From: Octopus sinensis
Taxonomy: Eukaryota
Reading direction: 5' to 3'
Length of the DNA: 64,000 bases
Assembly (NCBI RefSeq): GCF_006345805.1
Contig: NC_043014.1
Span: 44,950,001-45,014,000 of the forward strand
Shown: positions 1-64,000 of the stretch, piece by piece
How positions within the stretch are numbered: the first letter of the stretch is position 1
Layout: each line of letters opens with the position of its first letter
Position numbers and translations under genes: made by a program
Notes under the pieces: generated by a model
The model's input: the letters and a program-made list of their open reading frames with translations, nothing else
The model's database searches: none
Told to the model about the DNA's origin: nothing

Positions 1-392
1 ATTCCTTGTTATTACATATATCTTAAAACAAAATTTGTGTGACCATTTTTTAACAGTGTCCATTTATATTTTCCAACTCAGTAAAATGTAATAGGTGAAG
101 TAATTGTACTTTGAGGTAATTAAATATACTAAGTTAAAATTTAGGCACAGACACAAATAAAAGAAGAAAAAAAATGCTTAATGGTATAACTGTGCAATTC
201 TCTACCAAGTAGACTACTGGAAAAATAAATCTTGTAAGTTTATTATAAAAGAAATTTCAATAAATAAAAAAGGCAGTGCTCCAGCATGGCTGCAGTCAAA
301 TGACTGAAACAAGTAAAAGAATAAAAGAGGAACAGAAAAATAAGCTCAGAAAATGCTGATGTTTGAAGAAAGAAACATAAATCAAGTATATA

Positions 393-616
393 TTTCTTTA
401 TTGCCCACAAGGGGCTAAACGTAGAGGGGACAAACAAGGACAGACAAAGGGATTAAGTCGATTACATCAACCCCAGTGCAAAACTGGTACTTTATTTATC
501 GACCCTGAAAGGATGAGAGGCAAAGTCGACCTCGGTGGAATTTGAACTCAGAACGTAACGGCAGACAAAATACGGCTACGCATTTCGCCCGGCGTGCTAA
601 CGTTTCTGCCAGCTCG
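393..616 (-). mobile_element. SINE family B (tRNA-like head with Nin-domain-like core)
   Basis: Minus strand reads GAGCTGGCAGAAACGTTAGCACGCCGGG...GAGTTCAAATTCC (B-box-like), then CCGAGGTCGACTTTGCCTCTCATCCTTTCAGGGTCGATAAA, resembling the Nin SINE domain. Near-identical copies recur through the window. Confidence 0.85.
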
Positions 617-1938
617 GATTCTGCAGACAATTGGTAGAGCATTCACATCACAATATAGGACAAACTACCAACCTCCCTCTCTCCCTCTCATTCAGAACAA
701 TATAGTTCCCCAACCTACTAGAAATAGCAGCCAGATCTCAATCTGCTAAACCTTACTGAAAATAAGACGGAATGGTTATGGTTTGAATAGAGCTGACTTT
801 GGGATTGAACAGCAACAGCAACAACAACATGAGACTGCACTTGGATGCTGTGGCATAAGTTTTGGATGCTGTGTTCATAAAGTTTGAAAGTTTTTTGAAA
901 ATTGGGTTGGAATGTTCTTCAAGCCTTTCCCAAAAGGATTAAGTGGTGAATGTAATGTGAGATGAAACTAACAAGGAGTCAAAAACTTAATTAGTAAGGA
1001 GTGTACTTCAAATTTATAGAACTCTCCTTGTCAGCATATAACATTACCTTCTAACCTTAGAATTTTGTGAGAGTGGGTGTGGTCAATGTAACTGCCAGCA
1101 CTACTGCCAAAGCTGTTACTTATCTTGTTGACCTCAGAAGAATGAAAGCAAAGTCGGTAGGATTTGAACTTCAAACATAAAGAAGCACCACTACAAATTA
1201 TTCACTGTTAAATCCTATTTTCTTTACACTCTCTTGTTTGTACACAGGCGCAGGAGTGGCTGTGTGGTAAGTAGCTTGTTTACCAACCACATGGTTCCGG
1301 GTTCAGTCCCACTGCGTGGCACCTTGGGCAAGTGTCTTCTACTATAGCCTCGGGCCGACCAAAGCCTTGTGAGTGGATTTGGTAGATGGAAACTGAAAAG
1401 AAGCCCGTCGTATATATATATATATATATATACTAGCAGTATCGCCCGGCGTTGCTCAGGTTTGTAAGGGAAATAACTATATAAGCATTTTTAGAGAGTT
1501 ATAGCCAAAAAATAGCAAAAAAATGCATTAAAAATTGAAAAAAAATTAAGGTAATTTTTTTTTTAAATCGTTGACACATCGTAGATATTTTTAGAGAGTT
1601 ACTTCCCTTATATAATAACGAAAAATATGCATTAAAATGGAAAAATATGATGGTAAATTTTTTTTAAATCGTAGACTCATTGTAGACGCGCGCTAATACC
1701 CAGAAGGGCTCGATATGAATCACGACTATAAGATACCCGCTTTTGGTTAAACTACACCGCAAAATGTGGGAGTAGTTACGAATCTAAATCGTAGGAGACA
1801 GACACACAACTTCACTCTTATATATAAAGATATAAGCCACGTAGTTATATACACATACTTTGTTATATACACATTCTTAAAAGAAAATGTTATTTTGAAC
1901 ACAACATTTACAAAGAATAAAATATTTTTTGGTTTTTC

Positions 1939-2760
1939 TTAACCCTTTCGTTACTATATTTCTGACCAAAATACACCCCTTATGTGTTTCAATTAATTTC
2001 TAACGTAATCATAAATTTAGTCTGATTTCATTAAACAACTATAACTTTTTTATTTATGAATACATTAATCTGATTTTTGGAAGATAATTTAGTGAAATGT
2101 TCTCAACCAATTCTATACTATAATTTTTGTCACAAAGTGACTCTAATTGCAGGTAGATACAGGTAAATTCAACAATATATAAAATTATTAAAATTTTGTT
2201 CAAACATCGCTATAGAAAATGGGTTATTAGCTAATATTCAATTGGGTATACAACAAAATTTTACGATAGAATTTGTTATTCTGGGTAACTTTCTAATACC
2301 CATAATAATATTTATGGCAAAATAGGCCTTAATTTCATTTAAGGTTGTGGGAAATAACAAACTATCGTTTCTTTCGCTTTGTTTAGGTTGAGATCAAATA
2401 CCACATGCTTTTTTTTTTCAGTCATAGAGTTAGATTTATGAAGGTCTTCAGTAGAAAATCCTTCGAATTCTGACTCGCTGCTTGATATAATGAAATTCGT
2501 ATCCATTTTTTGTCAGAATTACAAATTTTGAAAACACAATAGGAACAAATTTCGGAAAAAAATCTCCCATAATTCACGGAATTAAAATTACACTTCGATT
2601 TTTGTACAAAACTGTAGTTGAACTGTTTACGAAGTATAATACGTGTTTTCACGAATGTTCTAAAGAGATTTACTTTGATATTCTCATTTAAATATGAATA
2701 GGTAAATTCGGGCGGCTTGGTCACATTAACCAAAATTTTTTTCGGGCGGTTTATATATAC
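1939..2760 (-). mobile_element. Truncated piggyBac-like (TTAA-CCC) element fragment inside the Helitron-like element
   Basis: TTAA|CCCTTTCGTTAC terminus at 1939 is shared with the MITEs at 27816 and 60430. A short minus ORF 2339-2506 (MDTNFIISSSESEFEGFSTEDL...) has an acidic 'EFEGF' motif like that at DDE transposase termini. The right boundary is uncertain. Confidence 0.45.
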
Positions 2761-3039
2761 AGAGTAAAATAAAAACCAATTTACCTTTTCTGTATTGTTA
2801 TTCGAACGTCCGTGTGTCTTTGCAAATGTGTTGGAATGATAAGTGAGTTGTGATTTGGCGCCTTTTTTTACTAATAACAAACACACACGTGTTTGTATGT
2901 AGTTGTTTGAAACGTTTGTGTTTGCCACTCTCATATATGTATGTGTATGCGTGTGTGTGAGGAATGACACACACACACTCCCGCACGCACACATGTACAT
3001 CAATGCTTTTATGAGCGTCATAGAGAGAAACAAATATTA

Positions 3040-3088
3040 CATCGCCATCGCCATAGCCATCGCCATCGCCATAGCCATCGCCATCGCA
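3040..3088 (+). repeat. (ATCGCC/ATAGCC)n hexamer tandem repeat
   Basis: About 8 consecutive hexamer units are visible. Confidence 0.9.
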
Positions 3089-5309
3089 TTCTATTTTCTA
3101 CCTGTCAACACACAGTGAATTAGTTTCAGTTTATTCATTGCACACTGTGTGTGTGCGTTTGCGTGTGCTGTAAACCAGACTAAGAAAAGCATTTGACGCA
3201 CACACCAGAATGTGAGTTTTCTGTAAATTTTGCTTAATTGGAGTTTAAATTTGAAAAACTGGACCTGGCATGACGCGATGCATTGTACTCTTAAAAATGC
3301 TAGGTAAATTGTAATTGAAGAAATCCTATATTGTAGATTTGTATAACTCCCAAAGGGAGGCAGATAAAATCTGCCTTTTATAATAAGAGATATATATATA
3401 TATATGTGTGTGTGTATGTTTGTGTGTCTGTGTTTGTCCCCCTAGCATTGCTTGACAACTGATGCTGGTGTGTTTATGTCCCCGTTACTTAGCGGTTCGG
3501 CAAAAGAGACCGATAGAATAAGTACTGGGCTTACAAAAGAATAAGTGCCGGGGTCGAGTTGCTCGATTAAAGGCGGGGCTCCAGCATGGCCACAGTCAAA
3601 TGACTGAAACAAGTAAAAGAGTAAAGAGAGAGAGAGAATATTAATAATGTATTTAATCTATTTTCTCCAGTTTTACTTGCTTTATTGCCTTGTTTCTGTC
3701 ATGCAATCATAGGAGAAATGATACACCTAGAATCTCATCCTTTAAACACCAGCCAATTGTATGCCTATTTCAGTCTGATAGACTGAAAGAAGAGGAGTAA
3801 TATGCCTTGACAACACAATTGCTGTAGCAAAAAAGTCAAACTCTTTGTTAAATAATTGAGTAAAGCAGTGCATAGATTTTAAAAATATCTCTGAAATTGT
3901 GGAATGGCTTCTTTTTATCTCTTACTGGGAGTTGAAAATAGAGAATAAAAAACAAGCTAGCCTGGACAAAGCAAAACAAAAAAATGCAACAAGAGGGAAG
4001 TAAGAGTTAAAAGAAAAAGATGGAGCAAGAACCCAGAAAAAAAAACAAAAGAGGAAAGAGAGCAGGATTGGGATAATAGATAAACATGTAAATGAGGAAA
4101 GAAAAGAAAGAAATAATCATATATATATATAAAAATAAATAAATAAAAAATTAAAAAAAACCTCAGAAAACTTAACCAAAAAAAAAAAAAAAAACCAAAC
4201 TCAAAGACAGAAATCTTTATTGCAAATACATAGCAAAACTTCATACATGGAGGAATAAATAAAACATTCTTCCAACAGATAAATTACAATAAGACAATTT
4301 GTCGACATTTTCATGCTCCATGTTATGTTTGGAGCAAGCTGAAGATTCATTCTTACATACTAGATGTGTTTTTTCTCGACAACTAGAAATTGTTGTCTTG
4401 TTTTGTTTTTGCTTTACTTTTTCTTTTTCTTTTGTTTATGTAGTTATTAACTTCAGTCAACTTTACAACACAAATGCCTTCGTAATTGAAGCTATAATAG
4501 TAGCTACAAATAAAGACACGATAGATTCCTTTTAGGCATAAACAATGATTTCAGTATGAAATCAAAAGCTGTCGTGATTTAACTACATATATTATTGCAA
4601 TTTTGTGAAGCAGATAATTAAATAAAATACATCACTTGTATAACATGAATTTAGATATTTTGATACTTGGATCACAATGAGAAGTTTAAAATATGTAATT
4701 TTCAGCATTAAAAAAATTTTTTTTTTGAAAATTTTAGGAAAAAACTGCTGGTAATATAAGCAATCAGTGGCAACAAATTGGCCAATATAACCTGTATTTA
4801 TTTTGGAATATTTATGAGTCTAATCAAGAAATAACTGCATCAACCCCCCCATCCTAGTAACAACAAAAACAACAGCTGTATCATTTATTAAAGGTGTCGG
4901 CTAAAAGAAGCAAAGAAGTAAGAAAAAATTTTTTGAAAAATAAAACTACAGCAAAACAAAACATGATTTTTAAAGCATTCAGGTATTTTCAGAATAGTTT
5001 TATTCAGTTTTCAAAATAAATAATGGTAAGAAAACAACGAAAAGTGGCTCAATCTATAAAGTTGACATGTACACACACACACACACACACACAATTGTTT
5101 CTACAAAGCCAGATATAAATATGTAAATATATAAATACTTAGTTTATACATTCAACTATACAGAAAGCCTACTTTATTAAACTAGTGAAAGCATGAGTGT
5201 ATATATGTGTGTGTGAATATATATATATACACACACACACATATACACATTCATACTTACATGCATATAATGATGATGATGAATATGATGGTGATGATAA
5301 TAATGATAT

Positions 5310-5760
5310 TGGTTTCTACCTTTGGCACAAAGTCAGTAATTTCGGGGGTGGGGGTGTAAGTTGATTACATCGACCCAGAAATTAACTGGTACTTAGTTTA
5401 TCGACCTTGAAAGGAGGAAAAGCAAAGTCTACCTCGGCAGAAATTGAACTCAGAAAGTTAAGGCAGGCGAAATACCTATTTCTTTATTACCCACAAGGGG
5501 CTAAACATAGAGGGGACAAACAAGGACAGACATAGGTATTATGTCGATTACATCGACCCCAGTGCGTAACTGGTACTTAATTTATCGACCCCGAAAGGAT
5601 GAAAGGCAAAGTCAACCTCGGCGGAATTTGAACTCACAACGTAACGGCAGACGAAGTACCGCAAAGCATTTCGCCCGGTGTGCTAACGCTTCTGCCAGCT
5701 CGTCGCAAAATACCATTAAACATTTTGCCTGACATGCTAACGATTTTGACAGCTTGCTGC
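5310..5760 (-). mobile_element. Young family B SINE (5478-5704) nested in an older family B-like copy
   Basis: The diverged copy at 5310-5470 resumes at 5705-5760 after the near-consensus copy. Confidence 0.75.
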
Positions 5761-5944
5761 AATGATGATGATGATGATGATGATGATGATAATGATAATA
5801 ATAATAATATAATCCATTCGTTTATTTGTCACCAAGACCACTTATTCATACATGCATAACATCTCACGAAAGGATTTAGAGGACATACTGGGATTTACAA
5901 CTATAGTTACAGAAAATGAAGGGTGGGGATTATGACATGATGCA

Positions 5945-6027
<83 letters not shown>

Positions 6028-6035
6028 TATATATA
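5945..6035. repeat. (TA)n microsatellite
   Basis: Directly visible. Similar TA/CA tracts at 9873-9984, 12670-12900, 41231-41268, 44428-44530, 45630-45687, 50460-50552 and 63933-63999. Confidence 0.95.
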
Positions 6036-8237
6036 ATAGCAGAGAGGCAGATGGAAATAAAAGACATGACAGCAATTTAAATTCCACCAAAATAATGAGT
6101 TTGAAGTTCAGCAAAAAACCTACTATTTTGTAAGGAGAAAAATATAGTTGATGGAATAATCACTAGTATATTACTTGTACAGAATGTAACAAGTTGATGT
6201 TAAATACAATGATACCTTTAGTTTGACACTCAAAAAATTTCTGTAACTACACTACCCTTTAAGAATAGCAGCTATGGTTGCCTTCTGTAAGCTAGATACA
6301 ATTCTTTCATTCATTTATATATATATATATACATTATTTAATAACAGTTTTATTTGGTTCCATGCAGCTTAAAGTTTTATGGGCTCGTAAAGTGAACCTA
6401 GCTCTTCAGGCATGGGTAACCGAATAAAATAATTCCTACCAAATATGCTGAGTGCCACTGTCTTTCATTCAACTGAAGCATATACACACATGAAAAATAT
6501 ATGAAAAATACTGTGATCATGATTCCTTGATTACAATGCAGTAATCTTTGAACAGAAGACATACATTCAAAATCCTTCATAAGATGAAAGACTGCCCACC
6601 CACCCAAAAGTTTAGTTTTATCCCTTAAAATTATTCCTCTGGTTCAATTTCCAGGAGATAGTTTATAATAATTCTTATCTTGGATTAACTAATACAGTTC
6701 TAATACAATTTGATGCTAAGCTACAAATATATTAATCCTTTGACTTCAACAAGAAATTCATATTTTCTGTATTTCCTATTATTGGGTTGGATAATTCTGC
6801 AAATTTGAACATTTGTATATAAATTATTAGAGCAGTTATTTTTAAAGTTGAGTGCCTTAACTACTCAACTTTGAAATGTATGCAGCAGGGAAGACAAGAA
6901 ATAAGAATAATGGTTATATGATATACACTAGATTTATATTCAATATATTATATTTAAAGATCACTCATAAAATACAGTGTACTATTATAAATAATGGGTG
7001 AGATTTTGATGGAATAACAATAGGATTTAAGGAATAACAATAGGATAACCTTTATACTTTAAACAAACATTTGAACAAGTATGTAATTTACAACCCTGTA
7101 AACTAATGTTCTCACACCAATATTATTATAAATGTAAGTTCTTGGTTATTTTTCTCTTAACCTTAATTTTTAGTGTGATTATTGTCAAATTATACTGTAT
7201 TATTTCTATCCTTAGTGTTGTTACTGCTTATTATTGACTCATAAAACCATTTTAATAATGAATTGCTAGGAAAACTAAGATTAATCTCAATAATTGAATA
7301 GCAGCAATCAGGAATACAGAGTTGACATTACGTAGTTATTTATGTAAATAAAACAAGAAAAGGTTGTACGGAATGAAATTATATAAAGTAAAGTTCTCAG
7401 TAGATTTGAATGATGACAAATTTGAAAGTGAAAATAAAATGGGACAAAACAATTATAAAAATTCTAAAAAATATTTATAGTCAGAATATTAAGATGTATG
7501 TAGAGAAGAATGTAGTCGTTATTTGAAAAGAGCTTATCTTAGAAAATTTCAGGCTTACATTGTAAGAAGTCTGATGTTGTAATTGCCAAACATTAATGAA
7601 TTGGGCCAAATTTTTATTTTTAAATTAACTTATAATTTGATTACACAAATTTAACATCTATAATGACTTGTTAATTAAAACATCTGTGACTGAACAGTTA
7701 TTTGACATCAGTTTATATATGAGCAGGTTTGTGCATGTGCATGCTTGCACACATTGATGCTGCTATAACTTTCAATGTAAAGATGAAGAATTATACACAC
7801 ATAGATTCATCTATATAAGGTAGTATTCAATAATACTCATATACATACATATTATATAGATATTCATAATCATATCTCTTGTAGATAATTATACATACAT
7901 GCAGACAACTATCTAAGTATTTGTCCTAATTCTATATAATGTATTCTACAATCATAAAAGCATACGTACAAATAATATTCCAGATATATTTGAAAACTCT
8001 ACAAAACACTTCACACGGAAATATAAGCATGTCTTTCAATAACAAAAAACACACAAAAAAAAAAAAACTCAACAAAGGTTCAAATAAATTAAGTTCCGTG
8101 GATGATAAAGCGGAGAAGGACTACTGATGGAGCATAAAATCATCTTCAAAACGGGTGACTAAAACAGCAAAATGTTGCGAAGTCAGTCTATGGGCAAAGG
8201 AGATCTATGGAGCAAGTCTATTGGCAAGAAAGTCAAC

Positions 8238-8714
8238 TCATGTTTCATGCTTGCCTACCCTTGAGGTATCCTTGTGGTGGCTTTTTGAAGGTTTGCCATG
8301 GGACCCTCCATGTCCACGATGTCTGTTATGTCCATGTCTATTCTGAAGTTTGAGTACCTTCATCTCTTTACGAGCTTTACGGCCCCGAATCATGGCCTGA
8401 ATTTTTGTCGCAGCCTCATGAGCTCTTGGATCTTCTGGATCAACCGGTGGCAGCGTTTTCTCTGCGTTTGCCTTCACTTTCATCACTTTCATTTGCTGGC
8501 GAGCTCGGAAACCACGAAACTGTGCCTGAATCTTGGTAGCAGCATGGTGGACATTTGGATCGTGGAGAAGCACATTTTCATCCTGGGTTTGTGGCGACTC
8601 TGGGTTCATGCGCTTGTGGTGGACATTCTGCTGGCGAGGATTGTGCTGCTGGTGCATGTGTTTGTGGGGGTGGTGATGGTGGTGGTGGTGGTGGTGATGT
8701 CCCTGTTGAGACAT
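8238..8714 (-). CDS. His-rich protein (or terminal exon) with two IQ calmodulin-binding motifs, GAP-43/neurogranin/igloo-like
   Basis: 158-aa ORF in a GC-richer island. Two repeats, DPNVHHAATKIQAQFRGFRARQQMKVMK and DPRAHEAATKIQAMIRGRKARKEMKVLK, fit the IQxxxRGxxxR consensus. N-terminal poly-His and basic His/Gly tail. Acceptor-like AGs at 8721-8722 and 8744-8745 keep the frame open. Confidence 0.88.
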   Translation of the reverse strand: MSQQGHHHHHHHHHHPHKHMHQQHNPRQQNVHHKRMNPESPQTQDENVLLHDPNVHHAATKIQAQFRGFRARQQMKVMKVKANAEKTLPPVDPEDPRAHEAATKIQAMIRGRKARKEMKVLKLQNRHGHNRHRGHGGSHGKPSKSHHKDTSRVGKHET

Positions 8715-9559
8715 TTCATCCTGATAAGATTGACAAACAATTTCTAAAACTGAGAACAGTTTCTACATAGCGATATTATGTATATTGACAATGTAGGCAA
8801 AAACAAAGAAGGATCTCAAATAGTTACTCTAGAAAATATTCCTCTTAATATGACACTAATTCTCTTACAGTTATCATAGCTTTTAAATTATTGAAAGAAT
8901 ATTCTCTTTTTGTTTCAAAAATACAATATTTTTGATAAAAATGATTCAAAATTATACCAATGTAAAAGGTTTGTCTTACGAAATATATACTTTACAGTGA
9001 TATTATCATATTATCATATATTTTACTATTAAATAAAAATTATTTTCACATTTTGTTAGACATATATCAATTGTAAACAAAATATAAGAGAACAAGCTAA
9101 AAGGAAGTTATCTACATATCCTTACTTACATGCGAGGTTAGTAGAAACAATGCATAGGGTAATGGAATAAAAGAAATGTGTTTTTAGAAAGAATTTGATG
9201 CATCTAAAGTTCACTGTTTCGATTTACATAACTACAACTAAGTAGATTGTAACATTTCATAGGTTATTATGAAAACCCTACACACAAATATGCATATATG
9301 TGTGTGTGTGTGTGCATATATATGTGTATGTGAATGCATGTGTGTGTATATATCATACACACACAAGCGCACATGGCAGCATGGAACATGGTTATTAATG
9401 ACAATACATATTTTTTCTTTTATGGCACAAAAATGAATTTCTTACATCATCATATATATATATATAAGTTTGTAGCTGTTTCCTGCACCAGCTTCACATA
9501 GCAGCTCCAGCCCATCCAAAGTGCCTTGATTCGCAGGATGGCCTGCTGTGCCTGAGGAG

Positions 9560-9867
9560 ACCTATTGAGTCAAGTACATCAACATCAAAATAAAAATCAA
9601 ATGGAAATTGTAGTTGTGATACCCATGCCGGTGGAATGTAAAAAAAAAACATCCAAACGTGGCTGAAGCTGGCTTCCGTGACGGTGGCACATAAAAAGCA
9701 CCCACTACACTCAGGGAGTGGTTGGCATTAGGAAGGGCATCCAGCTGTAGAAACACTGCCAGATCAGACTGGAGTCTGGTGCAGCCTCCTGGTTTCCCAG
9801 ACCCCAGTCAAACTGTCCAACCCATGGTAGCATGGAAAACAGATGTCAAACGATGATGATGATGATG

Positions 9868-9870
<3 letters not shown>
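9560..9870 (+). mobile_element. SINE family C (TTGGCGTTAGGAAGGGCATCCAGCTGTAG core, (GAT)n tail)
   Basis: Core and (GAT)n tail are shared with more than 10 copies in the window. Confidence 0.85.
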
Positions 9871-9918
<48 letters not shown>

Positions 9919-9940
9919 TATATACATATATATATATATA

Positions 9941-9986
<46 letters not shown>

Positions 9987-10878
9987 AGAAATTTAAACGG
10001 ACTGTTTTCTGCTACACAACTATCTGAAAAAATACTATGGGCTTATATGAAGCTGAATTCACGATCTAGTTTCAATTTTTAGCTGTAACAGTTTCATGTC
10101 ACTTATCTTACTGATGTCCTTGACAAAGCTGTGACTGTCCCAACCTTCTGTAACCCCATTCCATCAATCAATGTAACACTCAGAGAATTTGGTGAATAGT
10201 TAATTGTAAAAGGCAAAGACAATATTCTATGGAAATGAATTAGCTTGTAATAAATCTATTTTCTTCTTGAATTGATTATCTTTATCAGCATGTTACTTTG
10301 TCCTTTTCCATAATTACGCACAGATAACAATGTACTCTTAGATTCATATCTCAAGATTTGTAAGATGTATTAGCTTCGAGAGTGTGTGAAAGTTTCATTG
10401 ATTCAACTGAAATCAAATCTCTGAATGCATGAAGTATGCTAAACAGCTAAAATTCTATACGACAAGCTTTACTTTGTAATCTCTTTTGTCCAGATCTAGC
10501 TAAGAAATGAGTTAAGGATAGAGAAAGTAATGCTCAAATACAGTTGAGATAAAATGATTGATTGAACACAGTATATGTATAATTAACAATTAAAGGACTG
10601 TTAAGTCAAATTCTACTGAAAGTATTCCATTGTCTTTAAGTAAAACACTAGATTCTACAGGAGAATAGGCTTATATTAGGCTTCGGGGGAGAAGTTATGA
10701 ATGATGTCAAGTACACTATTCACAAGGAATATTTATTCTCCATCTATTAAGGCTGTAGAAATTGAATTTCAGGGGTACAGGCCCTATGAATCCCTATTAA
10801 ATAAAAACTGTGAAATAATGAATTCTGCTTTAACCACCTATTCTAAGAATATGCAAAACATGCTGGTATGGAAAAACA

Positions 10879-11298
10879 GGGATCTTTTCAGTTTGAACAG
10901 CAGTTTTTTCTAGCAGTGTCATATGAAATTGTCACCCATAATTATGACCCTAGAATCGATCTATTGCATTTCAATCTGTTTTAGGGTTAGGGTTAGGGGT
11001 GGAGGAAGGGTATCTTTTTTTCTTCAGAAATGTAAATAAACCCAATCTGTTTCTTAAACGAGGGATATATTCATACGGCACAGAATGCTTTTTAACTCAA
11101 TAGACGTCACTGATTGGTTGAAATTGCAGAAATTGAAGAAAAACAACAACAAGTGTCTTACAAACTATAGAATTTTCTCAATAAAGCCAAGAGAAAAAGA
11201 TGTTTTATAAACACATTCTACCAGTATTCTACCAGTTTAAAATTTTTTAGTTACCTAGAAATTATGTTAAAAACTGCTGTTCAAACCGAAAAGATCCC
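10879..11298. mobile_element. MITE with ~29-bp TIRs, 6-bp TSD and internal TTAGGG repeats
   Basis: TIRs GGGATCTTTTCAGTTTGAACAGCAGTTTT / AAAACTGCTGTTCAAACCGAAAAGATCCC. AAAACA on both flanks (10873-10878, 11299-11304). (TTAGGG)3 at 10981-10998. Confidence 0.9.
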
Positions 11299-12675
11299 AA
11301 AACAGATGATGATGGCAGCGATGATGATAACAATGAAATAAATCTGTAAGTTAGTCTGAACTGTAAATGAATATAGGGAAGTTAATGCAAAATTAAAAAT
11401 TACATTTCAATCTAGCCGATACTTTTAAGAAACTAACATGAATTACCTTTCAAATCTGTCTGAGAATTCAAATACAATCTAGCAAGGAAAGATTCACATA
11501 GCTAAAGGAAAAAGCTAAAATGATGTCTACCAAATCTTTTAGCAAACATTATTTGAGTTAATCAGAAGCTATATTAATGGAAAAGTGCTACATTCAAGAT
11601 TATTCATGATTAGGTAAGTTGAAAAGTATATTTAACTACATTAGAACTGCTTAGAAATGTTTTTTGTAAATGTTAAAAACAGTTAATATTTACTTATATT
11701 GAACTAGCTAAAATACTCAGGTACTTTCAAAGACATTACATGTCTTAATGCATAATATCCTTTGGATCAGTCATGGGTGGCCTGCAGTACTTTCTGAACA
11801 GCATGTCTAATGATAAATTATCTAGAATTCTTTTTAGTAGTATGGCCCACCTTATGATGAGCCATGTCTCATATGGTCGACTTCTTGAAAAAGATTGCCT
11901 ATGCCTGCTTTAGACATTAGTGATGTGACATGTTTTACATAACTACCACTAAACTGTGATTTGATTATTACTTAAGTATTGAAAAAAAAAAAGCTACTAG
12001 AATGGCTGTACCTATATTTTTATTTGAATGTACACTTCAATATAGACTTCCATCAGGTAAGGATAGTATCTTCTTGTTAAGCACTTGGAGAAAATACTGA
12101 CTTTTTTAAACCTTTTTTAGATCTCTGATAATTTTTTGTAAAGTTAAACAGTTAAGAGACAAACTACCTCCTACATAAGATGTGTATCTCCCAAAGATTG
12201 CTTTGGCATTGAGAGAAGTCAACAATGAAATACAAGGGGTTACCCATCCATCAGTTAATTAAACAGTGTGTCCACACATAGTGCTGATGACAAAATATGA
12301 ACTGACAATCTCTTTTCATTATGCTCAGTACCTTATAACCTTGGCCGTTTGTGATTTCCTGGCCATTCACAAAATACTAAAAGAGAGTAATGTTGAATAA
12401 TTCTAATTTAGCTTTCTGAACATTGCTTCGTTTGAGAAGCTACATATATGATAACCCCAAACCACTAAAATTTATTTATCAACATGTTAAAGCTTGCCAA
12501 GGATTTTTGAACTTAACTTTAATGTAGCCTGAAATGTATAGTACAAAATTTATTTATAAATATGTTTTTTTTTATATATTTCTAAGCAAGCTCACTGTAT
12601 TTAGATTTTATAAATATTTCTTCAAATTCAATTTACTTCAATTTTATTGAAAATGTAAGAAAAATATTATGTGTG

Positions 12676-12725
<50 letters not shown>

Positions 12726-12774
12726 TATATGTATATATACATACACACACACACACATATATGTATATATACAT

Positions 12775-12808
<34 letters not shown>

Positions 12809-14997
12809 TGTGTCTACACAGAAAAACACATACACACATTTATGTGTATATGTGCACACATGTGTCTGTTCATGCATGTATATATACAAACACACACACA
12901 TTTTAAAGAGATTGTAATTCAAATATGCTCGCAACTAAGAGTTTATCTAAGAATGGTTCTCCTTAAAACATGGCTAAATTTCAATGCAATTTTCCATTTA
13001 ATGTTTTGAGTTGGTTTTGATTTTATTAGACATTCCTTTGAGAGTGAGAGGAGGAAAAAAAAATGAGAGCTGCTGATTTTGAAGAATGCAAAATTACAGA
13101 AAGTAAATAGATTTAACATCTGGTAGAATCTTGATTACCATAACTTTAGATAACAACAAATTTAAGATTCATTAAAATAAATAAAAACAAAAACAAGACA
13201 AGCATTATTAGTTGATTACCAAATTACCTAAAGAAAAAATGTAAGCACAACAAATATTAAAAACCATGCGGGATTAGGAGATGCTTGTTGAAGATTTAGA
13301 TGTTTTTAAAATTTTTTAAATTGAAGTTAACTGAAGGCAAATGGGGTTCGTATAAAGAGATTCAAAGAAAGTCTCTAATGATTAAATCAAGATCTAAGAT
13401 GGGAAGTAAAAAAAAAATATATATGTATAATGAAAATGAAAATATTCATTAAAGGACTTCAAAGGTGCCTTGGTTACATTTCTTTTAGTAAATAATATAC
13501 TTTGATTAGATTTCCTTAGGCAAATGGCTATATATAGATATAGAGTTTTTGGTGGGGTACCTTCATCAGTTCTACTAAAGCAAATCAATTGAGTATTTGA
13601 TTGATATTTTTTAATTTTGGTTACACTTGTTTTTGAGGTAGTTTTAACATTAGGAAGTCTATAATGGGAAACCTGACTACTATATTAAGCAGATTCAATC
13701 ATAACATGGAAGTTCTTACAGCTTAATTACAAACAGTTGTAATTATTTAGCAACAAGTCAATCCTAGTCACATAAAACTATGAATAAAGGCACGCCAGTC
13801 ATGACCATCCAATCTTTTAAGAAATATGTAAGGCTATATTATGCAATGTATCCTTCTATACATATATTTTTTAAACAATAAGGCATTTTTTGATGGGGAT
13901 TTGACTACTGTTTCCAGCAGGTTAAATCAACACATAGCAGCTTTCTTGTAGGCTTGCAATTACATGTGGTAATCAGTGAAGATGTAACAGATATATAATT
14001 AATGCTGTTGCATCCAGATGGATCCTTAGTTAATGCATTTCAATGCTGTAGTTTTTGCAGTAAGATGCACACATACAACTTAAGGATTAGTATCACAATA
14101 ATTTAGCTTCCATCCATTAAACCACCCAGAAATAAAAAAAAATAATAATAATCAGTGCAATATTCACAATTTCTTAGAAATTAATAACTATGGAGTATAT
14201 AAATAAATACTCAGGTATAAGAACAGGTAAGTGGATCTGATAATGGACTCACAATTCATTTGTCTGGAGTTAGCCCCAGATCAACCCTGACTGAGCAGAC
14301 TTATGATCAAAGACACTCCAACCACGACCATTTTGATTTTTTAAGACTAGTAAGACTATATTGTCTGATGCTCTTTCTTTAATTAAGATGTAAGGATGTA
14401 ATCTGAGAGTTTTTTTGGGGTTTTTTTTAAGCAAGTCAAGCAACCATGTAGGTGCTTGCATATTAGTCCACAGTTTAATTCACAAGTGTCCCTTGCTAAT
14501 ACACTTAATGTCAAATGTTTCCGTTTCCCTAGCTGTTGGGAAATCTTCAGGGAATGTTACCCTTCACAATCTGAAAGCCTGTCCAAGAAAGATTTATTTC
14601 CCATTTTCTTAGTAGCAAAACATGAAACTAAGCATTAGGCTGGCATCATGAGTCTCTGAAAACATATATGATAACACATGTCAGTGTCAGACTGAAAGAA
14701 TTCAGTCAACACAAGACTGATGGATAAATAATTCTTTTTAATATGATTGTATCAATTTCCTAGCACCATTGGTTTCCTGCAGGGCTAATCTGCATTTATT
14801 CAACCAGGATTTGAAATACTCTTCTCTACTAAATTTGACTCTCATCAAATTTAATGGTAGGCAAATTATTAAAATGTATAGCAACATATACATAAATATA
14901 AGGGGTCTTTGACTAATCTTTTTCTCCACAGCACTTAATGTTTTTGCAACTCCATAAGAACATAGTAAAAAAGAAGATTGTTCAGTAAGTATGTTTA

Positions 14998-15031
<34 letters not shown>

Positions 15032-16454
15032 ATGAAGGGATAGTTTATGTAAGAGAGTCTTGAATCATTAACCAAAGTATCTTGTTTTATACTAGATGCC
15101 AGATGGCATATTTCTTTTCTTCCAGCCTAAAGAGTTAAGCTGGCTTGTTAGTTTTAATGGAAATATATTGTAGATTTTATAGGAAAACTACCTACCTAGT
15201 CTGCTGCAATAAATGGCTTCACCCTAACACCAACCAAATATTCAACTTCCATACTGCCAAGCTGATTATGAAACCACATTGAACATTTAAGGTTGATGTT
15301 TATCCAATAATTGAGAAAGCATACAAGCTGAAATTTGGTGTTAGTTTTCTCACTGTGTCTGTTGACTAAATCTGGTTATTTACAGCACTCTGGCTGTGCC
15401 TGTTGACTAAAGGGATTTATTCCAGACATTTCTATCAATATCAAAGATCTAAAAGTATTTTCTTTTAGCATTTCTACCTAATTCATTAACATTTTTAGCA
15501 AATCCACCTAACTAAAAAATGCTTACTTTTAGTATATCTAGCAATTTTAGTTGGTTAAATATGCTTTTATAATGCAAAGTTTGTAAATTTACATAACTTT
15601 GTCTGCAGTAGGGAAAAAAAAGGACTGATATTTTGAGTTGAATCCTTTATTGGAGAGCAAAAATAATTTAGAAACGACTATAAATATTTCTTCCATATGC
15701 AGTAAGAAGTATGTTGACTTAAGTAAGAAGATGAGAGTTTAAGTTCCATGAAGTTCCAAATTCTTATTCTTGCTCATATTCCCAGTATATCTGTGTGTTT
15801 TACATCACACACACATATACATGAGAGAAAGAAAATAGAAATTTGACAACCTAGTGGGATTCAAACTTTTGCCTACTCATTATGGCCTTGATGAAATGAA
15901 CCCATGCCAGTATGGAAAGTGGACGTTAAATGACGATGACGATGATTACATGTATTCTACTAAATACATGCACACACACACACTCACACACACACACACA
16001 CAGCTTCTGATCCCCAGTTGTACTTTTTGTCAATCAGTGAAATCAACTGATTGGACCTCTCAAACTATATATTCATTCAGTACAGTTGATTCTCCAAAAC
16101 CGTCATATAGTCAAAACACAACAATCATAGTATATATTTTTAATCTAAACTATTTGGTTACTTCACTTAATAAACTCACATATATGAAATAATAAAACAA
16201 TCATCCATAAACAATTGAAAGAAAAAATAATAATCAAAAGAATCTATATAATCAAGAAAGGAATAATTTGAGATGAAAGAACTGATTGATTGAAACACCT
16301 TTATCATCTCTTTTATTATATCTTTCCTCATAACATTTCATTATTTAGTTCCAATCTTTTTCTTTTTCCTCTGCGCTATTTTAGGTTTTGATAAAAACAC
16401 TTGGCTAAGATGACTGTACGCAATAAAGTGGGGAGGGAGGGATATTAGTAGTTA

Positions 16455-16489
<35 letters not shown>

Positions 16490-17705
16490 ATTATGTGGAA
16501 ACCTATAAATGTAGGAATTCTATATAGAATCTATTAGTACGAAGATGAAACAATAACTAATATGATTAAGCTCTCTGATGAAGCAAGTTTTATTCAAGGA
16601 AAGAATTTATGACATAATGTAGATGAGAAGAGCCTGGGCTAATATTGATTGAGAAACTGATGCTACAAGCAGAGTTTCACTATTAGTAAATATTTATAAA
16701 AATAATCCACACACACAAAAAAAAAAATCACACCATTCTTAGAAAGAAGGAATGTATATTCACTGTTAAAAACTTGGTTTGGATTCAAAAGCTGCTTGTG
16801 AAATAGGTAAAGTGCATAGATTCTTAGTTCATAAATTGAAAACTAACTAAAATAAGGATTAATGATAGTTAACCCTTTTGATGCTAAACCACCTGAGACT
16901 GCCCTTGTTATTTTAATACAAAATAACTGTTTTAAAGTGTTCTATTGAAATTTAATATTATTTATATTACAAACACCAGCTTCTAAGTCAACATTTTAAT
17001 TCAACGTTTGATAGCAATGCTTGAGGATTTGGCTTGTTAAATGCAATAGGTTTCTCTAGCTGGATCAAACACTGAAAATGTCTTCAAGTTTTCCTTTTAA
17101 ATGCCTACTTTATATTCTAAGATTAGAAAATCTAATGAATTGTAATTCAAATGTGAATATTTTTCTAAAGACAGAAGATAATGATTAAATCATGAATAAT
17201 GTACAAGAGTTAAAGAGAAAATCTTCACACTAATCTACATTGCTCTTTTCCCTTTTCCTCTCTTTCTCCCTCCCTGTTGTTCATTGTGTTTGAAACTGAT
17301 CTCTGTTACAGGTTGAGAATCATCTGATAAATATACTACTAAATACAATACTACACTGTTATTAACAAGGCGGTAGTCTGTTTGTAGACAGTTTCTTTTA
17401 TATATATATATAATCTCCTTTTGAGAAATGCTGTTTTAACTCAACTTCTCTCTATCTTATCTTATTCCTAAAACAGACATTTCTTACCAGCTGGAGTAAT
17501 GTATTGTAGTAAACTCAACAGAAAGAGGTTTACTCTATATTTTCTCATCAGTTCTAATGAGTTATTTTTCTGCTCCTTATTATATAACTCCTCAGATATA
17601 GTTAGCCATAGTGGATCTTCCTTGATGAACCAAAGTCTTCATCTGTGTACTATGACTCAGCTATGAGGATTAGTTTGTAATGAGTAGTAGTCATTGCGAT
17701 ACTCA

Positions 17706-18735
17706 TGTAGCGTACCCTTAGTGAAATTAATCCTCTCTCTCTGACATAAATATAACATAAATACAGACGTAGCAGATAACAGCTAACCTTCAGCTGCTCG
17801 GGTCATGTTGTGTCCACTACTCTGATTGGTTGGTATTAGCACAGTTTGTCTCTTGCTGTATTATGCGCCAATGTGCGACCCAACCAATCACAGCCTTCTG
17901 ATAAGGTCCCATGACACAGTCTTCTAAATTCTCTGCTGGGGCTTATAATTTGCTATAAAACACAGTGATTCATCAAATTGACCATCTTTGGTTCTCACCA
18001 CTGACCGCAGAGCACTCAGCCATGTTCCAGTGACACACAGCCAGTTCCAGCGACACAGCCAGTTCCAGCGACAGACAACACCACTAGCAGTATTTCTGGA
18101 CCTCCACATACGTCACCTTCATTTTAACGTCGTCTCCACCACCATTGCCTTCATCTTAATGATGCCAACAGCAACTTCACCTAGGTTTAACTTCTCACTA
18201 TTTGTGAATACTTCATCATGGTTAACAGTAAGCTCAACCTGTGAGTACTTTCTGTACCAAGTAACCCAGCACAGCATTAGCAGCCACAACCACTACACTA
18301 CATCTGTTCAACAAGCTCTGCCTTGTGACCTCAACCTCACTGTTACAGAATTTCTACTATTGTGTACTTTACTACAGGCTGTTATTTATCTTCATCTTGG
18401 GTCTGAACTTCTATAGTTCTGTTATAGACTCATTTCTATGCTCTGTATTTTATCTCACATGCATACACCCTTGTTTGTACACACATGCACGACGGCCTGT
18501 CTATTATTATTGTTCCTATTATATATGTACTTATGACGCACACACACTCTGCTACCCACATGTTAACATCTAAATAAACCTTTCTCTTAAATATACTATG
18601 GTTGTGTCGTCTTCTCTTTTCCTTTCTGGCACCTGTATTCATTCATCCATATTTTGGCTTTTATTGTAAGGTGACCGTGCAGTGTTCAAAGGAGTCATTC
18701 ATTCGTCACCTCTCCTTTCGCACAGTCGTTCTACA
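17706..18735 (+). mobile_element. Probable solo LTR (~1.03 kb)
   Basis: TGTAG...CTACA inverted termini, GC-richer body, CCAAT boxes (~17820-17890), TATAAAA at 17954-17960 and AATAAA at 18573-18578 in U3-R-U5 order. No matching TSD seen. Confidence 0.55.
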
Positions 18736-20188
18736 AGTTCCTTCACAATTTCTGACTGTAACACAGTGAGGTAACTCTCATGATATGTTGGAGACACATG
18801 AAAAAAGATTTAGCAGCTGCTTCATTTGATGTATATGCCTGAATAGTACAGTAAAAATGTTATCCAGTGGTGAATGAAAAGTGAAATATAAAAGATGACA
18901 GGATGCTAAGATGATGGAGTCAGATGCCTATGGATATAAAATTATTTCATTTTCAATATTCACTAACATTCCAGTTTGGTTTTATGCTCTAAGCCGATTG
19001 TAGGTAGAGTTTTATGTCCATGTGATACTAGAAAACATTAGTCAGTGTGCTGATACTTAAACATGATGGTATTATTGATGCTTAGAAACTTCAGGTGTTG
19101 AATAGGATTCATATTCACCCTGGAATCCAAATGATTCCACAATATTTTCTTTCCTTGGGTAAGAATAGTGTTTTACACGGAAACGAACATAGTTCCATGA
19201 GCTTTCCCCGCTTTTCTTCAGCGGGAGAATTGTTATATATAGAATGATATTACATTTTACATATCTTTGAGTTAGAGCATTGTTATATATACAAAGATTG
19301 GTTTCCATTGGGTTTTCATATGTTTTCAAAAGGTTTCCTTATTCATAGCAAGGAGTTCACCCCACTGTATATCAATGTCCTTCAGTGGGAATATTGTTTC
19401 ACACAGAAGGAAAATGCTAAAGAAGATCAATATCACATGTACACCTACTCCCATATACTTCATAAACACAAGATTTAGTATACTAACAGTCAACTTGATG
19501 ATCATTCTCTTGTAAAGCTCATACAGTTGACAAATTTTCATATATCGTTGTATTCTCAGTATTTTTTAAAAGCTCACATACACACACACACATGCACACA
19601 GGACCATAAACATAATGTAGTTTATGTCACTTTTCCTGTAAGTGCTGTACTGTACACCAAAATTCCTGCTAATTACAAATCTTCCCAAGCTACACTTGCT
19701 TTTTTGATAGCAAATCTTTACCACCAACCACTGTAAGAATTTTAACATCATCTTCACTGTGAATATTCCTGTAGTACACAGAAGGAGAAAATCTCTGCTC
19801 TTACTATACGCATCTCTTAATTTTACATGGTCATGTTTGCATCTCCTTCTTTCTTCTTCCACTGGTTTCAATCATGACACTATGGCTGGGTTGGGGTGCT
19901 TTTATTACTGAGACCCACAAAATAATAGATCGCTTATATAAACAGGAAGAAAGACTATGAATAGGGACACTTCAACCCTGATTTAGAATCTCAGCATAGA
20001 TAAAGCCAAAATCAAAAAGATTTGCTGTGTTTTGAAACTTTAGTGACTGAGTAAACTTCTGGTAAAAGACTGAGGGAATGGCAAATGGTTACAAGCTCAT
20101 ATAGAATACAGTGGTTAACTGGAACCACTACTTTAATATCAATTGATTCTCCATGCAAAGATGTACCTCAACATTTCCAAGTCTCTCT

Positions 20189-20775
20189 TTAACCCTATAG
20201 TGTTTAAACCAGCCATATCAGGCCAAAATTGTTTTCCTGTTTTATGCTTAAACCAGCCAGCTCTGACCTCTCACACCTACCCTAAAAATAAACAGGGTCA
20301 TCATCAAAATCTCAGAGTTACAAGATGCTGTACAATTATCGGTGGCACATAAAAAACACCATCCGAGCGTGGCCGTCTGCCAGCCTCGTCTGGCACCTGT
20401 GTCGGTGGCACATAAAAAAACACCATCCGAGCGTGGCCGTCTGCCAGCCTCGTCTGGCACCTGTGTCGGTGGCACATAAAAAACACCATCCGAGCGTGGC
20501 CGTCTGCCAGCCTCGTCTGGCACCTGTGTCGGTGGCACATAAAATCACCCACTACACTCTCGGAGTGGTTGGCGTTAGGAAGGGCATCCAGCTGTAGAAA
20601 CACTGCCACATCTGACTGGCCTGGTGCAGCCTTCGGGCTTCCCAGATCCCCAGTTGAACCGTCCAACCCATGCTAGCATGGAAAGCGGACGTTAAACGAT
20701 GATGATGATGATGATGATGAATGTAATTTAATAGGCTTTACATTTGACAGATTAATCTGAATGCTAAAGGGTTAA
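20189..20775. mobile_element. TTAA-flanked MITE interrupted by a family C SINE (20340-20720) that has three 62-bp internal repeats
   Basis: TTAA|CCCTATAG ... CTAAAGGG|TTAA termini. The SINE with repeated GGTGGCACATAAAAAACACCATCCGAGCG units lies inside. Confidence 0.8.
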
Positions 20776-22315
20776 GGAACTACTGAAGGTGCCAAGTGTC
20801 TTAGTCTCCAAAAGCCTGTCACAATAGATCTTCTTTAGTTTCAGCATGGGGAAATAACAAGACAATTGCAGTTTGAATCTTTATAGTTCTTGGCAGAAGC
20901 AAATTGTATGAAGATCACCAATTTCATTTTTTTGTTTTTAATAATAAACTGTGAATATGTATCTATAATCTAAAACATGAACCCCAGTACTCTATTAATG
21001 AACCAAAATCCAGTTACTACATTCACACAAACAAGAAGCAAATATACATAATCGTGTGTATATAATAGCGGGCAAACAGAGCTGGTAGACTGGCATTCAG
21101 ACAGGTGTGTATATTTGGCTCAAACCAGTTAGATAAGGTCAAATAAGCATTTCACGTTCAAATGCTGTATAGGTGCCAAAGAAATTTAACAATATGGAGC
21201 CAAGTCTGCACTACTTGGCAGACACATCAAGAATGTCTTGTTCAGCGGGCAAAAAAATTTTAAAATGTAAATCACTGCTAAATATATTGCAATACACATG
21301 GAGAAATTTGCATAATTATGTGTTAATTGATGCATCTATGTATAGAGTGAATTGTATGCATACACACTAATTGGTGTTTCATCTATAAACAAAATTTATG
21401 GTTTCAAATTACAAATATAAAAGAAAAGTAACAAACATTACGAACGGTTAATTTATATCCACAATGTGCATGTACAGGCACACTTAAGTATGATGCTGTC
21501 GATGATGATGATAGTCGTTACCTCATTATCATCTTCATCACCATAAACAAGACAGCAATCATGACAAGATGATTTGTCATGACCATCCTGTGTAGTCTAA
21601 TAATCTCAATCATGTTTATAATTGAAGAGTATGATTATGATGGCTACAAAGATGAACATGGTGGCAATAATGACAACGATGATCATGCTCGTACTAATAC
21701 TGATGATGATTAAGATTTTAATTCCTATGGCCATTTTTCAGAATGCATACTTCCATCAGCCATTAACCTAACGATCATCATCATTATCAATGCTACCACC
21801 ATCACTAACTATCACAGTCACATCCAATAACTCCCTCATTATCATCAGCAGCTTTATTTTTCTCTCTTTTTTTTTCTGTGGGAAACTCGTAAAATCCACT
21901 AGATACAAACATAAATCATACTCAAATACAACCACAGACGAAATAAGCTATGTAAGCAACCTGATGTTAAAAGTCAAACAATTTTAAATTTGGTGATTAT
22001 CATGTCGTTATTTACATCATTCCCTTGATCACTTGCCGCCTGCTACAAAAACATGGCATCATCACATCACTATCATCACTTCATTCAGAAGATTAGGCTG
22101 AGAAATGAATAAATAAATGAATGCACACACACACATGAAGATCCACTGCAAGGCAGCTTGCACAAGTATATCTACTATAGTTCCAGTGGATTTGGTAGAC
22201 AGAAACTAAGAAGCTTATTGTGTGTGTAGGTGTGTGTGCTTGTGCATATGGGTGTGCTTATAGTTCCTGTTGCCTTTACATATGTTGGATGGTTGTAAAC
22301 ACAGGCCTCATATAT

Positions 22316-22760
22316 TTCTTTACTGCCCACAAGGGGCTAAACATAGAGGGGACAAACAAGGACAGACAAAGGGATTAAGTCGATTACATCTACCCCAGTG
22401 CATAACTGGTACTTAATTTATCGACCCCGAAAGGATGAAAGGCAAAGTCGACCTCGGCGGAATTTGAACTCAGAACGTAGCGGCAGACGAAATACTGCTA
22501 AGCATTGCGCCCGGCGTGCTAACGTTTCTTATTTTTTTATTGCCCACGAGGGGCTAAACATAGAGGGGACAAACAGGGACAGACAAAGGGATTAAGTCGA
22601 TTACATCGACCCCAGTGCGTAACTGGTACTTAATTTATCGACCACGAAAAGATGAAAGGCAAAGTCGACCTCAGCGGAATTTGAACTCAGAACGTAATGG
22701 CAGACAAAATACAGCTATACATTTCACCTGGCGTGCTAACATTTCTGCCAGCTCGCCGCC
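22316..22760 (-). mobile_element. Two head-to-tail family B SINE copies
   Basis: 22316-22527 and 22531-22760 both match the family B consensus. Confidence 0.9.
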
Positions 22761-23033
22761 TCATAAGCAAACAGTGTCATTTGCGTGCAACCCACCATGA
22801 AAGCATGTCTGGGCTTCATGACATGTCTTTCCATGGTGTGGACTGTTTGTTGTTTGACAGACTGGGAGATTATTACCTTGCTTGGAAACAGGTATTCACT
22901 TGGTGTCAGGAAGGGCATCCAGTTGGATAAAAATCTGCCCCAACTTACATTTGTCAGACCCATAAAAGCATGGAAAAGATGATACGCACACTTACATACA
23001 TACATGCATACATACATTTTATACACATATACA

Positions 23034-23225
23034 TTGGCGTTAGGAAGGGCATCCAGCTTGGCGTTAGGAAGGGCACCCAGCTTGGCATTAGGAAGGGCAT
23101 CCAGCTTGGTATTAGGAAGGGCATCCAGCTTGGTGTTAGGAAGGGCATCCAGCTTGGCATTAGGAAGGGCATCCAGCTTGGTATTAGGAAGGGCATCCAG
23201 CTTGGCGTTAGGAAGGGCATCCAGG
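23034..23225 (+). repeat. 8 x 24-bp tandem array of the family C SINE core, followed by the SINE 3' end (to 23348)
   Basis: Unit TTGGYRTTAGGAAGGGCATCCAGC repeated eight times with no spacers. Confidence 0.95.
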
Positions 23226-24803
23226 TGTAGAAACTCTGCCAGATCAAGATTGAAGCCTGGTGCAGCCAACTGGTTCGCCAGACCCCCTCAGTCACACGTC
23301 CAACTCATGCTAGCATGGAAAGCGGACGTTAAACGATGATGATGATGATACATATATGTTGAGCAAGAACTGCTTGACAATTTGCAAATTCTGAATATTA
23401 CAGAACAAAAAAGAAGAAAAAAACCAGCAGCCATTCAGCTTAGAATTGATAGAATTTAACAGCAGATAATTAGATAGTTAATAAGTAGGTTGCAATAAAA
23501 TTGAAGAAGAATTTGTGAAAAGTGGGGGAGGAGGGGGGAGGAAGAAAGAAAATACAGAAAACAGGGAAAAATATCTATAGATATTATATAATTAGAAAAT
23601 GTTCAACTGAAGATAAAAATTTTAAATGTTTGTTGTGTCTTGTTTTATTTTATAATGGGATGGATAAAAGCAGTTGAGATTTTTTTTTGTCAGTCACAAG
23701 ATTTACACTGTTTATAGCTTTAAGGAAGTTCAGAACTACATATTTCTCTATGCATAAGGACTATACATATTCACATTGCATACATGTGTATGTGTGTCTG
23801 TGTGTGCGTGTGTGTGTGCGTGCACGCGTTTGCATGCCTGTCGGTCTGTTTACTTGTAACATATATCTATCTCGTATATCTGTATAGTGTATCTAAGTAT
23901 GTGCGTATGTACGTATTTATTCCTGTAATTATTGCAAGCTAGCCAATTCTTAACTATATATTCATCTGACTGTTTTCTCATCTATCTTTAAATCTTTGGC
24001 TGTTCCTTCACCTAACCAGCTGCCCCCTCCCAATACACCATCCATGCATCCATTCATTCATTTACCCATCTGTCTATCTATAGATTCATTATTTATTATT
24101 TTTTTATTTTTTGCCTGTACACTAAAGTACACAATATTTGATAGTATCCTTTTCAGTAAATGCTTCCAGTTTTTCCGTCCTTTAATGAAACCCAATGTCT
24201 GTAAGAAACAGAGTTCTAGGAAACTGTCTGAGGTTGGTATCAGCAAAAAAGTATACAGTGACCTTTCTTAGGCCATCGGTTATGACTTGTTCTTTGGATT
24301 GCAAAAATGACACAAAATATGTCTGTTGTAATAGTAGTAGTAGTTTTTAACATTACTAATACTAAATAATGATGATTTCTTTTGGTTAAGTATACAATAA
24401 CTGTGGGCAAGATATTGAGACCAAACAATATATTTCTGGTACTTATTTACTGACCTCTATGGGATGAAAGGTAAAAATCCTCTAACAGAAATTTCACAAA
24501 GCCAATGCTGTTTGGTTGGGGCAGGTATGGTTTGTATTTATTTCACCAATACTGGTACTTGTTTTATGAAACCCACAAGTGTGCATTTCATTGAATCCAG
24601 AAGGATGAAAGGCAAAATTATTGCAGTGAGATTTAAGTTCATAATGTGTAGTATTGAAACCAAAAAGTGTAATGTATCTAGTTAGAATCCCCAACTTTCT
24701 CACAATGTAAAACTCTTAAAAATATTTAACAATAATGATTTCTATTCTCATTTAAGCCCAGATATTATGGCGGTGGATATAATTAATTCAACCAGTCACA
24801 TTA

Positions 24804-25021
24804 TGATGGGGTGCTGAAAAGTTCCTGTCTTTAGGTAAAAGAAAATACAAGAGGATCAGTTAATTGTGATTTTATTCAATATATTCCCCTTTCAGATTTA
24901 CACACTTATTACAGCAGCAGTCATTCAGATTTGCTATGCCCTGTAAAAGAACCCAGAAGTTTTGAGCTTCCAACCAGGCCTTTCATGATACTCTTAAAGC
25001 CAGGATCTTTTCAGCACCTCC
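24804..25021. mobile_element. Tc1/mariner-like MITE
   Basis: TIRs GGGGTGCTGAAAAGTTCCTG / CAGGATCTTTTCAGCACCTC with flanking TA. Confidence 0.75.
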
Positions 25022-25109
25022 TAATATTTGACAGGTATTTGTTTATCAACCCCATTAGGATAAAAAGTAAAGTTGACTCCAGTTGTATTCAAGCTAATGT
25101 AATGGTATA

Positions 25110-25490
25110 AAATCAAATCAAAATCGAAATCGATCAGTATCAATGGAATTTGTAGTTGTGGTACCAGTGCCGGTGGCACATAAGAGAACCATCCGAACGT
25201 GGCCATAGCCAGCACTACATCGACTGGCCTCCGTGCTGGTGGCACATAACAAACACCACTCGATCGTGGCCGTTGCCAGCCTCGCCTGGCCTACGTGTCG
25301 GTGGCACATAAAAAGCACCCACTACACTCACGGAGTGGTTGGCGTTAGGAAGGGCATCCAGCTGTAGAAACACTGCGAGATCTGACTAGCCTGGTGCAGC
25401 CTTCGGGTTTCGCAGACCCCAGTTGAACCGTTCAACCCATGCTAGCATGGAAAGCAGATGTTAAACAATGATGATGATGATGATGATGAT
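25110..25490 (+). mobile_element. SINE family C
   Basis: Core and (GAT)n tail. A diverged copy follows at 26600-26900. Confidence 0.85.
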
Positions 25491-27329
25491 CACAAGACAT
25501 AGAGTCTGGCACTTTACTGGCTTTGTGATCCAGATGAATGAAAATAAGATAAAGAACAACAACTATAATAATAATTATAATCTCTCCTGACGTATTGTAA
25601 ATATTATTTTCTTTTACTATATTCTTGTATCATGAATATGACGTGAAGGAAAAAACATAATAAACTGAAACAAACTGCATATAAAGAGAAAATAGTTAAT
25701 CAACTTTGATGAAACAATAATGAAGAACAGAATAACGAGGTAGTGGCAGAGGAGGGGAGTAAAAAATTAAAAATGGTCTTCAACTTTGAATACAAAATCA
25801 CCTGATAAACATAATTAGTAGCTAGGCTGTGTGTTTGGACTGAAACTATTTCGCTTGTTTAATCTTAACAGATGTTTTTAACCAATACAATAACGATGAT
25901 AAACAATTTGATGAGAAAGTTTGCCACAAAACATTTGGCAACAAATTAACTACTTGGAATGTATTAATTTCATGAAGTTTACACGGTTCCTTTACAGAAA
26001 CTATTATTAATTTCTGTATTGATGATTATTCTTTTTTGTTTTGTCTGCGTACATTTTTTTCATTCTTGCACAGGTTGGATGATATTGCAAATTTAGGTTT
26101 ATACATAAATTAGGCCTAAAATGAAGTTGTTAGTTGCTGGCAATTTTCTGGTTAGCTGTCAGTAATTTTCTGGAGAGAGAGAAAACCTTAAGCTTCAATA
26201 CTCTATTCTATTACAGTTATACCAATTTCTCAGTCATTTCTGAGAGTAAGATACTTTCAGTAGAAAAGGTTTCATTGAACAGATCTGAATAGAAAATATT
26301 TCATAGAACAGAATGGTTCAAACGTATGTTCATCCACCCCTCAACCATTCCCAAACTTTATAGTCTGTCTCCTCATCCTTTCATCTTCTGCTATTCATAC
26401 AATCTTGCAAACCGCTCATCTACCCACTTCTATTCACCTTGTGGGGCCACCTGGACTCCTCATTGATATAATCTATCCCTTTGCAGCTCCTACTACTCAT
26501 TTTCTTTTTCTTCTCCCTCTCCATCCCCTACTAAATGTGTATAGCCATACCGGTCCTCTACAAGAACCTGCTCTGACATCCTTGCTTCTCAGAGTTTAAC
26601 ACCTCATCTCCTGGCATGAAGATGACCTTACTTTACTCACTTCCCCCAGAGTTTGTAGTCTTGCAAGCTGTATGGCAACCTCAATAGAGCAGGTGGCATA
26701 AAAAAAGCACTCAGTATACACTGTAAAGTGGCTGGCATTAGGAAGGGATCCAACCAGTAGAAACCATCCCAAAGCAAACATTAAAGTACAATGCAGTGCT
26801 TGGACTCATCAAATCCTGTTTAACCATCCAACTCATGCCACCCTGGGACACAGACGTTAAATGATAATGGTGATGATGATGATGATGATGATGATGATGC
26901 TACATTATTTACAATGGACGGATAAGTGTCCTCATATTGCTTGTTGTTACCACATTTCAAATGATGTACCCGCCATCTTTCATCAGGTGTTCTGGTGGAA
27001 TTTCGAACCCAACCTTTGTTTCACTAAAAAACTGTTTGTTTTAAGACATTCCAGTTATGACCATACAATTTAAAAATTTTATTGGAGGTGAGTGGGTGGG
27101 GCATAGATTGCCCTCAACTGCATTATCTAATGTGTCCCCCCCTTTTTTTTTCTAAGATTGTAGGGTGTGGTTTGGGGGAGATTAGGCTGGCATTTGAAGC
27201 AAGCCAAGCCACCAAACTGATACTTCATTATTGGTGGCTGTTGTTGTTTGTGATAATAATTTTGATGATGACAATGATGATGCAGAAACCAGTAAAGTTC
27301 TTTATTGCTATACTGAATAGTTACTTATT

Positions 27330-27480
27330 ATCAATGTCTTTCTTTCTCTTCTTCATTGTGTTTGTCCAGCCTTCAGTTGATATGAGAAACTGCTGAAATC
27401 CCAGGTCCACTTTATCCCAGTTTCCTGATAGCATGAAGCATAGTGTCTCTGCATTTTTCTAAATAATACTTGTCAGTTTT
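27330..27480 (-). pseudogene. Possible decayed pogo/Tigger (CENP-B-type HTH) transposase fragment
   Basis: Minus translation ...KNAETLCFMLSG...QFLISTEGWTNTMKR resembles the 'F.AS.GW..F..R' motif. The similarity is weak. Confidence 0.3.
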
Positions 27481-27815
27481 ATATTTATGTCGAAAAACAA
27501 GATTATAGAAGTTATTTTTGTTTGCTTGTACATTTTCCTTTCTCTTTCCATTGGAGATGTCTAACAATTGTTATGTAAATGGACACTTGGTCACAAATAC
27601 CACAGAATGACATTTGCACAGAATTATAGCTGCCCCTGACAACTGGTTGATAACTAGAAACACTTTGGGGAAAAATGAATAAAATGAAGCAAATACATGT
27701 TTTTATTCATACTAAATTCATGCCATTTAATTTTATTTCATTTAATGCATAACCTCATCCCACCCCATAACTCAAAGACAAAACAAGTAGCATGATTATA
27801 GTTTGTCAAGAATGT

Positions 27816-28295
27816 TTAACCCTTTCGTTACCAACCCAGCTGAAACCGGCTCTGGCTCTGAGTACAAATGTATTGTTTACATAAGTTTTGAATTAAAATC
27901 TTCCACCAAACCTTAGTCATAATTTATGTTCTTAACACTAGCTGAAAGATAACTAAGTTATTTTACAAAATTCTTTGTTATATTTAAAGTTAATTGAAAG
28001 AAATACAGAGCATCTCAAAATAAATACAGTATCAAATGGATTAAATATATATTAGAGGAATAATTCTTAACCCTTTTGATACCAACCCAGCTGAAACCAC
28101 CTCTGGTTCTGTAGTACAAATGTATTGTTTACATAAGTTTTGAATTAAAAGTTTCCACCAAACCTTAGTCACAATTTATGTTCCTAACACTAGTTGAATA
28201 ATAACTAAGTTATTTCACTAAATTCTTTGTTATATTTAAAATAATTGAAAGAAACACTGAGCATCTCAAAATAAATACAGTAATGAAAGGGTTAA
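27816..28295 (+). mobile_element. Two tandem piggyBac-like MITEs (~225 bp each)
   Basis: Copies at 27816-28044 and 28067-28295 with TTAA|CCCTTT...AAAGGG|TTAA-type termini (degenerate right end in the first). A third, inverted copy is at 60203-60430. Confidence 0.88.
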
Positions 28296-28519
28296 GATAG
28301 GTAAGTATGCTGCTTGGTTGTGGGGAAAGAGATTTTTCTATGAACTTGACATATTTTACGTTGACTCTCAAAGATATTATTTTTTTTTTTATGATGTTGG
28401 GCTTATGATGTAAAATTATATATAATTTGCAAATAAATGCCAGAGACAGAGGAAATTAGTGATGGTGTACATCAACAAAAATTATTGTTGATAATTTTCA
28501 TCAGAGGAGAGATCTTTCT

Positions 28520-29329
28520 CTGATCTTCTATCATTTTACTTGTTTCAATCATTGGACTGTTGCCATGTTGTTGGAGCATCACCTTTAAGGGTTCAGTTGG
28601 ACAAATTGACCCCAGTACTTATTTTTAAAGTTTGGTATTTATTCTGTCTCTTTTGTTTAAGTGCTAAGTCATGGGGACATAAGCCAATACTGTTAGTCAA
28701 GCAGTGAGGGTGAGGACAAATACCCCCCCACACACACACAGGCGTCTGTCTGTCTACCAAATACACTTACAAGAGTTTGTTCAGCTCAGGGCTCTAGTAA
28801 AAGACAGTTGCCCAAGGTGCCCTACAGTGGGACTGAACCCAAGACTACATGGTTGGGAGTAGGCTTCTTACTCACACAGCCATGTTCACACCAAACTTAC
28901 CTGAACTGGTGAACATTGGTTGACTATTAGATACTCTTTACTTGTTTCAGTCAGTTGACTGTGGCCATGCTGGAGCACCGCCTTTAGTCGAGCAACTCGA
29001 CCCCGGGACTTATTCTTTGTAAGCCCAGTACTTATTCTATCGGTCTCTTTTGCAGAACCGCTAAGTGACGGGGACATAAACACACCAGCATCGGTTGTTG
29101 GGGGGACAAACACAGACACACAAACATACATGCACACACACATATATATATATATATACATATATACGACGGGCTTCTTTCAGTTTCCGCCTACCAAATC
29201 CACTCACAAAGCTTTGGTCGACCCGAGGCTATAGTAGAAGACACTTGCCCAAGGTGCCACGCAGTGGGACTGAACCCGGAACCATATGGTTGGTAAGCAA
29301 GCTACTTACCACACAGCCACTCCTGCGCC
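28520..29329 (-). mobile_element. Two family A SINEs (diverged 28520-28885; young 28932-29329)
   Basis: Reverse-complement matches to the copy at 58277-58690. Confidence 0.85.
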
Positions 29330-29796
29330 TAGATAGATCACAAAGTAAAAAAACCCAAAAAGTTTTTTAAATATATTAAAATTGAAAATGTAGCTAAATA
29401 AGTTGCACACTAGTTACAATGAAAATCGAGTAGGTAAATGTTCTTAGTTCAAACAGTCTTCTAAAACATTTCAAAATATATTCTAAATAAAAGCATTTGA
29501 AGTTACTGATAATTTCTCAAGTAAATATAATTATTTTTACTAGTATTTAGTTAAAATGTAATCCATTTAATTTTAATCACTTAGTCTGCAGAAATGTTTT
29601 ATTTTTACGAAGATTATTAAGGATATTTCTTCTGGAATCTCTCTTGTTTTATCAATTTTTGAGCAGATTTCAAAATCTTCTGGTATCACAATCATCTAAT
29701 CTGCCTTTATGACTGATGATCCTTCAAAATTCTCTTGTATTTGCAAATGTTCTTTCCTGGTGCTACTATTTAGTTCTCTGAAAGATGGTCTGAGAA

Positions 29797-30016
29797 GGTG
29801 GCGAGCTGGCAGAAACGTTAGCACGCCGGGCAAAATGCTTTGCGGTATTTCGTTCTGAGTTCAAATTCCGCCGAGGTTGACTTTGCCTTTCATCCTTTCA
29901 GAGTCGAATTAAATAAGTACCAGTTATGCACTGGGGTCGATATAATAGACTTAATCCGTTTGTCTGTCCTTGTTTGTTCTCTCTGTGTTTAGCCCCTTGT
30001 GGGTAGTAAAGAAATA
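29797..30016 (+). mobile_element. Family B SINE with 10-bp TSD
   Basis: GGTCTGAGAA at 29787-29796 and 30017-30026. Confidence 0.92.
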
Positions 30017-30249
30017 GGTCTGAGAATCAGACCATCTTACAAGATTCTTTCCCTTTTTCACTATAAGCCCTTACTTCTTTGATTTTATGCATCCTGTAGA
30101 TGAGTAAACCTGTTTTCCTCCTTGCTGTTCAATTTTTTGGGTACATGGTATGTGAGAATTCGTTTAGAATACAATATCAATGTTATCACATTCCTCTTCC
30201 AATCACTTTTCCTTTTTATCTCTCTGTACTGCTCTCCCACCCACCATAA

Positions 30250-31040
30250 ATTTAGATAGAGGGAACTTATATTGACGACAAACAGTAGCAATCACAATTG
30301 GAAATGAAATAGGGAAATATGAGAGGATCAAGAGAAGACTATGACAAAGGCATGTGTTATCATCAGGCCTGTTTTTATTATACAGTGAAATAATTATGCA
30401 ATCTTTTGAACATTTACCAGTGATATGGATAAGAGGATAAAACATCAATAATCATTGTGCAGATGACAAGGTCCTCCTGGCAACATCAGAGAAAGATCTA
30501 CAAGCTATTATTAATAAAAGATTGGCTTGAGTTTTAACAGCATAAAACAGAGACATCAACAATTTGCGACATAAGAGTTAATCGAACAACTTTGAAAAAG
30601 TCAAAGCTTTAAATTATTTGGGAACTATTATTACATCAATTGGGAAAAACATCAAAGAAACTAAATCAAAAATTCAACAGGTGAAAACTACTTTCAATGA
30701 GATCAAAAATAAATGGTGATCCATATGATTGAGAAAAAGTCCTAGGGGTATACACGAACCACATTATTACATATGACTCTGTGACCAGGAACACCAACAA
30801 ATGAATGCAAAAGCTTTTCAATGTTGCAGAGATGTAATTTTTTAAATGGTTAGTGAAGATATCCTATAAGTAAGAAAGGTTGAAGTCCGTAGATGAACAG
30901 AGATCATGAGAAAATTTTAATAACATCAGGAGACAACAGGTTAATTTCATTGGACATCCAGTTGGTGGAACACTGACAGAAGCTGAAGAAGACAGAGGGG
31001 GGAAATACTTGATAACTTTACCAGTTGACAAGAGAAAGAC
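30250..31040 (+). pseudogene. Decayed RTE-clade LINE reverse transcriptase fragment
   Basis: Broken translation RRL*QRHVLSSGLFLLYSEIIM...IRG*NINNHCADDKVLLATSEKDLQ...NYLGTIITSIGKNIKETKSKI matches GVRQGCVLSP / YADD / YLG motifs, with stops and frameshifts. Confidence 0.85.
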
Positions 31041-34000
31041 CAAGCCAATAACTTGCTGTCTATAGGAGAGCAGGGATGGAGGGTTTTTTTTTTTTTTGCA
31101 GATGTCTGTAGATAAGGTACATAAATGAAAAACTTTGCTCTACTTTGCTTGTACATTTCCATAAAACTTATGACATACAAATTGTTGATGAATTATTTTT
31201 AAGCAGAGTGGCTGTTCATCAACCAAGACATGAACAGTTATTCATTCAGCCATCAGTGAGTTGTTCGGTTCAACAGACATGGTATCATGAAAACAAATCA
31301 CCCAAGTTGGAAAAGAAGTAATTTAGTGAACTATCAAACTGACTTGTCATTCTCTTCAGCTTTTCATAAATTTACCTACTTCCAGTCTGCTTCACACAAA
31401 GATGAATAAACATACGAAATAGGGTTGTAAAATGGGGAAACAGTGACTCGGAGAACAACCACATAAGATCCAGCTGCTCTTTATTTCTAGTAAATTCCCC
31501 CTCCAGCTTCCAGTCCCAACTTAACCACCCTCTATCCTCTACCATTTATCAGAATTAAATCAAAGACACTACTATTTGTTTTATTCCAAATTGCTTAAAG
31601 GAAATCTTCAAGGTGAAGTAAGTTTTCTTGAAAAAAGAAAACAATAACATATATATTTGATTAGAAAAACAAAAAGGAAATCTTTCATCCCTGAAACTAA
31701 AACATCAATTACTTTTACCTGCCACAGGTGTGTTTTTATGATTAACAAAGATGTTTTCAACAGGTTTCACTCCTTTTAACATGTTACTATCTATTTTGCC
31801 TTTAAATAATGAAAAATGTTTTGTATATTTATCTTTTTCATTCAATGACTTCATTTTTTAAAAAAACTTTCTTTTAAATGTACAGAGTATAAGATAATTA
31901 AAGTGATAACAATGTTATCAGAGCTCCTATATCATAATGTTTAGTTTATTTTCTTAACCCTGAAATAACAGAATGGTGTCTAGAGTTACCTAACCAAGTA
32001 ACCAAGAAAATAAAAAGTGAGGCTGTTAGAAAGAAAATACCAAAAACAAAATAGTTAAAGATAAAATGAAACTCATAAAATATAGAAGACAAAGACGCTT
32101 AAAATTGAAACAAGATCTTAATTCTCAACCAGGCCCTAGGCCCTTTAAAATGAAATTTCTCAATCAAAATTTTGTAAATGACCAACTGTCCTAACTATTA
32201 GTCATCAATTCTTAGACTTTAAAGAACAAATAGGAAATTAGTTAATTAATTAATCAATTTATAAATTGCTTGGGGTGTGGTGATCTGGTGGAAATGGGAA
32301 AGTACTGAATTAATAACATACAGTATTCCAGTAAATTGTTACATTCCAGTAAATTTTGAATTAGAATTCTGATTTTGTCTTGATATTTTCAAATCTGGAG
32401 TCAATAGAACACGAACACACACACACACACACCCATACACAGTCATGGAAAGCAGACCTAGAAAGATGATGATGATGATATATTATAATTCAGTCTTAAC
32501 TTAATTCAAGACTATCTAGAACCCCAGGGGGGCTCTTAAAGACTTGTATTTAGCTCTGGTTTTAACAGTATTAAGTGTTGATTTTAATAAAAACTTCTTA
32601 TGTGCCTGTTTTCAGGTTATATTAGAGACAGTACAAATTATCAACTTTCTTTTCCACTCCCAGAGGGTGTATGAATTTTATGAAGCAAGCATTCCAATAT
32701 GACTCATAAACAATTCCTTGGTTATACTTTATTGGCAACGAGCATTAAGAAACTTATTTCAGAATCATTCTGTTAATGCTGGGCTGAATACAGATGACAA
32801 TAATTATTGACATTATTCTTTCTGGAGCCAGTTTTAGTTTGTTTATCGATTTAGTTTCCATATCTTTGGCTTTTCACTATAGTATTAATTTGTGTAATTT
32901 CCCCCCATGTTTCTCACTTTAATCTTTGAATTTCTATACTCTATGACTGTATAGTTAAGAAGTTTGCTTTGCAACCATGATTCCAGCTTCAGTCCCACTG
33001 TGTGGCATATTGGACAAGCATCTTCCACTATTGCCCCAGGCCAACCAATGGAATTGATACACAAAAACTGTACAAAGCTCATTGTATACATTATATGTGT
33101 GTGTATGTGAGAGATAGAAAGTAACAGAGAGTATGGTAACATGTATCGTGCTTTCACTGAATGTTTTGGGGGCTTATGTTGTTACAAGCAAACACAGACA
33201 TCTAATTGACTCCTTCTCTTCAACCCAGTGAGACATCACTCATGTGACAGTTGTAGGAAGAGAGAGTTGCACCAGAACTTGACTGGTACTCCTTCTGAGC
33301 TGACTAGACTGAAGCAATGCAAAATTAAATGTCTTGCCCAACCTAGGAATTTAACTCTCTCTCTCTCTCTCATTGTAAAAATAAATGTTTTTTTTAAACA
33401 TTGAATGGCTAGGAGGGTTCACTTGAGTAAAATAGGAATCAAAAGGGTCCATACATATAAAAAATGGTTGAGAAACACTGTTCTAAAGCAATCACAATTC
33501 TGATAACTTTTTTTCTCTGTCTAAATACAAGACCAATGCTTTGCAAGAGTGAGTTTTACTTTATTTAGTTGACCCTATTACATTGCTAGTACTATTTTAC
33601 TGACCTAAATAAGGTTGATCCAGTGGGAATTGGACTCAAAACAATGTGGCGGTGAAGTAGGTTTCATAGAGAAAGTATCCATTATGGGACTAGAAAACGG
33701 CATGCCTGCTTTTGATTCTATGTAGCAAATCATTGTTAGGTAGTTAGGAAGGAACAGACATTCTTTTGTAAAAACACTCTAATGAGGCCAACATTTCCAG
33801 TACCATTCCAACCATTATGAAATAGAATGGGAGATACATACAGAGAATAGAAAAACTTCCTGCTTTCAGTTTTTTAGTCATAATTCCCTATGCTTAGTGT
33901 ATCCAGGTATGTATAAGTGATTTATCTAAGTGCTTTGTTAGAATATTTAAATTCACCTGCTACTTTCATAAAATGTCATCATCCTACTACTGTTACCATT

Positions 34001-34378
34001 CATAAAAAAAAAAAAAACTGAAATCAATTTATGCATCTTTTGATCAAGATACTATGCCTGTTAGCAATCTGGAATTAAAGTTGAAATAATCAAATCTGTA
34101 TTTCCTGAGAATAATTCATTCCTGGTAAATGAACAGCAGAAACAATAGCAACAGAAGGCAGTATCAAATCAACTGAAATATTCTCTTAACTGTAACTTAT
34201 TTATGTGAAGTCTGGTGACCTAACGTAGAAATGGGAAATAACTGAAATCACTTAAATTACAGGTGAATTGAAAATAATAAAGAAATTGGATACTTATATG
34301 AACAAACTACAGTTTCTCAAACCATCAAGGGAAATTCTTCATTGTTACTTGACCTATCAGAAGTAGTTGTAATTTCCT

Positions 34379-34984
34379 TTAACCCTTTAACGTTCAGAGT
34401 TGTTGTTTCAATGGTCTTGTGGGTAAAGACATATGTAAACAGCAGCCTGGGCTGAGGCTCAATCTCACCCAGGGCTTGTAGGTTTACCAAAATTACGGCC
34501 GTTGCCAGCTTCGTCTGGTCCCCGTGTCGGTGGCACGTAAAAAGCACCATCCGGTCGTGGCCATTTGCCAGCCTCCTCTGGCACCTGTGCCGGTGGCACG
34601 TAAAAAGCACCCACTACACTCACGGAGTGGTTGGCGTTAGGAAGGGCCTCCAGCTGTAGAAACACTGCCAGATCAGACTGGGCCTGGTGCAGCCTTCTGG
34701 CTTCCCAGACCCCAGTTGAACCGTCCAACCCATGCCAGCATGGAAAGCGGACGTTAAATGATGATGATGATGATGATTACTCTGTCAAATGTAATGCTTG
34801 TTTATTCATATTGTTTTGCATTTACCATGCATTATCTTGTAGCTTAGAGATTTCAATGACATGATTGATAATTTTTAGAATGATATTGTTGGGCAAGTGT
34901 GAGAGGCCAGGTTTAGCCAGTTTGAATATAAAACCGGTAGGATATTTGGGCTGGCTACAGCCAGTTTAAATACTAAAAGGTTAA
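34379..34984. mobile_element. TTAA-flanked MITE interrupted by a family C SINE (34497-34777)
   Basis: TTAA|CCCTTTAAC ... CTAAAAGG|TTAA termini. Same family as 20189-20775, in opposite orientation. Confidence 0.75.
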
Positions 34985-37900
34985 ATAAAGACTTATTTCC
35001 TTATAATATAGTTCTAGGATACACTGTGTCTGAAAGGAAAAATATCAATGGTCAAGGCTGGAATGCCTTTGATCATAGATTATTTGAAAAAGAATTTTGC
35101 AGCTGATATCCTTCCTGACACTTATAATACTGATCCATTTTGACAAAGCCAAATAGTTTAGGTTTGAGGTCAATCACTTGATTCAATATGAGTATAATAC
35201 CGGTACAAACTTTAATGATCATCTAAAACAGGGATGTAAAACTGTTTACTTAGACTCAAATTTGAAAAGCCCACTGATAAAGCCTTTTAAAAACACAGAT
35301 AAAAATGGGAAAAGTTTGAATTCTATGATCAAAACAGCTATTTTATATAAGTTGCATATCTATGGATTTATAAAATCAAAAATACATTAGTTTTTGCAAC
35401 ACACACACACTCCCACAGATTTTGTGCACTAGCAGTTTGCTCTCTGAACTGAAAAGGTTCCCAACCTCTGCACTGTAGGAACGAAAAGAAATTTGCTCCT
35501 GACATAGTTTGAACTCATGTCTGCAAAAGACATAAACTGGATATTTAATACTGTTACGCATTCCATTTACGACTGCTTCAGCCATCCCCGCCACTATTAA
35601 TAATGTTGCTGTTGCTGGTGAGGTGGAGGAGGAGGATGTTGTTATTGTTGACAGTGATGATAATATTTGTACATTTTCGTAAATGACTCTAAGTTAATTA
35701 TGTGATGTTATTGATTCAAAAAGTAGATAAACGCTATTAAATCTGATATCACGTCTCCGATCTATATTGGTAACCAATACCAATGCTTATATTTCACAAA
35801 ACCGTACACTCTTTAAAAAGTGGAGCAAATTTTAGAAAATTGTGCAGTCTTTAGGAACTTATCAATAGTGTGGTAATGACTGCCAGATATAAATAGGCAA
35901 TTTTAATTTGGCTTCAGAGCAGAATAGTTGAACATCAATGTGGAAATGTTATGTGTGCTTCTGGTGTTGGCAGTTAACAGTGACTTTGTAGCTTACTTGG
36001 TACTTGGGTTCTTTATTTTTTTTTCATTCTTCGTTTGGGGGAAACATTATTTCTTTTTCTCTATCTTCTCAAACTTCTCCAATTTCTCCATCTCCTTTTT
36101 CTACTTCTGTCTTCTAACTCCTATCTTTACTGTAATCTATTTTTTTCACATTCTTCCTGACCTCATAACTGTTGTATTCAGTTGAACCAATGAAAAGGGC
36201 TTCTACATGGCCACTCAAGACTTTAAAAACAACAGCTAAATCACCTTACTTGCCTTTAAAAAGGACACAAGGTATAAGGTACTTCTAGATACAAGGACAA
36301 CTGTGAAGAAAACGATACAATGATTTGACCTGGAATACTTTTGATCATATGTCTGCATGATCAAAACCTAGCTGACTTAAACAACTTTATTCAGTATTTC
36401 AGTCCCAAACTCACAATATATAATTATTCTTTCAAAAAGTATCTAATAGATTACTAGTCTTTGCAAAATTTTTATTCGGTTTAAGAGTTAGATATTGATA
36501 AGTAACACTTAATCCAGCTTTCTTAAAGGTTTAGACATGTATCTCCTCTACAGCAAGACACCATTCTCTGTCCCGCTGTCATACTTTTATCTCTTGTCAC
36601 CTGGCACAAAGGCACCTCCCTCAATTCTACTCCCTGCCTCAGCTGAAGGTTCTTGCCTTGCAAGTTATTTGATGACTTCATTGATGCTGGTATATTGTAA
36701 AAAGCATCTAGTACATTCAGTAAAATGGTTGGCATTAGGAAAGTCATCCAGCCATAGATACCATGCCAACCCCGGTTGGAAAAAAGAGAGATAGAGGAAA
36801 GAGAGATGATGGTGGTGAAGATGTGTCTGGGCATACTCTCAAATTACAAAGAGGTGAATTATATAAGTGGTTATATCTAAATTATTCAAAAAGTATAAGG
36901 TTAATTTTAAAATTTTGTATAGTAAGCCAAACTAACAAGACCCAAACATATCACTAGATATGATACTAGCAGGATTTGAGCTTAAAACAGAAAGAAATGA
37001 AAATAAATTTGAAATTGCATTTAGTTTGCCTTTGGTTTTCATGACTGTCTTAATACACATCCAAAATACAGCAATAAAAGATAAATGTTATATTGGCATT
37101 ATTCATAGCTGTGATTTTGTCAAGGAATAAAACTTTAATGTATAATTTGAATTTGTTGACAGAGTTATGCAATTAGAAAAGTTACTAAAGAAACACAACA
37201 CATTCTAAAAAATGGTCAATTAAGGAAAATTTGGTATCATATGAATTATTAGAATTTTCATTAGAAATTCTCAAATAGTACAGATTAATTGATATAATGA
37301 TGATATTTTATTACTAATTTTTGTTGTTGCTGCAATTATATCTTTAAATTGTCTGTGAGAAAACTAGGTTAATAACATATTTCCGATACAAAATGGAATC
37401 GTTTCCGATAGTCTCGTCACTGAAATGCATTCATAAAGATAAACAGAAGTGATAAAACTAAAGAACTTTTGCAGATAACCATTAATGAACTATTTGGTCA
37501 ATACTATAATTTTCTTTAGGTTTTGATGGTAGAAATTAAGATAGAAGTAAATCAAGACTTCAAGAGTATATTTCAGGAACCTTCACTCTATCCAAAGATA
37601 TCATCAAACTTTGTACTGAATTATATATCTAACTTTCTACATTAATCATAAAAATAGTAATGACAAGGATAATTATACTCTGAGATTGGACGGAGATACT
37701 GAGAGTGCATGAATTACTAGTAATTTATAACATGGTTTTCCATGGCATTCAAACATCTTATAATGTGTAAAAAGTACGTATGTAATTTGATTGAGTTTCC
37801 CAGCTACTTTACAGCATTTTAGAATTCAATAAAGTAACACATGAAAATCTTCAATTGATATTACAATAGGTGACTGAGTCAGCAGAGTGCTACACAATAG

Positions 37901-38197
37901 GCAAGAAGAACATAGGTCATATATCTTGTCGTTAGCGTTGCAGTGTTCCTAGCTAAGACACTTGATTCTTAAATAACAAAGTCAAGCATTAGAGAAAAGA
38001 ACAAAAGGAAATTAGTGAAGGTCTGCTTCAGTAAAAATCAATTCAACAATGTTCAGGAAATTGAATAAGTTTTGGAACCACAAAGAGAAAATAATTCTAA
38101 TATTTGGGGCACAGTTCTTCATGGGAGAAGTGAATTGGGAGATATAAAAGAGAATTACTTCTAATGAAAATATATGTGTGTGTGTGTGTGTGTGTGT

Positions 38198-38490
38198 AGG
38201 CGCAATGGCCCAGTGGTTAAGGCAGCAGACTCGCGGTTGAAGGATCGCAGTTTCGATTCCAAGACCGGGCGTTCTGAGTGTTTATTGAGCCAAAACACCT
38301 AAAGCTTCACGAGGCTCCGGCACGGGGTGGTGGCGATCCCTACTGTACTCTTTTGCCACAACTTTCTCTCATTCTTTCTTCTGTTGGCCTGCTCACTTAG
38401 CCAGCGGGGTTAAAATGATGTGAAGTGCATTGTGACCAGCGATGTGGAGCAACATCTGATAGCCTGGTTGGTCACGGTGGTCATGGTGAT
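38198..38490 (+). mobile_element. tRNA-derived SINE family D; a more diverged tRNA-headed SINE follows at 38551-38850
   Basis: Head GGCGCAATGGCCCAGTGGTTAAGGCAGCAGACTCGCGG...GTTTCGATTCC has A/B-box-like motifs but no closed acceptor stem, and a long non-tRNA body follows. Confidence 0.75.
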
Positions 38491-40585
38491 ATATATATAT
38501 ACATACATATATTTTTTAAACTAATGTATATTGGTATACATTTACATGCAGATGCATGGGCCTAATGGTTAGGGTGTTGCACTCGTGATTGTGAGATCAT
38601 TGTTTCAGTTTCTAGACCGAGTGATGTGATGTGTTCTTGAACAAAACACTTCATCTCACATTGCTCTGCAATCACTTTGACACATGACATGTGGTATACC
38701 ATGCACCTGTTCAGGCAATCTTGATTTGATGGTGGGAGTGAACTAATGTACAGCACATATATTTGATCACTATAAACAAATCATTTGTGTAGGTTGTTCA
38801 GCAAAAGCTGAACACTTATACATCATCTTCGATGGGAGAGTCCATGATGCATTTAATAAAAATTGATAACTTGTCATGAAAACTACTTAATGTATATATT
38901 TACTGTCAATCAAATTAATTTTGAGATCCATGTTTACAGTTCCTTAGGCCATTATCTTAACAAAGATTTGAACTATCAGAAACCCTTATACTTTAGCACA
39001 AAGTTTAAGTCAGAACATTCCAGATACATAAAATAACTTTGTAATATATATCTTCATGGTATAAACATGGCAAAAATATTAAAACAAATATAGTGTCAGT
39101 TGGTGAATAAGTTTGAATCATATTAATTGGATGGATGGATGGATGGTTTATTTACAGAGAGGCTTCAAAACATTGGACTATACTAATAAATTTTCACAAT
39201 CTTAAGATTACTAATCTAATTTTGTTATATCCATTTCTGATGTCTATATATGAAACATAGAAACACTTAACAGTTCTATACCATGTTGATATCGGTTAGC
39301 AATTTAGAAGAAATATTTGGAAAAAGATTATGCATATTTTATAAGATATGTCTTAGTTTCAGGATATTTCAAAATATAGGATTTCCTTATCATGGCATGC
39401 AGTAACTGTGGGAGGTTTGATAGTTGTTTCAAATAACAAAATTGGATTTCAAGAATCGTAAACCAATTCTTAGCACAGTTGAAAGTGATATTTTCTTATA
39501 CATTATGATGTAAAGAATGTCTTTCTAACAATTAAAGTTTAACACGGTTGTTTTGTATCATTTCTGACTTGCAATCTCTCTTTAATATTTGATGATGCTA
39601 CAACACAGAACCATTTTAAATTCAATCATAGCATCTGAAAGTGTTTGACAAATACTTTAAATTAAGTTATCTTTAGCAATCATGTAATGTGTTTTTATAA
39701 TTGTTCCTTGAAATAATTTCATGAAAGTGCTTAAAATATAAAATATTTTAAAGTGATTTATTATGATCAATATCTTCGGAACTGTTTATGTAATATTGAG
39801 ATTAAATTAGATTGTAGAGTTGCTTCAGAAATAAAGTGAATATTTAACAATTGAATTTCATAATTCGTTGTTCAAATCCCCCAAATTCTGTGGTTTTCAT
39901 TAAGTTAGTAGCCATAATATACTGTAGTTTAGCAGACTGACTATACCACTTCCTCTTCAAGAAGGCTGTTCAGGCTTCAGTGAACATACAATGAAGCCAA
40001 AATAATTACTTTGAAGAAATAAAAATATTAATCCATTACATTTGCTTGAACCTCAGACTACTTACAAATGTGTAAGCAAAAATATAATATTGTAATTTGG
40101 GTTAATAGTCTAATATTCTTGTTTCTAACCTTTGTAACATATGTAGTTTATTTTGGAGAAAAAAGCCCAAACACCAAACAAACATAAACTACTTTATGTG
40201 AAACCCAATAATAATCAATGTTGTAAAATAGAAAGTTTTCAGTATGTGTTATCCTTATTACTGATATGTTTTCTGTAAACTATAGATTTTTTTCCTTAAA
40301 TAAATAATAAAAAAAAAAGTATTTATTGTTCAATGTTTTATTAAGTGTCTATTTAGAGTGAAAACAGTTATAAATGGAATGTTTTTTCTTGGTGGAGTCA
40401 CAGTTTGAGATTCATTTAGACTGTTTTAGACAAAACATGTCTGCCAATCTTTATCTCGCTGTCTCACGTACACAAAACATTTTCTGAAAATCATGCTAAC
40501 TACAAATAAGTTAATCAACATTTTGTTGTCAGAAATCCAATGAAAAATGGCTGGAATAATTATGCATTCTCTAAACCATTTCCTA

Positions 40586-40796
40586 ATATACACATTGTCA
40601 TCCATCAAATTTCAAATCCACAAGTAGGTTACATGTCAGCATAATAAAAAAATGATTCTATATTATAATGACTGAACTAAAAGTAAGAAATATTGATTTA
40701 CTTAAATACTAAGGGAACAAACCAAAACAATTTTTTATTATGCTGACATGTAACCTACTTGTGGATTTGAAATTTGATGGATGACAATGTGTATAT
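40586..40796. repeat. Perfect 66-bp inverted repeat with 79-bp spacer
   Basis: 40586-40651 is the exact reverse complement of 40731-40796. Confidence 0.95.
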
Positions 40797-40982
40797 AAGG
40801 AATATTTCTGGGAAGAGGGTATTTTCAAGTTAAAGGAAAGATGGAAACACATTGTGCAAATGCTTCATATTTGATTGCTTAAAAATGTAATGGCAAGTAT
40901 TTATTGACCTTTTTCTTTTCTTTAAAAATCGGCATGAACTTTCCGGACAACCCAATATTATTTTTTTATTATTTATTATATT

Positions 40983-41099
40983 AGACCTGATGAGTGACTA
41001 TGTTTTTAAATAGAATTAATTTTAGATCGATTTAATTTTAAATCGAATTGATTTTATTATTATCTATTTGAAAATATAGTCATGAAACATGTGTAGTCT
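40983..41099 (+). ncRNA. Type I hammerhead ribozyme-like motif with long stem II
   Basis: Stem I AGAC/GTCT; core CTGATGA (40987-40993); stem II GTGACTAT...ATAGTCAT extended by TTTTAAATAGA/TCTATTTGAAA; then GAAA-C-ATGT-G-TA, with predicted cleavage after 41095. Confidence 0.7.
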
Positions 41100-41227
41100 T
41101 TTTACTACTATTTACTATTTATTGTACTTTATTGATTTTTAGAATAAGGTTTTTATAGTATATGTTTTCTATATGGTGTGAATAACATCATTCATTATTG
41201 AATTGTTTAATAGAGGTTTTTCTCTAA

Positions 41228-41272
<45 letters not shown>

Positions 41273-41549
41273 AATATATAAAAACACTACACTCATTATT
41301 ATATTAGGAGATAGTAACATATAATAACAGTTGTAATAATGAGTACAATTTTAAAAAGAAAAAGAAAAGAGCAAATGCCAAGATAAACATTGAAAAAAAT
41401 GAAAAATACCAACAATAGAAATAACCCCTGAACACAATATTTGAGCCAATGATAGAGCCTCTGTACAGTAATTTGACTAGCTAGAAATGGAAGCCAAATC
41501 TTCCTTAAATCACATCCTGCCATCATCAGCAGCATCACCACCACCATGA

Positions 41550-41810
41550 CCATCACCACCACCACCACCATCATAATTTAACGTCCATTGTCCATGCTAG
41601 TGTGGATTGGATGGTTTGACCAGGGCTGGCAAGCCAGAAGGCTGCACCAGACTCCGGTCTGATTTGACATGGTTTCTATGAGTGGATGCCCTTCCTAACA
41701 CCAACTACTCTGAGAGTGTAATGGGTGCTTTTATGTGCCATTGGCATGGGTGTCGTTTGTGTGACACCGGTATCTGCCATGAATGTGATTTTGCTTGGCT
41801 TCATGGGTCT
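41550..41810 (-). mobile_element. Diverged family C SINE
   Basis: Reverse-complement core GGATGCCCTTCCTAACACCAAC and tail. Confidence 0.75.
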
Positions 41811-41865
41811 AATGGATCACATGAAAATACACAGGGCAAACAGGGAGAGATAAAAAAGGACACAT

Positions 41866-42098
41866 ATTTCTTTACTACCCACAAGGGGCTAAACACAGAG
41901 GGGACAAACAAGGACAGACAAACGGATTAAGTTGATTATATCGACCCCAGTGCGTAACTGGTACTTAATTTTTCGACCCCGAAAGGATGAAAGGCAAAGT
42001 CGACCTCGGCGGAATTTGAACTCAGAACGTAACAGCAGACGAAATACGGCTACGCATTTCGCCCGGCGTGCTAACGTTTCTGCCAGCTCGCCGCCTTG
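41866..42098 (-). mobile_element. Family B SINE with 15-bp TSD
   Basis: TAAAAAAGGACACAT at 41851-41865 and 42099-42113. Confidence 0.92.
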
Positions 42099-43021
42099 TA
42101 AAAAAGGACACATTGCTAATGTAGTCCTGGTTACTCCTGTAGCTGTAAAGGCCATTAATCATAAATCTGATCAGGGTTGATGACTGCAACAAGCATCGAA
42201 TGTTACATGTATAGTGAAAACAGATAGGAAAGAATTCAAGTTAATAGAAAGAAAAGACACAGCCCATGGGTACCCTACACTGATGGTATCCACAGACTGT
42301 AACTTATATAAAATACAAGTGATGAAATGTTAACAATGGAAGGCAAAGACTAGAAGAAGCTGGAAAGAAGGAAAATGAAAAGAAGCAGTAACAAAAGTCC
42401 ATGGATGTAATGAAAAAATGTGTGGAATTTGACATTGTTAGGAGAAATAATCTGATTATATCCTATAAAGGGGTATACAGTAAAAATAAGTGTTTTGCTT
42501 GTAAAATATGACCACCCTAGTAAACTTTACTTGTCAGCACATATTTTCTTTTCCCAAATCACTAATTTCCTCAGGTTCTACTATTTCATTTATAGATATC
42601 AATTTTACCAATAGATTCTACATGAATGCTGTGTCAAGTTTCATCTTTGAAGACAAATATTTCCTTAATTTTTCTGCAAACTTCTCCCTGTGTATGTGTG
42701 TGTGTGAGTGTGTGTGTGCATGCGTGTTCATGTGTGTGTATGTAAAATATTTAGGCACCAACAGACTTTAATGGAAGACTTGAAATTCTGTATATATTAG
42801 TGGTGGTGGTGGTGGTGGCAGCATGATTGTCATTATCATCCCTATTTTTACATTCCCTTTCCCATGCTGGTTAGAAGGGACTTTAAGGATGTGTTTTACC
42901 ACCGGCTGCCCTTCCTGATGCCAATCTTTTTAATTACATCATATGATACACATGTATATGGTGTAACTATTTCAAAACTGGGATATACAGAAGTTATACA
43001 TGTGTGTGTATATTATATATA

Positions 43022-43272
43022 TGGCACGTAAAAAACACCATTTGAGCATGGCCATTGCCAGTACTGTCTAACTGGCTCTCATGCCAGTGGCACATAAAAG
43101 CACCCACTACACTCTCGGAGTGGTTGGCATTAGGAAAGGCATCCAGCTGTAGAAACTCTGCCAGATCAGATTGGAGCCTGGTGCAGCCATCTGGTTCGCC
43201 AGCCCTCAGTCAAATCGTCCAACCCATGCTAGCAAGGAAAGTGGACATTAAACGATGTTGATGATGATAATG
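43022..43272 (+). mobile_element. SINE family C
   Basis: Core and tail match the other copies. Another copy is at 46079-46357. Confidence 0.85.
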
Positions 43273-43294
43273 ACATATATATATATATCTATAG

Positions 43295-43326
<32 letters not shown>

Positions 43327-43539
43327 ATATAGTGCACAATACAGTATCAATCAGGACTGAAATATATTTGGGTGAAACAAATGTTAACACATTTTTTTTT
43401 ATGCTTTTGATGTATGAAGAAAGAGTGGGAGAAGTGTTCTGTATGTGTACAGGTATGAGCAAATGATAATATTTGATGTTTTGTATAATCATCATTAACA
43501 TTATTGTCACACATATTTCTCTCTGTTTGCATGAGTTGG

Positions 43540-44000
43540 TTGGCTGGGCCTTCCCAGGCACCTTGTGAGTTTCAGCCTTTTGAAAATAGCTTTCACAACT
43601 TCTTCATATGTATTCCTTGGGTCACCGCTTTCATAAGATCCTTCCACTTGGCTCACTTGACACCTATTTATGCAGCTGTTATTGTCAATATTCAGCACAT
43701 ATTCATTCATACCAGCACAGTCTTCTCTCTTGAACACTATTTTTGATTCCTTCTCTACCTAGTTTTGTTATAAGCTAATTTTCGCTGTTATTCATGCACA
43801 CATGAATCACACATCACACATCCAATGGAGCATGTTTACCTCATTTCTTCCCAGCCTCCATAAATCCTCTTCATGTATACACATCACACAGTCTGCTCCT
43901 CAAATTGGAGTAAGAACCTTGTTTCATAATGGCAGAAATAATAGCTCTCTGAACTTTATCCATGCCATTCTTACTTTTGGCTAGTATGTCCTGTACACTG
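43540..44000 (-). pseudogene. Decayed 3' part of an RTE-type LINE ORF (second copy at 44743-45203)
   Basis: Minus translations KVRMAWIKFRELL..., EEDLWRLGRNEVNMLHWMC..., NSCINRCQVSQVEGSYESGDPRNTYEEVVK resemble the RTE C-terminus (GRPRKTW). Confidence 0.75.
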
Positions 44001-44309
44001 TTAAATAGGTTTCCTAGGTAACAGCTTCAAAACTACTTTTAAAGAACCCTCTTAACATCTAAAAGAATTATTTTGATTGAAACTCTTACTGCTAAGTACT
44101 CTTTTGCATAAACTAGTCTATAAATTAAAACTGACCTCAAAAAGACATAAAAATCAGTAACAGGCAGGGTCTTCTTGATAATTTTAGTAACTTCGAAGCT
44201 GAGATAGAGACACCATGTTCTTTGTCTATCTCCTTAACTTCTTGGAGATTTTAGGTATAATCATACTAATGTGTCCATCTGTTTTAATTTAATTAAATTC
44301 TATGTGTTT

Positions 44310-44397
44310 GTGCAGCTGAAGATTGCTCTACATTTTAAATTGATGTAATGATTGCATTTTCAATTAAATGGAGTTGCATGAAACGATTGTACTGTAC
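44310..44397 (+). ncRNA. Type I hammerhead ribozyme-like motif, copy 1 in the tandem duplication
   Basis: Stem I GTGCAG/CTGTAC; CTGAAGA at 44316-44322; interrupted stem II (TGC/GCA, CTC/GAG, CATTT/AAATG, AATTGA/TCAATT); GAAA-C-GATT-G-TA, with predicted cleavage after 44391. Confidence 0.7.
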
Positions 44398-44437
44398 TTC
44401 TTGATATCCTTGTTGCTTATTTTGATTATATATATAT

Positions 44438-44529
<92 letters not shown>

Positions 44530-45512
44530 ATATAGTGCACAATACAGTATCAATCAGGACTGAAATATATTTGGGTGAAACAAATGTTAACACATTTTTT
44601 TTTATGCTTTTGATGTATGAAGAAAGAGTGGGAGAAGTCTTCTGTATGTGTACAGGTATGAGCAAATGATAATATTTGATGTTTTGTATAATCATCATTA
44701 ACATTATTGTCACACATATTTCTCTCTGTTTGCATGAGTTGGTTGGCTGGGCCTTCCCAGGCACCTTGTGAGTTTCAGCCTTTTGAAAATAGCTTTCACA
44801 ACTTCTTCATATGTATTCCTTGAGTCACCGCTTTCATAAGATCCTTCCACTTGGCTCACTTGACACCTATTTATGCAGCTGTTATTGTCAATATTCAGCA
44901 CATATTCATTCATACCAGCACAGTCTTCTCTCTTGAACACTATTTTTGATTCCTTCTCAACCTAGTTTTGTTATAAGCTAATTTTCGCTGTTATTCATGC
45001 ACACATGAATCACACATCACACATCCAATGGAGCATGTTTACCTCATTTCTTCCCAGCCTCCATAAATCCTCTTCATGTATACACATCACACAGTCTGCT
45101 CCTCAAATTGGAGTAAGAACCTTGTTTCATAATGGCAGAAATAATAGCTCTCTGAACTTTATCCATGCCATTCTTACTTTTGGCTAGTATGTCCTGTACA
45201 CTGTTAAATAGGTTTCCTAGGTAACAGCTTCAAAACTACTTTTAAAGAACCCTCTTAACATCTAAAAGAATTATTTTGATTGAAACTCTTACTGCTAAGT
45301 ACTCTTTTGCATAAACTAGTCTATAAATTAAAACTGACCTCAAAAAGACATAAAAATCAGTAACAGGCAGGGTCTTCTTGATAATTTTAGTAACTTCGAA
45401 GCTGAGATAGAGACACCATGTTCTTTGTCTATCTCCTTAACTTCTTGGAGATTTTAGGTATAATCATACTAATGTGTCCATCTGTTCTAATTTAATTAAA
45501 TTCTATGTGTTT

Positions 45513-45600
45513 GTGCAGCTGAAGATTGCTCTACATTTTAAATTGATGTAATGATTGCATTTTCAATTAAATGGAGTTGCATGAAACGATTGTACTGTAC
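45513..45600 (+). ncRNA. Type I hammerhead ribozyme-like motif, copy 2 in the tandem duplication
   Basis: Identical to 44310-44397; predicted cleavage after 45594. Confidence 0.7.
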
Positions 45601-45629
45601 TTCTTGATATCCTTGTTGCTTATTTTGAT

Positions 45630-45691
<62 letters not shown>

Positions 45692-45877
45692 TAATTGCTT
45701 CACCAGCAGTATATTGGATAACTGATATCCCATAGTGGGTTACCCTCATAACCCCTATCTTACTTTGTATATATATATCTATATACCAACTCACTTGGTG
45801 CTTCTAAGTTTATTTATAAAAAATGTCCTCATTCCAAAAGATATTATTTAGCATAATAAAAGAAGGTATTTGTTGTC

Positions 45878-45960
45878 AGGGGTTGCTTAGCTTAATGGTA
45901 CAGGGCACTCAGCTGGAATTTGAGAGGGAGAGGGTTTGATTCCCTCTAGTGGCTCGCTAG
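45878..45960 (+). mobile_element. Degenerate tRNA-like SINE head between ~30-bp direct repeats
   Basis: TAGCTTAATGG (A-box-like) and GGTTTGATTCC (B-box-like). Flanked at a distance by CCARCTCACT..TGCTTCTAAGTTTATTTAT at ~45787 and ~46038. Confidence 0.45.
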
Positions 45961-46529
45961 TCACTTTTTCCTATCTTCTAAGGGTATTTAACCGATCCTA
46001 TTTTGCATTTGAGGTTTACTTCATTTTCTGTAAAATACCAGCTCACTCAATGCTTCTAAGTTTATTTATTATATATATGGCCGTTGCCAGCCTCACCTGG
46101 CCCCCGTGCCGGTGGCACGTAAAAAGCACCATCCGTCTGTGGCCGTTGGCAGCCTCGCCCGGCACCTGTGCCGGTGGCATGTAAAAAGCACCCACTACAC
46201 TCATGGAGTTGTTGGCGTTAGGAAGGGCATCCAGCTGTAGAAACATTGCCAGATCAGACTGGGCCTGGTGCAGCCTTCTGGCTTCCCAGACCCCAGTTGA
46301 CCCGTTCAACCCATGCTAGCATGGAAAGCGGATGCTAAATGATGATGATGATGATGATATATATATATGCTTGTGTGTGTGCATATACACATGTACTACA
46401 ATCTATCACAACTGGTTAAATACTGGCCTCTAACAGACAAAGTAAATATACTGGTCTGTGATGAAGTCATATATATATATATATACAACAAAAGAATTTG
46501 ATGCATAAAAATAAAATAAATGTGAATAT

Positions 46530-46800
46530 AGAACTGTATGTCTCCACCACTGAGATCCCACTCTCACTGCACTGCTTGTGTTCCCATTGTATAGCATATG
46601 CCGAGCAAAACTACATCCCAAAGTGTACTGGGATTTTCTCCTCTCTATTGTTAATTACTCCTTTGATATTTGCTATGTTGACCTTTAAGGTCTTTGGAAT
46701 TCTATATCATTCTTTTAAGCTGAGGACTTTCTCCTCAACTCTTCAACAGAATGTACAATGAGAACCAGGTCACCATCCTGTATAAAGTTCTCATGTTTTC
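46530..46800 (-). pseudogene. Decayed RTE-type LINE RT fragment
   Basis: Minus translation ENFIQDGDLVLIVHSVEELRRKSSA*KNDIEF.DLKVNIANIK resembles ELLYADDLVL...GLKVNxxKTK. Confidence 0.7.
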
Positions 46801-47935
46801 CCATTTCTGAACTCCTCTTTTATTACACTTTTGCATTGAAGTTTAAATATTATTTATTCAAGGGTGCTTAATTTCTATAAATACTACCTAAACTTGTTCT
46901 AACACTGAAAATTAAATATCTCTTTCATATACATTCTTAGTTATAGCTTATGCCGGTGAGGAAAGATTTAATCCATATTGTTAGTACATATACGTACATT
47001 TTTATGTGTGCCTTATATAGGAGTTTAATGTAGGGTTTTGGGTAAAGTATATATGTTTACATGCTATAACTAAGGAGGACATTTAGATGCTAGATATTTG
47101 AAACTGGTATGATACTGAGATAGTGTATCAGTTTCAAAGCTAGAATTAAGTAGTAAGTACACCCATATCACTTTCTGAAAAGAAGAAAATTTAGATAACT
47201 TATGATCAAGAAATAGTGATGAAATGATTGGATAGTGATAACTCCTTCTAAATCTGATTAATGTCATCTGTGCATCTAGCATACTTATCACACACACACA
47301 CACACAACACACACACAACACAAACACACAACACACACACACACACACACAGATTTATTTATTGTGCTCCTAATATTATTGGGCATGAAATTGTCTAACA
47401 TTTCTGACATACATATCAAACAGTCCACCTCCAACCATTCATTTTATTATATAGATATACGCACACACATAACAGTATTGTATCGAAATGATTGGTTTGA
47501 CATGTAGGCAGTATTTAATCAAATATTTAGAAGCAAAAATAAAAGCTGTATTAGGAAATTACAATACTACTTACTAAAATGTCATAGACACACTTAGCAA
47601 AACAAATGTTTTCAAACTAAATTTGTTGTGAAAAGCTAAGATATAAAAATCAATTATATTCAGATACATATACAGTTAGTACACTGAATTTGGCACACAG
47701 AAAAACACAGAGATCAAACACAAACAAGCAATGAAATGCGTATTAGTGGTTTAGTTGTTACTTAAAAGCAAGAGTTGAGTAGCTACTTTTAAACAACTAG
47801 TTGTATTGTTGAAGGCTTTTCAAGCTGAGATTAATATTTGAAGCAGATTGTTGAAAGATTATGCTTTTGGAAAGAACACTTCAAAAAGCAGTTTGGTAAA
47901 TAAGGCTGTGAGAGGGCTGGAGCTCAAGCATGGGA

Positions 47936-48025
47936 TCACACTTTTACCTTCATTGTCTTGATCTTTTTACGTGTAAGGTGACCTCGTATGCCAGCTTGAA
48001 TCTTTGTAGCAGCATTCGTTTTCAT
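47936..48025 (-). CDS. Short IQ-motif coding exon MKTNAATKIQAGIRGHLTRKKIKTMK(VKV*)
   Basis: Canonical IQ motif close to GAP-43 AATKIQASFRGHITRKKLK. Preceded by an acceptor-like ...CCCTGATATTGCTTAG. It either ends at TGA (47936-47938) or splices at AAG|GTAAAA after 47948 (78-nt phase-0 exon). Confidence 0.8.
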   Translation of the reverse strand: MKTNAATKIQAGIRGHLTRKKIKTMKVKV

Positions 48026-48470
48026 CTAAGCAATATCAGGGTAACGTGAGTACATTTGAGAACAGTTTCATTGTTTTAAAATGACATCTTAAACAATGAA
48101 TGGCTTTGAAATAATGGGAAATTTGACATAGGAACAAAATAAGAAAATGGACAAAGAAAGTATTTCACAATTATAAAAGTTTGAAGTTCATTTTGACAAG
48201 CACTAGGACAAAAGAAAGGCAAAATAACAGCCAAAGGTAAATGTCACTATAGACATAATAATTTATAACTTACACAATTGTATTTCATGAGGTTGATAAG
48301 TTAAATGATATAAAAGAATAAAATATTTATACAAACTCAATGAAAATATGCAGTGTGTGACAGTCCTCCATTCAAAATGATGAACAGAGGAATAAGTTGT
48401 TGTAGTATAGAAGCAAAAAAATTCAAGTGGCAAATGAAATTTTACTGCTACTGGTAGCAGAGATGAGATT

Positions 48471-48485
48471 GTTGCCATGAGAAAC
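48471..48485. promoter_or_regulatory. Candidate RFX X-box-like motif
   Basis: GTTGCCATGAGAAAC, ~450 bp upstream (minus sense) of the IQ exon. Motif match only. Confidence 0.25.
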
Positions 48486-50069
48486 AGAAAATTTATTATA
48501 AAACCTTTAAGCCGTAATGGAAAATGGAAATGTTTACAAATAAAATATTTTACAGTAACTGGCTACAAACAAACAATTAAAGAAATTGACATGTGAAATA
48601 TTGGAATTTTGACCAATGGATCAATGATCTGAAATGAAATTTTAAACAATGGAGATTGATTTGCAGTTGTACAAGATGGTTTATGTAGGAACTACAAAGC
48701 TATCTCTCTCACAGTTTTGAACTATCTTTACTCTGTTGATCTTCAACATCAGAAACTTGTGACATGACATTACACTGACACTGTGAACCTAACTAAATAC
48801 AGTACTGCTATTTATTTTATCAATCCTACAAGGATGAAAGGTAAATTCAATCTCAGACAGAAGACTTAGTCCAAATGCTCATATCGGAATGAACTTCTGG
48901 TGGTGGTGGTGCTAAACAAAGTGATGTGTTGTCTATCATCCAGTGTCAATGTAATGACATTCCACAGGTTTCTGATGGAGGTGAGAGATCTAATCCTCCA
49001 TAGTTTGTTCAGCCCCCCACCCTAGTTTGTAGCTTGCATCACAGTTTCTGTAGAAGGAGCCATTATTCAACCAATGAACAACAATATACCAACATGGAAC
49101 AACACAATCCAGTGTCAACTTAATAGGTTAATGAATTAAATATATTTTTATAATGTCCTCCTTCTCCATCAATTTATCGACACTCCACAGGTCGCTTGTA
49201 TTAAACTATTAGATGTAGGAATATAGTTGTATTAAAAAAAAAATATTTGAAGCAAGAATCAATACACACGGAAGGAGCATGATGACTTCAATGCTTTCTG
49301 AGAGTTAATTTGCCAAGCTGAATGCTATTCAATCTAAAGTATGTTTCATTTTGTATAATTTTAGAGAGTTTATTTATTAATTTGTTCATATTTTTTTTTC
49401 AGTAATCTGTGTTATTTCCGGCGTAGTTTAACTGCTGTGAATTTTCTCTGCTATTTCCTCCACCTTAGATGTTCACAAAGCTTTTTAATGAAAATTTGCA
49501 TAACTTACACTCTTACAATATATAGATAGATACTAGTGAATGCTCAAGGCATTGAACTATTTTGGAAAGAAGAAAAAAAAACAAAACAATTGCATTGGAA
49601 TGGTAATATCTAACAAACAGTAAAACAGCTGCTACAAAAGGAAGAAACTTATTAAAGTAAAAAAAAAAAAATGAAATAAAGTGTTTATATTATATTTTAT
49701 TTGTATTAAAAGTTTTATTACATATATTTTATGCATGATAGTGATCCTATTAAATATTTCTGTGAGAGTGTATGTAGGAACACATCCTCAGTCTGTGTGT
49801 GTGTGTGTGTGTGTATACACAAACACACAAAAAGATGAATCAAAGTAATGCAAATAAAAATTGCGTTACTTTTTGACTCACCCTTGTATGTGGATGTATG
49901 TATATACAATATATACACACATACATACATGCATGTATGACGATAAGCAAGCACGCAAATACACACATGCAATAATTTTCCATAAAATTGTTCTGTCTGC
50001 ATCTATACGAAAATGTGCATTAAATCTCAATTATTATATAAATTAATGTATGCATTTGTTTACACATAT

Positions 50070-50105
<36 letters not shown>

Positions 50106-50480
50106 AAACACACACATCATTAAATGTCTACATGTATACATATTCATACATGAATACATTTATGTAGATCTATTGATAAATATATAAACTAATGCAAATT
50201 GGATGCTCACACTCTTCCAGTATGGCGTATGCATGTTGTGTGAAGAATATCGGCACATTGATAATTTAATATTTCTATTCATGTAACTAGAGCATTATTT
50301 ATATGTATCTTAATGTACACCATACATATACACACTTAAATGAAGATAGCATCTTTAGAAAATTCAAATCCGAATGGACATATACATCTTTACTTGTGAA
50401 CATATAATACATGCATATCTACATAAACTCATTACCTAAACAGCTTTTTATGACTATATACTAACATGTATATATATATT

Positions 50481-50519
<39 letters not shown>

Positions 50520-52609
50520 TGATAAACTGAAAGAGAGAGAGAGAGAGAGAGAGATTAGAGACAGAAAAAGCAGGAGAGATATCCATAGTTATCTAGGTGT
50601 GCCTAATTTCATGCAGAACAAGATTTGTTTCTGCAAGAAATAAGCCAAATAAAAATGAAAATATATTTTACCTAGGAGTGAAAAACAGCTCTGAAAAATC
50701 ATTTAAAATATCAATGAGAGCTTCAGTAGAAATAAATAATTAGAATTGTTTCATTCTTGTCAATGCTGTGTCAGTTAACAGTAATAAACTTTATGTTAAT
50801 ATTACTACTATTATTATTATTTGATAGTAGCATATCTGCTTCCAAGTGTTAGCTTGCTATGACAACATTATAGCATCGTGGGAGGATAGACTGAAAAATC
50901 TTCCTGTTGTTATTGTTATCTTCAGGTTGTCTTGAAGCTCAAGAGGAGCTGTAAGATTTGATGCAAATAAAAATAGTCTGTTAGCAAAATCTCATCAGGC
51001 TGAGTTCATGACAGTTTCAATTGCCATATATATATTCTTTTATTTGTTTCAGTTATTTGACTGTGGCCATGCTGGAACACCAAATATACATTTGCTAATT
51101 TGTAACTACAAGTTATAGCCATAAACAATGATATGGAGAGAGATGCCCTCTACTAAATTAATTTACTGTTGACATACCATATGAAGTAAAATCTTTTTGC
51201 TGTGACATGCAATTTACTATATTCTATAGAATATTTTATTTCTATTTTGATAAAAAGCATATAACATTAATGCTTTTTCCAAGAATATTTAGAATCAAAA
51301 CTAAGTCACGAGCTTGGTTCCCAGTAGCTTACCTTGTTCTCTTATGATTCAGCAAATTGCTATATGAGTGTATTATAACATCAGAATCTTAGCTTAGGGG
51401 AGTAATGATTGGGTCAGGATATATGTCAGCAGTCATCCAGAATTAGCTAATTTCTGTTGTTGACAGGCAGTGATGAAATCCTAATGGCAGTATGGTTAAA
51501 ATGTTCGCTTTACAACCACATAGTTTTAGGTTCAGTCTCACTTCATGACACCTTGGGCATGTGTCTTCTACTGCAGTCCCCAGACCATCCAATGCATTGG
51601 GAGTAAATCTGGTAGACAGAATCTGTACAAAGAACATCATTTGTGTGCAAGTGTGTGTGTATGAGGGCTTGTATTCTGTGATCGCATGAAAAAAAAATCA
51701 CTGAGCTACAGCCAGTGTTCTTAGTCAAAATAAAAATCATCTGGTAGCCGTGTGTGTTCAAAGATTAAAGGAGCAAAAATCCTCTCACTTGAAATGACAT
51801 TAAGGATTAGTGGTAGGAATAACAACTGGCTATAAAACACCGCCTCAGGATTATGTATACATCTAACGAATGCTAGCAAGAAATAACAAATGTAAAAAGA
51901 ATGAACAATAATATATATAATTGTCATCATCATTTTACATATACTTTCTGTGCTAGACTGGTTTGGAAGATACACCATGAACTAAAAAACTTTTTAGTTC
52001 ATTAACAGGCATTTAATGAAGTTCAAAGTAATAGATATCTATATTAAATCAAAAGGTTAACCCATAGGAAAAAAATTATAGGAAAATAAAAAAAAAAACA
52101 TCCAGTACATATTAGGACAGAATTGAGAAACAAAACTTTTCAGTTATTCCTTATCCAGGGTTAAAAACTTAAAGTAAAAGTGATTAAAATAAAAATTTAC
52201 TTTATTCGAAAAATAATATGCTCTAGCCTGCAGCATCATTCTCTAAAATAATATATTTCATACAGCATTCCAAGTTGTATGGGTCTGGTTTAGACAGATG
52301 GCAATGTTCTACACATGTACACATACAAAGTCACATAAACATACATTGAAACATATACAATTTTTTTTGGTATATAAATTTTACAAGACTACCACTATTG
52401 TTACATTCATCATTAATATATATTTTAACAAATGTTGTATTATGCCACTGAACTGACATCACCCCTACTGCTGCCACAGCCACCATCATTATCACCATAA
52501 TCATTATTCCATATAATAGTGGTGATAGTACAAAATCAAAATGAATGACAGCATGCCATTCAGTTAGGTTTTCTACCATTATGACCATGAGGTCTAATAA
52601 TCTTGAATC

Positions 52610-52940
52610 TGAACATTTATTCCAATATCTTCATTGTCTGACTCAGTGATAATTGCCTTCCATTGTCAATATTTAGTAATTTTTCATTCAGCAGGTATCA
52701 TCCATTTTCATCAGGTGTCCATAACAATATCACTCTCACTCCTCCACATGTCCACAAGCATTTTTAATGACTAACCACTTTCTCAGCTGGTTTTCCATAC
52801 AAGTCAATGTTAAAAATCCAACGGATCAAACATTTTACACATTACTATATCTGTATTTTCTGCAGACAGAAACATTTATACTTGGAATGAGGTAACAATT
52901 TCCTAAACTTCATTCACCTCTTCTTGCTATATTGCAACAC
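52610..52940 (-). pseudogene. Decayed 3' part of an RTE-type LINE
   Basis: Minus translation YGHLMKMDDTC*MKNY*ILTMEG resembles WYGHVMRM...VEG. Confidence 0.6.
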
Positions 52941-52974
52941 CCAACTATCCTAACTACATTTCACATGTTACTTT

Positions 52975-53621
52975 CTCCGTGCTAGCAGGGTGCAAAGAGC
53001 ACCATATGAGCATGATCATTGACAGAGCGGCTAACCAGCTTCCGTGCCAGTAGTACTTAAAGGGCACCATTCGAGCGTGATCGTTACCAGCGTCGCTTTA
53101 CTGGCACATGTGCCAGTGCTAGTAGGGTGCCAAGAGCACCATCCAAGTGTGATCATTGCCAGAGCAGCCAACTGGCTTCTGTGCCAGTGGCACGTAAAAG
53201 GGCACCATTCGAGCGTGATCGTTACCAGCGTCGCCTTACTGGCACTTGTGCCCATGCTAGTAGGGTGCCAAGAGCACCATCCAAGCGTGATCATTGCCAG
53301 AGCAGCCAACTGGCTTCCATACCAGTGGCACGTAAAAGGGCACCATTTGAGCATGATTGTTACCAATGTCGCCTTACTGGCACCTGTGCTGGTGGCATGT
53401 GTAAAAGGATTCAAGCGAGGTCATTGCCAGTACTGCCTGACACGTAAAAAGCACCCACTACACTCTCGGAGGGGTTGGCGTTAGGAAGGGCATCCAGCTG
53501 TAGAAACTCTGCCAAATCAAGACTGGAGCCTGGTGCAGCCATCTGGTGCAGCCAGCCCTCAGTCAAAATCGTCCAAACCATGCTAGCATGGAAAGCGGAC
53601 GTTAAACAATGATGATGATGA
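52975..53621 (+). mobile_element. Family C SINE with ~3 copies of a 128-bp internal unit
   Basis: GCTAGTAGGGTGCCAAGAGCACCATCCAAG recurs at 128-bp spacing (53118, 53256 region), followed by the standard core and tail. Confidence 0.85.
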
Positions 53622-54024
53622 CTTCTGTAATAATTGCCATATCTAATATCTTTGTTACATGTTAATTTCCTAGATATCACATTGCACTTACTGTGTAACT
53701 GCTGCTTGCACTGACTGCTCAGTATAGAGTTTCATGGCAAGACCAATTCTCTAATGGTTTCAATTTTTCTACTCTTAGCTACTAACTAGTGCTGCAGATT
53801 TCCTTGCTTTGACTTTTGGTCTTTAGCTTTTGTACCATTCTTACATTGGAAATATTTTATGTAATTCTTTATGTAATTTAGCAATGGGAACCAATATTCA
53901 CTCCTCCTCAGCTCATAAGTGCTTTCTCAAGAACTACATTGATAAGAAAATGGTTGAGAACACAATTTTTCTTCAAATGTCTTTACTCTGGGTGGTATTT
54001 TCAAATAACATTCGTTGTATTTCA

Positions 54025-54280
54025 TAAATTTTAGTAACTTCTATGCTGAAGTAGAGACAACATGTTCTTTGTCTATCTCCTTAACTTCTTGGAGATTTTA
54101 AACATAATTATACTAATGTGTCCATCTGTTCTAATTTAATTAAATTCTATGTGTTTGTGCAGCTGAAGATTGCTCTGCATTTTAAATTGATGTAATGATT
54201 GCATTGTTCAATTAAATGGAGTTGCATGAAATGATCGAACTGCATTACCTCTGGATATCCTTGTTGCTTATTTTGATTTT
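54025..54280 (+). mobile_element. Third dispersed copy of the hammerhead-bearing repeat, with mutated core
   Basis: Matches 44180-44427. The motif at 54157-54245 reads GTGCAG-CTGAAGA...GAAA-T-GATC-G-AA-CTGCAT, so the conserved U of the cleavage triplet is lost. Confidence 0.8.
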
Positions 54281-54393
54281 AATCACCATACTTTGAAATT
54301 GTATGGATAATACCGTACTAAATTCTGGTGCCTCAACCATATTCATCTGAATCTAAATTTTTGATGAACTCATCTACCATACCCAAAGTATAA

Positions 54394-54427
<34 letters not shown>

Positions 54428-55477
54428 TTGTATATATATTTGTCCCTACTCACCATCACTTGGCAATTGATGATGGTGTGTTTGCGTCCCTGTAACTTAG
54501 TGATTTGGCAAAAAGGAATGATAGAATAAGTACTAGGCCTACAAAGAATAAGACCTGGGGTCAATTTGTTCAACTAAAGGCAGTGCTCCAGTATGGCCAT
54601 AGTCAAATGACTGAAACCAATAAAAGAAAATAAAAGAAAGTTATCATGCTTAACCTGCAACTCCTGGAGGAAGTCATAGGAATGCTCCTGTGTCTTAGGC
54701 ACCTAAAGATGGTGGAGTCCATCCTTCACCAGTTTTTGGCTATAGTTGGTTTCTTTAAGAGAGAGAGAGAGAGGAGGAGGGAATGGGAGAGAGTAAGGGA
54801 GAGAAGAACATGTCTCAGTACTAGACTGGTTCTTTATTTATTGACCCTGAAAAGTTGAAAGGCAAATTTGAACCCAGTAGGATTTGAACTCCGCGCACAA
54901 AGGGCCAGAACGAATACCATAAAACACTGTATTCAATGCTCTATCAAATCTACCAGTTCCCAATGCTTGTCATTCTTATCAATGAACGTCTTTGTCAATC
55001 TCATTCAATTATTCTGTGTGGAATTTCAAATGAACTATTATTGCAGTCCGACCTTCATGAAAGGAAAAAATATATTAATACAACCTTGTTTAATTAACAC
55101 TCTATTGACTTATCTGGTAAAAAAAAGAAAAGAAGAAAGAAATAATTGATATCAATCAATGCAATAATTTACTTTTCAATGTATAGCATCACCGTTTTCA
55201 TGCTAGCATTGATATGATGCAGTTTGTTAAGTAGTTGCTTCAGATGTTTTTACAGTTGAATGTCCTCCTTACAAATCACTCAATAGCAAAACTATGAGTG
55301 AAATTAATAATAACAAATAAAATTATTATTTTTTAAGCAGGGTCATCTGTGTTGTTCAGAGTCCATAGTGAGGTTTGAACTTATGACCATGTTATCATAT
55401 TAATTCTTTCTAACCTTGAAGAAAAGACAAGTTAATTAATTACAACCTTAGTATGTGACTGGTATTTTATTTTATAT

Positions 55478-56284
55478 GTGTAGGAGTGGCTGTGTGGTAA
55501 GTAACTTGCTTACCAACCACATGGTTCTGGGTTCAATCTCACTGCGTGGCACTTTGAGCAAGTGCCTTCTACTATAGCCTCGGGCCGACCAAAGCCTTGT
55601 GAGTGGATTTGGTAGATGGAAACTGAAAGAAGCCTGTCGTATATATGTATATATATATATGTATGTGTGTCTGTGTTTGTCCCTCCAACATCACTTGACA
55701 ACCGATGCTGTTGTGTTTACGTCCCCGTAACTTAGCAAAAGAGATCGATAGAATAACTTAGCAAAAGAGACCGATAGAATAACTTAGCAAAAGAGACCGA
55801 TAGAATAAGTACTAGGCTTACAAAGAATAAGTCCCGGGGTCGATTTGCTCGACTAAAGGCAGTGCTCCAGCACGGCCACAGTCAAGTGACTGAAACAAGT
55901 GAAAGAGTAACCTCAAAAGGATAAAAATAAGTTGAAATCAGCAGAATCTGAACTCAGAATGTAAACAACCAGAAGAAATGTCGTTAAGCGTTTTGTCCGA
56001 CATGCTAATGATTCTGCTAGCTTGCTGCCTCGATAATAATGATAATTATTTATAATATCAGGGCAAGGCTACAAATTTAAGGTGGGGAGGAAAGCAGTTG
56101 ATTATAGTGACCGTGTGCTTGATCAGTACTAATAGAGGGACAGCACCATGGATGTGGTAGAGGAGGAAAAGCTGATTGTATCAATGGAATATGTGACTGG
56201 TACTTTATTCATCAACCCCTAAAAGATAAAAAGCAAAGATAACCATGGCGACACTTAAATACAGAATGTTTTGAGCCATATAAT

Positions 56285-56332
<48 letters not shown>

Positions 56333-57030
56333 CGTAGGAGTAGCTGTGTGGTAAGTAGCTTGCTTACAAACCACATGGATCTGGGTTCATTCCCACTGTG
56401 TGGTCGCTTGACAACCAATGCTGGTGTGTTTATGTCCCCGTAATTTAGCGGTTTGGCAAAAGAAGCCGATAGAATAAGTGCTAGGCTTACAAAGAATAAG
56501 TCCTGGGACCCATTTGCTCGACTAAAGGCAGTGCTCCAGTAAGGCCACAGTCAAATGACTGAAACAATTAAGAGAGTAAAAGAGTAAAACCTTTCTACAA
56601 TAGCCACAAGTCTTGAAATTTTGATCGAGGGGGCTTGTTGATCACATCAACCCCAGTGCTGAAATGGTACTTATTTTATTGACCCCAAAAGTATGAAAGG
56701 CAAAGTTGACCTCAGTGGCATTTGAACTCAGAACATAAAGATGGACGAAATACTGCTAAGCATTTTGCCCGGTGTGCTAATGATTCTGCCAGCTCACCGC
56801 CTTAGCAATAATATTAATAGTTTCAAATTCTGGCACAGGGCCAGCAGTTTTTGAGGGGAGGGGAGGAGAGGTCAATTACATGGACCTCAGCACTTGACTG
56901 GTACTTATTTCATTGACCAACCCAAAAAGGATGAAGGGCAGAGTCAATCTGGGCAGAATTTGAACTCAGAATAGAAAGACAGACAAAATGCCACTAAGCA
57001 TATTGTTTGCCACACTACCAGTTCTACCAA
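55478..57030. mobile_element. SINE cluster: family A (55478-55908, 56331-56586) and family B-like (55910-56030, 56600-56802, 56830-57030)
   Basis: Matches to family consensus motifs. A 3 x 26-bp slippage repeat lies at 55729-55806. Confidence 0.8.
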
Positions 57031-58276
57031 AAAAAAAAAAAAAAAAAAACCATAAGGATTTCATTGTAAGATTGCATAGTTGGAGGTGGGTGATGTGACC
57101 AATATAATTGTTTTCAGCATATCACCACTTGAAGGATGATCCCTAGAAGAAATTGAACTGGAAATGTTTAAATACAGAACAAAATACTGGATTTCTATTA
57201 TTTTTACTACAGTAACTGCAGCTTGAAGGAGGGGATGAGGTTTGGTAGCAGTAGCATCATACTTCAATAAAGATAGATTATTACAGAGATTCATTTAGAA
57301 TTTTGTGATGGGAAATTTAACCATGACAATAACATTTTTTCAACAACAAAACACAAAGCAATAAAGGAAAGAAGGAAATAATAATGCAATAATCTTCTAG
57401 ATCTCTCTCTATTTTTCTTACAGTTTTTTTTATAGAATTTTAATTGTTTACATTGAAACACTTAATCTTAAAGTAAATTGCATTTTTATTGTTGTAATTA
57501 CCACTGTATCTGCAACAGTATTACTAAAAAAATATGATAATTTTACAAGTCTTCCTACTACACACAAAATATAACATTCCAGCAAGCCATTGAAAGAGCT
57601 TCTATGTGATATTCAACATAGAAATAGTAGTCAAATCTTCCTCAAATCACACCTTATAGTCTAAAGAAAAGATACAATATCATCATTTAACATCCATTTT
57701 TCCATGCTTGTATAGAAAAGTGCTGAGACAGATTTTCTATGGCTGAATGCCCTTCCTGTTGCCAACCCTCACCGGTTTTTCAAAGGGAATATTTTTCTAC
57801 AGCTAGATAAGATTTTCATGGAAAAATGGAAACGAACAATCCTGTTTGTATAACAGTGATTTTCATTCACGACCATCATATGTCTCAACAAGGGTATACA
57901 CACACACACACACCACATCATGATGGGCTTCTTTCAGCTTCTGTCTACCAAATCTACTCACAAGGCTTTGGCTGGCCAGGGGCTGTAGTAGAAGATACTT
58001 GCCTAAGATGTCATGCAGTTGGACTGAACCCAAGACCATCTGGTTGGCAAGCAAAGGTTCTTGACCACACAGCCACACCTATGCCTACAGCAAACAAATA
58101 ATACGGTCTGGAACACATAATGTTTGAAAAAACAAATGAGATGGTTATGGCTGGAATAATGTCCATTATCGATCTGCTTGATCAAGTCAAACAAGAACAA
58201 CTGTAGCAGCAACAACAACAATTATTACATCAACAACAACTTTCCTAAACCATGTCTTTATTTAGATTTCTAACCA

Positions 58277-58690
58277 GGCGCAGGAGTGGCTGTGTGGTAA
58301 GTAGCTTGCTAACCAACCACATGGTTGCGGGTTCAGTCCCACTGCGTGGCATCTTGGGCAAGTGTCTTCTACTATAGCCCCAGGCCGACCAATGCCTTGT
58401 GAGTGGATTTGGTAGACGGAAACTGAAAGAAGCCTGTCGTATATATGTATCTATATATATGTATGTGTGTGTGTTTGTGTGTCTGTGTTTGTCCCCCTAG
58501 CATTGCTTGACAACCGATGCTGGTGTGTTTACGTCCCCGTCACTTAGCAGTTCAGCAAAAGAGACCGATAGAATAAGTACTGGGCTTACAAAGAATAAGT
58601 CCCGGGGTCAATTTGCTCGACTAAAGGTGGTGCTCCAGCATGGCCGCAGTCAAATGACTGAAACAAGTAAAAGAGTAAAGAGTAAAGAGA
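58277..58690 (+). mobile_element. Full-length family A SINE
   Basis: tRNA-like head, internal TA/TG tract and (GAGTAAA)n tail. Diverged copies at 32940-33100, 51480-51660, 54410-54630, 57910-58085 and 61580-61970. Confidence 0.9.
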
Positions 58691-59469
58691 GTATGACACC
58701 CATCTTCCCCTCCCTCCCTCCCTCCCTTTTAATTTAAGTATTGCAATTTATTAGCCCTTGCTTTCTTTTTCTTTGTATTTTGGCAAATCCATACACCACT
58801 CAACTGTCTTCAATTTGCCTCAATTCTTTGTGATCTTCAAATGCTGCCTCTGCACTCTATTCATGTTCATCTGTTCTAATAGAACCCTTTTTTGGCTGTA
58901 CATCAGTCAAAGGGTAAGTAAAATTATAAGGCCGTAAGATAAAACATATCTGTACCCTAATTACAAAATACATTCTGTTTGGTTGCATTTAAGATAGAGA
59001 TGACTCATTTCTTGTATAGTGAGTCATTCTATAGCCGGAGAATTCTGGAACTTGGAGAGAAAATGACAATTCAAACTTCCATTTTGGAGGTGCATCTTAG
59101 AAAGATGGAATGGCTATTGTTATATATTTCCCCTCTCCAACTACACAGAGACAGGCATGCAGAAAAAAGATGGCAACATTATTGCATCTTGAACTCTTTT
59201 TTGATTTGCTGCAATAACATTTGCTTTCGTTCATTGGCTTAGGGACTATTTCTTAGTACTGAGAAAATTATCTTCAGTTCTTCCAGGCAATATATGTTGC
59301 TTATTTGAAGGTTCTTATAAGTTTATGTTTTCAGAGATCATGAGAAAGATTTTCATCAATAAATGTGTTTTTAAGACTGAGCCAGTTATTTAGAGAGGGC
59401 GTATATTTTTGGTCTACTTTACGAACATTATCTTATGATATGCACATATATATATATATATATATATGT

Positions 59470-59790
59470 ATATCATCATCATCATCATCGTTTAACATCC
59501 GCTTTCCATGCTAGCATGGGTTGGACAATTTGACTGAGGACTGGTGAACCAGATGGCTGCACCAAGCTCCAGTCTGATCTGGCAGAGTTTCTACAGCTGG
59601 ATGCCCTTCCTAATGCCAACCACTCCGGGGGTGTAGTGGGTGCTTTTACATGCCACTAGCATGAGGGCCAATTAGGCGGTACTGGCAACGGCCATGCTCA
59701 AATAATGTTTTTTACAAGCCATGTGCATAGGAGCCTGTCCAGTGGCACTGGCAATGACCTCTCTCGAATGTTTTTCATGTGCCACTGGTA
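59470..59790 (-). mobile_element. SINE family C
   Basis: Reverse-complement core and (CAT)n tail. Confidence 0.85.
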
Positions 59791-59795
59791 CACAC

Positions 59796-59841
<46 letters not shown>

Positions 59842-60202
59842 TATCTGATAGATAGCAAAAGCAAGTGGTTATATTCCCATCTTTTCTATTTATCTTGATC
59901 AATTGAGGCTAGTCCTATCACATCTTGGAACACAGAAAAACCAGGATTTAAAAACATTGAGGTACACATATTGAAATGATATCTAGCTATCTTTCAATGC
60001 TTCATGCTTTGCATAAGTGCACATTGGTGGATGAGGTGAAATTGTGATTGTGGAACTAAAAATGTCTCCGAATCAGAAGTTGATATTCTTTGGTTTTGAA
60101 GAAGTAAGGCAATAATTACAATTTTCAATTTTAAACTGATATATTTGAAATAGTTGTTTTTAATTTTGCAAGAATTATTAGTTCCTATTGGATTACCATT
60201 TG

Positions 60203-60430
60203 TAAACCCATTCGTTATTGTATTTATTTTGAGATGCTCTGTATTGCTTTCAATTATTTTAAATATAACAAAGAATTTAGTAAAATAACTTAGTTATCAT
60301 TAAGCTAGTGTTAGGAACATAAATTGCGACTAAGGTTTGGGGGAAGGTTTTAATTCAAATCTTATGAAAACAAGACATTTGTACCACAGAGCCAGAGCCG
60401 TTTTGGCTGGGTTGGTAACGAAAGGGTTAA
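60203..60430 (-). mobile_element. piggyBac-like MITE
   Basis: Reverse complement of 27816-28044; ends GGTAACGAAAGGG|TTAA. Confidence 0.88.
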
Positions 60431-63400
60431 AGATGTAGAACCTGTTCAGGGGTGCCAAAATGGGTAGCCAATAACTAAATGCCTGGCAGGTTTAATTTAC
60501 ATTTATTTGATAAGGGAAGGACAGTACCAAACAATGTTTTAAACATAACATACTAGGAAGAGGTATGACTCCATGGCCTAGGAAAATTTTAGGACACCTA
60601 AAGCCATCTCTCAAATTAGCTAAGTAATGAAATAAAGTATTTTTATAGAGAGAAAGCAATTTCAATATGAATTTTGTTTATATTTATTTTGCTACAAGAG
60701 ATTCTCACACATCTGTTGTTGGTTTATAATGTAGCTATATCAATTTCCAGTCATTTACTCTTTTACTTCCTCTTCTGTGTATTTCTAATTAAATATCTAG
60801 CCATTACAACTATGAAGATACATCAAAATTGCTTTCTGTTTTTGCTTTCTGTTTTTGCTTTCTTTTTATTGTTGTTCTTTCTCTCTCTCTCTCTCTCTTT
60901 GCACACCTACACAATGTACAAACAATTTGCTATGTATTTACGTGTAGGCAAACTCCACTCAGTTTCCTTTGCTTGCATCAACTGCTAAGTAGTAACAGCA
61001 TCACTCACCTACCTCTTACGTATCAACAACGTTGGCATGGACTTGTAATTCCTGCCCACATTGTGATAGTGATAAAGTACTGTTGTTAGAGTGTTGAGGA
61101 GAAGTTAAGTAAATAATAACTAATCAGAGAATGTTTTCTGCTATAATGCAGACATTTTCCATTGTAAGATCTTCACAAATAGATACATTTTGCTAATGGC
61201 ATCACTAGAAGTAAACATGTTTTAAACTTATCAAGTAAAGAGATTGAGATTATGTAAAGAACAAGCAGCTTAATTGCATAAACTAGAACATCTTTGAAAA
61301 TATTTTAGACTTACAGCAATTCTTCATAAATAATGTTTCATTTCCAAGGTATTACTTAAAAGTACTAACTTAAAGGACATTCAGATGTCCCTATGAAAAA
61401 TAAAGCAACTAAATACAAATGTGAAAATTTTGTTCTACTGTTTCTTATTCATATCATAGGGAGAATGATAAAAAAGATCAATATTTGTTCAGTCTTGTAT
61501 TTCCTTAATTAAGTTTCTGCAATTAAATATCCATATACAAATACACCTAAAAACAAACACACACACACATACATCTTCACAGGTGTGGCTGTGTGGTAAG
61601 AAGTTTGCTTCCCAGCCATGTGGTTCTGGGTTCAGTCCCACTGCATAGCAGCTTAGGCAAGCATCTTCTACTATAGCCATGGGCCAACCTAAGCTTTGAG
61701 AGTGGATTTGGTAGTTGGAAACTGAAAGAAGCCTATTGTATATATACATGTGTGTATGTCTTTGTGCCTGTTCATCCACCACCCTTGCTTGACAACTGCA
61801 ACTGGTGTTGGTTTGGTTACATCCCTGTGCAGTTCGGCAAAAGAGGCTGATAGAATAAGTACCAGGCTTTAAAACAAAAAAGTATTAGGATTGATTCACT
61901 CAACAAAAATGCTTCAAGGCAGTGCCCCAGCATGGCCGCAGTCTAGTAACTGAAACAAGTAAAGGATAAAAAATATATATACATATATATATATAAGCAT
62001 GGAGATGGCTCTGGTGACTTCACTGGTTGCAAAGTATCAAGTTTAAAGTATCAAGTCACTTGCAAGTTGGCTTTCATTTGCTGAAATACTCTCCATTAAA
62101 TGCAAATATTTCAAATTTGTTCTTTGAGGGGAAAATTGTATTTTAGAAAAATTTCAGATATTGAAATAGTCAAAATTCAATTAAAGATGCTGTAAATAGT
62201 AACATCCAATTGTCAATCAACACTTTTATTTAAAAAAAAAAAAAAAGGGAGTATCTACTGAACCCTCCCCTTGTAAACAACTGTCAATGTGATGCAACGC
62301 CTGCTACATAGTAAATATTACTGGAGGGTGGATCCAAACACGAAATCCAACCTGTCACTAAGTGACACCCACACTGTGGTAGGCTTTCAACAAAGTGGGT
62401 GTATGAAGGTAAAGGAATAATTTGATCAAGTTAAAAAAAAGAGGTACCCTGTAGTTTATCATCCTCAATATTATCCTCAAGTATATTCAGATAAAGTCTA
62501 AATTTATGGTTTTACTTTTTAATATTTTGACATGTTCAAAAAAAGTATATGGCAATTTGTTATCCCATATCTTGACTACATCAGTTGCTGTGAATTATCT
62601 TGATGGAGAACTTATTTTGATATATCTACATATATATATTTACATATATGTTTAATTTACACTCTAATACTGCTGTTTATAAATACATTATTTATATATA
62701 TATATATATATTTTCCACCAACATTATGAAGATATACAGCATCACGACACTGATTTATTTCAACTGAAGTAACACATATATCAATGTAAATTATTGTTTA
62801 ACATGAAGAGTTCCATCTAACATGCAGCTCTTTTACTAAGGGGATGAAAATTTTTCTTATTTAATTTTTGTTGTTGTTTTTAATCTATGACTAATGATAT
62901 CTAAGTACAAACTCTTAAACAATTCATATTTAGTCTGTTGTTGCACTATATGATATCCATAAGTACAGACTAAGCTGGAAAGAAAACTACACAGTAGATA
63001 TAGTTTGAGATAATGAATGTTTGATAAGAGCAATCAACAAATGGCATTGTTCAAATCAAAGTGAGAATAAAAAATATAGAAAATAAAAATAATAAAAAAA
63101 ACAAAACACAAGAAATAAATGTTTAAAAAGCAACCTTAATAAAACACATTTATATCAAAATAAATAGAGTAATTTATGAAGAACTTGACTAGAAGTAAAC
63201 CATAAATCATGTACTACAAACACACAGAGATAGAGAAACTGAAGACAGTAATATACGAGTGGATCACAAAAAAGAAAGATCATATAGATAATACATATAA
63301 AAGGTATGAAATGAATGAAGAATAGCAAACCATCAATAATAAAACTAATAATATTCTCATGATAATAAATAATAATTTAACAGCAGTCTAGAAGCCACAA

Positions 63401-63748
63401 CATTTACATTTCAAAGTGTGGAAGAATAAGATGTTATAATGGAATATAAATTTAGAGTATCTTTCGCCACCTCTCTGTTTTTTTCTTCTTTCTCTACATT
63501 ACACGTGCACACACAGAACGGAGATACATACACACACTCACATGTATTTGTACACATTTTTTTTCTTCTTTCTTACTCCCCCTCACTCTCAGCATTTATC
63601 TTGTCTCCATTTTAGCTTGTCATAAAAATCTTTAGATATAATGTATTTTTTTTTTTCCATGTATTCAATAAATACTTGATAAATACTCAAGTAAAACTGG
63701 ACAAAATTTCCATAGTGAAAAGGTTATTAACAATATCGTTGTTCTTAC

Positions 63749-63766
63749 CTGATCGTTAGAATTCAT
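63749..63766 (-). CDS. Candidate first coding exon (MNSNDQ) of the IQ gene
   Basis: ATA-ATG AAT TCT AAC GAT CAG|GTAAGA: A at -3, strong donor, phase 0 matching the acceptor at 48025. It is too short to exclude chance. Confidence 0.3.
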
Positions 63767-63966
63767 TATTTTAAAATTTCTTATAATGTCAATTTATATA
63801 TGTATGTATATGTGTGTATGTATATGTAAATATTTTTCAATTCTGGCTCTATATACAAACATATACTTATGTATGTATGGAATTCAACTTCAGTGTATTG
63901 ATTAGTCTAAGAAAGAATACAGGTAGGCACAGCTATATATATATATATGTATACATATATATATTC

Positions 63967-63999
<33 letters not shown>

Positions 64000-64000
64000 G

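Follow-up and report, generated by a model that had tools for sequence, protein, structure and literature searches.

The 64,000-nucleotide window of Octopus sinensis DNA analyzed here holds an IQ-encoding micro-exon that very probably belongs to a multi-IQ gene of the Sp17/SPA17 family, as an in-frame internal exon of 78 nt with a likely calmodulin-binding motif, the second (IQ2) of its series. The preliminary description of this locus had proposed instead a hidden microprotein, or an exon of one, of the GAP-43/neurogranin type; the gene is assigned to the Sp17/SPA17 family, and not to GAP-43/neurogranin, because of its RIIa exon and of the best PDB match of the Argonauta orthologue. As judged from sequence, the micro-exon and its family assignment, taken on their own, warrant very high confidence.

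On the minus strand, positions 48025 to 47936 of the window read MKTNAATKIQAGIRGHLTRKKIKTMKVKV followed by a stop, immediately 3' of gatattgcttAG, and the IQ peptide does lie directly after an acceptor AG (...gcttAG), as had been described. The open frame had been taken to end in VKV and a stop, and to share an MKVK string with the IQ repeats 39 kb away, but the donor AAG/GTAAAA, identical to that of the gene's MGNRVS exon, directly follows codon 26, and contigs splice there. The exon is therefore 48025-47948, the VKV-stop end (47947-47936) is intronic, and so is half of MKVK, the V of which follows necessarily from the GT of a donor in phase 0. The elements of this region, in window coordinates, are as follows:

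63749..63825, minus strand: exon U, an alternative upstream exon (contig-covered part; its 5' end lies beyond coverage).
48026..63748, minus strand: intron from exon U to the micro-exon, 15,723 nt, within the 52,326-nt intron if splicing is from IQ1.
48026..48027, minus strand: splice acceptor AG, the TAG doubling as an in-frame stop right before the ATG.
47948..48025, minus strand: internal coding exon with IQ2, 78 nt, 26 aa (MKTNAATKIQAGIRGHLTRKKIKTMK), phase 0/0, AG/GT.
47936..47947, minus strand: donor GTAAAA and intron start, encoding VKV-stop only when unspliced.
8721..47947, minus strand: intron from the micro-exon to the His-rich IQ exon, 39,227 nt, from loose contig ends.
8259..8720, minus strand: His-rich exon with IQ3 and IQ4, 462 nt, phase 0/0, donor AGG/GTAGGC at 8259.

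The Pfam IQ profile (PF00612) matches the peptide with 32.3 bits against a cut-off of 20.3 (E 5.7e-8), and the pattern AA..IQ...RG has three occurrences among the window's six reading frames, one at 48 kb and two at 8.4-8.5 kb, and none in 100 base-shuffled windows. The IQ motif at 48025-47948 is real and beyond chance. Its proposed kinship to the repeats 39 kb away also holds: it shares 14/22 and 13/23 residues with the two IQ motifs at 8.4-8.5 kb, and it is spliced to the exon that starts at 8720.

This splicing was read from runs presumed to be RNA and compared as contigs, a form that does not reveal strand, transcription start, level or tissue. The narrow stretch around the micro-exon is covered by four runs (X4, X6, X8 and X10), which come from four studies under three species labels. 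In each of them the contig matches 47947-48027 and then departs from the genome, with the divergence on the 5' side falling at the acceptor 48026..48027. The loose letters at the 3' end equal window 8690-8719 exactly in runs X4, X6 and X8, and are a variant of them in run X10; as this segment opens the exon that follows the AG at 8721, the 3' end of the micro-exon is joined to the IQ exon at 8720, across 39.2 kb, in four of four runs. At the 5' end, run X10 joins the micro-exon to the IQ1 exon ending at G000:C18:45050352, over an intron of 52,326 nt, and the remaining three join it to window 63751-63778, which belongs to exon U. Transcription, which the preliminary description had left to be checked, is borne out by spliced contigs in all four presumed-RNA runs over the narrow stretch. 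A genome search finds the peptide once, at 100%, and a retrocopy as the source of the joined reads is therefore ruled out, no second genomic copy having been found. Two other arrangements were rejected: an alternative last exon, with both in-window exons in phase 0 and reaching a stop, since the exons are joined in series, and separate tandem paralogues, since the RefSeq isoforms map exon by exon on one strand.

The same contigs bear on the possibility that a stand-alone IQ protein of 29 aa (35 aa with exon U), ending in VKV-stop, is made as a minor, neurogranin-like calmodulin buffer when the donor is skipped and the transcript is polyadenylated within the intron. The frame is indeed open to the TGA at 47936, the GTAAAA donor is non-consensus and MKVK is in register with IQ3; runs X4 and X10 have contigs of low depth (2.8-2.9) in the intron past the donor, hexamers of poly(A)-signal type are found 0.4-0.6 kb beyond the 3' end of the exon (AATAAA at 47448 and 47363), and runs X1 and X2, both from one study, have only unspliced contigs (47688-48127 and 47895-48108) among the pieces listed. 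However, the same donor is in use at another exon of the gene, AATAAA is frequent in DNA of 32% GC, and the intronic contig of run X4 overlaps the exon by 5 nt only, so that it does not bridge exon and intron. The X1 and X2 contigs extend into the upstream intron too, and these runs cover 27/30 and 23/30 bins of an 8-kb stretch, as nascent or pre-mRNA, or DNA, would do. The exon contig runs unbranched into 8720 in four of four runs, and none of the seven coleoid proteins with the exon ends in VKV. We thus regard such a microprotein as highly improbable, even if the low-depth intronic contigs and the poly(A)-like hexamers suggest that a minor read-through end may exist. A comparable case is that of window 8241-8720: in O. 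bimaculoides, in Sepia and in unnamed records this exon is called as an ORF of its own that runs into an intronic tail (VGKHET/VGQHEP), which is due to the same read-through artefact or else marks a genuine alternative end.

Several side observations concern the 39-kb intron and the rest of the window. A near-identical direct duplication lies at about 43290-45200, inside the intron, with a spacing of 1203 nt, 98% identity over 300 nt and duplicated ORF text, and tandem units or fragments of an abundant interspersed repeat are found at 20250-20670, 22950-23290, 46040-46330 and 53030-53480. Contig depth exceeds 50,000 at 46.1-46.4 kb in four of four runs.

The internal position of the micro-exon agrees with existing annotation, to which it is by no means hidden, as had been supposed. 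The exon at 8720 led to O. sinensis RefSeq protein XP_029647522.1, automatically named golgin subfamily B member 1 isoform X3, and the 26 residues are present in all four O. sinensis RefSeq isoforms listed in its cluster (XP_029647520/522/523/526); the fifth member, from O. vulgaris, spans the giant first exon only. The 26 residues are followed by D, from the 8720 exon, or by E where that exon is skipped (RefSeq isoform X5), and the seven coleoid proteins with the micro-exon all continue in one of these two ways. The earlier proposal of a tiny microprotein or its exon consequently stands as regards a coding IQ exon, but this exon is internal to an annotated gene of about 480 kb, whose database proteins with the micro-exon measure 292-1239 aa. 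The name Golgin B1 is itself unsupported: Pfam finds IQ only in XP_029647522, and the relatives listed are RIIa/IQ proteins. The micro-exon is already in RefSeq, and the family is already known.

Conservation among coleoids, likewise raised as a check, is high. The peptide is identical at 26/26 residues in O. bimaculoides (XP_052831153), 24/26 in Argonauta (GAB1603184) and 22/26 in Sepia (CAE1229889), and in the same order of species identity amounts to 79, 49 and 49% for the IQ1 exon and 94, 79 and 58% for the His-rich exon. The micro-exon is the best conserved of the five segments compared, which, at the level of protein identity, fits purifying selection. A title-level literature search found no publication on the octopus gene, and the supplements of three single-cell atlases (PMC9712504, PMC9839350 and PMC12240821), in which gene ids may differ, gave no match by name.

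The gene spans some 480 kb on the minus strand of C18, and its exons outside the window, in C18 coordinates, are as follows:

G000:C18:45379280, minus strand: RIIa exon, starting MSVPFSNTKLRVP (PF02197, 47.3 bits against a cut-off of 22.4).
G000:C18:45218567, minus strand: giant first exon, MGCSLGK start, 851-codon open frame.
G000:C18:45158741-45158687, minus strand: small first exon, MGNRVSRITDGFSRRKKK (MGNRVS..RRKKK).
C18 45085288 and 45072116, minus strand: linker exons (gene map).
C18 45050480, ending at 45050352, minus strand: IQ1 exon (gene map and run X10 join).
C18 44943681, minus strand: downstream exon (gene map).
C18 44929492, minus strand: IQ5 exon (gene map).
C18 44925652, minus strand: IQ6 exon, with IQ7 in a shifted frame (gene map).
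C18 44902701, minus strand: exon (gene map).
C18 44896606, minus strand: early end exon (gene map).

The RIIa exon lies 381 kb upstream of the micro-exon on the same strand. By our reading of the sequence it apparently ends near G000:C18:~45379126 at a GC donor (AAG/GCAAGA) in phase 1, in agreement with the phase of the following exon. The proteins of O. bimaculoides and Argonauta begin with the RIIa domain and proceed through the micro-exon; no join of the RIIa exon to the rest was seen among O. sinensis proteins or contigs. The His-rich exon is skipped in RefSeq isoform X5. At the other end of the gene, the last large exon shows a one-base frame switch (C18 ~44925490) relative to O. bimaculoides and Argonauta, which is probably an assembly indel; the O. 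sinensis RefSeq isoforms end early in ...LKKRLM, and the other frame runs on to a seventh IQ. IQ-type motifs number six in XP_029647520 and seven in XP_052831153.

The top three PDB matches of the Argonauta orthologue are all Sp17 (E 5e-26, 5e-24 and 3e-19), as against E 4e-5 or weaker for PKA-RII, and the single IQ of vertebrate Sp17 falls on the micro-exon IQ in both alignments shown. The nearest ESM Atlas cluster is of RIIa plus IQ composition (0.91), a weak indication by the tool's own caveat. With Sp17/SPA17 (sperm surface protein 17, an RIIa domain plus a C-terminal calmodulin-binding IQ; PDB 9fqr_Ic, 8j07_K and 7my4) the octopus gene has in common an N-terminal RIIa domain, a linker and an aligned IQ. 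Sp17 is described as a three-domain, AKAP-binding protein in PMC11276731 and PMC8339350. Vertebrate Sp17, however, has about 150 aa and one IQ, whereas the octopus gene has up to seven, and adds a coleoid exon rich in His as well as alternative starts lacking RIIa.

Relatives with RIIa and multiple IQs occur in molluscs, an annelid, a hemichordate and cnidarians. Those of Haliotis, Crassostrea, Mytilus, Owenia and Nematostella, automatically named triadin-like, ASPM-homolog and so forth, have the architecture of the octopus gene, including a tandem IQ1/IQ2 pair 23-26 residues apart. The coleoids differ from these other invertebrates in a basic His-rich exon with two IQs and in a micro-exon IQ that lacks the acidic DIDLxDP leader, and Octopus further adds the giant acidic first exon and exon U. 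Among 96 proteins with the Sp17 linker motif, 81 start at the RIIa end, 14 with Met-Gly and one otherwise; six of the Met-Gly starts, in six species, are of the form Met-Gly-x-x-x-Ser with a basic patch.

What stands of the earlier comparison with GAP-43 and neurogranin is a generic IQ motif, of the AATKIQxxxRGH type: it matches the neuromodulin peptide at 16/21 residues (PDB 4e53, E 1e-4), with 4e50 as a second calpacitin hit (E 1.5e-3), but it matches Sp17 about equally well (9fqr, E 1.4e-4) and a multi-IQ radial-spoke protein better, and for this reason the likeness to GAP-43 is generic. No similarity to GAP-43/neurogranin was seen outside the IQ, and membership in that family is rejected for an internal exon of a gene of about 480 kb that is spliced onward in four of four runs and lacks the PKC serine. 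This serine, Ser41 in GAP-43 and Ser36 in neurogranin, switches these proteins off calmodulin, according to PMC3589724; its position is taken by Gly in O. sinensis, O. bimaculoides, Argonauta and Sepia, and at the place of Phe42, through which neuromodulin contacts calmodulin, the motif of the octopods carries Ile. The Gly alone is not decisive against a calpacitin, because teleost neurogranins likewise have Gly at the PKC site, as stated in PMC9415131, and by the same token short octopus forms could act in a calpacitin-like manner without belonging to the group. RIIa-less octopus isoforms would resemble calpacitins as low-aromatic, charged IQ carriers, some of them with predicted lipid anchors, but calpacitins are separate small genes with one IQ and the PKC serine, and the octopus exon is internal.

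Drosophila igloo has a multi-IQ layout. Together with the arthropod "neuromodulin" it is multi-IQ but without RIIa; the Diaphorina "neuromodulin" carries a DLxDP..AATKIQ unit as in the later IQs of the octopus gene. A passage of PMC9618489 names igloo a calpacitin.

The gene has four alternative starts: RIIa, two Met-Gly starts of lipid-anchor type (MGNRVS and MGCSLGK), which we take to match the myristoylation consensus, and exon U. The giant first exon is acidic and nearly without aromatic residues; it makes up about 835 aa of the RefSeq "golgin" isoforms and stands as a separate gene model (CAI9737864) in O. vulgaris. The small first exon is identical to O. vulgaris CAI9737863, and similar Met-Gly-x-x-x-Ser starts with basic residues are seen in two Haliotis species, Mytilus trossulus, Ruditapes and Lymnaea, so that abalone, mussel, clam and pond-snail models also present Met-Gly alternative starts.

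Exon U, spliced to the micro-exon in three of the four runs (X4, X6 and X8), contains, in its covered part, one ATG only (63766, context AAAATA-ATG), which shares the frame of the micro-exon and has an in-frame stop 10 codons upstream; the exon encodes MNSNDQ and ends at the donor CAG/GTAAGA. No protein starting MNSNDQ was found among 301 compared, and a representative search with the Sepia protein gave no further cephalopod isoform; because clustering can hide isoforms, exon U is only probably unannotated. Combined with those RefSeq tails in which the His-rich exon is retained, it would give isoforms of 226-325 aa, and with the X5 tail one of 117 aa; if translated as predicted, they would be without RIIa or lipid anchor.

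Two other readings of exon U have to be considered. It might be an internal, non-productive exon that shifts the frame of long transcripts and yields no short protein. An acceptor-like ttcttAG at 63908-63907 would make it an exon of 158 nt, not a multiple of 3, and its contigs stop near 63825 in low-complexity sequence, with the 5' end outside view. Yet an upstream non-coding exon would use that acceptor as well, the one ATG has a good context and is in frame with the micro-exon, and the depth of exon-U contigs, at 35-45% of that of the micro-exon contig (22.2/64, 41.2/107.7 and 13.5/30.1, a rough measure), is high, in three studies, for a decay substrate; a non-productive exon is thus unlikely. 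Alternatively, exon U might head the main neural product of the gene, a calpacitin-like protein of about 72 aa in which exon U and the micro-exon are followed, with the His-rich exon skipped, by an early stop exon. Such a protein would have one IQ and the size of neurogranin, and each of its junctions is on record: exon U to micro-exon in three runs, micro-exon to C18:44943681 in RefSeq isoform X5, and the C18:44943681 exon to the early end in RefSeq isoform X4. The depth share of exon U also speaks for it, although this is a poor measure by the tool's own warning. Nonetheless, no record has all the junctions on one molecule, and the three exon-U runs splice the micro-exon only to the His-rich exon, implying at least 226 aa; we deem this form quite unlikely as the main product. 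An exon-U start in frame with the micro-exon could, in the reading we prefer, give short RIIa-less calmodulin buffers.

Calmodulin binding is the established role of IQ motifs, which form short basic helices. The micro-exon would supply the second of up to seven, and calmodulin binding by it is probable; by analogy with other IQ motifs, the Ca2+-free form of calmodulin would be favoured. IQ1 and IQ2 are separated by 26 residues in octopus, by 23 in Argonauta and by 25 in both abalone and oyster. Such a distance would suit a helix carrying two calmodulins, and in long isoforms the two motifs likely form one. Through the RIIa docking/dimerisation exon the IQ array would be linked to AKAPs, by analogy with Sp17 in cilia and flagella; the form joined to RIIa is present in O. 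bimaculoides and Argonauta models and presumably exists in O. sinensis. Sp17 is placed in flagella and motile cilia, bound to AKAPs, in PMC8339350 and PMC11276731. The MGNRVS..RRKKK and MGCSLGK starts, the latter with an acidic spacer of about 830 aa, are predicted lipid anchors that may direct lipidation and localisation, and the exon-U form, starting six residues before IQ2, would be translated as a short, unanchored, cytosolic protein. The four starts would thus yield, from a single locus, calmodulin binders of three kinds: docked, membrane-bound and soluble. For the RIIa-less forms, a role as neuronal calmodulin buffers is a tentative proposal, which we hold less likely than not.

A broader reading, which we put forward as speculative and rather doubtful, is that Sp17 genes of invertebrates supply calmodulin buffers in a modular fashion: by means of alternative promoters the AKAP-docking domain would be swapped for a myristoyl/polybasic anchor, or, with exon U, for nothing, to give GAP-43-/neurogranin-like proteins in the cephalopod nervous system in the absence of the GAP-43 and neurogranin genes themselves. 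As part of it, the myristoyl/polybasic-anchor start would have been conserved across abalone, mussel, clam, pond snail and octopus, and vertebrate neurogranin and insect igloo may derive from internal-promoter isoforms of this kind. The idea of such a split-off is prompted by the mouse Nrgn and Spa17 genes, which occupy one locus according to PMC4098794.

The micro-exon itself is ordinary and already annotated. The gain lies in a corrected identity for the gene (Sp17 family, and neither golgin nor GAP-43) and in an apparently unannotated short start, to which the conserved lipid-anchor-type starts of a misnamed Sp17-family gene add a further point. If the RIIa-less isoforms do act as neuronal calmodulin buffers, cephalopods would have obtained a GAP-43/neurogranin-type function from a ciliary gene, and a testable origin would be at hand for neurogranin beside Spa17.
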